Shown: positions 1 through 64,000 of the stretch, in pieces | Layout: the number at the start of each line of letters is the position of its first letter | How positions within the stretch are numbered: position 1 is the stretch's first letter | Assembly: GCA_023205875.1 (NCBI GenBank) | Contig: CP060759.1 | Span: 682,001-746,000, forward strand | Length of the DNA stretch: 64,000 nt | Direction: 5' to 3' | DNA from: Chloropicon primus | Taxonomy: Eukaryota | The notes under the pieces: model-generated | Databases searched by the model: none | What the model was told of the DNA's origin: nothing | What the model saw: the letters and a program-made list of their open reading frames with translations, nothing else | Translations under genes and position numbers: made by a program

Positions 1-2472
1 AGACTGCAATTGCATGTGAAGCTTCCTGAACAAATCGCAAGACCCGCCTTGGAGACCGTCCACAGAGAACTGGTGTACTCGGAAGGCGAATTTGAACGTC
101 TTCAGCATGTTCAGCTTATCCTCTGCCAAATGACACAACGTGGTCTTCATCGCGGCATTGGCAAGGGAGAGAGATTCATTCTTCACGCTCCCAATGAGAG
201 AATCGACTTCCAAGTTGATCTTGAATTTGGAAAACTTCTCCTGGAACGACTTGCTCTCACACATGATTCTTTCCACCCTCGGCTGTATTTTGTCCATCTC
301 GCTGATTGCTGTGACCACCAGATCTGTTGCCTGAAATTTGTCGAAGCCCACAAGGACGGAATCTTCCGCCTTGTTGGCCTTCCAGGTCTTCAAATTACGG
401 ACCATCCTCTTCAGCTCGTGAACGAGGGCGCTTGATTCTCTGAGAGCGTCCATCTTTGCCTGTGGCCATTTGAAGTACTTGAGAACTTGATTCTCATCAG
501 AAAGTCCATGAAGCTTGGTCTCCATGTCCTCGACAAAGGTCAGTAAGGAGTCCACAGACCCGCTGAAGCCCCTTATGTCGGCAGCAAGGCTCTTCAGCAT
601 ATCCCCGTGCTCCGCCACGTCCTCTTTGATCTGGGCAATGTGCTTGCTCTTGCTCTCCAATTCAAACTTGACGTCGCTCGGATCACTCTTTGGCCTGTCG
701 CCCCCTTTGGAGGTTCCTGGAGGCTTGTTCAGCACTGTCTTCCTCTCGCTCCTCATCTGATCCCGCATGGTCGCTTGGAACATCTTGACGATCTCTTTGC
801 TTTTCCTTTTGAACATGTTCTCCACTGTACTTGGTCCACCCGTCCTTTTCGTGCCCGCCTTTCCAGGGGGGGGTGGGGGAGGCAGCGCCCCCTTGGGCAT
901 CGGCGGTGGCGGCGGTGGTGGTGGCGCCACCGAGCCTCCACCACCTCTGGGTGCAGGCGGAGGAGGCGGTGGTAGTGCAGACGCAACACCGCTGCCGCTG
1001 GGTTTTGCAGGTAGTGGCGGTGGCGGCGGTGGTGGTGGTGGTGGAGCGGCAACAGCGGTGCTCTCGGCAACCGCTGGTGGCACCCCCACTTGTTGCGTTG
1101 GCTGCCTCCGCTGCAACGGGAAAGCCAGTGATCTCACGGGTGTCCGCATATTCACATTTTCCTTCCCCATTTCCATTTCCACCACCGCACCATGTTCCAC
1201 CCAAGGCCCTTCCTCGTGCGACGCGGCAAGGGCGTTCGAGGATCTTTCCTGAGAGGATCGCATTTCAGACTCCAGTTCTTCCATTCTTTGGAGGTTCAAT
1301 GCAACTTTTGCTTTTGCTCTTCTGACGGCAGACCTCGAGGCGTGCTTCAGCGGAGGAATCACAGGTGGCAGCTCCACAGCGACTTCACTCTTGGACACCG
1401 ATCGCGGCAGTTTCACTTTCTTCGAGTTTGTGATGTTCTGCAAGACATTGGGTTTTTGTGAAGGGCCTCTCTTGGCTCTTGGTTTGGGAGACGCTTGAGA
1501 GGCGAGCGAAGTCCCTGTTCTCGAGACCTGCTTCAAGCTCTCGCTGCCACTTTGGGGGGCCGCGGCCGCGTTCAGTTTGGATTTCGTTCTGATCCCTTCG
1601 CTCTCCTCAAAAGACGAGGCCTCGCTGCCTGACTGAAGTCTGGCAATCGAAACGTGCGCACAAGGGGTGGAGACCGAGTCGCCCGGCGATTCCGTGATCT
1701 GCGACGACCCTGAGTCCTCCGTGGCATCGTCGCCCCCTCCCACTGCAGTCGCTCTGCTTTCGGTGCACCGACCCGGCAGCGCCCCGGCCGTCGGCAAGCT
1801 TGAGCTGACCTCGCACCTCGCTCGCTCCACTTGCTCTTCTCGGACGGGGCTCCCAATCGCTCTCGTCGCCCTTTTGGGAACGTTGAACTGCGGGTACAAG
1901 CTCTTGTCCAGCGTGATGCTGACGTTGACTTCCCTGAGCAGGGTTCCGAGGTCCTTGGAGAGCAGCACTCTGGCGAGACTGCCGTCGAAGGCCTTGAGCT
2001 TCTTCCTCGTGGCCACGTACGAGTAGATGATGCACCTCGAGAGGAGCTCGTACTGTGATCGCTCGGTGAACAGAATCCTCAGGCGCTTTATGCACAGGCT
2101 CCTCTTGTCCGAGTAATAGTGGACGCACAGCATGCTGCTGGCGTCCGGGCCGACCCCCGGCGGCGCGTTGTGCCTCCCCAGTCGCTCGGCCCCCTCCAGG
2201 CAAAGGACGGAGTGCATCGGGATGCTCTTCACCTTGTGATACATTATGCGCATCCCGGGCCTCCTCCAGCACAGCGTAGAGAGCATGGCCCCCGATCGAG
2301 TGGCGCCGAACCCGAAGCTCCGATCGCCCTCGTCGTGAAACCTCATGTTGAACACTCTGTGCTCCGCCCGCTCCTCCTTCTTGCTATACTTGAGCAACCG
2401 AGCCCCGTCCTGAAGCGCGTCGAACGCCTTGGCGTACTCCAGCGGCGTGAACAGCGACGCCATCCCCTCCAT
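1..2472 (-). CDS. CHUP1-like protein (possible N-terminal PH-like domain, polyproline tract, CHUP1-type C-terminal domain); 3'-partial
   Basis: Hand-translated from ATG 2472 (MEGMASLFTPLEYAKAFDALQDGARLLKYSKK...) to the window edge. It is absent from the ORF track because no stop falls in the window. It has PPPP tracts (~870-1045), then ELESKSKHIAQIKEDV...LSDENQVLKYFKWPQAKMDALRE and FKFAFRVHQF, which resemble the CHUP1 C-terminus. Confidence 0.75.
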   Translation of the reverse strand, partial: MEGMASLFTPLEYAKAFDALQDGARLLKYSKKEERAEHRVFNMRFHDEGDRSFGFGATRSGAMLSTLCWRRPGMRIMYHKVKSIPMHSVLCLEGAERLGRHNAPPGVGPDASSMLCVHYYSDKRSLCIKRLRILFTERSQYELLSRCIIYSYVATRKKLKAFDGSLARVLLSKDLGTLLREVNVSITLDKSLYPQFNVPKRATRAIGSPVREEQVERARCEVSSSLPTAGALPGRCTESRATAVGGGDDATEDSGSSQITESPGDSVSTPCAHVSIARLQSGSEASSFEESEGIRTKSKLNAAAAPQSGSESLKQVSRTGTSLASQASPKPRAKRGPSQKPNVLQNITNSKKVKLPRSVSKSEVAVELPPVIPPLKHASRSAVRRAKAKVALNLQRMEELESEMRSSQERSSNALAASHEEGPWVEHGAVVEMEMGKENVNMRTPVRSLAFPLQRRQPTQQVGVPPAVAESTAVAAPPPPPPPPPPLPAKPSGSGVASALPPPPPPAPRGGGGSVAPPPPPPPPMPKGALPPPPPPGKAGTKRTGGPSTVENMFKRKSKEIVKMFQATMRDQMRSERKTVLNKPPGTSKGGDRPKSDPSDVKFELESKSKHIAQIKEDVAEHGDMLKSLAADIRGFSGSVDSLLTFVEDMETKLHGLSDENQVLKYFKWPQAKMDALRESSALVHELKRMVRNLKTWKANKAEDSVLVGFDKFQATDLVVTAISEMDKIQPRVERIMCESKSFQEKFSKFKINLEVDSLIGSVKNESLSLANAAMKTTLCHLAEDKLNMLKTFKFAFRVHQFSVDGLQGGSCDLFRKLHMQLQS

Positions 2473-3050
2473 CGCGATACCGATCGCTCGAATCGATCCT
2501 GTTGCTCTCTCGCTCGTTTGGTCGTCGTCAACGGAAAGGTCGAGAGATCCTGCCTCCCGCCTTCCCCCCAAGCACGCACAGACGCACACGCACGCACACA
2601 CACAGAGAGAGAAGGCGAAAGCGAAAGAGAGAGAGAGAGAGAGAGAGAGGACTCACTCGCTCACTCGCACACACTCTGCTTCGAGTAATGGATGGTGTGA
2701 CCTGTCCCACGACGCAACCCCCACACAAATCGAGGGAGGCGCGCTTCAATCGTAAGGGCCTCGAGCTCTCCAGCAACCTTCCCCTCGCACCGAACCAAAC
2801 CCAAACGTAACCTCGAAATGCCTCGTGGTCGTACGTAACGAGCGACGAACTCGATCGTTGCACCTTCCTCTTCCGATCGTTGCAGGTTTTTCCTGCGACG
2901 AAGTCACAACGGCTTGATCGTCCCAAATCGAAAATTGTTTCAGGCGTTACATCGGGGACGGCGAGCGTTACTTTTGGTTGAAGTGGCGCGCGGCGCGGGG
3001 GTTGAGTTCGAGAAGCTGCGAGTGTGGTTGCGACGAGGGAGAAGGAAGCC

Positions 3051-3518
3051 ATGGCCGGAGACACGCTGACGACAAAAGCGGAGGGGGAGGAGGTTGCAGT
3101 GAAGTACTGCACGAACCTTAGGGCGAGCGTGGAGACGGACGTGAACGCGGCGCCCCGTGCTTTTGTTCACTCGAGGGAGTGGAAGAAGATCATGGCGGGC
3201 GACCCCGTGGAGATCAACCCCTCGGTCGGCCACGGCATGAAGATCATGACGGTCGCCGAGTGGGCGGGAAGGTGGAAGCGCAACGACGACTTCCCGGACT
3301 GCCTCGCCTGCGGCAGCCTGAACACGAGGGAGCACCACTTCATTCAGACGTGGTGCCGCGGGAACAGGAAGTGGGAGAGCGAGACGTTGTGCCTCGACTG
3401 CCACAACTACTCGTGGAGGTCGTACTGCGACCCGGAGTTCACGACGCCGTCCGAGCACGAGAAGGAGAGGTGGAACAAGATGCTCGAGGGGAACTCGGCG
3501 CTCGGCGTGGAGAACTGA
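3051..3518 (+). CDS. Uncharacterised 155-aa protein with CxxC...CxxC Zn-ribbon-like motifs
   Basis: First ATG at 3051; GC3-rich coding-like codons; CLAC and CLDC motifs. Confidence 0.7.
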   Translation: MAGDTLTTKAEGEEVAVKYCTNLRASVETDVNAAPRAFVHSREWKKIMAGDPVEINPSVGHGMKIMTVAEWAGRWKRNDDFPDCLACGSLNTREHHFIQTWCRGNRKWESETLCLDCHNYSWRSYCDPEFTTPSEHEKERWNKMLEGNSALGVEN

Positions 3519-3632
3519 AGAGGGCAAAACAAGGGCATCGCTGTCGAGGGGGTAAAAGGACCTCTTCCCTAAACTTTGCAAAGAACGATCTTACACGCAC
3601 ACACACACACACACTATCTTACTCCCTCCTGC

Positions 3633-5513
3633 CTAGTAATTCACGTCCATGTTCCTGCGGTGGGGCGGCACGTAGGCCAGGCCCAGGGCTTTGAAGACGT
3701 CCTCCTCCGTCTCGCAGTGGATGCAGTCCGCCCAGCTCGCGGCCTCCCACAGGACGTCTCTCTTCAACTGGCCCCCCTCGCTCTCCTCTCGGCGGACGGG
3801 CACCAGGGCCGTGTCCGTGAGCTTCACGGAGTTTGGCCTCTCTTGAGTGCTTTCCCTGTAAATCTCCTTCTGCTGATCGTCTCGCGATCTCTTCTTCGAG
3901 AGCCACGACCGCACGACGGGCTCGGTGGGGGCCTTCATGCGCTCATCAAGTGCTTTTTGAATCCCTTCCCGGTTTCCGATGGGCCAAAACCTCATGGCTC
4001 GGTTGAATTCCGCGGACCCGGTGTTGTGAAGCAACGCAAAGGCGCGAGAGATCTTGTGGTACAGCTTGAAGTCTGCCCGGCAAACCTGCCCACTCCCTGG
4101 CAACCGAATGATGCCCATGACCATGCAAGATGCGAGGACTGCGCCGTCTTTCCCGTGCTTGAATTTGTTCTCAGAACCCGTCTGAAGGAAGTCCAAGAGA
4201 AATCCAGAGTCTTGCAGCGCCTTGACAATCTTTTTCATCACTCGTCCAAGATCCTCGTTCCCGGAGATGACGAGGAAGTCCACGTCGTGCGTGCTCGGCT
4301 TTCCTCGCCTGTAGGAACCCGCCAGGATCACCTCGAGGTCCTCCGCAAGCGGTTCTGTTGCAGCCTTGAAGGCACGGTGCGCACTCTCCATCGACTCCCT
4401 TGAGACGGGCTTCTGGAGCGACTCATAATATTTCAGGCCGAGTCCAATCATCTGACCCGGCTCCCCATTCTCCGAATAAAACTTGCGCACGTCGTCGATT
4501 GTCCTCAAGCCATTCTCGTACCAACGCAAGGACATTTTCTCCCCACAGCCCCATACAGCACGAAACGTCTTTATCACCACGTAATCTGGGTCACCTTCCG
4601 CGAGCACCACCCTCGGCAGTCGATAATCCGGCGAGGCTAAGATGTCTGCAATTTTCTGGGCGGTTTTGGGTCCCACGCCACGTTCCATCCGGCCGCCGTG
4701 GGCCTTGGATAGAATCTCGGAAGCATCTTTGATCTGTCTCTGTTCGCCATACGGAGGCGTTGATAAGATTGCAATGGCGGTCCTTGTCGCTTTCGCACCG
4801 AAGCCGCTAACTTTGTTCCCGTGACAATCTCGACGCTGGTCTATCTGATACACCTCAAGGAGCCTCTTCAGTTCACTCACCACATACTGATTCGTAGGTA
4901 TTTCACCATCTCCATCTTTCGCAGCACCGTTCTCCTGGAGAACGCTGACCGCCTCCAGTTTCTCAAAGTCCTTGAAGTGCAGCCAATTGAATCGAAGCCT
5001 TCGCAAGGTGTCTTGGACAGCAAGCTCCTCCTCGTCCTCCTCATAAGGCAAGGACAAGTCAAGCGTGTTGTCCAGAGCCGCCTGCGACCAAGCGGAGTAC
5101 TGGGAGTTGCTCAGGCTCCGTGGAAGGCTGGAGGAAGCCGCTTCCTCCCCCTCCTGCTGGGGGACCTCGACGACGAACCAGTCAGGGTCCACGAGCTTGT
5201 TCTCCTTTATACAAGCCGTCAGCCACTGAGACTTCACGAATTTGACATGACCCTTGAGAGCCCTGACGTCGATGTCCTTCCTCTTGGACAGTTCCTCGAA
5301 CACTTCCTCGCCCGCTCCCGCACCACACACCGCATACTGTGAGGCTTCCGAGAGCTTGTAATCAGCCTGCAGACTCGCTCCTCGCATCTTCAAGAGATCC
5401 TTCAGCCGCTTGGTGTGCCAAGTGTAAAGGAAGCAGAAGGTAATCCCCTTGAAGATTTTCTTCTCTTCCTTCTGTTCCTTCATCGCGACATACTTCACGA
5501 CACGTTTGCCCAA
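3633..5513 (-). CDS. DNA polymerase X family (Pol lambda-like) with N-terminal BRCT domain
   Basis: BRCT-like start (FKGITFCF...KSQWLTACIKENKLV), HhH motifs (GVGPKTA, VWGCG), catalytic GSYRRGKPSTHDVDFLV, RADF, TGS, and C-terminal ETEEDVFKALGLAYVPPHRR. First in-frame ATG is at 5483; the true start is uncertain. Confidence 0.92.
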   Translation of the reverse strand: MGKRVVKYVAMKEQKEEKKIFKGITFCFLYTWHTKRLKDLLKMRGASLQADYKLSEASQYAVCGAGAGEEVFEELSKRKDIDVRALKGHVKFVKSQWLTACIKENKLVDPDWFVVEVPQQEGEEAASSSLPRSLSNSQYSAWSQAALDNTLDLSLPYEEDEEELAVQDTLRRLRFNWLHFKDFEKLEAVSVLQENGAAKDGDGEIPTNQYVVSELKRLLEVYQIDQRRDCHGNKVSGFGAKATRTAIAILSTPPYGEQRQIKDASEILSKAHGGRMERGVGPKTAQKIADILASPDYRLPRVVLAEGDPDYVVIKTFRAVWGCGEKMSLRWYENGLRTIDDVRKFYSENGEPGQMIGLGLKYYESLQKPVSRESMESAHRAFKAATEPLAEDLEVILAGSYRRGKPSTHDVDFLVISGNEDLGRVMKKIVKALQDSGFLLDFLQTGSENKFKHGKDGAVLASCMVMGIIRLPGSGQVCRADFKLYHKISRAFALLHNTGSAEFNRAMRFWPIGNREGIQKALDERMKAPTEPVVRSWLSKKRSRDDQQKEIYRESTQERPNSVKLTDTALVPVRREESEGGQLKRDVLWEAASWADCIHCETEEDVFKALGLAYVPPHRRNMDVNY

Positions 5514-6146
5514 GTCCCGAGTCTAATCCAGCAGCAAATCGGAGCTGAGGACGTGAGAGCGCACTGTTTTTCGAGGTTTCGAGCCAAGAGGGGCGCCACC
5601 CCTCACCACGAGGCGACGACGGAGACGTTCTTCACCTCTTGGATGATCCTCCGCTCCTACGCCACCCCTCGGGACCCGAGACTCCGTCCAGCAGCAGCAG
5701 CATGAGCAGCCAGATGGGTGCCCCTAAGGGAATTCATTTAGGCGACGGCTTCTTGAGGGGAAGGGACCAAAGGAGAGGAGGAGAGCCATGTCCGAGAGGG
5801 ACTAGAGGCAAGGAGAGGTTGGAACCCGAGAAGAATTCGGACGAGTCGGTATTCGGGAGTCTTTATCCATCTTTACGGAGAGTCTTGAGGTTGTGGCAGG
5901 AGCTTTGGAGGATTGTGTTTCCTCTAGTTCCTTGAGAGAGAGAGAGAGAGAGAGAGACATTAGACAGGACAGTAGTAGTCCTCGAGGGGACAGACAGAGA
6001 GAGAGAGAGAGGCAGGGTCGGTTATTGCTTTAGGGGTCTGTTTCGGGGCAGGTGGGGTATTTGGTTGCCTGCTCCTGAGGGGCGTTTCATGCTTCTGTAG
6101 GCACGCACAGAAGCCATTCTTTTGTGGAAGAGTTTGGAGGTAGACA

Positions 6147-7202
6147 ATGGACTTGAGTCCGTCAACCAACAAAGTGACCAAGGACGTGCACAGGACGTTG
6201 CCGTCCTATGACATCGAGTCGTCCCCTTCTTCGGGGCGCCGAAGCCGGACGACCTCGGAGGCGAACGGCGTGGACGAACGCCTGCTCGGACCGGCCAAGG
6301 ACAAGAAGGGGAAGAATTTACAGATAGTATTCATAGTCGTGTTCCAGCTGGCCACATCAATATCGATGACGCTGATAAACAAGGCGGCCGTCAGGGCCCT
6401 GCCGTATCCCATCACCTTGCTCCTGTTCCAGACGCTCGGGACTGTGCTGATCCTCGAGGGCGGCAAGGCCCTGCGCTTGCTCCACTACGACGGTTTCAAG
6501 TGGGAGAAGGGAGGGAAAAAGTTCTTGGGAGTCTCCATTGCGTTTGTGATCCCGATGGTGTTCAACATGATGGCGCTGGAGCACGTCTCGGTGGCGACTG
6601 TGGTCGTCTTCCGGCAGGTCTCGACGGCCTTGGTGGCCGTCGGGGAGTTTGTCCTGTTCAAGAAGAAGTTCAAGATGCTCGTGATTCTCTCCATCCTGCT
6701 TGGGATTCTGGGGAGCCTCGAGTACGGCTTCTCGGCGACGGACTTCAAGTTCCTGGGGTACCTCTACTCGTTCCTTTACGCGGTGTCCATGGCCATAAAC
6801 GCCCTGTACGTCAAGGGCATCTTCGACCAGCTGCCCCAGATGAGCAGCTGGGAGAAGACGTATTACCAGAACCTGGAGGGCTCGCCCTTCCTGCTGCTGA
6901 TGGCCCTGCCGATCGAGAGCATCTCGTCCTGCGTGTCGGACATGGCGAAGCTGAGCTACCAGAGCTGGGTGGTGATCCTGATGTCCTGCTTCGCCGGGTT
7001 CGCGGTGAGCGTGGCTGGGATCTTGGCCAGGACCGCCCTGTCCCCCACCTCGTTCAACATCCTGGGGAACATGAGCAAGCCCATGACCGTCCTGCTGAGC
7101 TTCTTCCTGTTCGGGGTCGAGTCCTCCATGAAGGCCCTTGCGGGTCTGGGGATGGTCCTCGTGGCCGGGGTCCTCTACTCGTACGCCTCCAGGAAAAAGT
7201 AA
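6147..7202 (+). CDS. Nucleotide-sugar transporter (TPT/SLC35; GDP-sugar transporter-like)
   Basis: About 10 hydrophobic segments; SMTLINK, SPTSFNILGNMSKP motif; C-terminal basic end RKK. Confidence 0.85.
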   Translation: MDLSPSTNKVTKDVHRTLPSYDIESSPSSGRRSRTTSEANGVDERLLGPAKDKKGKNLQIVFIVVFQLATSISMTLINKAAVRALPYPITLLLFQTLGTVLILEGGKALRLLHYDGFKWEKGGKKFLGVSIAFVIPMVFNMMALEHVSVATVVVFRQVSTALVAVGEFVLFKKKFKMLVILSILLGILGSLEYGFSATDFKFLGYLYSFLYAVSMAINALYVKGIFDQLPQMSSWEKTYYQNLEGSPFLLLMALPIESISSCVSDMAKLSYQSWVVILMSCFAGFAVSVAGILARTALSPTSFNILGNMSKPMTVLLSFFLFGVESSMKALAGLGMVLVAGVLYSYASRKK

Positions 7203-7295
7203 GGGGCAAGGACAAGGACAAGGAAAGGGTCGCCTTCCTTCCTTCTTGCGAGCGATTGATGATGCTCTACAGCGTAAGCGTAAGCGTGTGATATA

Positions 7296-7300
7296 TTACA
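7296..7300 (-). promoter_or_regulatory. Putative TGTAA polyadenylation signal for the Fanzor transcript
   Basis: TTACA on + (TGTAA on -). The same pentamer follows several host stops in this window (e.g. ~42438, ~58078, ~62659). UGUAA is the known chlorophyte poly(A) signal. Confidence 0.4.
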
Positions 7301-7479
7301 TGAAAGAGCAATGATTTGGAGGCGGGAGGATCCAAGAGCCGGTTCCTATCCGTCCTGGCTGTCAAGCAATAAGCAGGTAAGAAAATCACAGTCAATACTG
7401 GAAGCACAAAGGCAAGTTCTCCTTTCCACTGAAAGAGAGAAACACGGAGAGAAACACGGGAGAACCGGCCACAACTTAC

Positions 7480-7632
7480 CTGTTAGTTTTCTGCAAAGGT
7501 CGTTTCACCGAGTTTGTAAGTTTCTCGGCAGGGTAATTCAGCCCTACCACGACCATTCCACCGTACATGAACGAATACTTCCGCCCACGCACGGCAGCCC
7601 GTACTAACAAACGTATGTGCAACCCTGAGGAG
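7480..7632 (-). ncRNA. Putative Fanzor omegaRNA scaffold (may extend to ~7330 and/or begin within the ORF end)
   Basis: Lies directly 3' of the Fanzor stop. Nested stems on the minus-strand RNA: UGUUAGU(7609-7603)/ACUAACA(7487-7481), GGUCGU(7554-7549)/ACGACC(7503-7498), UAGGG/CCCUG, CCGAG/CUCGG, GUACGG/CCGUGC. The U-G pairs work only on the minus strand. Confidence 0.6.
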
Positions 7633-9753
7633 TTACACACTTTTTGGTTGACGCAAGTGCTTCAGGAGGACGTTGCGTGCCCCGTTCACATCCCGACCGC
7701 ACTTGAAGCCACACTTCTGGCACTTGTACACCTCTGCTCCACCCAGGTTGTCCTTGATGTGTCCGCACCTGCCACAGGTCTTGGAGGTGTACTCCTCCGT
7801 CACGATCGCCAGCTCACTGCCGTGCAAGAGCACCTTGGAAGCCAAGAACGTTCTGAACGCATAGTGCCTCAACGTCAAGAGCGTGCGAGCCGTCTTCTTC
7901 CTGATCACTCGGCGTCTCCCGTTGTTGTTCTTCTTCACCATGTCTTGGGACTTGAACTCCGGGAGGAGGATTGTGTCGAACCTCCTGCATAGATCGTTGG
8001 CTACCTTTTTGTGAAGCTCGTTCGTCAGACCTCGAAGTTTCTCCATGCAGGCGTATTGCTGTCTCTTCAAGTCGCGGCGGTCGAGGTAAGGGAGCTTCAC
8101 CTTTGGGTCTTTGCGCTCGGAAATGATCTCATCAATCCTCCAGCAGAGGTTGAACAGCCTCGCGAAGCCTCGCTCGCCCTTGGCATACTCCCCGACGCCT
8201 TCTTGCGGCGAGTACGACGTCTGAAAGGTCCTGACTCCCGGATCCAGGGCGACAACCTTCCGCTTGTTCTCAGGCTTCAGGGGTGGCAGGCGATCCCATG
8301 GCGTCGCGATGGGAATGTGCATGTGGAACTGCCCAAGGCGATTTCTTGTGATCTTCACGGCACCCTCGATCTTGCCCCCGGGGATCTCCTCCGTCAAGTA
8401 CAGGGGCCCGCCGGCCATCTTCTTCTTGAACACCTCCAGCTTGGTCCACTTGCGTCGTTTGTTGTGCTTGGTGTCATCCTTGTGCCTCGTGTTTGGCCTT
8501 TCGATCGTCTCCACGTTCTTTAACTCTCTTGCATCAATTTCAATGGTCCAAGAGCTCGGTTGCTGACGTTGACGATACTTGAGAACGAAGCGGTGCCCCT
8601 TCTCCTCGCCGCGCTCCTTCATCGCTTCCTGCTTCGCGATGTTCGAATCCCATGCCTTGATGAGACTTCGCACGGCAGCTTGTCTGATGGCACAGGGGTA
8701 TCCTTCAGCCAAGGATGCTTCTGATTTACAAAGGCCCCGCTAACGTAGTCCCGGTCCTTGCCCACTTGGATGCGAAAAGCTCTGCCTCCAATTTGGCTCT
8801 CGAGTCTCTTCTCTCTGGCCGCGAAAAGCTCTGCCTCCTGTTTTGTCCATGGCCGTGGAGAGCATTGGATTTCTTTCAGCTCTTTCTCCAGGCCCTCAAA
8901 GACCTCAGGGCCTCGAGGTTTGGCCGTCACAAATCTGTCCAGCAGGACGGTCCAAACCAGCGGAAAACGCTCCTTCTTGACCGCCTCCAAACACTTGTTG
9001 TATGTGAAACGCGCAGCTCCCATCCAGTTGCAAAGGCACTTCGCCTGCTCAGGGTTCAAGCGCATCCTAAGCTTCCTCGTCCGTATCACCGTTCGCTCCG
9101 ACAATAGCTTGGAGGTCTTCAGTTTCTGCCCCCTCTTCCTTTTGGCGGGCGACTGCAATGTCTCGACGGATACCACAGAATCTTCTGGAAGGTTCAAGCA
9201 CGACCTCCATCCCGTCTTCGGACACTTTACCTCTACAAGTTCTCTCTTGATCGATGAGAACCAGGTCTTCTTCACGCTGTCGTCCGCCAAGCCACCCGGC
9301 TGCTTCCCTGCTTTCTTCCCCTCTTGTTGCCCTTCTTCTTGCCCTTCTTCTTGTTCTTCTTCTTGCCCTTCTTGCGAGGCTTCTTGCGAGGCTTGCCTGA
9401 CGAGCTCAGAGGCGTCCGCCTCCGGCCGCTTCCCCTTCCGCTTCCCCCCGCTTCTTGCGAGGCGTGCTCGAACCCTCCTCGAAAGCAGAGGCGGGGTCGT
9501 CACGGCGAGGCGTGCTCGAACCCTCACCCGCAGAGGCGGGGTCGTCCGCGGGAGGAAGCAGACACAACGCGTAGAGCAACTGCAAGCCCTGATTCCAGAA
9601 CGGAAGTAACGGCCGCTCCGTCGTCGGAGACTCCTGCCCCGACTTCGAAGCGCCCTGAGCATGACTCTCGCCAGAGTGCGACCTCCTTGTGGAACTCGTC
9701 GAGCCACTCCCCTGCTTCTCCTTTTTCTTACGGCGCTTCCCTGATCGCGCCAT
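7633..9753 (-). pseudogene. Fanzor2 / IS607-type TnpB RNA-guided endonuclease, frameshifted as assembled (pseudogene or assembly indels); ~706 aa when corrected
   Basis: Three ORF pieces join up. 9753-~9444 carries LPFWNQ...LCLLP. ~9443-8699 carries KTWFS, the HTH RTRKLRMRLNPEQAKCLCNWMGAARFTYNK, and HPWLKDTP. ~8694-7633 carries CAIRQAAV, RuvC-I ALDPGVRTF, LLPEF, VTEEYTSKTCGRCG and CQKCGFKCGRDVNGARN. Confidence 0.9.
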
Positions 9754-9962
9754 GACTGTTAGCTGCTACTGCAAGGGTTTCACTCGCTCCCCTCCTCGTA
9801 ACTCCTCGTAACTATAGATTTTCCGCTTCTCGTTTTCCAAATTGATTTTTTGGTTTTGGATGAGGACAGAAGCGGGTGACGTCAAACGGTAGAAGAGAAC
9901 GAAATGTGTGGCAGCCAGTCGATCGGAGCGACCCCGGTCGGTTTGCTTGGAGAACAGAGCGG

Positions 9963-10206
9963 GTAAGTGGCGACGGAGGGCGCCGTACGAGGGCTCGGGA
10001 GGGGAGGGGGTGGGACGGGGGGGAGCACGATGGACGGACTCGCGCCTCGCGCCTCGTCGTCGCGCCTCGTCGTCGTCGTTGTCGTCGTCGTCGTCGGATT
10101 TCGTGTGCCAATGATGACTGACCCACGTTTTTTGATGTCCTCCTCGTGCGTTTGTTTTTGTTTTTGTTTTTGTTTTGCGGGTGAAGGTGTGGGTGTCTCT
10201 TTGCAG
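9963..10206 (+). other. Putative 5'-UTR intron of SHMT
   Basis: GG|GTAAGT at 9963, CTGAC branch-like motif ~10118, T-rich tract, TTGCAG| ending at 10206. Confidence 0.6.
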
Positions 10207-10275
10207 GTACCGACGGACCACTTGAGGTAGAGAGCAGCGGACGAGGAGTGTTTTTCTGTCGGAAGCGACGTCGTC

Positions 10276-11832
10276 ATGTCGGTATCTTTTGCTTTGAGAA
10301 GCGGGGCGAGCCGCTTGGCGTCCGTCTTGAACAACAAGGTTGGAAACCTGGCGAGCACGCTGCCCAAGGCGGTGGCGGCCGCGCGGCTGTCGAGCGCGGT
10401 GCCCGAGCTCAACGAGGAGGCCACCCCCTGGCTGAAGCACATGAACGCCTCGCTGGAGCAGATCGACCCTGAGCTTTACGACATCATCGAGCACGAGAAG
10501 GACAGGCAGAGGAAGGGCTTGGAGCTGATTCCTTCGGAGAACTTCACCTCCAAGGCGGTGATGGAGGCCCTCGGGAGCGTCATGTCCAACAAGTACTCGG
10601 AGGGCTACCCGGGCGCGAGGTACTACGGCGGGAACGAGTTCATCGACATGGCCGAGCGCCTGTGCCAGCAGAGGGCCCTCGAGGCCTTCAACCTGGACCC
10701 CAAGGAGTGGGGCGTGAACGTCCAGGCCCTGTCCGGGTCCCCCTCGAACCTCCACGTGTACTGCGCGCTGCTCAACCCCCACGACCGCATCATGGCCTTG
10801 GACCTCCCCCACGGGGGGCACCTGAGCCACGGGTACCAGACCGACAAGAAGAAGATCAGCGCCGTGAGCATCTACTTCGAGACCATGCCCTACAGGCTGG
10901 ACGAGTCGACCGGCCTTATCGACTACGACACCTTGGAGAAGAACGCGGCCCTCTTCAGGCCGAAGCTCATTGTCGCCGGAGCCAGCGCCTACGCCAGGCT
11001 CTACGACTACGGAAGGATGAGGGAGATCGCCGACAAGTCCAACGCTTGGCTCCTCGCGGACATGGCTCACATCAGCGGCCTCGTCGCCGCTGGAGTCGTG
11101 GAGTCTCCGTTTGACTACGCCGACGTCGTGACCACCACCACCCACAAGTCCCTCAGGGGGCCAAGGGGAGCCATGATCTTCTACAGGAAGGGCGTCAGGA
11201 AGCACGACAAGAAGGGAAACCCGATCATGTACGACATTGCCGACAAGATCGACTTCTCCGTCTTCCCTGGTCACCAGGGTGGCCCGCACAACCACACCAT
11301 CTCCGCCCTTTCCACCGCCTTGAAGCTCGCCGCGACCCCTGAGTTCAAGACCTACCAGGTGCAGGTCATGAAGAACTGCCAGGCTTTCGCCGAGCGCTTC
11401 AAGGAGTTGGGATACTCCCTCGTCTCGGGAGGCACCGACAACCACTTGCTCCTCATCAACTTGAAGCCGCAGGGTGTGGACGGCTCCAGAGTTGAGCGCG
11501 TCATGGAGTTGGCTCACATCGCCGCCAACAAGAACACTGTCCCAGGAGATACCAGTGCCCTTGTCCCGGGAGGAATTAGGATGGGAACGCCAGCGCTCAC
11601 CACCAGGGGATTCTTGGAGCAGGACTTCGTCGAGGTCGCCAACTTTGTGGACAGGGCTGTCAAGATCACCGCGAACATCAAGGGTCAGGTCGGACCAAAG
11701 CTCAAGGACTTCAGGGCCGCTTTGGAGGAGAAGGAGTGGCCAGAGATCACTGCATTGAAGGCTGATGTTGAGAAGTTTGCGGGAGCTTTCCCAACCATTG
11801 GGTTTGATGTCGACAACATGAGATACAAGTAA
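10276..11832 (+). CDS. SHMT: Serine hydroxymethyltransferase, mitochondrial-type
   Basis: [47 protein letters not shown] (PLP lysine), QGGPHNH; N-terminal transit-like peptide. Confidence 0.98.
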
Positions 11833-11952
11833 AATAGAGGTGCCTCGGACACACAAAAAATTTTATCAAGTTTTCGTGTGTGAAGCCAAACAACTTGCTT
11901 TCCTGTCCCGAGCTGCTCTTTCTCCCCCCCAGCCATCCCTGAAGAGGAGGAA

Positions 11953-12660
11953 TCACCACGAACCGACAGCGTGCTTGCTTGGGTTCATGAAGGCCTTGAA
12001 ATCCCACTTCGTGTCCAGTGCGAAAGGCTTGGATATCGCGACCCCCTCCCCGTCCACCTTGGCCAAGACGAACTTGTTGATGCTCGTCTTGTCTCTGTAG
12101 AAAAGCACTCGAAGGGCCTCCTGCATCAGAGAGACCGCCTCCTCCAGGGACATGTCGTCCCTCTGAAACTCCCTAAACAGCGGCCTGGACAGGTAGTTCC
12201 CGAAGCTCGTGGCGACGTGGCTGTCCGTGTACGACGTTCCCAGCATTCCTACGGAGCCGATGAAAGATTTGTTTCCCTCCTTGCCGTTCTTGTCGACTCC
12301 CGCGACCACAAGAGAGTTCCAAAGCGGGTCCATCTTGTTTCTTCTGTTGTACATCACCCTGCAGAGATACGCGTGGATCTCGCTCGGCGTCATCGTGCAG
12401 CCATCGTCGTAGCAGAAGTCCTGAGTCATGAGCTCCTCCAAAAGGTTCGAGATGTACTGAAAGTCTGAGATCTCCCCGCTCGCGCCAACGATCGTTGTGT
12501 CGTTCACGCGAATAATACGCTGGACGGACTTGTACCTCTTCGTGGAGCCGTAGGCACCCAGCATGTCGCAAGCCATCAACACTCCGTCCTTGTACTTGAT
12601 CGCAAGCACGGAGTTTCCGGTCACGTAAGGCGTCGTCGTGTGCTTTCTTGGCTCTCCCAT
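11953..12660 (-). CDS. PSMB4: 20S proteasome subunit beta type-4 (beta7)
   Basis: TTTPYVTGNSVLAIKYKDGV, GASGEISDFQY, MYNRRNKMDPLWNSLVVAG, LRVLFYRD. ATG at 12660 follows a probable UTR intron at 12667-12783. Confidence 0.95.
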   Translation of the reverse strand: MGEPRKHTTTPYVTGNSVLAIKYKDGVLMACDMLGAYGSTKRYKSVQRIIRVNDTTIVGASGEISDFQYISNLLEELMTQDFCYDDGCTMTPSEIHAYLCRVMYNRRNKMDPLWNSLVVAGVDKNGKEGNKSFIGSVGMLGTSYTDSHVATSFGNYLSRPLFREFQRDDMSLEEAVSLMQEALRVLFYRDKTSINKFVLAKVDGEGVAISKPFALDTKWDFKAFMNPSKHAVGSW

Positions 12661-13082
12661 GGCAACCTGAAAAAGAAAAAACGAAGAAGAAGAAGAAAAG
12701 CAGCAAGTCGGTCCCGTCAGCTCCTTGCCCCCGCAACCGCGCGAAGCGAAAGGGCTTGAGAGCGGTTCAGCTCGGGTTCTCACCTCTCCCTTGTCCGTCG
12801 AAGGCGCGACAGCGAAGGGCACGCTCGCTGGGTTCGCTGGGACGTGGACGTCCTCTGATCTATGATCCCCATAGGGTGCTCCGGCTTCGTTGTGGGACAC
12901 GAAAGGCGACACATGTGGCCCCGTCGCAATATGCGAAGGCAACTGGCAGTGCGGTATCATCCTCTACACTCCCTCTTCTCCCTCTCTCTCTCTCTCTCTC
13001 TCGTCTCTCGTCTCTCGCGCCTTCTCCTCTTCGCGATCGCTCTCTCTCTGCTAGGTTTTTTGAAACCGCTCGACAGATCAAA

Positions 13083-13150
13083 GGCTTGAGGACGAGGGAG
13101 AGAGCGGCTTGAGGACGAGGGAGAGAGCGGCTTGAGGACGAGGGAGAGAG
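13083..13150 (+). repeat. 23-bp tandem repeat x3 (GGCTTGAGGACGAGGGAGAGAGC)
   Basis: Copies at 13083, 13106 and 13129, plus a partial copy near 13236; lies in the divergent intergenic region. Confidence 0.9.
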
Positions 13151-13287
13151 GAGGGCGCAAGGTTCGTGCGCGTCTCTCTGTCTTGCTCTTTCAGAAAGAG
13201 CCGTCGCTCGAAAAAAGCAACGCGGTGGTGAAGATTTGAGGACGAGGGAGAGGGAGAGAGATTGTTTTTGTTCGTGACAGGTGACAT

Positions 13288-14353
13288 ATGGTGCGCTTGG
13301 GGGTGACAGTGGAGATGAGGAGCTCCCGACCTGTGACGGCGTCGTCCTCCTGGATGGAGAGGCGGGGAGGGGGGAAGAACGCGAGGGGCGTCGGGTGGAG
13401 GAGAAGACATCCGTTTGTGGTGCTGGGTCCAGCCAGGGGGGGAGGTGAGAGCGGGGACTTCGTGACGGACTTGGTGGGCAAAATATTTGGCAAGGAGGTT
13501 CTGGCCGACCCAGAGCCTTTCGGTCTGAAGCGCATGACCAAGGAGGAGTGGCCCGATCAGTGGCCTGCGACAACGACGGAGTGGGCCGAGCCTCTCGAGA
13601 GCGATGACACCCCCGAGCTCCTGAAGGTCAGGCCCCTCCTCAAGCAGACTCAGATGGAGAAGCTGAAGCTTGGTTTGGCCTACGACGCGAACGTGCACGG
13701 GTGGGGCTCGGGTCCGTTCCACACCCAGCTGGACGGTCAGGGGGCTGGGCTGCTGGTTGCGACGTCCACGGACGGCCGCGTGTTTGGAGGGTACAACCCG
13801 AGGGGGTGGCTGGGGTACGGCGAGTGGCGGGACGCCATCTCCGCCTTCCTTTTCGTGTACGACGGGAGCGGGAAGCCCATCAAGTCTGCGAAGGTTGGCG
13901 GTTCGGGCATGGCCATCATCGACGAGCCAAGCAAAGGCCCGCAGTGGGGCCCTGACGGCTTGAAGATCAACTTGGAGGCCAAGGAAGCGAGGTCGAGACT
14001 CGGCACGTACTACGAGAGGACCACGCTGGGGAAGACGCTGTTCAAGGGCAGCGACCCGTCCACGCCGGTGCGCCTCAAGGACCTGAGGGTGTATGTGGCG
14101 GTCGAGGAGACGGAGCTCGCGAAGAACTACAAGCCGGTAAGAGATCCTCAGCCGCCCCTCTTGTTTTCCCCAACCAACGCCGCGCACCTCTCCGGCAGGC
14201 ACACGAAACTGACGCCCCGTGATCTCTTTGGACACGACGCAGAACGCGTTCCAGTGGCAGGAGGGCGAGCTTGAGGAGTTGAGGAAGAACGATGACAAGG
14301 ACGTGGACGGGGAGGAGCCTGGCCTCTTCGACAAGCTCTTCGGACGCAAGTAA
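13288..14353 (+). CDS. TLDc-domain protein, probably plastid-targeted; exons 13288-14136 and 14261-14353
   Basis: YDANVHGWGSGPFHTQLDGQG, VFGGYNPRGW, AFLF, GPQWGPDGL, SRLGTYY. Intron GTAAGA(14137)...GGCAG(14260) gives the C-terminus EGELEE...LFDKLFGRK*. Confidence 0.85.
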
Positions 14354-14466
14354 GAGTAATAAATACAATTCAAGGGATCATATCCACCTTGATCTGGTTC
14401 GATTCGCACCTCCCTCCTCCTCCACTTGGAGATCCCATCCCACGAGCAACAAACGAACGACTCTGC

Positions 14467-14705
14467 CCTGAATCCACCAGCACAGAGTCCCTGCCAAAAG
14501 GATGACCTCTCCATCCTCCTCCTCCTCTCCTCCTCAATCAATCTTGGATTATGTTTTGGGGGCGATTAACCTCTACCCCTTGGTTTTGGCTGTATCCAAT
14601 CCCCAGAGGAGCGAGGTCGGCATAGGAGGACCCGGTCTGTGTCCTGAATCCACCAGCACAGAGTCCTTGCCAAAAGGATGACCCCTCCCTCCATCCTCAT
14701 CCTCC
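14467..14705 (+). repeat. ~55-60-bp intergenic direct repeat (copies at 14467 and 14643)
   Basis: CCTGAATCCACCAGCACAGAGTCC(C/T)TGCCAAAAGGATGACC...TCCATCCTC occurs twice. Confidence 0.85.
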
Positions 14706-14950
14706 ATCCTCAGCCCAGGATTTTGAGCACAATAGTGGTGTTGCATTTAAAACCCCAAGGAGCAAGGAGCGCGTTCGGCGAAGGAGAGACCCTTTGGTCG
14801 ACGGGGGTTGACAAGGACTTGAGTGAGTGGCGCGAGGAGGGACGAGGGAGGGAGGGTGAAGGGGTATCCGTAGCGCAGGAGGGGCGAGGAGAGAGAGAGA
14901 GAGGGAGGGAGTACTGAGAGGGCCGGCTGGTTGAGGGAGGAACAAGGGAG

Positions 14951-15832
14951 ATGGCAACGGCAGTGCCCCAGCAAGGGAGAGGGATCGAGGCGAACAGGAT
15001 GAGTGCCCCAGCGCCCACGCCGATGATATTGGAGTCGAAGACCGTGGCGACGCAGTTCGTGAAGCAGTACTACCACGTCCTGTCGAACTTTCCTGCGACC
15101 CTGCACCGCTTCTACACCGACGCGAGCACCTTGAGTCACTCGGTTGTGGGGGGAGAGACGATGCTGGTCCAGACGCAGAGGGGTATCCACGAGAAGGTGG
15201 TGGGTCTCGGCTTGGAGGGTGCCGTCCCTCAGATCCTGTCCGTGGACGCTCAGACCTCCCTCAACGGGGGGGTCGTGGTGCACACGACTGGATTTCTTAC
15301 CTTGCAGGGAACGACCACGCCCAGGCCTTTCGCCCAGGTTTTCTTCCTGGCCCAACAGGAGCACGGCTACTACGTCTTGAACGACCTGTTCTGCTGGCTT
15401 CAGAAGGAAGTCATCCCAAAGCACGAGGCGGTCGAGCCCAAGCAGGAGCAGAGCAACGAGAAGCGCGTCGATCAGCCCAAGGAGCAGGCGAAGAAAGAGG
15501 AGCCCAAGGTGGTGGCGAAGGAGACGGGGGCGACCGCCCAGGCTCCTGCGCCCGAGGAAGCTCCGGTGGTCCTGAAGGAAAACAGGGCTACAGAAGAATC
15601 GGCGCCTGCTGCGGAGGTTCCAATGACGTACGCCCAGAGAGCGGCAGCGGCGGCCAAGCGCATCTCGGTGCAAGTGCCCCAGAGCACGAACGGCAGCGAG
15701 GTGCTGGCCGCAAGAAATTGGGGGGGAGAGGAAGAAGACAAGAAGCCCACCATAATTAAAAAGAAGAGGGACAAGGGAAAGGGAAGAGGGCGGCGGGACA
15801 GAGGAGACAGGAGCAAGTCCAACAACTCGTAG
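14951..15832 (+). CDS. NTF2-domain G3BP-like protein
   Basis: VATQFVKQYYHVL...LHRFY, VDAQTSLNGGVVV, FAQVFFLAQQEHGYYVLND; low-complexity middle and RG-rich tail; no obvious RRM. Confidence 0.88.
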   Translation: MATAVPQQGRGIEANRMSAPAPTPMILESKTVATQFVKQYYHVLSNFPATLHRFYTDASTLSHSVVGGETMLVQTQRGIHEKVVGLGLEGAVPQILSVDAQTSLNGGVVVHTTGFLTLQGTTTPRPFAQVFFLAQQEHGYYVLNDLFCWLQKEVIPKHEAVEPKQEQSNEKRVDQPKEQAKKEEPKVVAKETGATAQAPAPEEAPVVLKENRATEESAPAAEVPMTYAQRAAAAAKRISVQVPQSTNGSEVLAARNWGGEEEDKKPTIIKKKRDKGKGRGRRDRGDRSKSNNS

Positions 15833-15926
15833 TGGGACAGCTGATTTTCGCGAAAACCCTTGTTTAGAGACCTCTTTGTGTATTAGAACTAAAAAAACCT
15901 TGTGTGAACGTGAGTTCCAATTTTTT

Positions 15927-17210
15927 TTACTTGATGCCAAGTTTGTCGCCCAGGCGGTCGGGGTTGAAGTTGTCCGGCAGGAGCATGGGGGTCGCCACGT
16001 CGACCACCCTCGATTTCTGGCCCGAGAGAAGAGCGACGCAGGCGAGCGCAAACTCAAATGAAGTGCCTGGCCCCCGGGAAGTCAGGCAGTTTCCGCTCAC
16101 AACGACCCTGGCCTCGCTCGGGTTCTGCAGGCCTTCCATGAAGCCTGGGTGGCAGGTCGCCACTTGACCCTCCCCGATCAGGCCGTTGGGCTGCAAAACC
16201 ACGGCTGGCGAGGCGCAGATCGCCCCGTACAGCTTTCCAGACTCCCGCTGGCTCTTGAGCTTGCCCAACAAAGCAGAGCAGCCGGCGAGCCTTTCTGCTC
16301 CGGGCATCCCCCCGGGAAGCAAGATGGCATCGAACGATTCCGAGACGACGTCCCCAATCATCGCGTCAGCTCGAATCTGAACTTGCCTCGACGCGACAAT
16401 GTCCACCTGCGCTTCGCACGAGGCTACCGTGACCTCAAACCCGGCTCGCCGAAGCACATCGATCATGATGACGGCCTCCATTTCTTCTGTGCCACTCGCT
16501 ACGGGTATCAGCACTCGAGGGGACTCGCAAGGTTGCACAAGATTGTTTCCGTAACAAAGAAGCTGCTCTTGGCCGTCGTCTGGGAGAACCATGGGCCCCC
16601 CGACCGATTCTGCTGCTTCGCTCCCAAGCAGCTCCCGCACCAACTCCAACGAGAACTCAAATGAAGTGCCTGGCCCCCGGGAAGTCACGCAGTTTCCGCT
16701 CACAACGACCCTGGCCTCGCTCGGGTTCTGCAGGCCTTCCATGAAGCCTGGGTGGCAGGTCATTTCTCTGTCCGAGAACAGCCCGAGCCCTTGCAGAACC
16801 ACTTGCGGTGCGGCACAGACCGCGCCCACGAGCGTCTCCCTGCCCGCGTGCCCGGCCAGCACACCTCTGAGATCTGCGCTGTCCCTCAGCCTCTCAGCCC
16901 CTGGCATTCCGCCAGGAATCGCGATCAAGTCAAACGCCCTGTCCTTCACGTCCGGCAGGACGCAATCAGCTACGACGCCAACCGATCTCGAGCACGAGAC
17001 CGCAGGGCCTGCCTCAACAGACGCGACGCAGACGTCCACTCCTGCTCGCCGAAGCACATCGATCATGATCACAGCCTCCATCTCCTCGCTTCCATTCGCC
17101 ACAGGAACGAGCGCGCTCTTGCTCCCTTGAGCTCCCACCACCAACCTCCTCCCTGTCCTCTGCCCTCTGCGAGGAAACCATCTGCTGGTCTGCATCGACC
17201 GAGCCTTCAT
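15927..17210 (-). CDS. DJ-1/PfpI family protein with two domains (plant DJ-1B/C-like), organelle-targeted
   Basis: Two copies of G(S/T)EEMEAVIMIDVLRRAG...PGGMPGA...A(V/I)CA(A/S)P...TSRGPGTSFEF; ATG at 17210. Confidence 0.93.
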   Translation of the reverse strand: MKARSMQTSRWFPRRGQRTGRRLVVGAQGSKSALVPVANGSEEMEAVIMIDVLRRAGVDVCVASVEAGPAVSCSRSVGVVADCVLPDVKDRAFDLIAIPGGMPGAERLRDSADLRGVLAGHAGRETLVGAVCAAPQVVLQGLGLFSDREMTCHPGFMEGLQNPSEARVVVSGNCVTSRGPGTSFEFSLELVRELLGSEAAESVGGPMVLPDDGQEQLLCYGNNLVQPCESPRVLIPVASGTEEMEAVIMIDVLRRAGFEVTVASCEAQVDIVASRQVQIRADAMIGDVVSESFDAILLPGGMPGAERLAGCSALLGKLKSQRESGKLYGAICASPAVVLQPNGLIGEGQVATCHPGFMEGLQNPSEARVVVSGNCLTSRGPGTSFEFALACVALLSGQKSRVVDVATPMLLPDNFNPDRLGDKLGIK

Positions 17211-17235
17211 CACGTCATCCAAAGGAAAGAGAAGA

Positions 17236-17514
17236 GAAGAGAAGAGAAGAGAATACCTCTGATAACGACGCAATCCCTCGACCCTTCCCCTCCTCCACCT
17301 CCGGAGCCACTCTAACAACACACGTCCTCCAGACTTCTCGACCTTATCCCTGCAAGTTATCTCAATAATTTGAATCAAAGAAAGAATGATCCACCGAAAG
17401 AGAAGAGAAGAGGAGAGAAGAGAAGAGAATACCTCTGATAACGACGCAATCCCTCGACCCTTCCTCTCCCTCACCTCCGGAGCCACTCTAACAAACAAGG
17501 CACGTCCTCCAGAC
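17236..17514 (+). repeat. ~100-bp intergenic direct duplication
   Basis: GAGAAGAGAATACCTCTGATAACGACGCAATCCCTCGACCCTTCC...CACCTCCGGAGCCACTCTAACA...CACGTCCTCCAGAC at ~17236-17334 and ~17415-17514. Confidence 0.88.
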
Positions 17515-17635
17515 CTCTGTAAAAACCTCTGTAAAAACCTAAAAACCTAAAACCTAAACAATAATTTGAAATTGACAGCTTTTCCTAGCCTTCAGAGGAA
17601 AGAGAGCTCTTGGCCAAGGACTTGGGAGGGGCAAG

Positions 17636-19832
17636 ATGAAGGAGAACACCTTGGACGCGCTAAGGTAAGAGAGGGACGGGTCAATGTCAATGTCAATGTC
17701 TTGTGTGTGTGTGGTTTCGTTTTGTCTTCCAAGGTCAAGACTTTTTTGCGTTTTCTTTTCGTCGGTCGGGTTTTCTTTTCTCTTCCTTCCTTCCTTTCTC
17801 CTCCTTCCAAGCCAAGGGAAGGGAAGGGAAGACCTTAGAGACCGGGGCCTGGCCTTGCTGGAGGTCTGGGTCGCTTGCCTGCCGGGGTCGCCAGAAGTCT
17901 GACTTTCAGGGGGTGGTGTGTTTGTGTGCCTTGCAGGAAGCAAGTCATATCCAAGCTCGATGAGCTCGGGGTGCGTGCCCAGATTGAGGACATCATCACC
18001 AAAGCGAGGGATGATGAGAACCTCTCCGAAGTGGACATGTTTAGGCACTTGGAGGTGAGTTCGTCACGTGGCAGGCACACGAAAGTTTTTCATCAGTGGT
18101 TCTGACACCGTTGGACTCTTTGACTCCGAATGGACGCCCAAAGGAAAAAGGAATCATTGCGAACGTGACCCGTGCCCTGAACCTGGACGCGTCTCAGACA
18201 AGCAACAAGAGTGGGCTCGACACTGCCTTGCTGAGGGCAAAGCAAAAGCACTTGCACATCCGAGTGTCGAAGGGAAGGGGGTTCACCGAGTACGTCACGA
18301 AAAACAAGAGGTCCTCCGAGAAGCTTCGCACGAGCGTCACTTTCGGGGGGAGGTTGGTTCACAGTGCCCTCGTTCCGTGCACGGTTGAGCCGTTCTTCAA
18401 CATAGACCTCCTCGTGCCCATACTGAAAGGTCGGCGCGGAGCCACGGTCGCTGACCTTCTGAAGAAGGAGGAGGGCAAGGTCCGGGTCACTGTCTGCGTC
18501 GTCTCCATGGACGACAAGGACTACCCCATTGACTCCAGGGTGATGGGCCACTGCGAGCTTGATTACAGAGAAGCCATTGTGTCGTCCAAAGGCTACGTGA
18601 GGAAGCTCTTGCAGCTGGAACAGGGTGAGCCAACAAGCACCCTTGTTCCTGGTGCGATAGACCTCACCCTTCGGGTTGTTCCGGCCCTGAGCGATCCAAT
18701 AGACAAGGTCGAGTACAACAGGCAGATCAGGGAGGAGGAGATGGCGAGGACGAATAAGTTCACAAACTTCTTGAACTTGGCAAAGACGTCTTGGAACGAG
18801 TTCATCAACAAATCGGAGTATTTCAAGCACAGGCCCACCAAGCTCATCGCGTATGGAGAGGACGGCCTACAGCACTGCTCTTGCGAATTTTTGAAGCCGC
18901 TCAAGTGCGGTCGCGTGCTCAGGACGCCAAAGCAGGCGGCATACTGGGTCAGCTTGCTCCAGGAAGACACGATGTCCCAGATGCTTGGGGACGTGAGCTC
19001 GAGGTGGAGCTCCTTTGACACGATCGCGGCCAAGGGAAGCGCTAAGAATGAGGAGAAGGCGCTCCTGCTGTGCAGCTTCCTCCTCGGTTTTGGGTTGGAT
19101 GCTTACGTTTGCTATGGGTACGACAAGCAGAATCGCGTGCACTCTTGGGTCATGACCTTGATGAAAAACGAGTCCACGGCGATGTTTTGGGAGGCTCTGA
19201 ACGCCTCTTGTTACAGCATTTACGACTGCCCTTACGCCAACATAGGATGCGTCTTCAATGACCACGTCATCTACCTCAACAGCCAGGACGACCACAGCAT
19301 AGAGAAGACGGCCTTCGACCTCGGCAGCAGCGACCTGTGGATGCCCGTCCATTACAGCAAGGCGGGCGGCATCACCTTGCACCCTTTCCCCCTTGCCAAG
19401 GCGAGCCTGGACGGGGAGGAGGAGGAGGAGCTCTTGGAAGACAGGCTTCGCGTGGAGATCGAGGCCTTCCGTGCGGAGAAGGGGCTGGAGGACACGCTTT
19501 GGGACGAGAACCTGGAGCATGTTCTGGCCCAAGCCCTGGTGGCGTACGAGACTGAAGCGTGCACTGGCCAAGCGGCGCCTGGGAACATGGAGTTCCAGCA
19601 CTCGGTGAAGCGGATGGTACCCATTGGGTACACGTTTAGGGGCGTGCCAATGCAATTCAAGCATCGGAGTTCGAAAAGGATTTTGAGGCAACTTCTGGAA
19701 GAAACAAGTACACTAGACATTATTCTCAGTGGGAGCCAGAACACCGTACTAGCTCTTTCTGCTCATGTAAATGTATACCCGAACGACCTCTCCTCGACGT
19801 GGATCATGGTGGCGTCTCGGACGCCAAAGTGA
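17636..19832 (+). CDS. CEP76: Centrosomal protein CEP76-like; exons 17636-17664, 17937-18054, 18144-19832
   Basis: Spliced N-terminus MKENTLDALRKQVISKLDELGVRAQIEDI...LEEKGII; C2-like region; PLKCGRVLRTPKQAA; LLCSFLLGFGLDAYVCYG; KRMVPIGYTFRGVPMQF. Confidence 0.85.
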
Positions 19833-19895
19833 CCAAGCAAGGAGCCGGCTCGCGGGAACCTTATACAATATAGAAACTCAACATCGATCGTCTAC

Positions 19896-20549
19896 CTACG
19901 TAGAATCGTGAGAGAACACTGATCCAAAAGCATAGTAGGAATCGAAGGCCTTCATCACCTGGCTGATGAGCTCCCTAATGGCCTGCTTGGCGTTCTCGCT
20001 CACTTTGTTGTCATCAGCCTTCCTAACTTCCAGGTACTTTCCTTTGATCTCCTCGACCTTTCCCTTTGGCACAGGGAAGCCGTCCGGCCCCCTCGCTATG
20101 AACTCGTACTTCTCTGTGATTTCATCGTCCATGCCAACCTCTATGGTCGTTTCCTCGCCCACTTTGCATGTAAACCCCCTGAGCTCCTCGTCCACGAACA
20201 GCTTCTCGACGACCATGGCGTAGCCAAAGGTTGTGCGGCCGCGCTGGCCTATCGAAATCTCGGCCCACTGGTACAGCTGCTGCATGAAGTCGTCGCGGGG
20301 AATGAAAGCGGGGATCTCCGCCTTGGTGAGGACGGTCACGTCCTTGGCCGCGAAGCACCTGGTGCCAACACCATGGTTCGCCTCCACGATCCGGGACCCT
20401 CCGACCAAAGCGCTCTGGCCTCGACCCCCCTGTCTGCCCACCTTCGCCCTGCTCCTCACTCTGCTGACGCTCCATCTTCCACTCGCGCAGCACTTCCTCC
20501 CCAACACGGCGCGTCCCCGCACCCTTCCGCTGCCTGCGACTCTCTCCAT
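19896..20549 (-). CDS. Uncharacterised, probably plastid-targeted protein
   Basis: ATG at 20549; R/S/G-rich transit-like N-terminus followed by a globular domain (EIPAFIPRDDFMQQLYQWA...YYAFGS). Confidence 0.75.
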   Translation of the reverse strand: MERVAGSGRVRGRAVLGRKCCASGRWSVSRVRSRAKVGRQGGRGQSALVGGSRIVEANHGVGTRCFAAKDVTVLTKAEIPAFIPRDDFMQQLYQWAEISIGQRGRTTFGYAMVVEKLFVDEELRGFTCKVGEETTIEVGMDDEITEKYEFIARGPDGFPVPKGKVEEIKGKYLEVRKADDNKVSENAKQAIRELISQVMKAFDSYYAFGSVFSHDST

Positions 20550-20965
20550 GTCTCTCGATCTCCTTCTCCTCTCCTCGGTCACTCGCCTGCCCTCGCCCAA
20601 CAAAAAGCAAACGCACAGCAAGCACGTTGGTTTGTTTCAGTTTCAGTTTCACAGCACACAAACAATCCCAACACCACCGAAGACCTCGCTCTCGTGCGCG
20701 AGGGGCCTCAAAAAAGCGAAGAAAGACCTGGCGATTCCGCTTGGGAACCTTCCACAGGTCTATGTCCCCCTCCTCCCCTCCCGTACCCACATCCACTCAC
20801 CTTGTCTTGGTCGCCAACTCGGTCGTGGCTCTGTCTGTTCCCAAAGTCTCTGCCAATCTTATCCAATCCGCCGCAAAGCCGAGGATCCCATCTCCGCAAG
20901 GAGACCACGGACGGAGACCACGGGCGAGGGAGGGAGGGGAGGGGAGGACGACACTGGCGGGTGCC

Positions 20966-21251
20966 AGGACACTAGGCGGGTGCCGTGATCAGATCACGGG
21001 ATCTTGGTGGATCCCTCCGGCCACTGTCCTCCTCCCGATGGAGCCCTCGTTCAGCCCCCAGCTTCTCCAACGGGGCTCGTGCTTCGGCCCGAGGAGGACA
21101 GGACAGTGGCCGGTGTCGTGACGACCAGGAGGAGGACACTAGGCGGGTGCCGTGATCAGATCACGGGATCTTGGTGGATCCCTCCAGCCACTGTCCTCCT
21201 CCCGATGGAGCCCTCGCTCGGTCCGCGCAACGCCCTCGTTCAGCCCCCAGC
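20966..21251 (+). repeat. ~84-bp direct duplication, each copy containing a 17-bp palindrome
   Basis: Copies at 20966-21049 and 21133-21216 (1 mismatch seen); CCGTGATC-A-GATCACGG at 20983-20999 and 21150-21166. Confidence 0.9.
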
Positions 21252-21459
21252 CCAGCTCCAAGGTCTCTTTCTCTTTCCTTGTCGTTGTGACCGTTGGGGT
21301 GTAAAATGTTTTTGATTTTTTGGGGTCTGGAATTTTTTTTGAATTGACAGGTGAAGAGGGGCAGAGGGCGAGGCGAGCGGGCGAGCGGGTTTGCAGCACG
21401 GCGACGAGTGCGACGAGTGGGACGAGGACGAGGACGAGGACCACCACCATCACTTGAGG

Positions 21460-24400
21460 ATGTTCGTGGAGGACGTGACGATCGACGGGTTCAAGTCATA
21501 CGCTCAGCGTGTGACGGTTCCAGGGTTCGACAGGCACTTCAACGCCATCACGGGGCTGAACGGAACGGGAAAGAGTAATATCCTGGACTCCATATGCTTC
21601 GTGCTTGGGATCACGAACTTGTCGCAGGTGAGGGCGAGCACCCTGCAGGACCTCGTGTACAAGCAGGGACAGGCTGGCGTGACGAAGGCGACGGTGTCGA
21701 TCACGTTCAACAACGAGGACAAGGCGAACAGCCCGGTTGGGTATGAGCACTGCGACAAGCTCACCGTCACCAGGCAGGTGGTTATCGGAGGGAGAAACAA
21801 GTACATGATCAACGGCAGTACTGCTCAGCCCAACAGGGTTCAGAACCTGTTCCACTCCGTGCAGCTGAACGTGAACAACCCACACTTTCTTATCATGCAG
21901 GGAAGGATCACCAAAGTGCTCAACATGAAGGCACCGGAGATCCTCTCTATGCTGGAGGAGGCGGCGGGGACGAGGATGTACGAGAACAAGAAGGAAGCTG
22001 CTCTGCGCACGCTGACGAAGAAGCAGATCAAGATGGACGAGATCGACAAGGTCCTCCAGGAGGAGATCCTCCCCGCGCTCCAGAAGCTCAGGAAGGAGAG
22101 GGGTCAGTACATGCAGTGGGCCTCCTCTGGGTCCCAGCTCGAGCAGCTCCGCAGGTTTTGCATTGCGTATGAGTACAGCGTCAGTCTTGAGCAGATGCAA
22201 GAGACCTCGACGAGCAAGGAGGAGGTGGCGTCCTTGCAAGAGTCCCTGGACGCGCAGAAGGAGAACCTCCACGAGAGGACCAAGGAGCTGAAGGCCGAGC
22301 TTCAGCAGATGCTTAAGGAGCGCGACAACTTCGTGTCCAGGGAAGTCAAGACCTTGCAAGCCAAGCAAGATGACGTCTCCAAGGAGCTGGTTCGCCAGAC
22401 CAGCGCTTGGACAAACAAGAAGGAGACCTTGGCCGCGGAACTTGAGCAGAAAAGCTCTCTGGAGAAAGCCCTCGAGGGTTGCGACTCCGAGACGCTGCAG
22501 GCGAAGTTTGACAAAGTCAAGAGCGCTGCTGACAAGGCGAAGAACGTGTTCGCTGAGGTCCAAGGGGCGACCCAAGCCGCCCAGTGCGAGCTTGAAAGTT
22601 ACAAGTCAGGCGATAGCCGCGACAGTTCCAACAAGAGTCTGAAGGAGAGGCTCGCCGAGGCCAAGACTGACCTCACAGCCAAGAAGGGTGAGGTGAAAGC
22701 GAGTGACCTGCAGATCAAGCATCTGAAGAAGGAGCTCACTGAAGCCAAGAAGGTTGCCAAGAAGAAGGATTCTGAGAACAGCAAACTGAAGAAGGAGCTG
22801 GAGAAAGCCGAAAGTGCTGTCAAGTCCGCAGAGACGAAGATCGGCTCGCTTGACTTTGACGAAAAGAAGAGGACAAAGCTGGCTGATGCTCTTCAGAAGG
22901 AGGAAGGGGAGGCCCAGAAGTGGCACGAGAGAGTTCAGAAGCTCCAAGCCCAACTTTCTGCTCTGGACTTCCAGTTCAAGAATCCTGAGAGCGGCTTTGA
23001 CAGGAGCCGTGTGAAGGGCGTTGTCGCCAAACTTCTGCGCGTCAAGGACGTTTCAAGCAACTCGGCATTGGAAGTCATTGCAGGAGGGAAGCTGTACCAA
23101 GTTGTCGTTGATACAGCAGACTGTGCAAAGGCTCTTCTTGAGAAGGGTCAGCTGAGGAACAGAGTGACGATCATTCCTCTTGACAAGATTTCTTCAAGGA
23201 CCTTGTCTCAGGATAAGATCAAGGCTGCTAAGCAGCAAGTGGGTGACAAGGCAAAGCCTGCTATCTCACTTGTTGGTTATGAGAGCGAGCTCGCCAATGC
23301 GATGAAGTATGTCTTTGGAAATGCTTTCGTCTGCAAAGACGCGGAGACCGCAAAGACTGTGACGTACAGCAAAATGATTGGGGCTCACTGCGCAACACTC
23401 GATGGTGACTTTTATGACCCAGCTGGTACCCTTTCCGGAGGGTCATCCAAGTCTTCTCCTTCAATCCTGTCGAGACTCCATTCTCTGACTGAAGCAGAGA
23501 AGAAGTTCCAAACGCACCAAAGCAATGTGGTCCAGCTGAGAGGACAAGTGAAGGCCCTCGACTCTGCATCAAAGCAGTACACAAAATGCAAGCAGGAGTT
23601 GGATTTGAAGGTGCACTCTCTGAGCCTCTTGAAGAAGAAGATTGACGCCAGCGAATGCACTCAGTTGATGAACCAGGTTGCTACTCTGGAGGAATCTCTT
23701 GAGCAGGCTCAAGCTACGCATGAGACTGCGTTGGAGAAGCAGACCAGTCTCGAGAAGTCTGTGAAGCAACTTGAGAAAGAGGTTTCTTTGTTTGGCAAGG
23801 AGCAGAAGCAGTTGATCAAAATGACAGAGGACAAGGTCAAGAAGTGTGTCTCTAATGAGAAGAAGGAGAAGGAGGCGATGGAGAAGGCCAACCAAGCTCT
23901 TCAGGAGGTGACAGTTGAGATTGAATCATCTGCTGCAGATCAGAAGAGACTCGCCGAGCAGATTGAGCAGGCAGATGCCACCATTGCTGAGCTGAATGCT
24001 GAGGTTGAAAGCGCTGAAGATGAGGTTGCCCTTAAGAAAGCAGCCTACGAGGAATTGCAGATGTCCTTGGACGAAAAGCAAAAGGAGCTCTCAAAGTGCG
24101 ACAAGCAATCTGCTCAGATCACGACGGAGATGGATGACATCCAGGCAGAGATCAGCAACATCGGGATGGAGAAGAAGAAATTGGAGCACAAGCTCTCAAA
24201 GCTGGAGAAGCACTGCCAAGAGGCAAGCGATACTGTTGCGAGCCTGCTTAAGAAGCACCCTTGGATCAAGAGCGAGAAGCAATACTTTGGCATGCCTGGC
24301 ACGGACTATGACTGGGAGAGCCAAGATCCAGAAGAGACGCTTGAGCAGCTGGCCAAGGCCGAGGCAGCGCATAACGCGATGGCAAAGAAGATCAACAAGA

Positions 24401-25044
24401 AAGTGATGAACATGTTTGACAAGGCAGAATCAGAATACAACCAGTTGACTGAGAAGAAGAGGATCGTCATGAACGACAAGGAGTCCATTGAGAAGGTCAT
24501 TGCAGAGCTGGACGAGAAGAAGAGGGAAACCCTCGAGAAGACCTGGATTAAAGTCAACAAGGACTTTGGATCTATCTTCAGCACTCTGCTGCCTGGAACC
24601 ACGGCAAGGCTGGTGCCTCCAGAGGGCGAGACGTTCATGGATGGACTTGAAGTGAGAGTTGCGTTTGGCGATGTTTGGAAAGAGAGTCTGTCGGAATTGA
24701 GTGGAGGCCAAAGGAGTCTGTTGGCCTTGTCCTTGATTCTCGCTCTCTTGCTTTTCAAGCCAGCACCTATCTACATCTTGGATGAGGTTGATGCAGCCCT
24801 TGATCTCAGCCACACACAAAACATTGGCAGGATGATCAAGGCTCACTTCCCGCACTCGCAATTCATTGTTGTCTCCTTGAAGGAAGGAATGTTCAACAAT
24901 GCGAACGTCTTGTTTAGGACCAAGTTTGTAGATGGAATCAGCTGTGTCAGTCGAACAGGTTCCAAGCCAGACCAAAGACAAGTGAAAAAGAAGAAAGCTG
25001 TGCCCGCGCTCGGGAACAAAGAAAACCAACCAGTAAATGTTTGA
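21460..25044 (+). CDS. SMC2: Condensin subunit SMC2
   Basis: IDGFKSYA, Walker A GLNGTGKSN, VQLNVNNPHFLIMQGRITKVLNMK, hinge, LSGGQRS and Walker B ILDEVDAALD. Confidence 0.98.
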   Translation: MFVEDVTIDGFKSYAQRVTVPGFDRHFNAITGLNGTGKSNILDSICFVLGITNLSQVRASTLQDLVYKQGQAGVTKATVSITFNNEDKANSPVGYEHCDKLTVTRQVVIGGRNKYMINGSTAQPNRVQNLFHSVQLNVNNPHFLIMQGRITKVLNMKAPEILSMLEEAAGTRMYENKKEAALRTLTKKQIKMDEIDKVLQEEILPALQKLRKERGQYMQWASSGSQLEQLRRFCIAYEYSVSLEQMQETSTSKEEVASLQESLDAQKENLHERTKELKAELQQMLKERDNFVSREVKTLQAKQDDVSKELVRQTSAWTNKKETLAAELEQKSSLEKALEGCDSETLQAKFDKVKSAADKAKNVFAEVQGATQAAQCELESYKSGDSRDSSNKSLKERLAEAKTDLTAKKGEVKASDLQIKHLKKELTEAKKVAKKKDSENSKLKKELEKAESAVKSAETKIGSLDFDEKKRTKLADALQKEEGEAQKWHERVQKLQAQLSALDFQFKNPESGFDRSRVKGVVAKLLRVKDVSSNSALEVIAGGKLYQVVVDTADCAKALLEKGQLRNRVTIIPLDKISSRTLSQDKIKAAKQQVGDKAKPAISLVGYESELANAMKYVFGNAFVCKDAETAKTVTYSKMIGAHCATLDGDFYDPAGTLSGGSSKSSPSILSRLHSLTEAEKKFQTHQSNVVQLRGQVKALDSASKQYTKCKQELDLKVHSLSLLKKKIDASECTQLMNQVATLEESLEQAQATHETALEKQTSLEKSVKQLEKEVSLFGKEQKQLIKMTEDKVKKCVSNEKKEKEAMEKANQALQEVTVEIESSAADQKRLAEQIEQADATIAELNAEVESAEDEVALKKAAYEELQMSLDEKQKELSKCDKQSAQITTEMDDIQAEISNIGMEKKKLEHKLSKLEKHCQEASDTVASLLKKHPWIKSEKQYFGMPGTDYDWESQDPEETLEQLAKAEAAHNAMAKKINKKVMNMFDKAESEYNQLTEKKRIVMNDKESIEKVIAELDEKKRETLEKTWIKVNKDFGSIFSTLLPGTTARLVPPEGETFMDGLEVRVAFGDVWKESLSELSGGQRSLLALSLILALLLFKPAPIYILDEVDAALDLSHTQNIGRMIKAHFPHSQFIVVSLKEGMFNNANVLFRTKFVDGISCVSRTGSKPDQRQVKKKKAVPALGNKENQPVNV

Positions 25045-25159
25045 ACCTTGTATGTACTCTAATGAATCACGAATGAAAATCGTATATGAAATCTATTTCA
25101 GCGCCGTTATACCTTTCCCTGAATTACATGAATTCTTCTTGTTGTTGAACGTATGCAAG

Positions 25160-27102
25160 TCACGCGCCTTCAGAGATTGTCTCAGAATCCGAGCCACCGT
25201 CTTGCTTCTTCGCGTCCTCTGGCTGAGCTTGCCCCGCAGCAGGACCGCTTGCGCTAGCTGGAGCATTTCCAGGCGTCCCCGTCTGTGTGCCATTCTGTTT
25301 GGCAACGGACTGGGACTTTGTTCCTGGTAGCTTTTGAATAGGGACCTTTCCATTCGACTCTGCAATCTTTTGCACTTCCTTCTTGGACAGAGGTGCCTTC
25401 ACCGGATTGCTGCCAGCGTCATAGCTTGAGGTCAAGGTCAAAACAGTCTTGATTTGCCTCAACATCTCTTGAAGCCCTGTTGTTTTGCCAATTCCACCGG
25501 AAAGCACCGTCACAAGAAGAGTATCATGCTCCTTCTCGTTCTTTGAAAGGAAGATCGATACGTTGACGCGCACGTCATCGTTTCTTTGGACCACAAAGAC
25601 GCAAGCCGATAACACGCACTGGAGAGCTCTGCTATTGTACTGGGATGTTGAAATCCCTTTATCAAAGTCCCCGACTGCAGTGTAGCTCACTGCGTCCTCG
25701 GTCTCCTTCAAGTTCTCCTCCTGATGTGGCCACTTGAAGTCCTTCGCAGGATCGAAGTTTCTCTCGAAGATCTTGACGTTCGCCCTGTGGTTGTGCAGCT
25801 TCCAGTACCACGCCCAATCGTTTTTCCCCAAGTCACTGTATTGGAAAGACCACTCGTCGATGTGTGGCATGTGCCTCTTCGTCAAGTAAATGTTCTCGGT
25901 GCTCTTCATGGCCTTCTTCCGCTGCTCCTGAAGTCTCGCCTCCGTGTCCAAGAGCTGCTCCCTGGAGTCGTTTGCGTTAAGAGCAACCATTCCGCTGACT
26001 TCTTGACGGACGACATTCGTCAAATCATATTGACCTGGCTCCTCGTTACCTAATGGCTTCTTAGGCTGCTCCTTCGCCAGCGCCGTGCTCAGCTTCTCGG
26101 CGAAACAGGCGATCTCAACAGCTTTCTCAGCTGTCAGACCCCTCTGAAGGCTGTCCATGTACTCCTTCAACACGCCTGGTTTGTTTCCTCGAGAGGAGCC
26201 TTTGCTTGCCCTGAGCCTGCCTTTGCACCTCAGCGTGGCGTTCCAGTGGTTCTTGATGGAGTTCTCGGTTCTGCCCGGCAGCAGCTTTGCCAAGGAGGAC
26301 CACCTCGTCCCTAACTTTGCGTGGCCCTCGGCCAAGATACGCTCCTCCTCCGCGGTCCACTCGTCCTTCTTGATGTTTGGGCGAAGGTGGTTCAGCCATC
26401 GCTCTCTGCACTGCTTCCCCGTCCTTCCGTGGATGAGCTGAGCGATGTAGCTCCACCTCTTGTTTCCATAAATCTCCACCAGCTTCATCAAGTCGTGCTC
26501 CTCGGCCGGCGTCCACGGTCTGCTCCCCTTGCTCGTCGACGCTCCAGACTTCACGGTCACGTTGGCCCTCACGCCCGCCTTGCCTGTTTTCGGGGCAATC
26601 TTCTTCAAGTTGCTCGACAAGAGGCCGTTGTGAGCCGCGGGACCGCCTTGAGCGGGCACGGGAGACTTCTTCTGGCTGGCAGCGGCCTGCACGAAATCCA
26701 TAAATAGAGACATTCCTTGCTCGTCGAGCTCATCTTCCTTTGATGGCTCTGTTTCGGGCTCCTCCTTGACGGCTACAAGCTTCTCGAAGCTCTTCTTGGG
26801 CTCGCGTTGGCTTCGAGGTCGCTTCAGCTGCTGCCCATTGGCATCGCCGGCACTTTGGTCTGGTTCAGAGAAAGCAAGACGAGAGGGGAAAGTGCGTCAT
26901 CAGTCATACGTTTTCCTTGGCCGCTCCCCCAATGCGGCTCTTCGCTGCTCGATCTCCTCCTGCCTCGAGGGAACCAAGGTTCACAACGTTCGGAGGATTC
27001 TCGCGCATCTTTCACCTTGGCCCTCCCCCCATCGGGACGAGAAAGCCCCGCCACACGGGACACTTTTGACTCACCTATTTCTCTCTTAACCCCCACGTCC
27101 AT
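25160..27102 (-). CDS. R2R3-MYB transcription factor; exons 27102-27075 and 26859-25160
   Basis: WTPAEE...WSYIA...GRTGKQCRERWLNHLRPNIKKDEWTAEEE...LPGRTENSIKNHWN. A GTGAGT(27074)...CAG(26860) intron extends the frame to ATG 27102. Confidence 0.9.
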
Positions 27103-28195
27103 CGCGGCGGCTTTCCTCTTCCTTTCTCTGCACAAAAGGTAGAACCTTGGTGCCCCCTTTTCGCACCGCAAAGGCTTCGATCCCTCGCTCCCCTCCCTCT
27201 CCTCGCTCCCCTCCCCCCTCCCTCTCCTCGCTCCACGGAAGCTCTTTCAAGCTCCTGTCCAAGATCCCCAAAAAACGTTACACCTCGTCGTCTAAGGCGT
27301 CCTCTTTCCGTCGTCTCCCAGGAGGCCTCTCCAAGAAAACAAAGTCCAAGCGGTCTCTCGGCAACCTCCTCCACCGCCTGTGTCCCTCTTTCCCTCCCCA
27401 AGGCTCGACCTTGGTCCCTCGTTCGCCTCACGAAAGGTCAAGCCAAGCCTCTCTGCCAAGCCCAAGCCTCTCTCTAAGGCAAAGAGCTCTCTCTCTGGCC
27501 AGATCTACAGCCCCCTGAAAGAAAACGTCTTTGTCTTTGTCTTTCGTCCCACGAAGACGTCGTATTGCTGTACTAATCCCGTACTAATCTCACCACGAAT
27601 CCACAACAACAACAACAAAAAAACGAAAAACGAAAAACGAAAAACGAGAGACGGGAAGGATGAGCCATCGCGCGTCGGTCGGGGGGAACGAGAACAAGGG
27701 AATTACTACAGGACGACACACGAGAAGAAGGGAAGACCACAGAGAATGGCGTCGGTTACCAATCTTGGGGGGGTCGGGCCGAGGTAACATGGGATTTGTA
27801 CACGGAAGGCACACGATTCGGCCGGCCGAAAAATCACAAACAAAGAGAGAGAAGAATTTTGGGCGGTTACGTGAGGGAAATGTTGAACGCGAAACGGGAT
27901 TACTACTGTGGGAAAGTTGGCGCGTGGGGATATCGTAAACGCCCGCCTCGCGGCCCCTTAACACGCGTTTTGTGTACAAAACTGGCAAAAGTTTGGCGCC
28001 GACGGTGACTCAAACGAGTGCAAAGGGCGCGCGCGAAGGAAGTGCAATCAAAAACTTTTCCCATCTGTCCGTCCCATTGAGTCTTGGAGCGCTCCTCCCT
28101 TTGGTGGACTCCGGTTTGTTGGACGCCGGTTTGTTGGACTCCACTTGTTGTTGTTGGTGGTGAGAGGTTCAAGGTGGCACCTTTGGACCGCGACG

Positions 28196-28984
28196 ATGAA
28201 GTTCGGGGCGAATATCAGCGACTCAGACCTCCTGGGCCTGGGGTCTGACTTTCAATCGGTCAACAGCCTGGACGAGTACCACGCCAGGAGGCTCGTGTAC
28301 TTGAAGAATCTTGACCCGAACCCGAACCGTTACTCGAGGGAGCAGTGCATCGAGATGATTCACAACGAAAATCGGAGAATCTTGCAGCAGATGAGCAATC
28401 CCCCTGCACCGAGTGGTCCCCCAGCGCAACCTCCGGAGACACAGACGTACGTGTACGACCCAAGCAACCCTTATCGCCCGGAGCCGCAGCAGCCTTACAA
28501 CCCTTACCCTGGGCAGCCGCAGCAGCCTTACAACCCTTACCCCGGGCAGCCGCAGCAGCCTTACAACCCTTACCCGGGGCAGCCGCAGGCACCCTACAAC
28601 CCGTACCCACCGCAGCCTTACCAGCCCCAAGGGCCAAGCACGAGGCGAGAAGAGTACTTGGACAGAAAGGAGATGCAGAGGCGGGAGAGGCAGCTTGAGC
28701 GGGAGGAGAGGCAACTGGAGCGAGAGAGGAGGAACGTCGAGAGGCAGAAGGAAAGAATGTACAGGGAGAACGAGCGAATTCACAGGCAGCAGGACAGGAT
28801 GCACCAGCAGCAAGTGCGTGCAAATATTCGGATGGCGATGCGAGGGGGGCGCATCATGCAAAGAGTGGAGCGGGAGATCGTCAACGGCATCACCGGGCGT
28901 GGGCACCACCACCACAACGACGGTCGCCTTGGTCCGGGTGGACCCCACCACCCGCACCACCACCCGCACCACCACCGAAACTAA
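28196..28984 (+). CDS. Low-complexity P/Q/Y-repeat protein with coiled coil and His-rich tail
   Basis: ATG at 28196; QQPYNPYPGQP x3-4 (33-bp repeats); E/R-rich helix; C-terminal HHPHHHPHHH. Confidence 0.7.
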   Translation: MKFGANISDSDLLGLGSDFQSVNSLDEYHARRLVYLKNLDPNPNRYSREQCIEMIHNENRRILQQMSNPPAPSGPPAQPPETQTYVYDPSNPYRPEPQQPYNPYPGQPQQPYNPYPGQPQQPYNPYPGQPQAPYNPYPPQPYQPQGPSTRREEYLDRKEMQRRERQLEREERQLERERRNVERQKERMYRENERIHRQQDRMHQQQVRANIRMAMRGGRIMQRVEREIVNGITGRGHHHHNDGRLGPGGPHHPHHHPHHHRN

Positions 28985-29033
28985 GAAACAAGTGTCAAAC
29001 TAAAATGGCGGCGTTTACAGCATCTCTCCGAAC

Positions 29034-30098
29034 CTAAGCCGTCCTCGTTGTCGTGTCAAACTTGTAGACCATGTAATGCGAATACCTTTCGCCGGGCTGA
29101 AGGACGTTTGTCGGAAAGTTCGACTGATTCACCGCATTCGGGAACCCTTGGGTCTCCAAACACAACCCACCGTGGACCTTGTAAGTGGCGTCCTCCTTCG
29201 TCCCTTGCGCCTTCGTGAGGCTGCCATCCAGAAAGTTTCCCGAGTAAAACTGTACTCCCGGTGCCGAGGTGCTGAGCTCCACCTTCCTCCCAGACGTTTC
29301 CTCCTCGAGCACTGCAGCCAGGTGCAATGGGGTGCTCGTGGCCACCCTGTCGTACTCCCTGCGAACGCTCTTGTCCAACACAAAGTTGTGGTCAAACCCC
29401 CCAGGAACCTCAGCAATGCGCTCGCCAACGCGCACACCTTGGGCGGGGAAGTGGAACGGTGTCCCCTCCGTGGGCGCGAGTTCGCCCGTGGGTATCAGTT
29501 TCCCATCGACAGGGGTGTACTCCCTGGCGTTCAGGTGGAGTTTGTGGTTCAGCACGTCAGACCCGCTCGCGTGACCCGTCAAGTTGAAGTAGCCGTGCTG
29601 AGCCAGCGATATTGGCGTCGCTTTCGTCGTGATCGCCGACATGGCCACCACCAGCATCCCATCATCCGAGTCCGAAGGCTCGGTCAGCGTGTAACGCACG
29701 GTAACTGTCACTTGCCCTGGAAAGCCTTGGTCTCCGTCCTCGGAGAGGTGAGACAGGGTGACCGACCGCCCTTCCTCGTGGGAAACCACGCCCCAGGTGG
29801 CCTTGTCGAACCCCACCTGCCCCCCGTGGAGCGTGTTCCCGTTCTCATTCACACTCACTTGGAACTCCTCTCCCCCGATCTTGAACTTTCCTCCCTCGAT
29901 ACGGTTGGCGACCCTTCCAACGACGACACCAAAGTAGGGACTCGTGCCGTCCGCGTAAGACTCGAGCCGGTCGAAGCCGAGGACGACGTCGCTCGGCTCC
30001 CCCTTCGCGCTGGGGAGGATGAGTCTCTGCACGAGAGCACCCAGAGGCCTAATGTGAACCTCCACGCCCTTGGAATTCTTCAGCACGTACGTCTCCAT
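29034..30098 (-). CDS. Aldose 1-epimerase (galactose mutarotase)
   Basis: DVVLGFD, YFGVVVGRVANRI, LHGG, DGDQGFPG, HGYFNL, DHNF, GVQFYSGNFL, CLETQ; ATG at 30098. Confidence 0.96.
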   Translation of the reverse strand: METYVLKNSKGVEVHIRPLGALVQRLILPSAKGEPSDVVLGFDRLESYADGTSPYFGVVVGRVANRIEGGKFKIGGEEFQVSVNENGNTLHGGQVGFDKATWGVVSHEEGRSVTLSHLSEDGDQGFPGQVTVTVRYTLTEPSDSDDGMLVVAMSAITTKATPISLAQHGYFNLTGHASGSDVLNHKLHLNAREYTPVDGKLIPTGELAPTEGTPFHFPAQGVRVGERIAEVPGGFDHNFVLDKSVRREYDRVATSTPLHLAAVLEEETSGRKVELSTSAPGVQFYSGNFLDGSLTKAQGTKEDATYKVHGGLCLETQGFPNAVNQSNFPTNVLQPGERYSHYMVYKFDTTTRTA

Positions 30099-30565
30099 CT
30101 TCCCACGGATGCTTCTCCGGATGCTTCGGCACCCCAAAATATCTCCCTCCCTCTCAAAAGAACAAACAAAACCACGCAACCACGTGGAGAGCCAGAGAGA
30201 ATGCCTTTCGATCGAACCGAAGTCCCCTCCCTCCGCGGCCTCTGCTCCCTCCCTCCCTCGCGGCCTCACTGTCCCTCTCCCGCGCGCGGCCGATCGATCG
30301 TACGTTAGCAATGGAGTGGAGGGACTCCGAGGACGAGGAGGAGAGAGAGGGAGAGAGGGAGGGAAAGTGTGTGAAGGGAGGAGGTTTGCGAGGGATAGAA
30401 CCGTGTCCGATCGATCGGTCGTCTCACGGGCTTTCGAACGACACCTCGGTCGAGGGATTTGGCGTGCCAGTTCGAGCATTGGAGGGGAAGGATTGATCCA
30501 CGGACGGAGGAGAGGGAGGAGAGGGAGGGACGGAGTCGTTCCTCAGCAGGGGACGCGGTCAAAGG

Positions 30566-33017
30566 ATGGTGAAGTGCAAAGCGAAGTCGAAGGGGTACGC
30601 ATTGAAAGGATGCAACTGCGAGCGGTGTGACTTGCTCAGATCAAAGCAACAGGAAAGGAAGGACAAGGGGTGGGGTTGCTCAAAGTGCAGGTACTCCCAG
30701 AATGGATGCTTACGATGCGACGAGGCGAAGAGGCGGAGGTACGAGGCGAGAAAGGCTGCCGAGGCCGAACTTGGGCCCGAATGCTGCATCCCAAGGAACC
30801 AGAGGCAGCTCGCCTTGCTTGAGAGGAGGAAGGAGAAGGAGGAGGAGGCCAAGCTCAAGAGCTCCACTCGTAAGGCGACCAAGAAGACGAAGGGCAGGAA
30901 GATCAAAAAGGTGACCAAGGCCAAAAGGGCGAAGAAGGAGGTCGTGGCAAAGCGAGAGCAGGAGAAGGTGGTTGGTCTTTTCCCTCAGTGGCACCGCATC
31001 AACGAGGTGGACCTTGTCGCGGACTACGAATGGGTCGGTGAGGGCGGGGCGGAGCTCAAACCACTGACGGAAAGGAAACCGAAAGTCGTGATCATTGGGG
31101 CTGGGGTGGCAGGCTTGACGGCGGCGAAGGCACTTGAAGAGGACGGGCGATTCGACGTGACAATTCTCGAGGCGCGGGACAGGATCGGAGGAAGGATAGA
31201 CACGCTGAGACTTCCTGAGCGACCGGACAGGGAAGGGAGAATGATTCCCTCCTGCTCCGTGGATCTAGGGGCATCGTACATCCACGGATGCGGGGACGAA
31301 GAGCACCCAATCTACGCGCTTGCAAAGGAACTGGGAGTGACTTGCGAGCCATCAAGCAGCGCCGAAACATACGTGGACAAAGCGTGCGCGTGGTTCAATC
31401 ATACGACGGGAAGGAGGATTGTGAAAGCAAGGGTAAGCGAAAAGTCACGGATCCCTGGACGACGAAGCTTGTGCGAGCGAGCTGCCTGGCCAACTGACGG
31501 TTGGATGTGTGCCCTGTTTGCCTTTCCGAGTGTAGATTGCAAAGGTCCACCAGGTCATGTATGCGGCCGCGCAGAACATTATCGATACAGCTGTCAAGGA
31601 GAGAGCGGCGGGGAAGGCGGACTTTCCTCTGTCTGATATCTTCGAAAGCGCCGTAGAATGCGGAATCAAGCAGAAGAAAGTCTCCTCTTTCGATGACCTG
31701 GACAGAACGATGCTCTTCTGCGCTGCCAAGAGGGCGTGGCAGATTTGCGCCGATTTCAGCAAATTGTCTGGCCTCCAGGAAGCGGCTTGGGTGGAGGAAG
31801 CGGCTGAAACTGAAGCCAAGGAAACCAAGGAAGCTGGAGGAGATGGGGGGAAGATGAAAAGCGAATCGCCGTCTCAGGAAGCCGATGAACCCGGCGCCAG
31901 GCTTGATGATCTGCCCCAACCGATCTTGTTCCCGTTCGAAGCGACCGAGCGTCCACCCGCGGGCGGTATTCCCGTCCTGACTGGGGAGGCGATGACAAGG
32001 GACGTGAAAGGGGAAAAGAAGAAACGCCGAAAGAGATCAAGAGAGAAAAAGAAGACGATTGAGTACCACCCCACCGATCGCATCGTGGTGGACGGCTACT
32101 TTGACTTTCTGATCAGGCACTTGGAAGGGAAAGCGGCGGTGCACACGAACACAACCGTGAAGCAGGTGAACAGCTACCCCGGTGGATGCCTTGTGGCGAC
32201 TGCCGACAAGAAAAAGTACCACGCCGAGTACGTGTTGGTCACCCTTCCTGTCGGCGTCCTGAAGTCTACTTCCACGACGTCGAGGGTGCGGTTCCACCCC
32301 CAGCTGTCCCAGAGGAAGCGGGACGCCATTCGGACGTTCGGGATGGGCTCGGAGAACAAGATCGTCCTGAGATTCGACCCCCTGGATGTTTTCTGGCCAA
32401 CGAGTGTCCCTTACTTCATCAGCACGGACGACAGGTTCCGATTCCTGAGCCTGCACTACTATGGGAAGCCCGGCATCCTTGTGGTCCACGGCCAGCCGCC
32501 CTTCTCCTGGAATTGGGGCGGCCTGGACGACACGAAACTGGTTTTGACGCTCAGAGAATCCCTGGCCAGCATGTTTGGGCTCTCGAAGACCCCCGAGCCT
32601 CTTGAGACCCACGTCACGAGGTGGGACCGCGATCCATTTTCGCTCGGTTCCTACTCGTACTTCTCCGTGGGCTCGAGCATTGAAACGGTGCAGGACTTGG
32701 GGTCCTGCGAGGGCCTGCCGTCCGAGAAGCGCGTTCACTTTGCCGGGGAGGGGTGCAGCAACGAGGGCCACCAGTGTGTCCACGGCGCCTACGGCACGGG
32801 GCTGGATGCGGCCAAGTGCATCATCGAGAGGTACAAGGGGGACGGGAGGGACGCTGGGCCGCCCAAGGAGGGCTACGGCGCGACCTGGACCCCCGCCCAG
32901 AGCGTGGAGTGCAGCGCCTGCGGGCAGTGGAAGGACATCAGCGTGAGCGAGGAGGAGTTCGAGCGAATCGGCATGATGGAGACGTGGGCCTGCGAGGCGT
33001 GCGAGGCGGCGGCATGA
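30566..33017 (+). CDS. Flavin amine oxidase (LSD1/polyamine-oxidase superfamily) with Cys-rich N-terminus and C-terminal CW-type Zn finger; intron 31433-31535
   Basis: VIIGAGVAGL, LEARDRIGGR, DLGASYIHG, VLVTLPVGVLK, GMGSENKIVLRF, TRWDRDPFSLGSYSY, FAGE, VHGAYGTG; C-terminal VECSACGQWK...WACEAC. The GTAAGC...TGTAG intron joins the two ORFs in frame. Confidence 0.9.
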
Positions 33018-33140
33018 TTTTGATTTTGTACTACTACTGTATTCTAGCGATCAAGGGTCAACAAGATGAAGACGAAGAAGGAATGAAAAAGGCCTTGGTC
33101 ACGACTGCTGCTCTCATCTTGCGCGCGCGTCGCTTTCCTC

Positions 33141-33539
33141 CTACGCGGTGGTCCCGGAGCGCTCCTTCGCCTTCTCGGACTTGAGGATGTGCTCCCAGAC
33201 CGTCTCTCCGCCCGGCTTGGCGCTGTCCCACTTGTCGCGGGACACCTTGCCGAAGCTGCCGTAGGAGCGAGGCCCGGAGGTCCCCTTGCCGAGGTGCCAC
33301 ACGTCGCGCCCGGACATGGACCTCGCCCTCTTGGGCGAGCCCAGGTCCGTCCTCGGGGACCCGGGCAGGGGGGAGAGAGGGGACCCCGCGGTGCCCCGAG
33401 GCGACTCGGGAGGCACCTCGGCCACGTGCTTGTCGATCATCGAGATCAGGTTCTCCATGTTCCGGATGCTCCTCGGGGTCGTGCTCGCCTCGGGAAACCC
33501 GGGCTCCTCCGACACGTCCAGAAAATCAAAAGGGTTCAT
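33141..33539 (-). CDS. Uncharacterised 132-aa protein
   Basis: ATG-initiated with GC3-rich codons; SP-rich middle; no recognised domain. Confidence 0.6.
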   Translation of the reverse strand: MNPFDFLDVSEEPGFPEASTTPRSIRNMENLISMIDKHVAEVPPESPRGTAGSPLSPLPGSPRTDLGSPKRARSMSGRDVWHLGKGTSGPRSYGSFGKVSRDKWDSAKPGGETVWEHILKSEKAKERSGTTA

Positions 33540-33911
33540 TCTTCCTCGAGGCTCTTTCTTTTGGGTTTTCTCTCTCTCTCTGCGCTGAGAGAAAAGAAAA
33601 GAAAGGAAAAGAGAGAAAAAAAAACTCTTCGCCGCTCGCGAGACCTAGCTTCGGTCGGACGATGCTTTTCTGACTCTCTGAGAACCGCCTCACAAGCACG
33701 CGCGCCGAGACGTTACGCGGTCTTCTTCAAAAACCGTTACCCTCGTGACCTGACCTGGCTCTTCTTATCTTTTTTTGAGTATCGGATTATGTGGAATTGC
33801 TACGGCCCTCCCCGATTTTTTTATTTTTTTGCAAAGTAGAAAATCCATTGCATTAGTTCGAGCAGCTCCGACGAGACGAGACGAGCATGTGCGCGACCAT
33901 GAGAGGACTTT

Positions 33912-34790
33912 GAAGGAGGAGTCTCTCCCCTTTCCCTCCCTTGTTCCCTTGGTTGGCACTGCAAGCAATGCGCCTTGAGGCACTGTGTTGATAGGTGTTG
34001 CACCCTGGCCTACCCCCCTCTCTCCCTCTCTCCCTTTCCCTCTCCCTCTCCCTTTCCTCCAACTTGGAAGGAGGAGTCTCTCCCCTTTCCCTCCCTTGTT
34101 CCCTTGGTTGGCACTGCAAGCAATGCGCCTTGAGGCACTGTGTTGATAGGTGTTGCACCCTGGCCTACCCCCTCTCCTCTCTCCCTTTCCCTCTCCCTTT
34201 CCTCCAACTTGTTCTCCCTTTCCCTCCCTTGTTCCCTTGGTTGGCACTGCAAGCAATGCGCCTTGAGGCACTGTGTTGATAGGTGTTGCACCCTGGCCTA
34301 CCCCCCTCTCTCCCTCTCTCCCTTTCCCTCTCCCTCTCCCTTTCCTCCAACTTGGAAGGAGGAGTCTCTCCCTTCCTCCCTTGTTCCCTTGGTTGGCACT
34401 GCAAGCAATGCGCCTTGAGGCACTGTGTTGATGGGTGTTGCACCCTGGCCTACTCCCTCTCTCCCTTTCCTCTCCCTCTCCCTTTCCTCCAACTTGGAAG
34501 GAGGAGTCTCTCCCCTTTCCCTCCCTTGTTCCCTTGGTTGGCACTGCAAGCAATGCGCCTTGAGGCACTGTGTTGATGGGTGTTGCACCCTGGCCTACCC
34601 CCCCTCTCTCCCTCTCTCCCTTTCCCTCTCCCTCTCCCTTTCCTCCAACTTGGAAGGAGGAGTCTCTCCCCTTTCCCTCCCTTGTTCCCTTGGTTGGCAC
34701 TGCAAGCAATGCGCCTTGAGGCACTGTGTTGATGGGTGTTGCACCCTGGCCTACTCCCCCCCTCTCTCCCTCTCCTCCCCCCCTCTCTCT
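33912..34790. repeat. Tandem array of 6 units (133-156-bp period): conserved ~73-bp core plus variable CT-rich linker
   Basis: Core TTGTTCCCTTGGTTGGCACTGCAAGCAATGCGCCTTGAGGCACTGTGTTGAT(A/G)GGTGTTGCACCCTGGCCTAC starts at 33941, 34096, 34229, 34381, 34526 and 34682. Confidence 0.97.
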
Positions 34791-35067
34791 CTCTGCTGCT
34801 CTCCTCTAGAAGAACTGTCTTGGATATATATTGGATTGGCACAGCATCAAAGCCAATGAAAACCGTCCTGTGCAAGGGCATCTTTGTCTTCTCCTCGGGG
34901 GAAGTCCGCACGATGTGGCCTCGTCCGTCACGCACTCCCCCTCTCCCAATCTCAGACAAACTTCCAACCCCAACCTTCCTTCACCCAGCTGCCAGGAGGC
35001 AGTTTCCGTTTTGTTCAATTTTCTCCTCCCCAGCCTCCAAAAAGCGAAGAGCTCCTGGAGCTGGAGG

Positions 35068-36555
35068 ATGCTGGCTCCACCAACGCTGCTGTCCCGCAGG
35101 CTGGCGGTCCTCCCGCTGAGGCTGAGCCCTCCCTCCCCCCTGTCGCGAGCCGCGAGGGCGGCGCAACCCCGCCCAGCTCTCTACGACGCGGTGGACAAGC
35201 GGCTGCATCAGCATCAGCATCATGCTGATGCTGATGCTGATGCCGCGAGGAGGAGGTTCAGCGCCCGGCTGGCCTCGACGTCCGCGGCCCAGAGCTCTCG
35301 TCGCGTCGTCGTCCTCGGGATAGAGACGAGCTGCGACGACACGGCGGCGGCGGTGGTGACGGAGGGCGGCGAGGTTCTGGGCGAGGCCATCCTGTCCTCC
35401 GTGGACCTCCAGGCCAAGTGGGGAGGGGTGGTCCCCGCACTGGCGCAGCAGGCGCACGTGGAGGCGATCGACAAGGTGGTGGGCGACACGATGGCCTCCG
35501 CCGGCCTGCGACCCGAGGACCTCTCCGCCGTCGCGGTGACGATAGGCCCGGGCCTGAGCCTCTGCCTCAAGGTCGGCGTGCTCAAGGCAAGGGAGGTGGC
35601 CCACGAGGGCGGGGTTCCCCTCGTCCCGGTCCATCACATGGAGGCCCACGCCACCGTGGCGCGAATGCTTTGCCACGCCGGGGGCGAGAGCCTGGAGTTC
35701 CCCTTCCTGGCGCTCCTGGTCTCGGGGGGGCACAACCTGCTGGTGCTGGTGGAGGGCTTGGGGAGGTACAAGATCCTTGGGACCACCCTGGACGACGCGG
35801 TCGGCGAGGCCTACGACAAGGTGGCGAGGCTCCTGGGGCTGGACCTGTCGAGGGGGGGCGGTCCCGCAGTGGAGGCACTAGCCCTCAGGGGCGACGCCTC
35901 GGCCTTCGACTTCCCGGTCCCCCTGAAGAACTCCAGGGACAAGGCCAAGAACTGCGACTTCAGCTTTGCGGGGCTCAAGACTTCGGTGAGGACGGCGGTG
36001 GAGAGGACGATCGGCCTCCCTTCCGCGGGGCCGGGGGACCGGGGACCGGAAATCGGGCAGAGCGAGCAGCTGAGGGCGGACATCGCGGCGTCTTTCCAGA
36101 GGGTGGCTGTCGAGCACCTTTGCCTGAGGACGAGGACCGCGGTGTCCTGGGCCAGGCAGACCCACCCGGAGATCAAATCCATCGTCGTGGCCGGCGGGGT
36201 GGCTGCGAACAAGGTCCTGAGGGCGAACCTCGAATCCCTCGCCGCCGACTTGGACATGGACCTGGTCTGCCCACCCCCGCGGTATTGCACGGACAACGGC
36301 GTCATGGTGGCTTGGGCGGGTCTGGAGAGGCTCCGCAGCGGCGTGGGCGTTGGAGCCGTCCCCGAGTCGGCCAAGCCGGCCGAGGGGGAGTGGGTGGAGC
36401 TGAGGCCCAGGTGGCCTCTTGGCGAGCTCGACGAGCGCTGCTCCCAGCAAAGGCAAAACATAAAGAGCGCAAAGACCAAAAACATGAAGATGAGCCTCAC
36501 TCAGGAAACGGCCTTGCTCCTGGCCGCGGACGGGGCCAGGCTCCAACGAACCTGA
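35068..36555 (+). CDS. Organellar tRNA N6-threonylcarbamoyltransferase (Kae1/TsaD/Qri7, GCP1-like)
   Basis: VLGIETSCDDT, VTIGPGL, VHHMEAH, LLVSGGH, LDDAVGEAYDK, FSFAGLKT, AGGVAAN, CTDNGVMVAWAG; first ATG at 35068. Confidence 0.96.
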   Translation: MLAPPTLLSRRLAVLPLRLSPPSPLSRAARAAQPRPALYDAVDKRLHQHQHHADADADAARRRFSARLASTSAAQSSRRVVVLGIETSCDDTAAAVVTEGGEVLGEAILSSVDLQAKWGGVVPALAQQAHVEAIDKVVGDTMASAGLRPEDLSAVAVTIGPGLSLCLKVGVLKAREVAHEGGVPLVPVHHMEAHATVARMLCHAGGESLEFPFLALLVSGGHNLLVLVEGLGRYKILGTTLDDAVGEAYDKVARLLGLDLSRGGGPAVEALALRGDASAFDFPVPLKNSRDKAKNCDFSFAGLKTSVRTAVERTIGLPSAGPGDRGPEIGQSEQLRADIAASFQRVAVEHLCLRTRTAVSWARQTHPEIKSIVVAGGVAANKVLRANLESLAADLDMDLVCPPPRYCTDNGVMVAWAGLERLRSGVGVGAVPESAKPAEGEWVELRPRWPLGELDERCSQQRQNIKSAKTKNMKMSLTQETALLLAADGARLQRT

Positions 36556-36936
36556 GTGGTGGAGCAAGTAAACGATGTTTTATCCAATCGCTTATCTTGT
36601 TTGGCACTTGAAACCCAAGACGCCAGAGAGCAACAATGCCGGGACCAGTAATATCACCCTCCAAGAATGTCCTTCTCGTCCCCCCTCCCACTGGTTGTCC
36701 CTGCTCCTCCCTCCATTTGACCAATCAGCCAGCCGGGGAGGGGAGGAGATCCTGCAGGCGAAAAAAAAGGGGTACGAGAGAGGGAAGACGACAACGCCGA
36801 GGAGGACGAGGACGAGGGGGGCGAGGGGGGCGAGGGAGAGGCTGCGAGGTGTTCCCGAAGGGAATGGCGTGATAAGGGTCGCCTCGCCGCGTCACGAGAA
36901 GAAAGTTGCTGAGCCTGCGCCAAGGAGCTGACCAAG

Positions 36937-37980
36937 ATGAATAAATTGGACTTTGACTCCTGGACCATCAACAAGACGAGCGAGAGCCTCAAGTCCCTCA
37001 AGGGCTACGGGATACCGCAGACGCTGTCCCGGGCGGAGGACGAGTGGTGTGAGCGCGTGGCCGCCTCCATCATTGAGGTGAGACTCAAGAAGAAAGAGGA
37101 GTCGGAGGAAGTGGCGGTTCAACGGAAGGCAAAAGTGGAGGAGGAGGAAGTGGAGGAGGAGGAGGAGGAGCCAGAGACCGTCCCAACGGCTCACAGGGTG
37201 GACTGCGATCTGGAAATCCTCGGCGAAGACCTCACGGATCCAACGGAGGGTTCCTTTTCCAGCGGCAAGCACAAAATTCTGAGAGTGGGATACTACAATC
37301 CTGTATCCGCGCGCAACTGGAGGAGCACGACTCGCATTAAGAAGCCACACACGGCTCACGTGCAAAAGTACAGACCGAGCAGGAGGCACAGGCCGGTTCC
37401 CTCGATCAGGCTCGATGCCCCCATCGATGAGTGTGCCCCTGTGACGTCGAGGGGGTTTAGGGAGTCGAAACTTCCTCCGATATACAAGGAAATCAAGTCC
37501 GTCATGCAGCCGGCCCTGCCAACCATTGACGGCACCAGCACGATGTTCAAGTCCATCGACAAGCAGATAGACAAGGCCAAGGAGATCTGGAGGCAGGAAG
37601 AGCAGCTGCGGCGCCTCATAGCAGGAGAGTCGCCACTGCCTGAACCCGAACCTGAGCCTGAGCCTGAGGTGGTGGTGAAGAAAGGAATAGGCTTCAGGAA
37701 AGGCAAGAGCAGGGAGGTGAGGTCGCCGGACAAGGACCCGAGGAAGATCAAGAGCAGGGAGGTGAGGTCGCCGGACAAGGACCCGAGGAAGGTCAAGAGC
37801 AGGGAGGTGAGGTCGCCGGACAAGGACCCGAGGAAGGTCAAGAGCAGGGAGGTGAGGTCGCCGGACAAGGACCCAAGGAAGGTCAAGAGCAGGGGACCCT
37901 CACCGGACAAGGACCCGAGGAAGGTCAAGAGCAGGGAGGTCTCACCGGACAAGGGCCTGAAGAACGGGCCAAAGCGTTAG
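36937..37980 (+). CDS. Uncharacterised protein with C-terminal 15-aa basic SPDK repeats
   Basis: 347-aa ORF; KSREVRSPDKDPRK(V/I) x~5.5 encoded by near-identical 45-bp repeats at ~37705-37953. Confidence 0.75.
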   Translation: MNKLDFDSWTINKTSESLKSLKGYGIPQTLSRAEDEWCERVAASIIEVRLKKKEESEEVAVQRKAKVEEEEVEEEEEEPETVPTAHRVDCDLEILGEDLTDPTEGSFSSGKHKILRVGYYNPVSARNWRSTTRIKKPHTAHVQKYRPSRRHRPVPSIRLDAPIDECAPVTSRGFRESKLPPIYKEIKSVMQPALPTIDGTSTMFKSIDKQIDKAKEIWRQEEQLRRLIAGESPLPEPEPEPEPEVVVKKGIGFRKGKSREVRSPDKDPRKIKSREVRSPDKDPRKVKSREVRSPDKDPRKVKSREVRSPDKDPRKVKSRGPSPDKDPRKVKSREVSPDKGLKNGPKR

Positions 37981-38155
37981 CCAGGCAAACGCTGAACTCG
38001 GGTTGTGTAGACGCTTTGACCATCCTCCCTCTGTTTGAAAGTTTTGTATATGTATTACTTTTGAAAAATGTATTATGAATAAATATTTACTGATTACCGT
38101 CCGAAGCAAACTATCTGTTGGCAGCGCCGCAGCCCCGCCAAGAAAGGTTCAGGCA

Positions 38156-39127
38156 CTACTTGCCACCCGGGGCGGGGCCTCCGGCGTAGAATGGACTTCC
38201 GAATGCACCCATGCCAAGCTCCTGCTGCTTGTTCCACACCGTTCTCGTGTATCCGCCAACCTGCGCCTTGAACTCGGTCTCCACCTTCTTTGGGAAAGTG
38301 ATGGCAGGGCAGTAGCTTCCCTGGAACTCGGTTCCAGTCTTGGAGAAACCGTTCAAGCTAGCAGGTGTCTTCGAGTAGGAGATGGATCCTGGGCTGCAGA
38401 TCAACTGCTTGCTCCCCGCGTCAACCGTGCACCCGCCGTTGGAAACCTCGATCTCGATGGCTCCGAGATCGAAACCAGGGAAGTTGTACGCCCCGGCGTC
38501 GTCGTTGATTCCTGCCTGGAGGCAGTGCGCCGCGTAGAACGCGTTGAATTTCGCCTGGAGCTCAGCGGGGAGGGCCCTGAAGCCAGTGCTGGTGTCCGTG
38601 AAGGGGGTCAGGGAGGGGTTGTCGTTCAAACCAATGAAAGGGGAGCCTCCGATGAAAGTTCCCGGGGGGATCATCACGTTTCCACCGCCGAAGCCGCCAG
38701 CGAACCTCCTCAGAGCTCCCATCTTTCTCTTGTCGCCCCCCTCACCCTCCTCCTCCTCCTCGTCCGCGGCCATCTCGCCGTGAGGCACCCCGACGACGTC
38801 CAGCAAGCCAGAGAAAGCCTCGAAGCTCTGGTAGCTCTCAATGTTGCCATCCTCCGCGTCCGCGTTCTCGACCATGCTGCCCAGGAGATCGTGGACGAGC
38901 TTGTGGGTCGAGTCCTCGTCCGCGCGGTTCTCCACGAAGGTGTGGATCTCGTCCTTCAAAACCTCCAGGAGCGGCTCCAGGTCGATCTGGATGTTGCTCG
39001 CGTTCGCAAGCTCGGCCGCGAGAGCGTCCAAGTGCTCCTCCTGGGCCTCCTTGGCGCTCGCGACTCCAGAAAACGCCAGCATGCCCACCGCCGCGACAGC
39101 GCAAAACTTCTTCATTCCCGTCTTCAT
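38156..39127 (-). CDS. Predicted secreted protein (signal peptide, acidic region, Cys/Gly-containing C-terminal domain)
   Basis: MKKFCAVAAVGMLAFSGVASA signal-like start; acidic stretch, dibasic KRK, then a domain with 4 Cys. Confidence 0.7.
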   Translation of the reverse strand: MKTGMKKFCAVAAVGMLAFSGVASAKEAQEEHLDALAAELANASNIQIDLEPLLEVLKDEIHTFVENRADEDSTHKLVHDLLGSMVENADAEDGNIESYQSFEAFSGLLDVVGVPHGEMAADEEEEEGEGGDKRKMGALRRFAGGFGGGNVMIPPGTFIGGSPFIGLNDNPSLTPFTDTSTGFRALPAELQAKFNAFYAAHCLQAGINDDAGAYNFPGFDLGAIEIEVSNGGCTVDAGSKQLICSPGSISYSKTPASLNGFSKTGTEFQGSYCPAITFPKKVETEFKAQVGGYTRTVWNKQQELGMGAFGSPFYAGGPAPGGK

Positions 39128-39617
39128 GGCTCACAACAAAAGCTCAGCCTCTCTCTCTCTCTCTCTCTCTCACTCTTGTGCGTCCTCGACACACCTCAAC
39201 TCCCTGCTTGCGTCACAAGAGCGTCGCCAACACCTCTGCTCTGGCGCGTGGTCCGACGATTCAACACAAAAAAAGCACACCGCCGGGGGCGACGTTCTCA
39301 AGGCGTCAGCCGTTACGACTTCCCTCGTGGACAACGCTCGCCGCTCGCCCTCCCTCCAGAACGTGATGCTCGAGGGGCGATGGCGAGAACATAGTGTACC
39401 AAAATCAACACTAAAAATTACAGCTCCTGCGCACAGCTCCAGAGCCAGAGCGTGGAGGGGAACGGCAGCGCCGTCGTCGTGTTTTGCGGACGAGTTGGAG
39501 GACGGAGCTCGACGAAAGCGGGGCGAGAGGTCGGAAACGCGGGTACTTCGTCTCACGGGCTTTCCAGAGACCCAAGCGTTGCGTGATTTGGACGGGGACT
39601 CGAGCGGGAGGGGAACC

Positions 39618-40705
39618 ATGGGCCGTGCGAAGAAAGTCAGGAAGTTCGCGGAGGTGAAGCGCATCCTCAACCCGAAGGAGGTGAAGAAGTAAGTCCCTGC
39701 GTCGCGCGGGTCTCGTTCTTTTGCCGACGAGTGGTCTGCGCTGGGCTCTCTCTCAAGAATTGTGGACCGTGTGAACCTCTTCTGACTTTGTCTCTCTCTC
39801 TCTCTCTCTCTCTCTCTAGGCAGGACGGTGGGAAGAAGAAGAAGAAGGGGGAGGAGGTCCGACAAGTGTAAGTCGGGAACGAGCGACACTCGCGCTTTCC
39901 TGCTCGCGGGATGCTGACCGCTTGTCGTTTGCTGTTTGCCTTCGCAGGAACAAAACTCCCTCGGCGTTGTTCTTCAAGTACAACTCTGCTCTGGGTCCGC
40001 CTTACAGGGTCATTATCGATACGAACTTCATCAACTTCTCCATCAAGAGCAAGGTAGGAAGGCGTCACTCTTTGTCTCTCTCCCTCTCTCTCTCTCTCTC
40101 CCTCTCTCTCTCCCTCCCTCCCTCTCTCTCTCCCCCTCTGTGTTGTGTGTTTGTGTTTGTGTGTGTGTGTGTGCCAAGGCAAAGCGAAAAGAGGGCGACA
40201 TCTAACTCTTCTTGCTCTCCGTGACTCTTTCGACTTGTTTCAGATTGACCTCATGCAAGGGATGGTCGACTGCCTGTACGCCAAGTGCATTCCTTGCATA
40301 TGCGACGCGGTCATCGCCGAGTTGGAGAAGCTGGGGGACAAGTACAGGGTGGCTCTCCGGATAGCAAAGGTGAGTGACCCTCGGAGAAGAAGAAGAAGAA
40401 GAAGAAAGCACACGAAAGTCGGCCGCTGACCTCCCTCCCCACCTCCCTCCCCGTGTCCCTGCGTTCAGGACAAGCGCTTTGAGAGGATCCCGAACCCTCC
40501 GGGGTGCCAAGACAGCACGTACGCCGATGATGTCATCGTGGAGATTGCGAGGCAGCACCGGTGCTACATCGTCGCGACGTGCGACAGGGACTTGAAGCGC
40601 AGGATAAGGAAGATTCCCGGCGTCCCGATCATGTTCGTCCACAACCACAGGTACTCGGTCGAGCGCCTGCCCGAGGCCACGGTCGGCGGTGCCCCACGAT
40701 TCTGA
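39618..40705 (+). CDS. FCF1: rRNA-processing PIN nuclease FCF1/UTP24; exons 39618-39688, 39820-39867, 39948-40053, 40244-40369, 40469-40705
   Basis: [79 protein letters not shown]; four GT-AG introns. Confidence 0.95.
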
Positions 40706-40774
40706 TTCTGAACGACTCCTCCATAAGAAAGTGTACATAAATACATTAAAAAAGTTCGTGTTGTTGTTGTTGTT

Positions 40775-41401
40775 TTACATGGCGTGCTCCGCGAGCTTCT
40801 CTATCATGCTCTCTTGCTCGGTCTTCACCTTGAACAATGAGTCGTACTCTGCCTTGAGCCTCTCCAGCTCCTCCTGCTTCTCGAGCACCTTCTGCTTCAA
40901 CTCCTTCTCTTCCTTAGCCTGCGACTCCCTCGCCTCGGAGAGCTTGTTCCTCTGGCCAATCGCGGCCAGCTTTATCGCCTCGATCCGTTTCGCTTGCTGC
41001 TCTATCTTCGACACGGCATCGTTCCCAGCTGTTATCATCTGCGAGATCTTCTCACAGTACGTGGAGGACTCCTCCTTCAGTCTCACCGTGTCGTCGTACA
41101 CATCAGGGTCCAGCACCCTCACGCGATACGTCTGCACACACCCACACGCACACGCACAGAAAGAAAGACAACAACAACCAAAAGAAAAAAAACGCAGGAC
41201 AAACCACCCGTCAGCTCAGTCGAACAACAACAACCCCGCCAAAGTCCCTCCACACAAACACTCCTGGGCCAAGACAGACAACCAAGACAACCCACCCACC
41301 GTGGTGGTCCAAAGTTGTCCGACAGTGTTTGTGCGTTAGGGTTATTCACCGCACTACTTCCTTACCTCGTCGAAGGATATCATTGCCGTCGCTTGCATCA
41401 T
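40775..41401 (-). CDS. IFT20: Intraflagellar transport protein 20; exons 41401-41366 and 41131-40775
   Basis: Spliced ISFDE|TYRVRVLDP...LKEES...IEAIKLAAIGQRN...ELERLKAEYDSLFKVKTEQ matches the IFT20 pattern. Confidence 0.88.
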
Positions 41402-41704
41402 GACTGCTCGCTCCCTCTGCCCACAACCAAAGCCAAAGCCAATGCCTTCGCCTTCCGCTCTCTCTCTCTCTTCTGTTTGTTTTTGAATCGTTCGTGACGG
41501 ATGATTGGAGATCAAGCTGCTGCTGCTGCTGCTGCTGGTGGGAGAGGAGAGGTTTGAGGGAGGGAGAACGGTACCAAGACGGAGAAAGGTGGGTTAGGGG
41601 TGAACGTAGAGCGAAAGATCTTGTCGCGATCTTTCGATAGGTACCCCACTTGAGGCATTTGGCGTTTGGGGTGAAAGGGGAGAGGGACGAAACGAGGAGG
41701 GTTG

Positions 41705-42399
41705 ATGAGCGAGGGAGTGGTGCGAGTGCTGGACTACATGAGGGGCTTGATTGATGGGGCGAACCCCATCGTTGTGATGATGACGTCGATGCTGGCTTTG
41801 GCTTCGCTTCCCGTGGTGATGAGCTGGTTGATGTCGTCGTCATCGGGGAAGAGGATGGAGGACCAGGGGGGGGAAGAGAAGGAACAGGGCGAGGGGACGA
41901 AAGAAGCTTCCCACGCGGGGAACTTGACCAAGGAGGAGCTCAAGGGGTACACGGGAAAAGATGAGAGTAAGCCCCTCCTCGTCGCAATCAGAGGGAAGAT
42001 ATACGACGTGTCTCCGGTAAGTCAGCCCCTTCCTTTTGAGGATTTCTTCCTCTCTTCTCTCGCACACACACAGACAGAGAGAGAGAGACAGAGAGAGCAA
42101 ACGAACAAACAAACCAAGCAAGCAAGTCTTGCCCGTCTACCCCTTAATACTGACCCGGCACGCACGTCGATGCTTTCCTGGACGAAATTGAACGGCAGGG
42201 TGCCGAGTTTTATGGACCTGGTGGACCGTACAACCTCTTCACCGGCATCGATGCGAGCAGGGCCTTGGCGAAGATGTCCTTCAAGCCGGAGGACCTGGCA
42301 GGGGGGATTGACGATCTCAGTCAATCGGAGAAAGACATCCTTTACGACTGGGAGCAGAAGTTCAAGATGAAGTACAAGTGCGTGGGAGACGTTATATAG
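41705..42399 (+). CDS. Membrane steroid-binding / cytochrome b5-like (MAPR) protein; intron 42017-42198
   Basis: N-terminal TM; LTKEELKGYTG, LLVAIRGKIYDVS|GAEFYGPGGPYNLFTGIDASRALAKMSF...DWEQKFKMKYKCVG. Confidence 0.92.
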
Positions 42400-42432
42400 G
42401 TTGAATCACAAACAGCTTTGTTTCCTGTGTTA

Positions 42433-45400
42433 TCAAATGTAATACGATCGAGGAACGAGCTCAAGGTTGGCGTCGTTCCTTTCGATACGCAGCTCTTCCG
42501 ACACTGCCTTGGTGGCCTCGCTCCCTCTCTGAATATTGATGAACGACATCGCTTTCGTGAAGATGTCCTTGGTGGCGCACTGAATCACCTTGGTGTTGGG
42601 AAACTCCCACACGCCGCAACACGCGGTGGGGAAGCGCGTTATGTGCCTCATTTTGATCTTGAACTTGTCCTCCCTCCCGAGAACCTGCTTGACGGACGTG
42701 CCAAGGAGTGTCCAGCAGATAAAGTACTTTGTAGTCTCCTTGAGCTCCTTCGAGCCTACCAAGATGATCTTGTGCCCCTTGGTAAAAAGCATGGTGTACC
42801 TCCTCTTGGAGGACGCGGACGCCTGGTCCAGCTCGAGGTAGTGGATCAGCGCGTCCTTGTCGAACAACGGCGTCAGTTTCGATAGGGTCTCCGTCCACTT
42901 GTCCAGGGATTTCTTCTCCTCAGAATTCGATGTGATGCTCTCGAGCTGAGTCGCCTGCATCACTTCCGGGGCCCGCACTCTGTGCGGAATGTTGCCCTCG
43001 ATTCCCTCCTTTCCCAGGCACAGGAGCCCCAACCCCTGGCTCAGCCGGGAGGCTCCCTCGAGAAAACCTGCGGTCGGCCTCACGGCGACCCCAAGCAACC
43101 CTTTCATCACACCCAAGGGAAGCAAAACAAGCCCTCCCCTCTGATAGGCCCACACGGGATCGGTCAAAACGCCTGAGATGCCGCGAACCGTTCCCGTAAA
43201 TAGCTCTCGGAGGCCCACGTAAATTGACCTCGGGGCGTTGATGGCCTTTCCCGAATAACGCTTCAGAGTCTGAGAGTCGGCCCAATCTCCATGATCTTCG
43301 TCGGTGGGCACCACTGCAAGGAGAAGAATCGCTGTCTTAGAAAGGGCGCCAATCGCTTGGGAGGCAGCGGAGAAGATGACATAACCCAGCTGCTGGGTGG
43401 CCATGAGCGGGCCTACCCTGCCCGCGGAGATTTCCTGGCCTATCGTGAACGCGGAACTGCAAGCGTAAACCACACTCAGTGGGGCAGCTATGATGGCTGG
43501 CCCAGTGCCCCCAAGAATTTTGTGGGCTTCACCGATAATTTGCCACTGCAGATGCTGCCTGATTCTCTGGTTGAGTGCATTCTTTCCGATGACTTCATCT
43601 GAGAAGCTAAGGCCGCTGATCTGCAGTGGAGCGTCATCGACGTCCAGGAGCTGAAGTCCAGAAGTGTTCAACGAGCGGCTCAATAGCGACTTCTTTCCGC
43701 CATCGGGTCCCGCCAGAACTTGACTGGCGATGGACAGCGACAAGGTGACGCGAAGAGATCCTATTTCTGCATTTTCGATAAAATACCAGGAAGAACTGCT
43801 TGACAAGGCCCTCATCGCGGTCAAGTCGGCAGCCGCCTTGTTTCTGTACCAGTCAGTGGGGTGGGCGAAGCCTTCCATGATGGAGTTGTCCTCCACCCGA
43901 GTGCCTGACAAGTCCTCGATCTCGGGCGGTCCAAATGGAAGAGTGAAATTCAACATGCAATCCTGGCGGGTATTCCAATCCTCGTCCTGATAGAGGTCGC
44001 GAATGGGGAAAGCTTGGGAGAACTTGAGCACGGAGTCCATGAAGAGATCGTCCACCTCGAGCTTCAAATCCCCGAAATCGAGCTGGAAATCCTTGATGGA
44101 CCTGATATTAGCTTCTCCGCCCTTGCTCGTGAAGATCTCGGAGAAGCTTACGCGCAAGAAATCAGCTTGATTGCCCATTGAGCTCAAGCATCTGAGGATC
44201 ACGGGTTGAGTGCTGTGCGGCAACTGGTTGTCGATTTGGATCTTTTGGATGGACCCCACGATCGTCGTCTCCTTGTCGTCCTGAACTTTACTCACTTTGA
44301 TCTTTTCGAGCGTGGTGTTTATCAGCTCGCCCCCCAGGACGCCACTTATCATCGCCAGGCCTATGCTGGAAAGCGTTACGTTGATGGAAGTGACATTCCT
44401 TATGGCACTGTGAGGGGGGTTCCACTGCATCCTCACATTTATCTCTGGACTTGGGCCGCTCTCGTGGCCGTGACCAACTCTCTTTGGCATCGTGAGCCTG
44501 ATCCACGCGTACACGGGATTGAACGGCGTCGCGACGCTTGTGCTGATTTCAGAACAATAGACGGTCCTCCAAGCCAGAAGATCAGACCTGCCCAGAGGGT
44601 TCTTGTCGTACAACTCAAAAGTCACAGAGGCCGAGAGAGGCACTTCCTCGAAGACGAACTTTTTGGATTTGTCGAAGAGAGGTTCAAGACTCTGGTGGAC
44701 GACATCGGTGCTGAGATCTCCTTCAGTTTTCGACTTTGAGCATTTCACGAGAACGAACGGGTTGCAAAGTGGTCCCTCGATGCTGAAGTCGAGAGTCGCC
44801 AGCGGCTGGAACGAGGTCCTCTTCTGAAGGTTTCTCGCGGCCATCACTGTAACTTGCAGTTCTCCCGTCTGATATCCGAGTTGGTGCAACAAAGTCTCTC
44901 TCTTCTTCACGTTTGAGACACGCTCTTCCCACTGCTCGACGGACAGGGGCTTCAGTTGGGCCAAAATCTCCATTCTTTGGGCTAAAATGTCCTCCAACGT
45001 CTGGACCTTGAGCTGCATGAGACTGTTTGCGTTGGTCCTCCAGGATAGCGAGATCACTACCTCGCCACTTACTTTGTCCGTTCCATGCTGTCTGCCAAGT
45101 GTGTAATGAATCGAATCATTGCTCTCCATGGTAAAGCTTTCCAGCAAAGAAATTCTTACGCTGCCCAAAAACAGTTTTGCTGCCCCGCTCTTGCGAACGG
45201 GAGCGCACCTCTGGGCCTTAACTCTGTAGATATTCAAGTCCAGAAAGTTGGTGGCGCGTGCACTTGGAAAAGTGAAGGCTTCATCCCAGGTAGGCGAGCA
45301 AGTCTGCAGGCAGATGTTCGTCTGGTAACTTTGTCCATTGAGGTCCACTTCTGCGTACGTGTGCGTTGACTGCGGGTTGCCAGCAAGGTTGTTCGCCGAG

Positions 45401-48400
45401 TGTATGGTCACAGTCAGCTCTCCTCCCAAGGAGAGTATCGCAGCAGAGCTGTCACCATCCAGGCTGTCATTCATTTCGTTGAGAAGGATTTCTTGGGCAA
45501 TCCTCCTGCGGCTGTTGCTGCTCATGGACCCCTTTGTCTTCGCTTGATGCTTCGCCTCGAGCTTGCGCCGTCCCGGCGTCTTTTGGGCTTTCCAGGTTTC
45601 AATCACACTCGTGCTCAACTTCAAATAGGAATCAAGATGCTTTTGGTTCCTGCCGTACAAGTCTATCTTCAAGGGTCTGCTTTTCATGTAGCCCATGAGA
45701 CTCGCAAACTTCCTGTTCACGTTATTCGCGAGTTCGTCCTCGAGCTTTCTCAATCTCGCATGCATTTCTAACATCGAGAGTTCAGATTGAATCGATGCCG
45801 AGTCTTTCTTGTCCGAGAACTTGAGTACCCTTGTTGGCCCGTCCGCATACACGGTCACAAACACTTTGGAGGCCAACTCTTTCGCAAGAACGGACTTCAG
45901 TTTCTTTTCCAGCTGCGTCGCAGCGTTCTTCTCCCTCTGTTTCTTGCTGAAGCTTGGCGTTGGAATGAATGCCCTGGATGTGCTCCTGCCGTGCTTAGAC
46001 TCCGAGACTGCTATCGGCTTTCGATCTCCTAATTCATCGATGCTGTACTCGGTAGTTCTACCAGTTGCCATGTCGTTCTCTCGCATGAGTTCTACAGAGA
46101 GCTTGTGAGGCCACATCGGAACGTCCCAGGCGTAATTGATCGATGTCCCGGGCATCACCGTTGTCTGAGGATTGCTTTCTTGGAGAGACAGCCTTTCCTC
46201 GTCATCTGCCTTCCCTTCCAACGACTTCTTGTCCTCAACCTGCTTGAACACGATCAAGATCTCCTTGCAGTCATTCTGTATCCTGTACGGAGGCTCCGCG
46301 GAAGGATCCTTGAAAGACACCAGGATGTGCGACGGGCTCACTGTTATCGAGACAGGAATAATAAGGAAAACACCATCCTGGTCTTGATGTGATAGCCGCA
46401 GACCAAAGTAAGTGTCCCCTGTTGCCAACAGCGGAAACGATGAACTCCAATTCCAAATGTTGCCACTCGGTCTGATGGTGATCTCGAGGGGATTGTAAAT
46501 CGAAGACCACTTGTGGCCAACCGACTGCCCAGCCTCGACTCTGCAATGATGCCCTGACTCAGTCATGCCACTCTGCTTGTAGATGATGCTGAAGTTCGAC
46601 ATGTTCTCCACGATTATAGCAGTCTTCACGCAGATGACCTTTGTCTTGTTGTATATCGAATCGGCCGGGCAAGGAAGGATGTCGATTCCAAAGTGCAATA
46701 ATTCATCAGAATTCCCTTCCCCGTACTGGTTGTGGCCCCCCAGAGACGCTGCTGCGATGGGTATTGGGTTGTGTCCCGACGGACCTGGCCTCTTTATGTG
46801 AACGGACGGGCCATATGGTGAGGGCTTCTCCCCCGCCATTCTGAAATAGATCCGCTGATTATCGGTGTTCCAGAGAACAGGGAGAGGCAAAGTCGGGGCC
46901 CGTTCCGCATTGCCAGGGACGAAAATCTCGTCCCTCCTCCTCGCTTTCCCGAAAAGAGGAAGTGAGTTGTTCTCGCTGAAGAATAAGTCGCTGTTGGTTT
47001 GGTTGTCGATCCAATACGGGCAATATATCGTGACCTTCCTTCCGATTCTTCCCGTGGGTTCGTTCTCAATTCCAATTTTGACCTTCTGTTTGTTCAAAAC
47101 CCGAAGGTCAGAGGGACCGCTTGGCCCCGGAGTTCCAGTAACAGGCGTCTCTCCGAGGTCCAATCCAAGCGTCTCTCCGAGGTCCACCGAGTACAGATTC
47201 GCAGAAGTGAGCTCAATCTCTGTTAATTCACTCGCGTTCGGCCCGATCGTAGATTGCATGAACGGATAGAGCGTGGCATGCTTCGGCAGATACCCTTGTC
47301 TGGTTTTGTCATTGACAAGGTAACCGTCGTGAATTGCGATAGGAGCTTGAGTCTTCAGCATTCCCTGCGCGGCAGTCTTCACCCTAATAGACAATTTCTG
47401 CTTCTGTTGCAAGTCACAATAAATGTCTGCTTTGCTCCCTGGTTTCAGAATAATGCCTGCGGGCGACATGTTGCCTCGAAGCCTCCTCCTCGAAGCACTG
47501 TTCGTGATGCTGTATGTTCTGGATCCAGCACTGCCAATAGATGACGTTCTATCGAGAGTGGATAGAGTGTCAACCACGTCCGATCGCCTGGTACCAAGGA
47601 ATCTACCTTGGGCGTCCATAAGATCGATTTCTATGTCGTAGGGCAAGGCATTAGCAATCACAAGAGGAGGCTGGAAGGAAAGCTCGCACTCAACTGGCAA
47701 GGGCGCTGAAGACAAGCCCTGCGAATCAATGTTGTAGCTGGGCAAATGAACTTGCTGAGGCGGAACCTTCATAATCTGGAGATTGCAGAAAAAGCTGGCA
47801 GGGCTCCCAGCATTGTTTTCTGACAAGACGCTTGTCGGAGAATGTGTACCCCTCGAAGGGGGGCGTTCCTCGATCTCCTCGGAGCCAAGCTGGATGTCCT
47901 CCATACTGACTTCAACAGGAGATGTTTCGTTTGTCTCCGGTATGCTCATATCAGACATTGGAACTTCCTCCAACTTGCTCTGGCTGCTTCCAGGTGTACT
48001 GCTGGTTTGCCCGGGTGCTTTCAATTGCGGTGTAGGGGTGTATTCCGGAGGCCCTGCCTCGGCCTTGCATTCGATCATTTGCTGCTGGACATCCATCTTG
48101 TCCACCTCGGTGATGTGGATACTGTGAGCCGTGGCTTCCAGAAGCCCATCCGCTGAATTCACAAAAAGCACCGACTTTGACATGATCGACGAAGTTATTG
48201 GAAGGTACACTCCCTTTCCAGGTTCGATGGGTCCGATCATGACGTCGCTACGAACGTCCGTTGTATCTGCCTCCATCTCCCCGGCTTCTTGAGTACCCGG
48301 CGCATTTAAATAGCCCAGGCTCTGCTGAAGTCTGAACGCGAGCTCTCTATCCGACCGGTTGAAGATCCAGTAGGGCGAATGGACGGAGATAACTTTCGTT

Positions 48401-51400
48401 CGCCCCACCAAAATGATGTCAACGATAACTGGCACTTCAATGTTGTGGAGAGGAGCTTCGAGGGTGTACTTGTACTTTCCGACAAGAGAGACATTCACCT
48501 GAAGCAGGGGGCTCCAATTTCCTTCGAATTGTAAGTTCAAGCATTCAACCTGAATGGCACTGGTTCTGGAAAACCTTTTGCCCTTGGAGTGCTGCTTCTC
48601 TGCGAGATAGGGCTTCTCTTTCACGATGACTCGCTTTCCATCCATGACTCTGTGGGCGGTCTGTGCAGTCGACCAGTACCACAAGTTTGCTCCCGAGTAA
48701 TTGTTGAGACAATACTTTTGTGGGGCCGCTCCACTGTCAAGCTCGCCCTCTTCGACATCGTCCTGCCCAAAAGTGCTCTTCCTCATATTTTGGGTGTATT
48801 CCTTTGAAGTCTCAGCGTTGAGCATTCTGCTAAACGTCATGGCATCCCCCAGGGCCAGCAGGATATGCGGACTGACGTGGATGTCCAATCTCTCTTCAGA
48901 GTTCAACCACAGCGAGTTGCTTTTCCCGCTATAAGCATCCTCTTGCTGATGAAATTCAAATTGAACGGGCCAATCCAAGATAATGCTGGCGTACCGGCTT
49001 ACTGAGCTGTCAAGATATTCGGCACTGAGGGTCACCTTGAGATCAGCGCTGGTTTTCGCACCCACGTCCTCCTCCTGAAGCACGACCTTGTACTGCAGCT
49101 GGAGAGTCTTTGCCCAAAGTCTCAAGACATCTGGGTTGCCGTACGTCCTGGGGCGATCGTCGCAAATCACCACGGAAACGCTATTTATTTTCAGATCCAC
49201 CTCCATTGTTGACGGTCTGAAGACAACCTCTTGCAAAGGCTCCGGGACTCCTTCGCTTGCACTCTCGTCCACATCGTGTTTCTGCTGGGTGCCTGACACC
49301 GTCTTCAGAATTCTGTTCCACAAATGCACTTCAGAGAAGCAAGCCTTGAGCACCAGATTGTCCAGCGATACGCGAATTTTCGTTAAAGCAGTTTCCCTCT
49401 CGTTGGGAGTAATCCCATGCTCCAACGTGAATGCTTTGCGTTTCGTGAGCTGAGTGAACGACTTCGCTCTCCCTAAATCCCCTGGTGGCGGACTGGAGCC
49501 ACCAAGAGATGACTCGCTGTGATTCTCTCTCCACCACCTCTGGAGCTTTCTCGCGACGAGTACTTTTTTGATCCTTGCAACCTGTTCCTCGAATACTGGC
49601 GCGCTCGTGTTCATTTCGACATCCAGGTTGAAGGGCAGCAGGAAGGAGTCGTTTGGTTGTGAGCTCTTGAGCTTAAAGGCCACCTCAAGATCAAATACTC
49701 GGACTCGCATCGCCGTTTCCCCGTCGGAACCAAAACCGTACCGAAATTGCAACGTATTTGTTTTTACTAGCACGCCGTTGGATTGCTCCTGTACGGCGTC
49801 TGCCACAAGTGGCAAAGGAACGAATATTCTTGTGTCCGTAGCAATTAGATTGAAGTAGAACCATTTCGCAAACGACGGACTAACCAGCTTCACCGGCGCG
49901 TGCGAATCATTTGTCTCATTCGTCTTCAGCACGGACAGGATGTTCGAAATGAAAGCCATGTCCTTCTCGTACGGCCAAGAGATGAGGGTATTGCATAATC
50001 GGAGCTCAACTGTCATGGGCCCTTCTTTTTGCATCAGTAATACGAATTTGAACGAAGGAGTGCACGTCTCCTCGGTAGGCTCGTTGGATGGTTTCACCTG
50101 CAGACTTCCATTCATGATCTCTTTGATGTTGTGCCGCGTGTGCATATCTGTCAGACTGAAGTTTGAGCCGCTGATACACATGTGAGTGTTCCCGGATGAC
50201 ATGCCCCTGTACACAAAGGAGGGGGAATCGAGCTTGAAGACGCCATATTGAGTCGGCGAATCCGTGTCTTCGAAGCATATTTCCCACTTCGAACTCCGGA
50301 TGCAGACCTCAAAGGATGGACTCTCTTCCTTTGGGAGCTTGAGAAATTCCTGGTACCTGTAAGCGCTGTCCATGAAGTCCTCTTTGCTCCTCACAACGAT
50401 TTCTTCTTCTTCAACGATCGCAAAGACTGATCGATCTCCCATGTTGCCAGAAAGGAACTCCATGAGATGACCGTAATTCAACTGACTCAACTTCACGCAG
50501 AGCACGTTCCAAAACAGAACCACTCTGGTCTGCGTTCCCTCGATTGATTCAATGTAACAGAGCAAGGACGTTTCCGGAATGAAGTTCTGGAACCCCAAGT
50601 ACGTGTGCTGGAATCCGAGAGCCAAGTTGTTCAAGCAGATCTCAAGATGGGGTCGGCCCTTCAGACCCTCTGCAGGACACTGAATCTCATTGCTGCTCTG
50701 GACCTTCAAATTGGCGACCAATTTGAAAAACTTGTCAGGGTTGTCACTGTGTATGGGGAGTATGACTTCAATGTTCTCCACGGAGAGGTGTAGACTGCTT
50801 GCACCTTTGGAATCCGCGTCCTCGCCATTGTCAGAGAGACTCTTCTCCTCGTCGTTAGTCTCCCCGTCGGTTTCCTCTTTGGATGGCAATGCACCAGTTA
50901 TTCGCGATACGAAGAACAGGATGTCTTGAATAAAGCGCATGATGAGCTGCGCTTGAACCTTCGATATTCGAATGACCGTCACCCCCGTGTCTCCCTTGAC
51001 ATCGTGTGTCAAGCACAGTCCATAACCCTCCTCGGTGCCGAGAGGATGGATACCAAGGCATTCCTTCGTGTCGGATTTTCCAATCAAGTCTAGCACATGC
51101 ATGCTTTCGATGTTCAGCTTTGTGTTATTTTCGTCCTCGCTGAGGCTGTCCACCGACTTGTACACACTCGCCGTAGTATTCAAGCACTCAAGGCAAGCAA
51201 TGTCTTGCAGGGAGTGAGACAGGGTCACACTGATGCTCGTGACATTGATTTCCATCAGAGTCATGCTCTTGTCTACCTCACTACTCTCTTCTGGTAAAGG
51301 TGTCGTGAGGTCATCTTTTGGTGTGTCGGTGTCTCGCTTCGTGATGGAAAAGGACTCCTGAAGTTCAAAGACATACTTGATGATTGGCTCGCACAGGCTC

Positions 51401-54207
51401 GTGTCCACAAGAATGTCCACGTTAGCCAAGTGCACCATGGTCGCAGTGGTGTTACTTCCCGAGATGTAGACTGTGCCTTGCACCTGACTCGTCATCCAAC
51501 TTGGGAAATAGTCCAGAATCATTTCAGATTGAAGCTTCTGCCTCACCCTTCCCCAACCCCGCCTCGAAGAGAACCTTCTGGCCAGGTCAACAGTGCAAGA
51601 GTTGTGGCGGGGGCCGAGGATGCAGTGATTCTGGGCGTCACTGTAGGCTTCCGTCTTAATGAGGCCAATCCCAAACTTCAGCACTTGCAAGTCCTTAATC
51701 GAGTCCTTGTAATAGCGAGCGGCTATGTTGCACAAACCGAGAGCCAAGATGGACCTCGAGTCCCCGGCTGGAGGGTCTGTGAGGAAGTTCACTGCAATCG
51801 TGTCCGTGTTGATGTAGTAGTCGGCAAACGCATCGGAAAAGCCTACAGCGCTCATGCCAGATTGAAGGGCCACCCCATTCTCTTCAGGCGCGCGTATTTT
51901 GCATTCTTTCTTCACAGCGATCCTGAGAAGCATCTGATCCAGGGTCTGGGAAACAACTCGCAGTCTTGATTCCGATACAAAGACCTTGAGAATCGGTAGA
52001 GTCACTCCGCACCTGGCCACCGGCGCAGCAATAGATTTGGGGACAGCACATTCTTCCGAGTCCATGTTGATCAAGAACGATTTCAGGTCAAGAACTTTGT
52101 GGACCTTCTCGATCTCGCCGTCGACAGACTTTTCGATGAAGATGCAGAGGTCCGCAGCAACCTTCATCTTGCTCACCGAGCAGGGGGCAATGGTTTGAAA
52201 CACTTGCCTTCTCCTTCTGTGCAACGACTGAGACCGCAAATCGGCGGTGTGCTTCATGGAGCTTCTCTTTTCCAAGGTGACATCGACTATCGAGAGCGTG
52301 ACCCGGTAGTCGGGCTCGCCCGGTGGAGCGTCCGTTCCCAGCAAGGACGCCGCAAGCCTGTTGACTTTCAGAACTATTGGCGCGCCTAACGCCAGTGGAG
52401 CAGGCCTTGCTCGATGAACCCTGTACGTGTCCATCACCAGGGCTTTGATGTTCGCATTTGCTTTGGCGAAGAACTTTGCGGAGGAGGATAACAAGTTTGC
52501 CACATCCATGAGCTGCTCCATCCAGTCGGGGCACAGCGCCACATCTACGTTTGACACAAGGACAAGAAAGTAGGGGTTCTTGTTGATGTCGGCCTCAGTC
52601 GTCAGGTTGAGTAAGTTCTCCTTCTCTGGCCCTCTCACAAGGGGCTCCTGTATGTTGTTGTTGGACACTTTGAGGCCTGCACAATTCACAGTGAGCTCCT
52701 GCCCATACAGAGCCACCTCTAGTCCAAGCAAAGCGACGGAAGTCGTGCTCTGGTAGCTGTCCCAATAAGAGGCTTGGGATATGCTCACAGACACTTTCGG
52801 GCACTTAATGTCAAGGATGATCTCCAGAGAGGGTCTCTCGACATCCTTGTACGCATTTGCGAGCAAGAAGTTGTTGACGATTCCGTCAACGGCTCCAAGT
52901 CTTTCCAAGAACTTGGTCCTGTCCTTCGGTCTTACCCTCGAAAAAGCAAAATGCGACCGGAAGTGAGCGATTTCTTCGAGGGTCAGGTCCTTCTCGGTCT
53001 CCCGCAGAAGGGCACCCACCTTCTTCCTGTTGTTGTAAACCTCCCACCACTTGCCATGCATTCCTTTGTACACAGACAGGTACCTCTCCCTCTTCTCCCT
53101 TCTCTCGCCCAGCTGACTCAAGCTCACCGAGGGGCACCTGTACTGGGTGCACTCCTCTCTCACCGCGTTGACTGCATAGTGCCACCACCGGCGAGCGTTG
53201 TTGAAGACTTGCTCCTGAGGGCGGTATTTCCAAACGCTCTCATGTGCAAAGTAGTACTGCAGGTTCGACAGCAGGGGGAGCATCCGATTCAGGCAATCCT
53301 CGTCCAGGGTGATCGCAAGGGAGTTCACATCCAAAGCGATCTTCACTTTGCTGGCGACGGGCCCGCAGCCCAAGGTCACCGCTGCATCCACCGACCACTG
53401 CTGGATGAGGTAAACCACGTTCTTGTTGTTCAGCTGGTCGTCCACGAGGTGGCTCCTGTCGTACACGCCAATCTTCAGGGAAGAGAGTCCTGCCACGCAA
53501 GTGGGCGCCCTTCCGTGGCCTCTCTCCAGCAGCTCGTACCGTTTCGCGGTAAGACACTTCGAGCCTTCCAGGTACAAATCGCCCACAGAAACCATGATCT
53601 CGTTGGTCTGACCCGCCTGGGAGTAGTGCACGGTCGTGCGCGAAACCCTCACGGATAGTCTCTCCAAGACTCGCCCAAGGACTGGGGGAAGACCCTTGTT
53701 CGCTTTGCCTCCCGCCGTGTTCGCCGCACTCGCCGCATCCGGGCCCGGCAGCGCCGCCCCGCCCCAAAGGATCTTCTCGACGACTTCGAGGACCTTAGAC
53801 CTCGGGAGCGCCGTCGTGAACGGCACACGGAAGGTCTCGTCGCTCACCGCGGCCCGCTTCCTCGGCTTTGGGTACCGGCGCTGGGTGACGTGGACGCGAG
53901 TGCCATCGATGCGGATCCCACCGACCGAGGCGGACAGGTTGGGAACCCTCACCTCGATGCAGTCTATGCGGAGGGACTTGACGTGCACGAAGGCGTCCAC
54001 GTGGGCCAGCACGAAGCTCCTCAAGCGCAGGTCCTTTATCTTGACCGACTTGGGCCAGAGCAGAGAGGACTTTGTGATCTCCACGCCCACGGCCGTGGGG
54101 CTCGCGATCAGCGCCAGGACCGCGTGGAGGAGCACCCGGACAACGACGGGCCAGAAGCCCGCCCACAACAAGCCCGCGAGGACCAACGCGACAAGGAGCC
54201 CCGCCAT
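42433..54207 (-). CDS. VPS13-like bridge lipid-transfer protein with C2 domains (3924 aa)
   Basis: RPQEQVFNNARRWWHYAVNAV, VAB/SHR-BD-like repeats (IYCPYWIDNQT, PPYRIQNDC, YAWDVP), two C2 domains, IQIDNQL, and an ATG2/VPS13-C-like GISGVLTDP...GLLGVAVRPTAG...RVRAP. Confidence 0.88.
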   Translation of the reverse strand: MAGLLVALVLAGLLWAGFWPVVVRVLLHAVLALIASPTAVGVEITKSSLLWPKSVKIKDLRLRSFVLAHVDAFVHVKSLRIDCIEVRVPNLSASVGGIRIDGTRVHVTQRRYPKPRKRAAVSDETFRVPFTTALPRSKVLEVVEKILWGGAALPGPDAASAANTAGGKANKGLPPVLGRVLERLSVRVSRTTVHYSQAGQTNEIMVSVGDLYLEGSKCLTAKRYELLERGHGRAPTCVAGLSSLKIGVYDRSHLVDDQLNNKNVVYLIQQWSVDAAVTLGCGPVASKVKIALDVNSLAITLDEDCLNRMLPLLSNLQYYFAHESVWKYRPQEQVFNNARRWWHYAVNAVREECTQYRCPSVSLSQLGERREKRERYLSVYKGMHGKWWEVYNNRKKVGALLRETEKDLTLEEIAHFRSHFAFSRVRPKDRTKFLERLGAVDGIVNNFLLANAYKDVERPSLEIILDIKCPKVSVSISQASYWDSYQSTTSVALLGLEVALYGQELTVNCAGLKVSNNNIQEPLVRGPEKENLLNLTTEADINKNPYFLVLVSNVDVALCPDWMEQLMDVANLLSSSAKFFAKANANIKALVMDTYRVHRARPAPLALGAPIVLKVNRLAASLLGTDAPPGEPDYRVTLSIVDVTLEKRSSMKHTADLRSQSLHRRRRQVFQTIAPCSVSKMKVAADLCIFIEKSVDGEIEKVHKVLDLKSFLINMDSEECAVPKSIAAPVARCGVTLPILKVFVSESRLRVVSQTLDQMLLRIAVKKECKIRAPEENGVALQSGMSAVGFSDAFADYYINTDTIAVNFLTDPPAGDSRSILALGLCNIAARYYKDSIKDLQVLKFGIGLIKTEAYSDAQNHCILGPRHNSCTVDLARRFSSRRGWGRVRQKLQSEMILDYFPSWMTSQVQGTVYISGSNTTATMVHLANVDILVDTSLCEPIIKYVFELQESFSITKRDTDTPKDDLTTPLPEESSEVDKSMTLMEINVTSISVTLSHSLQDIACLECLNTTASVYKSVDSLSEDENNTKLNIESMHVLDLIGKSDTKECLGIHPLGTEEGYGLCLTHDVKGDTGVTVIRISKVQAQLIMRFIQDILFFVSRITGALPSKEETDGETNDEEKSLSDNGEDADSKGASSLHLSVENIEVILPIHSDNPDKFFKLVANLKVQSSNEIQCPAEGLKGRPHLEICLNNLALGFQHTYLGFQNFIPETSLLCYIESIEGTQTRVVLFWNVLCVKLSQLNYGHLMEFLSGNMGDRSVFAIVEEEEIVVRSKEDFMDSAYRYQEFLKLPKEESPSFEVCIRSSKWEICFEDTDSPTQYGVFKLDSPSFVYRGMSSGNTHMCISGSNFSLTDMHTRHNIKEIMNGSLQVKPSNEPTEETCTPSFKFVLLMQKEGPMTVELRLCNTLISWPYEKDMAFISNILSVLKTNETNDSHAPVKLVSPSFAKWFYFNLIATDTRIFVPLPLVADAVQEQSNGVLVKTNTLQFRYGFGSDGETAMRVRVFDLEVAFKLKSSQPNDSFLLPFNLDVEMNTSAPVFEEQVARIKKVLVARKLQRWWRENHSESSLGGSSPPPGDLGRAKSFTQLTKRKAFTLEHGITPNERETALTKIRVSLDNLVLKACFSEVHLWNRILKTVSGTQQKHDVDESASEGVPEPLQEVVFRPSTMEVDLKINSVSVVICDDRPRTYGNPDVLRLWAKTLQLQYKVVLQEEDVGAKTSADLKVTLSAEYLDSSVSRYASIILDWPVQFEFHQQEDAYSGKSNSLWLNSEERLDIHVSPHILLALGDAMTFSRMLNAETSKEYTQNMRKSTFGQDDVEEGELDSGAAPQKYCLNNYSGANLWYWSTAQTAHRVMDGKRVIVKEKPYLAEKQHSKGKRFSRTSAIQVECLNLQFEGNWSPLLQVNVSLVGKYKYTLEAPLHNIEVPVIVDIILVGRTKVISVHSPYWIFNRSDRELAFRLQQSLGYLNAPGTQEAGEMEADTTDVRSDVMIGPIEPGKGVYLPITSSIMSKSVLFVNSADGLLEATAHSIHITEVDKMDVQQQMIECKAEAGPPEYTPTPQLKAPGQTSSTPGSSQSKLEEVPMSDMSIPETNETSPVEVSMEDIQLGSEEIEERPPSRGTHSPTSVLSENNAGSPASFFCNLQIMKVPPQQVHLPSYNIDSQGLSSAPLPVECELSFQPPLVIANALPYDIEIDLMDAQGRFLGTRRSDVVDTLSTLDRTSSIGSAGSRTYSITNSASRRRLRGNMSPAGIILKPGSKADIYCDLQQKQKLSIRVKTAAQGMLKTQAPIAIHDGYLVNDKTRQGYLPKHATLYPFMQSTIGPNASELTEIELTSANLYSVDLGETLGLDLGETPVTGTPGPSGPSDLRVLNKQKVKIGIENEPTGRIGRKVTIYCPYWIDNQTNSDLFFSENNSLPLFGKARRRDEIFVPGNAERAPTLPLPVLWNTDNQRIYFRMAGEKPSPYGPSVHIKRPGPSGHNPIPIAAASLGGHNQYGEGNSDELLHFGIDILPCPADSIYNKTKVICVKTAIIVENMSNFSIIYKQSGMTESGHHCRVEAGQSVGHKWSSIYNPLEITIRPSGNIWNWSSSFPLLATGDTYFGLRLSHQDQDGVFLIIPVSITVSPSHILVSFKDPSAEPPYRIQNDCKEILIVFKQVEDKKSLEGKADDEERLSLQESNPQTTVMPGTSINYAWDVPMWPHKLSVELMRENDMATGRTTEYSIDELGDRKPIAVSESKHGRSTSRAFIPTPSFSKKQREKNAATQLEKKLKSVLAKELASKVFVTVYADGPTRVLKFSDKKDSASIQSELSMLEMHARLRKLEDELANNVNRKFASLMGYMKSRPLKIDLYGRNQKHLDSYLKLSTSVIETWKAQKTPGRRKLEAKHQAKTKGSMSSNSRRRIAQEILLNEMNDSLDGDSSAAILSLGGELTVTIHSANNLAGNPQSTHTYAEVDLNGQSYQTNICLQTCSPTWDEAFTFPSARATNFLDLNIYRVKAQRCAPVRKSGAAKLFLGSVRISLLESFTMESNDSIHYTLGRQHGTDKVSGEVVISLSWRTNANSLMQLKVQTLEDILAQRMEILAQLKPLSVEQWEERVSNVKKRETLLHQLGYQTGELQVTVMAARNLQKRTSFQPLATLDFSIEGPLCNPFVLVKCSKSKTEGDLSTDVVHQSLEPLFDKSKKFVFEEVPLSASVTFELYDKNPLGRSDLLAWRTVYCSEISTSVATPFNPVYAWIRLTMPKRVGHGHESGPSPEINVRMQWNPPHSAIRNVTSINVTLSSIGLAMISGVLGGELINTTLEKIKVSKVQDDKETTIVGSIQKIQIDNQLPHSTQPVILRCLSSMGNQADFLRVSFSEIFTSKGGEANIRSIKDFQLDFGDLKLEVDDLFMDSVLKFSQAFPIRDLYQDEDWNTRQDCMLNFTLPFGPPEIEDLSGTRVEDNSIMEGFAHPTDWYRNKAAADLTAMRALSSSSSWYFIENAEIGSLRVTLSLSIASQVLAGPDGGKKSLLSRSLNTSGLQLLDVDDAPLQISGLSFSDEVIGKNALNQRIRQHLQWQIIGEAHKILGGTGPAIIAAPLSVVYACSSAFTIGQEISAGRVGPLMATQQLGYVIFSAASQAIGALSKTAILLLAVVPTDEDHGDWADSQTLKRYSGKAINAPRSIYVGLRELFTGTVRGISGVLTDPVWAYQRGGLVLLPLGVMKGLLGVAVRPTAGFLEGASRLSQGLGLLCLGKEGIEGNIPHRVRAPEVMQATQLESITSNSEEKKSLDKWTETLSKLTPLFDKDALIHYLELDQASASSKRRYTMLFTKGHKIILVGSKELKETTKYFICWTLLGTSVKQVLGREDKFKIKMRHITRFPTACCGVWEFPNTKVIQCATKDIFTKAMSFINIQRGSEATKAVSEELRIERNDANLELVPRSYYI

Positions 54208-54844
54208 GACAGCCTACGCGTAGACCTCCACTGCCCCCCTGCGACTTCACTCTTCGAGGCCGGCCGGCGAAGGGCGAGGGTGGCCGGCCGGCGATTTCGT
54301 GGAGTCGTAACGCGCGAGGCGGAAAAATGTCCGAGCCGGAGGAGGCCGAGCCGTCGTCCTCGTTCTCCCCCCGAACCCCCTTTTCGTCGAGGACAACACC
54401 GTCCGTCTCGGTTGTGGCACCCCAACTCTCCCCACGCCTCCCCGCTCGTCCGTTGTCGTCTGGGAAAAAAAAAGTGGAGTCGCCGTCGTCGTAACGGCTT
54501 CGGCTCTGCCTGGAGGAGCGTGAGTCAGCAAGGCTTGATGGGGAGACTGGAGGGAAAGCGAGTGGGTGGCAAAAGGGAGGAGACGGAACAATGGTCTCTT
54601 CCCCTGCTTTCGTTCCACTCTCGCTCTTTCGTCGAAAGCTCGAAGCACTTGGTGTAGCGGTGATTGGAAGAAGGCTTTATTTTTGGGGGGGGGGGGGATT
54701 GATTGGACATGGCAAGCTCTCAGCGCAAGAGAGACAGATAGGGACAAACAGATAGATATAGAGTTCGACCTTTATTGGTGAATGTTGGTGTGAATAGCAG
54801 CAGTAGTCTTCTCCTCGTCCTCCTCCTTCTTCTTCGTCCTCAAT

Positions 54845-55582
54845 TTACTGGTCCTCCTGCGGCTTTGGATCGAAAGGATTCTGCTTGGACACCTGGCGAG
54901 GCGGGGTGAATCCCAAGAGTTTCTGTATGTTTGGCCTCAGCCCTGCTGAGCATACGACGTAGATGTAAGTCATGGAGCAGTCCGTGAGGTCGCCGCTGTT
55001 TATCCCCCTCTGCGTGGCGCCCTTGATGATCCAGGGGGCCTCGAAGGGCAGCTTGGCAACGATTCTCCCGCTGAAGTGCTTGCTGGTCAGGGTGTACAAG
55101 ATCAGCAAGGCCACGGACGCCTGGGGTTTGGGGAAGGAGAAAGAGGGGCGTGTCAGAAAACGTTTTGCCGCCGGGAAGGAGCCGCGAGCGTGGTCGGGAA
55201 CTACTTGGTCGGGAACCACTTGGTCGGGAACCACTTGGTAGGGAACCACTTGGTCACTCACGAATATGGTCGCGGTCATCTTGGACTTCTGCAGGTCGAA
55301 GCTCTTTTCCTTCAAAAGCGTTTCCAGCCTCTCCTCCTTCTTCTTCTGGGCCTTGGACTTTATCGACAAGCCCCCGTTCTCCGCCTTCATCGCTTCGAGC
55401 TTCTTTCCCATCCTACAAAACAGGGAGGCAGAGAGAGTCAGTCAGAAAGGGGGGTGAGCGAGCGGGCGTCGTTCGTTGCTGTTGGAACAAGCACGAACAC
55501 GGGAGGAGAAAGACGCGTCGATCGATCGTCGTCGCGAGTCCCGGCCAAGGGGATCCCCCTAACAAACACAAACACACACACA

Positions 55583-55632
<50 letters not shown>

Positions 55633-55765
55633 CTGACCTCGTGATGGAGTTCACCAAGCTCTTGTAGTGCCCCGTCCTGTAGATGAGGACCCAAGACACG
55701 AGCTCGCAGAACAGGGTGCCCGCGATGGACACGGCCACAATCTGAACACTATCCCAAGAGTACAT
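54845..55765 (-). CDS. TMCO1: TMCO1 (EMC3/TMCO1 family); exons 55765-55638, 55412-55262, 55120-54845
   Basis: CELVSWVLIYRTGHYKSL, KKLE, FSGRIVAKLPF, TDCSMTYIYVVCS..LRPNIQKLLGFTP; two GT-AG introns. Confidence 0.9.
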
Positions 55766-56368
55766 CCTTCCGTATCCGTATCCGACCGATCCGCAATCTA
55801 AACCTCCTCGCTCCTCGCTCCTCGCTCTAATGCCCTTCCTTCCACAGAATCCTCACCAGAGCGCCTCTACCTTGGAGCCTTGGCTCTTTCGAAAGAGCAA
55901 GAGAATCTCCTTCCCCTTGTGCCCCTTCCCCTCGCTCCCCCCTTCGCCTCGCTCTCCCCCTCCTCTCACAACTTGTCTCGTCCGCCTCCCTCCGTCTCAG
56001 TCCTCGAGCCGCTCCAAAAAAAAAAATTGGCGCCAAGCGGAGAAAAAATTTTGGCGTGAGTGACAGATGAGGCCAAAAAAGGTTATTCACTAGCGACAGG
56101 AGGGCGACCGAGTGCTCGACCAGAGCGGCCGGGAACGAAACGAACCCAACCGACGACGACGACGGACGCGACGTGAGGTGACGTGACGCGCCTTGCACCA
56201 GAGGGAGGAGGAGGAGGAGCTCCGTCTCCGGTGTGTCTGGCTATACGGCTTTCGTTTTCGTTTCCTCGCTCTTTGGGCGCGAGCACCACGTCGTGGGATC
56301 CAGAGGAGAGGACTCGTTTTGTGTTGGTGTTTTTTTTTGGTTTCCCAAAAGTAAAGGGAAGGGAGAGA

Positions 56369-58072
56369 ATGGTGGCGGAAAGATGCGGAGGTTACGAGGA
56401 TGCGCCTCCAACCTCAAGGCTTCCCGGGTGCAGCAGAAGTCGAGAGGCCTCGTGCAGCTCCGATGGGAACCTCGCAGCTCCGAGGTCGTCGTCGTCGTTG
56501 TCGTGGAAAACCCCTGGTGGTGACCAGCGTGACAGCAGCGGGGCTTTGTTGTCCATACCAGTGCGACTCAAGTCGGAGTTCGGGGAGAGGACGAACGTGT
56601 TCCGGGGCGTGTGCGAGAGGGAGGCCGGCCTCTGCAGAGGAATCCGGAAGCGGCCGTTCCTGGAAGACCTGTCCTCCACGAGCGGAAGGTGTGCGGGGAG
56701 GCTGGCCAACTGCATGGAAGGCCACTACTGTCCACCGTTCGCGATACAGTTCGGCCGGGCCAGGGCGACGAGCCACCTCCTCGCGGTGGCGGACGAGGAC
56801 GGGTACGTCACGGTCACCGACACGAGCGGCGAGCTGCCCAAGGACGACGTGGCGGAGGACTACCGCCCCAAGGCGCGGTGGGCGGCCCACAACAACTCCA
56901 TCTTCGACCTCACGTGGTCGCACCAGGACGAGGTCATGACGACCGTGGGGGGGGACGAGACGGTGAAGATCTGGTCCACGGAGACCCAGAGGGAGCTGCT
57001 GACGCTGTCCGGCCACTCCGCGAGCATCAAGTCGGTTGCTTTCAAGCACGACAACCAGAACATCTTGGCGTCGGGGGGGAGGGACGGGAGGCTCATGCTC
57101 TGGGATCTGAGGGACTCCCTCAGGTGCCAGAGGTCCAGGCTGTCCTCGCTCGGTGGGCTGCTGGTTCCAGCGATCCACAAGCCGGTAAAGACGATCCACA
57201 ACGCCCACCTGAAGAGCAACAGCAAGAGGAACGTGTCCTACCGCAGCAGCTCGGCGAGGAGGAAGACGATAAAGACGAGCCCGCAGAGCGTGACCGGCGT
57301 CCTTTTTCTCAAGGCGGACAACGTCCTGGCATCCAGCGGCTCCGACGGCAAGGTGAAGTTCTGGGACGTGAGGAAGCTGTCCAGGCCAACCCACCTGATC
57401 ACGCTCCCCCAGGCCCCGGGGCTCTTCAGGGATTACGGAGTGCCGAGCATCGCTCAGGACGCCTCCGGCAGCAGGCTTGCCGTGACCTCCTTCAACGACA
57501 GTGTCTACCTGTACGACTGCGTTCGTCCGGAGATTGGGCCGGTCGGAACCTGCAAAGGGCTCGAGGTCACGTCGTTTTACATCAAGCTGGCTTTCAGTCC
57601 GGACGGAACGCACCTGCTCTCCGGTTCCAGCGACGGAAACGCGTACATTTGGCAGGTGGACAGGCCGGAGGACGGGGGGTACGTGCTCAAGGGTCACAGC
57701 GGCGAAGTGTCAGGGGTCTCGTGGTGCCCGACGGACTTTTGCAAGGTCGCCACCTGCTCGGACGACTCTTACACCCGGGTCTGGAACATTGACAGGCACG
57801 CGGACAGCCCGCGTCACCGGAAAATTGCAATGCCTCCGACCGTGACGCTGCACCACTCTGTGAGGTCCCTGAACGGCAAGCACAACTACATGGACCAGGT
57901 CGTGGAAACCAGTGCCAAGGACAAGGCCGTGGGAACTTTCGCGAGCAAGACCTACGTGGACTGCTCGAGGGCGGTCCGGGAGAACGACGCTGGGAGAAGG
58001 GTCAAGCATCCTCGGACACAGCAGTACAGGAACGTCACCTTGGAAGAGGTTTGGGGAGTCAAAAAGGGCTGA
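56369..58072 (+). CDS. CDT2: Denticleless/CDT2 WD40 protein
   Basis: LAVADEDG, AHNNSIFDLTW, GHSASIKS, SGGRDG, VKFWDVRK, SFYIKLAFSPDG, LKGHSGEV, ATCSDD; first ATG at 56369. Confidence 0.88.
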   Translation: MVAERCGGYEDAPPTSRLPGCSRSREASCSSDGNLAAPRSSSSLSWKTPGGDQRDSSGALLSIPVRLKSEFGERTNVFRGVCEREAGLCRGIRKRPFLEDLSSTSGRCAGRLANCMEGHYCPPFAIQFGRARATSHLLAVADEDGYVTVTDTSGELPKDDVAEDYRPKARWAAHNNSIFDLTWSHQDEVMTTVGGDETVKIWSTETQRELLTLSGHSASIKSVAFKHDNQNILASGGRDGRLMLWDLRDSLRCQRSRLSSLGGLLVPAIHKPVKTIHNAHLKSNSKRNVSYRSSSARRKTIKTSPQSVTGVLFLKADNVLASSGSDGKVKFWDVRKLSRPTHLITLPQAPGLFRDYGVPSIAQDASGSRLAVTSFNDSVYLYDCVRPEIGPVGTCKGLEVTSFYIKLAFSPDGTHLLSGSSDGNAYIWQVDRPEDGGYVLKGHSGEVSGVSWCPTDFCKVATCSDDSYTRVWNIDRHADSPRHRKIAMPPTVTLHHSVRSLNGKHNYMDQVVETSAKDKAVGTFASKTYVDCSRAVRENDAGRRVKHPRTQQYRNVTLEEVWGVKKG

Positions 58073-58102
58073 AAGAATGTAAATGATAAATTAGTATATA
58101 GG

Positions 58103-61100
58103 TTAGTACCCCGCGTTTGCGACGAGGCTAGCGTAGGACGTCATCGCGTTGTCCTTCTTCTCGACCTGCACCTTTGACGTTTCTATTTTCTTCGGAGGCT
58201 CCATTCCAAAGCAAGCGAAAAGATCAAGGCGTGCCGTCTTGATCGCAGCTGCGGCGCCCGTGTCCCAGCTAACCTCCGTGACCAGCTCTGTCGCCCGATC
58301 CACGTCGAACTTTTCTTCCTCCTCCTCCTCAAAGGAGATTATTCTCATGTAGAGGTGCTCGGCGGCGCACCGCCTTATTTTTGGATAGCGGTTCACGAGG
58401 GACGCGATCAGCTTGTAGAAGGAGGCCGTGAAAACCGGATCCTTGGCGTACGTGAGGTTCGCGATCAGGGACAGCGCAACCTGCAGCAGAACGATGTCTC
58501 TGCAGCCCCGCGTGCTCCCCCACGCCTCAGCCAAAAGCGCCTCGAACAGTTTCACGTCTCCCGAGTCGATCAGGCCCGCTTTGCTGAAGAGAAAATCGAT
58601 GGTCCTCATCACTGGAATCACAACCCTGCTCACCCCTGCATTTCGGGCGAGGATTGCTTGAAGCTCCCAGGCGACTGTCAACAGCATACTGTCCCCCCCC
58701 TCGTTCACAGACTTCACCATGGCGCCGACTGCGGTCTGTGACACCGAATCTCCCAGTCCACCAGCGCTCAGCGCAAGGCCTTGGATGGCACAATTTCTGT
58801 AAGGCTCCAGGCGCAGAATTTCGAGCAAGTGCTCAAAGAGGTTCCCACTCCCGGCGTGGTCTGCATCTGGTTCGTAGATTCCCTGGAGCTCAGTCCAGCA
58901 TTCGACGTTCTTTGCCATGCTCTTTATGCTCAATATCTTGCGTGTGTGGAGATATGCGGCATGGCGGATCCTATCGATCTTCTCCAGGCTCTGTTTGATA
59001 AGTGCTCCCAGGGCAGTTGTCTCGATACTTCTTTTCCCGGACGTCGAGGGAGATCTATCATCTTCACCCGCAACTGAGCCCAGCGCAGAAAGGGACACTT
59101 CGATCGCTTCCATCGACTCGTGGCGAACCCAGCTGCCGATGTCTCCCCTGTTATCAATCGTGTAATCGTTGATCGTCTCAAGGAGACAAGGAATCATTTT
59201 GTCGTAAAGCAAACCCGTGAGGGATTTCCTTTGCTCTTCAGTCTCAGCAGAGTCTGAGAGCGTTCTGCACATGAAGGTGATGCCCTTGACCGCCGCAACG
59301 CGCGCTTCTACCTCAGCACCGTCGTCCTCACCACAAGGAACAGCCTTAGTCTTCAGGCAATCAAGAACATCCTTTGCGCAAGGCCACAGGATGTTTGCCG
59401 GGCACGATCCAAGCGCAAGGATGTAACCTTGGCACAGGAGTGAATTCCTTTCCTTCCCAATGAGGCCCATGTACTTGGTAGCAGTAACCTCGATTTGGGT
59501 CTCTATCGGTATGCTGGCATAGTAAGCAGAGCACAGTGACTTAAATGCGGTCACAGCGTAGTCCTGAACGAGAGTGCTCAGATGCTTGAGGCTAAAGGAA
59601 ATGCAGTGGTCAATCCTGCTCACTACGCTTTCGGGCAGCTTGACATGAGCCCTGCATACACCGTCCAGGAAGCAGCAGACGGCCTCGTAAATGATTGTGC
59701 CGCCTTTCCCCCTGTAGTACTTTGTCTCATCGACTCTTTCGATAAGCGATGCAATTTTTTGGATCTCATCCTCTGTCAGCTCGTAACCTTCCTCCTTCAT
59801 GATTGGCAACAACTCAGCCAGCCCGACAATGGCCCCGTGCTTGACATCGAGCTCAAGATCACTCGTTTTCAGCAGAAGCACGCCCAAGGCTTCGTGTCCA
59901 AAACTTTCCCCGAGCGTGGGAAGCAAAGTCGCGAGGGCCTTCGCAGCGAGCTCGCGCAGGACCTTCTCCCAATGGAACATCTTGGCGTCCAACAGGTGCT
60001 CAGCCAGGCTCCTGCTGTACTCTTTGAAAGCCGCGATTTGTGGGGCAACGGAAAGGTAAGCAGACTTCCTGGCGCTCACCGTGAAGTAATCCGCTATCGT
60101 CAGGGCTTCGATTCCGTTTGGAATATTTCCTTGCCTACCGACGAGCTCCTGAAAGGCTGCGGAGGCTGCTCTCCTGCAATTGATTTCTCTGTCGAAGCAG
60201 GACAGAACAAGGAGGTTCTTCGCAATCGTGGGCAGGTACTGGCCCATGATGTCGCTAGAATACGACCTCGAAAACGCCCAAAACACGTAGCACCCCGCGT
60301 CCCTCACGTGGGAGCCCACGCTGTGAGCCCCCCTCTTCACATCGTACTGCAGGGCCTCGACGACCTTGGGGATGACGTCCTCCAATTGCTGCGGCAGAAG
60401 CAAACCGCGCCAAGCGAGCTCTGCCAGGGCCAAGCACCCCCCATGCCACGCTCCGTCTCCCTCAGTCTTCGTGAACAGCTCCAAAATGCTGTCGATGATA
60501 TCTGCGATCATGTCTTTTGGGAGCCTGCTCGCGATCCTCCCGATTCCCTTTGCGGCGGACCACCTCACTATGGTGTCCTTGTCACAGAGATTTTCCAAGA
60601 AGCTTCCAATAAGCTCCTCGACCTCCTCGATGCAATCGATGTCTTCCTCGTCTTCCACGTAATCCTCCCCATCCGCCTTTGCATCGGCCTGCCTGCCTTG
60701 GATGGCGCCGTCGGTAATCCGACTCCCAAGGCTGTACCTCCACGTGGCGAGCCTCGGCCTCAGGTTGATGAGTCCAACCCTGCAGAGCAGCTTGCACCTC
60801 AGCTTCCTGATCAGCGAATTGTTCTTGCTCTCCGGCAGCGACTCGAGCGTCTCGATGACCTGCCAAGCGAGTGGCGCTATGGGCAGGAGGGAGAGCCTCG
60901 AACCGTGCTTGAAGATCGCGGCTATTGTGCAGGAGATCCCCAGGGTCAAGAAAACGTCCGAGGCCCGCGAGGCGTCCTGGGACAGGTTCGCTTGGGACCA
61001 CTCGAGGAACTCCTTGAGAACGTGCGCGCTGTCCGGCCTCGTGAGCAGCTGGCTGAGCAAGTACGCTGACATGTCCCTGACCAGGCCCGCGTTTTGGAGG

Positions 61101-61738
61101 AAGACCTTGCACGTGCCAAGAATTTTCAAGACGATGGACTTCCCCGCCTCGGAGGACGCGCCGCTCCCGGCGTCCCCAGTGTCTATCGTGGCCAAGTCGA
61201 ACGGGATCAGGACCAGGAGCGACAGCCACAGCAGGAGCGTGCAGTGGGCCTCCCAGAACGACTCCAGCGTCATCTCGTCGTACCCGTCCGGCCTGGCCTC
61301 AGACGCCTCCTTCAGGCTCTGGAGCATATAAAACGCCGGCTCCACGTCCTCCGGGGCGCTGGGGTAAAACTTCTTCACCGTCTTGTACCCCCTAACCGTC
61401 GTGATCATGTGCAGCAGCTTGCAGACCCGCACGACCTGCGTCAAGACCTCCACCGCGTTCGAGCCCGCCTCCCGGCTAGAGCCGTAAAGGTGCTCGTGCG
61501 AGAGCCTCTTCAGGGCGCTCGAGAGCGGAAGCACGAGGTCCTTCAGGTGCGGGTCGAGGAGAGTCGACTGCTCCTTGTACTTTTCGATCATACCCTTGAA
61601 CCTGTCGACTTGTCGCCTCGCCTGCTTCCCCCCCCCTCCCCCCTCCGCCTCCCCAACCGTCTCGAGGACGATGCCCTTCATCTCCTCCGCCTCCTTCACG
61701 AGGCTCCCCTCCCCTCCCACTTCCTCCCCGTCCAACAT
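58103..61738 (-). CDS. TBCD: Tubulin-folding cofactor D
   Basis: YKEQSTLLDPHL, VRGYKTV, LVLIPFDL, DKDTIVRWSAAKGIGR, WHGGCLALAELA, VRDAGCY, FDREINCRRAASAAFQE, DYTIDNRGDIGSWVR; ATG at 61738. Confidence 0.97.
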   Translation of the reverse strand: MLDGEEVGGEGSLVKEAEEMKGIVLETVGEAEGGGGGKQARRQVDRFKGMIEKYKEQSTLLDPHLKDLVLPLSSALKRLSHEHLYGSSREAGSNAVEVLTQVVRVCKLLHMITTVRGYKTVKKFYPSAPEDVEPAFYMLQSLKEASEARPDGYDEMTLESFWEAHCTLLLWLSLLVLIPFDLATIDTGDAGSGASSEAGKSIVLKILGTCKVFLQNAGLVRDMSAYLLSQLLTRPDSAHVLKEFLEWSQANLSQDASRASDVFLTLGISCTIAAIFKHGSRLSLLPIAPLAWQVIETLESLPESKNNSLIRKLRCKLLCRVGLINLRPRLATWRYSLGSRITDGAIQGRQADAKADGEDYVEDEEDIDCIEEVEELIGSFLENLCDKDTIVRWSAAKGIGRIASRLPKDMIADIIDSILELFTKTEGDGAWHGGCLALAELAWRGLLLPQQLEDVIPKVVEALQYDVKRGAHSVGSHVRDAGCYVFWAFSRSYSSDIMGQYLPTIAKNLLVLSCFDREINCRRAASAAFQELVGRQGNIPNGIEALTIADYFTVSARKSAYLSVAPQIAAFKEYSRSLAEHLLDAKMFHWEKVLRELAAKALATLLPTLGESFGHEALGVLLLKTSDLELDVKHGAIVGLAELLPIMKEEGYELTEDEIQKIASLIERVDETKYYRGKGGTIIYEAVCCFLDGVCRAHVKLPESVVSRIDHCISFSLKHLSTLVQDYAVTAFKSLCSAYYASIPIETQIEVTATKYMGLIGKERNSLLCQGYILALGSCPANILWPCAKDVLDCLKTKAVPCGEDDGAEVEARVAAVKGITFMCRTLSDSAETEEQRKSLTGLLYDKMIPCLLETINDYTIDNRGDIGSWVRHESMEAIEVSLSALGSVAGEDDRSPSTSGKRSIETTALGALIKQSLEKIDRIRHAAYLHTRKILSIKSMAKNVECWTELQGIYEPDADHAGSGNLFEHLLEILRLEPYRNCAIQGLALSAGGLGDSVSQTAVGAMVKSVNEGGDSMLLTVAWELQAILARNAGVSRVVIPVMRTIDFLFSKAGLIDSGDVKLFEALLAEAWGSTRGCRDIVLLQVALSLIANLTYAKDPVFTASFYKLIASLVNRYPKIRRCAAEHLYMRIISFEEEEEEKFDVDRATELVTEVSWDTGAAAAIKTARLDLFACFGMEPPKKIETSKVQVEKKDNAMTSYASLVANAGY

Positions 61739-62036
61739 CTTCCCTTCGGAAAAAATAAAAAGTACAAAAGACAAAAGACAAAAGACAAAGGGCTTTGACC
61801 TTCCCGTGCCCTCCCACTCCTCACACCCTCGCCACCGATCGATCCCCGCGATCGATCGCCTCGCCTCCCTCCTCTCCCGATCGATCGAATGATCAGTCCA
61901 GTTTTCTTTTTTTGAATCCTCCTCTCCTCTCGTGATCTCGCGCCACGCTCAGGCTTAGATCGGTCGATCGATCGCGGAGGTCGAGGTGCTGGTTGTTGTT
62001 GTTGTGTTGTTTGTTGAGCGGGAAGGGGCTGGCGAG

Positions 62037-62516
62037 ATGTTGCAAGTGGTGACGAGGTTTGTGGGACGGGTGCTCTTCGCATTCCTTTTCGTGTCGTCGG
62101 GACTGTCGAAGACGCAAGGGCTTTTCGTCAACACCACGGCGATGGTGAGTTTGCTGCAACCGCGGATCATCAAGTTCGTGGAGACTTTTATGACGTTCCT
62201 TCACCTGAAGGAGGTGGACCAGCCGGAGGTGACGCCAGCGATTGCGACGTACTTGCTCTACGCGACGATATTTTTGGAACTGGTGGGCGGGGTTTGCTTC
62301 ATCTTCTTCCCTCGAGCGGGGTCTGGGCTCCTGGCGTTGTACCTGTTGTGCGTTACTCCCATCATGCACGACTTTTACAACCACGCGCCAGGTTCGCAGG
62401 CGTACGTGGCCGAGATGATCCACTTCTTGAAGAACGTGGCGCTGCTGGGGGCGACTTTTTTCGTCATGGGGACGCCGCCTCCGCAGAAGAGGGAGAAGAA
62501 GCTCAAGGCGAGCTGA
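62037..62516 (+). CDS. HR-lesion-inducing / DoxX-SURF4-like membrane protein
   Basis: GRVLFAFLFVSSG, ELVGG, TPIMHDFYN, HFLKNVALLGA; basic C-terminus (possible ER retrieval signal). Confidence 0.85.
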   Translation: MLQVVTRFVGRVLFAFLFVSSGLSKTQGLFVNTTAMVSLLQPRIIKFVETFMTFLHLKEVDQPEVTPAIATYLLYATIFLELVGGVCFIFFPRAGSGLLALYLLCVTPIMHDFYNHAPGSQAYVAEMIHFLKNVALLGATFFVMGTPPPQKREKKLKAS

Positions 62517-62712
62517 AGCTGAAGCTGAGCCGAGAGAGAGAAAGAGAGAGAGAGAGTTCACCGGACAGAGAGAGAGGGAGAGAGAGAGATCACGATCTTC
62601 TCCTCCTCTTTCTTTCGTGTCTTGTGTGTGTGTGTTGTTGTTGTTACCTTTTCTTTTCTGTAATATTACTTGCTCCTCCGTAATCAGTCCATATGTTGTC
62701 CAGGATGGAGCA

Positions 62713-64000
62713 CTAGAGTACAAGGACGCGCTTCAGGAAGCCGAGGACCGACAGGATCGAGTACGAGCCGAGGGCAAGTAAGGATGCCAGTTCCCGGCCC
62801 GACCGCTCGTGGCCCTGGCGGAACAGCCTGAACGCCTCGGTCTCGTTCCTCTCGACACCGTCCGCGCCGAAGAAGTGCACGTCGCCCAGGGAGAAGTAGG
62901 CGGCCACGTTGCCTCGAAGGACGGCCTCCTCGTAGTGCTCCACCGCCTTGGTGGGCTTGGCCTCCGCGCAGCCGTGGGTGTCGCCGAAGAGGTAGCAGTC
63001 CCCAAGCTTTTGGTGCGCCCAGCCCTTGAGCACGTCAGTGGCCTCCACACCACCCAGGATGACGTCCTCGAGTACAACCCGGGTGTCGGCGGGGTCGTCC
63101 GCCAGGAAGCGTTCGCCCTCGTCCCTCCCCAGCAGCCTCCTGAGGCCGTTGTTGCGCTTGGAACGCCGGCTGTCGAGCAGGAAGAGGATGTTGTATCCGG
63201 CGATGCTGTAGCCCAATTGAGCTGCCCTCTTGTACGCAGCGTAAGCCCCATCAAGGTCGCCATCCAAGTAGCTCTTCAGCCCCGTGGACAGCTCGTTCGC
63301 CCAAGGCCCGATCTTGGCCATTTGCCAAAAGTGCTCAAAGGCTGACGAGCAATTCCTTTCTTCTCCCCCTTCCCCATACGCTTTGAACTGGCCCAAGTAG
63401 TGGTTTGCGAGAGCACTGTTTTTTGCGGCCACCTTGAAGTACTCCACGGCCCTGGCCTTGTGCCCTGGGTCCTCATCGTTCAGAATCAAGGCGGCGTTCA
63501 AGGCGCCCTGGCTGGAGCCGAGACTCGCCGCCTCCTCGAAGTTAGCCAACGCCTCGGTGCGATTGGGTTCGAGACCCCCCTTGCCGTAGAAGTGAGCGAA
63601 ACCCAGACCGTTGTAGCTCTCTGATAAGTGGAGTCTGTCCACCGACCTTGTGGTGATGCCTTGATAAAGCTCGATCGCTCGCTGCCCTCCCCCTTGGGCC
63701 GCTCCGTCGACGAGATCGCCACGAAGAAGCATCTTCGCGAGCGCAATGCTCCCCACGTCTGACCCCAGGTCGTGAGCCATCTTGAAATAAGACAGGGCCT
63801 CAGTCATGTTCTTAGGGAAGCCATTGTGGCCGTAGAAGTGCCTGTTCGCTAAAGTGAGGGCCGCGTCTGCAGACCCGCCCTCTGCCATCGTCTTCAGAGC
63901 CCAGGAGTCGTCCGCATCAGTGCCTGCGTTATCCTGCCTCGATTGGTGCACGCGCTCAGACAGCAAAACCTCCTCGACGCTAAACTGCTGGCCCGGCCGC
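62713..64000 (-). CDS. SEL1-repeat protein (HRD3/SEL1L-like), 5'-partial
   Basis: Multiple Sel1 repeats (HFYGHNGFPKNMTEALSYF, NGLGFAHFYGKGG, LGDVHFFGADGVERNETEA) and a C-terminal hydrophobic anchor. Confidence 0.85.
   Translation of the reverse strand, partial: RPGQQFSVEEVLLSERVHQSRQDNAGTDADDSWALKTMAEGGSADAALTLANRHFYGHNGFPKNMTEALSYFKMAHDLGSDVGSIALAKMLLRGDLVDGAAQGGGQRAIELYQGITTRSVDRLHLSESYNGLGFAHFYGKGGLEPNRTEALANFEEAASLGSSQGALNAALILNDEDPGHKARAVEYFKVAAKNSALANHYLGQFKAYGEGGEERNCSSAFEHFWQMAKIGPWANELSTGLKSYLDGDLDGAYAAYKRAAQLGYSIAGYNILFLLDSRRSKRNNGLRRLLGRDEGERFLADDPADTRVVLEDVILGGVEATDVLKGWAHQKLGDCYLFGDTHGCAEAKPTKAVEHYEEAVLRGNVAAYFSLGDVHFFGADGVERNETEAFRLFRQGHERSGRELASLLALGSYSILSVLGFLKRVLVL

Follow-up and report, generated by a model that had tools for sequence, protein, structure and literature searches.

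A frameshifted copy of the Chloropicon primus Fanzor2* element and a splice donor within its predicted guide RNA

The stretch of DNA analysed here, from the marine green alga Chloropicon primus (64,000 nucleotides, hereafter the window, numbered from its first letter) carries on its minus strand what is probably a frameshifted, defective copy of the multi-copy C. primus Fanzor2* element, whose intact siblings would be CRISPR-like, RNA-guided nucleases aiding the persistence of the element. The part most worth following is a splice donor situated inside the predicted omegaRNA. The element lies among host frames, arranged as follows.

3636-5483, minus strand: BRCT family X polymerase, long intronless host frame
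6147..7202, plus strand: nucleotide-sugar-transporter-like gene, convergent with the element (Pfam UAA, E 4e-10)
7376..9814, minus strand: non-autonomous Fanzor2 element, with bounds that are approximate (right end at 7374-7376, left end at 9814-9821; from the X1 depth step, loose contig ends and a joining contig)
10276..11832, plus strand: serine hydroxymethyltransferase; its 5'-UTR contains an intron at 9963-10186 (domain match, contigs)
21460-25041, plus strand: SMC protein, long intronless host frame
42436-54207, minus strand: VPS13-like protein of 3924 aa, long intronless host frame
58106-61738, minus strand: tubulin cofactor D, long intronless host frame

The 5'-UTR intron of the serine hydroxymethyltransferase gene has a GTAAGT donor, and its splicing uses the acceptor at 10186 rather than the CAG at 10206. 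Further along, about six 150-nt units, pyrimidine-rich at their cores, are arrayed in tandem at 33858-34758.

The minus-strand region 9753-7633 matches the Chloropicon primus 'putative IS605 transposase' family at 98% identity, its C-terminal half being 98-100% identical to proteins labelled 'putative IS605 transposase [Chloropicon primus]', and 693 of 708 aligned positions are the same in the sibling P0030 (723 aa). The main protein cluster comprises 46 members, of which 40 were examined and all 40 are named; among the cluster members listed, all 15 are from C. primus, 14 bear the IS605-transposase name and most are 722-723 aa long. Near-identity to the Fanzor2* family is thus found together with a dispersed multi-copy state: 25 dispersed IS605-like members are described in the C. 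primus genome (PMC6731263), and, in the accessible parts of the relevant reports, the C. primus Fanzor2 proteins are assigned to non-autonomous cut-and-paste elements of a class named Fanzor2* (PMC10711439; preprint 10.1101/2023.08.09.552727), an account also cited in PMC12633428. The tables of PMC10711439 include C. primus proteins, for example UPR03652.1 (P0052). Judged by its sequence, the window element is one of roughly 25 copies of this published family, and because the family is named in PMC10711439 and PMC6731263 the element counts as already known, which removes the novelty implied by the initial annotation. Peptide scans for close relatives gave no match in metagenome contigs or viral contigs.

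Between the element ends the Fanzor gene is the only one, as expected of a non-autonomous C. primus Fanzor2* element, one of the two readings that the annotation had proposed. Its description as transposase-less likewise held, since a TnpA profile able to detect 80 of the 95 relative loci (an IS607-TnpA-like frame is present at 10 of the 15 viral and 70 of the 80 prokaryotic ones) matched none of the 867 frames of the 64-kb window. The IS607 pro-Fanzor TnpB proteins and IS607-borne Fanzor2 have in common with the C. primus protein the DPG motif, the shifted Glu and the same tree branch against canonical TnpB; these IS607 relatives mostly adjoin a serine-recombinase TnpA, whereas the C. primus element has none. 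A fungal database protein, P0109, unites an IS607 resolvase domain and a Fanzor2 in one frame. With the published C. primus Fanzor2* element the window copy shares DPG, the shifted Glu, multi-copy state, lack of a transposase and 98% identity; it differs in being frameshifted and in showing neither a 5-nt target-site duplication (TSD) nor a clear terminal inverted repeat (TIR) at its inferred ends, the published elements possessing degenerate TIRs and a variable 5-nt TSD that is clear in the preprint alignment (10.1101/2023.08.09.552727). The authors of that work did not, in the parts accessible, find an autonomous partner (PMC10711439; preprint 10.1101/2023.08.09.552727).

All the Fanzor2-type motifs listed in the initial annotation were located on the minus strand of the gene by motif search:

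9083-9054, minus strand: RTRKLRMRLN
9026-8997, minus strand: WMGAARFTYN
8250-8236, minus strand: ALDPG (RuvC-I DPG)
7968-7954, minus strand: LLPEF (Pro at the canonical Glu site)
7803-7774, minus strand: VTEEYTSKTC (shifted Glu)
7776-7765, minus strand: CGRC (zinc finger)
7722-7711, minus strand: CQKC (zinc finger)
7695-7672, minus strand: RDVNGARN (RuvC-III Asp)

The Pfam domains Cas12f1-like_TNB (E 2e-18) and HTH_OrfB_IS605 (E 4e-7) fall on two different frames, and the C-terminal half reaches 89 bits against the NCBIfam model guided_TnpB, whose cut-off is 100. In an alignment of 47 relatives D521-P522-G523, P615 and E670 are invariant and D705 nearly so, with six residues between E670 and C677; the shifted Glu aligns with that of the mimivirus protein ApmFz2. 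DPG is present in 140 of 140 homologues examined and the shifted Glu in 139, and the three Fanzor lineage fingerprints of PMC10711439 (DPG, shifted Glu, and C-terminal zinc finger with RuvC-III Asp) are all found here. A tree built by a quick method from 81 hand-picked rows, including 12 outgroup TnpBs and leaving out Fanzor1 rows, groups the window protein with the C. primus proteins (support 100) inside a 20-row clade (99) whose other rows are metagenomic, and separates all DPG/shifted-Glu rows from the 12 canonical TnpBs (99). The published tree, as far as its source is accessible, also places the C. primus protein in Fanzor2 (PMC10711439).

The best match among solved structures, by sequence (E 2.6e-20) and by fold, is the mimivirus Fanzor2 ApmFz2 (PDB 9B0L); the structure matches listed include no Fanzor1. 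The predicted model of the intact sibling P0030 (pLDDT 78.9) superposes on 9B0L with Z 24.2 and rmsd 3.9 over 429 aligned residues (model 49-718 to 9B0L 53-514), and together with the motifs and the family identity this bears out a Fanzor2-type protein; the next-best fold match (Z 18.7) begins only at residue 238. As modelled, P0030 has a TnpB-like compact fold with a structured N-terminal extension (RuvC-R, thumb), as in Fanzor2. Since the alignment with 9B0L starts from residue 49, the PFWN/WFS extension would correspond to the N-terminal domain described in the accessible part of PMC11832414. The two proteins have in common this extension, the shifted Glu and a disordered basic N-terminus; the sibling is 723 aa long against 520 aa for ApmFz2, and by prediction the excess is mostly disorder, in Lys/Arg-rich residues 1-45 and 71-178 of the sibling. 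The C. primus protein also differs from ApmFz2 by a WED insertion (RPxTR..KDDxK..RRKW, sibling residues about 430-455), common to its closest metagenomic relatives (40-64% identity) and marking them; from their sequences these are apparently an unstudied Fanzor2 clade.

As assembled, the gene of the window copy lies in five pieces, separated by four frameshifts relative to P0030:

9450..9753, minus strand: gene piece 1, with ATG at 9753, basic disordered N-terminus, PFWN motif and a 33-nt deletion
near 9450-9444, minus strand: frameshift 1, 2 nt fewer than P0030
9322..9449, minus strand: gene pieces 2 and 3, Lys-rich, with an NLS-like tract; bounded by the frameshifts near 9450-9444, 9407 and 9321-9318
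9407, minus strand: frameshift 2, 14 nt fewer than P0030
9321-9318, minus strand: frameshift 3, 1 nt fewer than P0030
8699..9321, minus strand: gene piece 4, with WFSS (9269-9252), the start of HTH/WED (9083-8997) and REC; ends at the frameshift near 8698-8695
8698-8695, minus strand: frameshift 4, 1 nt fewer than P0030
7633..8697, minus strand: gene piece 5, with WED, RuvC-I, canonical-site Pro, shifted Glu, zinc finger (7776-7711), RuvC-III Asp and stop

The 33-nt deletion, relative to the siblings, is in frame. The frame initiated at the ATG stops after about 115 codons, and reading through with X at the breaks yields 708 positions, close to the annotated length of about 706 aa. The codons of the catalytic triad are present and all four frameshifts are upstream of them, one in the folded core, so that the copy can no longer be called catalytically intact and, with its frame broken, makes a poor candidate for a programmable editor. 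Introns were considered as the cause of the breaks and rejected, the RNA contigs of the family being unspliced through 8425-9297, 8555-9426 and 8555-9297. Both broken stretches are left out of the database model P0054, which may derive from the same DNA and is no independent support.

The condition of the gene can be set beside the evidence for the element's ends and movement, which come to about 7376 and 9814-9821 rather than to the annotated 7300 and 9875. The contig mapping leaves aside the metagenome and small-share runs X7-X21. Within the element, individual contigs of the DNA run X1 reach 24-35x the flank depth, and loose contig ends of other copies occur at 7376 (X1, X6) and at 9821 (X1); the loose end at 7376 may come from a divergent variant, and a right end at 7374 is for this reason also possible. 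One unbroken X1 contig of 1733 nt, at flank depth, joins 7330 to 9815 and represents an element-free allele, the empty site that the annotation had recommended looking for. This insertion polymorphism is a sign of recent movement. The element is mobile and not domesticated, because its depth is raised and its site is empty in X1. One further piece of the junction deserves its own line:

7331..7375, strand not assigned: 45 nt between flank and right end, unaligned to the element-free allele (contig comparison)

Where the window has these 45 nt the element-free allele has 139 other letters, and the site is therefore not a clean insertion. No TSD was found at the inferred ends 7374-7376 and 9814-9821, the true ends being uncertain and the site apparently rearranged; a single 5-mer pair (7331-7335, 9836-9840) is no more than chance would give and disagrees with the contigs. 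The best TIR in the scan matched at 9 of 14 positions, which is not above chance (197 of 300 random scans did at least as well), and a 20-nt right-end pattern was met at 3 loci, all of them chance matches of 20-23 nt. Seven nucleotides, 9815-9821, are common to the element-free allele and to the left junction of another copy; on these two cases of sequence they may represent either the element tip or a motif favoured for targeting (candidate TAM). Among the database gene models P0172, P0173, P0004 and P0037, family copies are joined to host coding sequence; P0172 combines a Fanzor with a SET domain that stands alone in P0173. This suggests further polymorphic insertions beside genes; the joined models may be errors of gene prediction. 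In X4 and X6, contigs seem to connect a point at about 9192 with a variant right end close to 7487, retaining the GTAAGT donor, and a loose end lies at 9200; the junction contigs are deeper (2331, 363) than the full-length form (1069, 77), and the joined form is likely an internally deleted derivative of about 0.7 kb, a ghost or MITE-like family.

How this copy came to its present state and place admits other readings. We think it fairly probable that the deletions are real decay of the copy. That the cell instead has an intact gene, the frameshifts having been introduced in assembling a poorly polishing repeat, seems unlikely to us: three of the four breaks are indeed 1-2 nt losses in G/C homopolymer runs, typical of such errors, the identity to siblings is 98%, and all four indels also show against mapped contigs (an extra letter in 4 of 4 mapped runs at 8694 and in 2 or 3 of 4 at the other breaks), but those contigs come from other copies and therefore say nothing on the breaks of this one, homopolymer shortening does not account for the 14-nt and 33-nt deletions, the unique DNA of the window is clean (13 frames of at least 450 aa, one of 3924 aa), and further database copies are split or truncated too (P0024+P0183, P0053, P0184). 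The irregular insertion site could also mean that the copy arrived by double-strand-break repair on the template of another copy, with 45 nt of flank carried over from the donor in place of 139 nt and no transposase involved. Replaced target DNA without a TSD, the absence of TnpA from the window and of any reported autonomous partner from the accessible preprint (10.1101/2023.08.09.552727) all agree with such an origin, yet the family has clear 5-nt TSDs in the alignment published there, and a later deletion next to a normal insertion, or strain polymorphism, fits the site equally well; we give this origin rather little weight. The annotation had also entertained a domesticated host nuclease, fixed among housekeeping genes, and the location between such genes and the transcription of the family would suit it; about 25 near-identical dispersed copies, the broken frame and above all the site empty in X1, which already contradicts fixation, render it highly improbable.

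Downstream of the gene lies the region that the annotation had described as structured and non-coding:

7374..7640, minus strand: predicted omegaRNA scaffold of about 260 nt, several hairpins; a guide would follow its right end (folding; boundaries inferred)
7374..7381, minus strand: right-end arm CUUACCUG, predicted 8-bp pairing with the splice donor (folding)
7429..7465, minus strand: polypyrimidine tract with CAG, a possible acceptor within the element that would yield a 51-nt intron (from sequence only)
7474..7482, minus strand: splice donor CAG/GTAAGT, exon end 7480; RNA contigs of three studies stop there
7587..7595, minus strand: second donor-like site GCC/GTGCGT; divergent-variant contigs of two studies (X4, X6) leave the element at 7593

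The structure itself was confirmed, the fold of 7632-7483 having a z of -4.37 with 0 of 200 shuffles as stable and that of 7482-7374 a z of -2.35; of the 70 control windows none reached -4 (minimum -3.09), and the opposite strand gave -0.51. From these folding predictions we infer that the region is an omegaRNA. Rfam held no matching family for it. In the accessible part of PMC11832414 the omegaRNA of ApmFz2 measures 247 nt, near the predicted length here; ApmFz2 RNA has a pseudoknot, for which the loop scan here offers a single tentative candidate, a 6-nt match that includes two G-U pairs (7539 loop to 7388-7383).

The donor is the sole 9-of-9 site among the element's 132 GT sites and the only CAGGTAAGT in the window, where 0.2 would be expected. 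Its predicted partner, the right-end arm CUUACCUG, we take to resemble the 5' end of U1 snRNA. The pairing between arm and donor has a probability of 0.51-0.99 when the RNA ends at 7374-7345, as an omegaRNA with a 20-nt guide would, and of 0.00-0.69, mostly below 0.4, for RNA ends at 7340-7300; the donor-masking stem is lost in folding with about 35 nt or more of the flank of this copy. That splicing sets the omegaRNA free as an intron became less likely, since 7479-7340 folds no better than shuffles (z 0.30) and its terminal stem is lost.

Transcripts of the family start near the left end and span about 9774 down to 7480, leaving the bin 7222-7332 uncovered. Contigs of X4 and X6 end at 7480, and one of X5 ends at 7479 and then runs on. 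X5 and X6 are taken as spliced RNA because their contig depths fit a contig skipping the host intron 9963-10186; X4 has no cover at that intron, and its RNA status is an automatic guess together with zero depth in an intergenic bin. We hold, with good though incomplete confidence from the contigs, that real splicing takes place at 7480 in family transcripts, the splicing of this particular copy being an extrapolation from sequence. The same contig stops, at 7480 and 7593, would arise if they marked truncated DNA copies or 3' end formation. The evidence consists of assembled RNA contigs rather than raw reads, no joint from 7480 is among the rows listed, so that a DNA break could explain the stop, and the sequence joined beyond it in X5 is absent from the window, as is an acceptor. 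UGUAA-type signals act as chlorophyte poly(A) signals, and one overlaps the stop codon. Against this, the principal stop falls precisely on the one perfect donor, the second is likewise at a GT, X5 continues with 46 foreign letters that are not poly(A), X5 and X6 skip a host intron that itself has a GTAAGT donor, and depth beyond relative to before the main donor falls to 0.12 (X6) and about 0.03 (X4), compared with 0.66-0.82 in DNA, contig depth being a rough measure. Causes other than splicing accordingly appear to us improbable.

Splicing at 7480 would have a direct consequence for the guide. As the donor is inside the scaffold and the right end is able to pair with it, splicing and guide-RNA formation would exclude each other. 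A regulated spliceosomal switch within the guide RNA of the C. primus Fanzor2* element is on this basis conceivable, though we would sooner doubt than assert it: RNA that is folded and bound by protein would remain unspliced and become omegaRNA, and spliced RNA would become mRNA joined to downstream host exons, with right end and guide lost. In IStrons the same RNA can act either as an intron or as omegaRNA, and splicing is repressed by the omegaRNA fold, a parallel that we draw as analogy only from the accessible part of preprint 10.1101/2023.11.20.567912. Neither splicing nor a test of activity is described in the accessible part of PMC10711439 for C. primus Fanzor2*, the literature consulted yielded no activity data on any C. 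primus Fanzor, and splicing of this kind is not described in those of PMC10312701, PMC10432273 and the IStron preprint; a literature search covering titles and the starts of abstracts, with most subscription papers outside its coverage, found splicing within a Fanzor omegaRNA undescribed. Within the literature so searched, the splice donor inside the predicted omegaRNA is a previously unreported detail.

By analogy, the intact siblings likely act as RNA-guided nucleases, and the cycle of the element may be pictured accordingly in conditional terms. A transcript running through the right end would give an omegaRNA of about 260 nt whose guide derives from the right flank; the protein of an intact sibling would bind it, in trans for this copy too, and could cut the element-free allele, whereupon repair from the occupied homologue would keep or copy the element, as for TnpB, whose homing is reported in the accessible part of 10.1101/2023.11.20.567912. 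Movement to new sites would likely require a transposase encoded elsewhere and acting in trans. Most mature transcripts would likely splice from the donor at 7480, in competition with omegaRNA folding, and the removal of right end and guide would limit the omegaRNA. A broken copy could still supply guide RNA. Fanzor 'ghost' loci, as described in the accessible part of PMC10432273, lack protein and keep ends and omegaRNA, and ghost omegaRNAs are functional for SpuFz1; both the broken copy and the internally deleted derivative could serve likewise, as far as their sequences go.

As a Fanzor discovery the window adds little, the family being in print and the intact siblings being better candidates for testing. 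How eukaryotic Fanzors derive guide RNA from their own transcripts is called open in the accessible part of 10.1101/2023.11.20.567912, and the donor at 7480 offers a precise site for that question; it is also relevant for expressing this predicted omegaRNA from a Pol II transcript. If true, the switch would parallel the IStron conflict in a eukaryotic, spliceosomal form, and it would be a natural means of controlling the dose of a genome-cutting enzyme present in about 25 copies.
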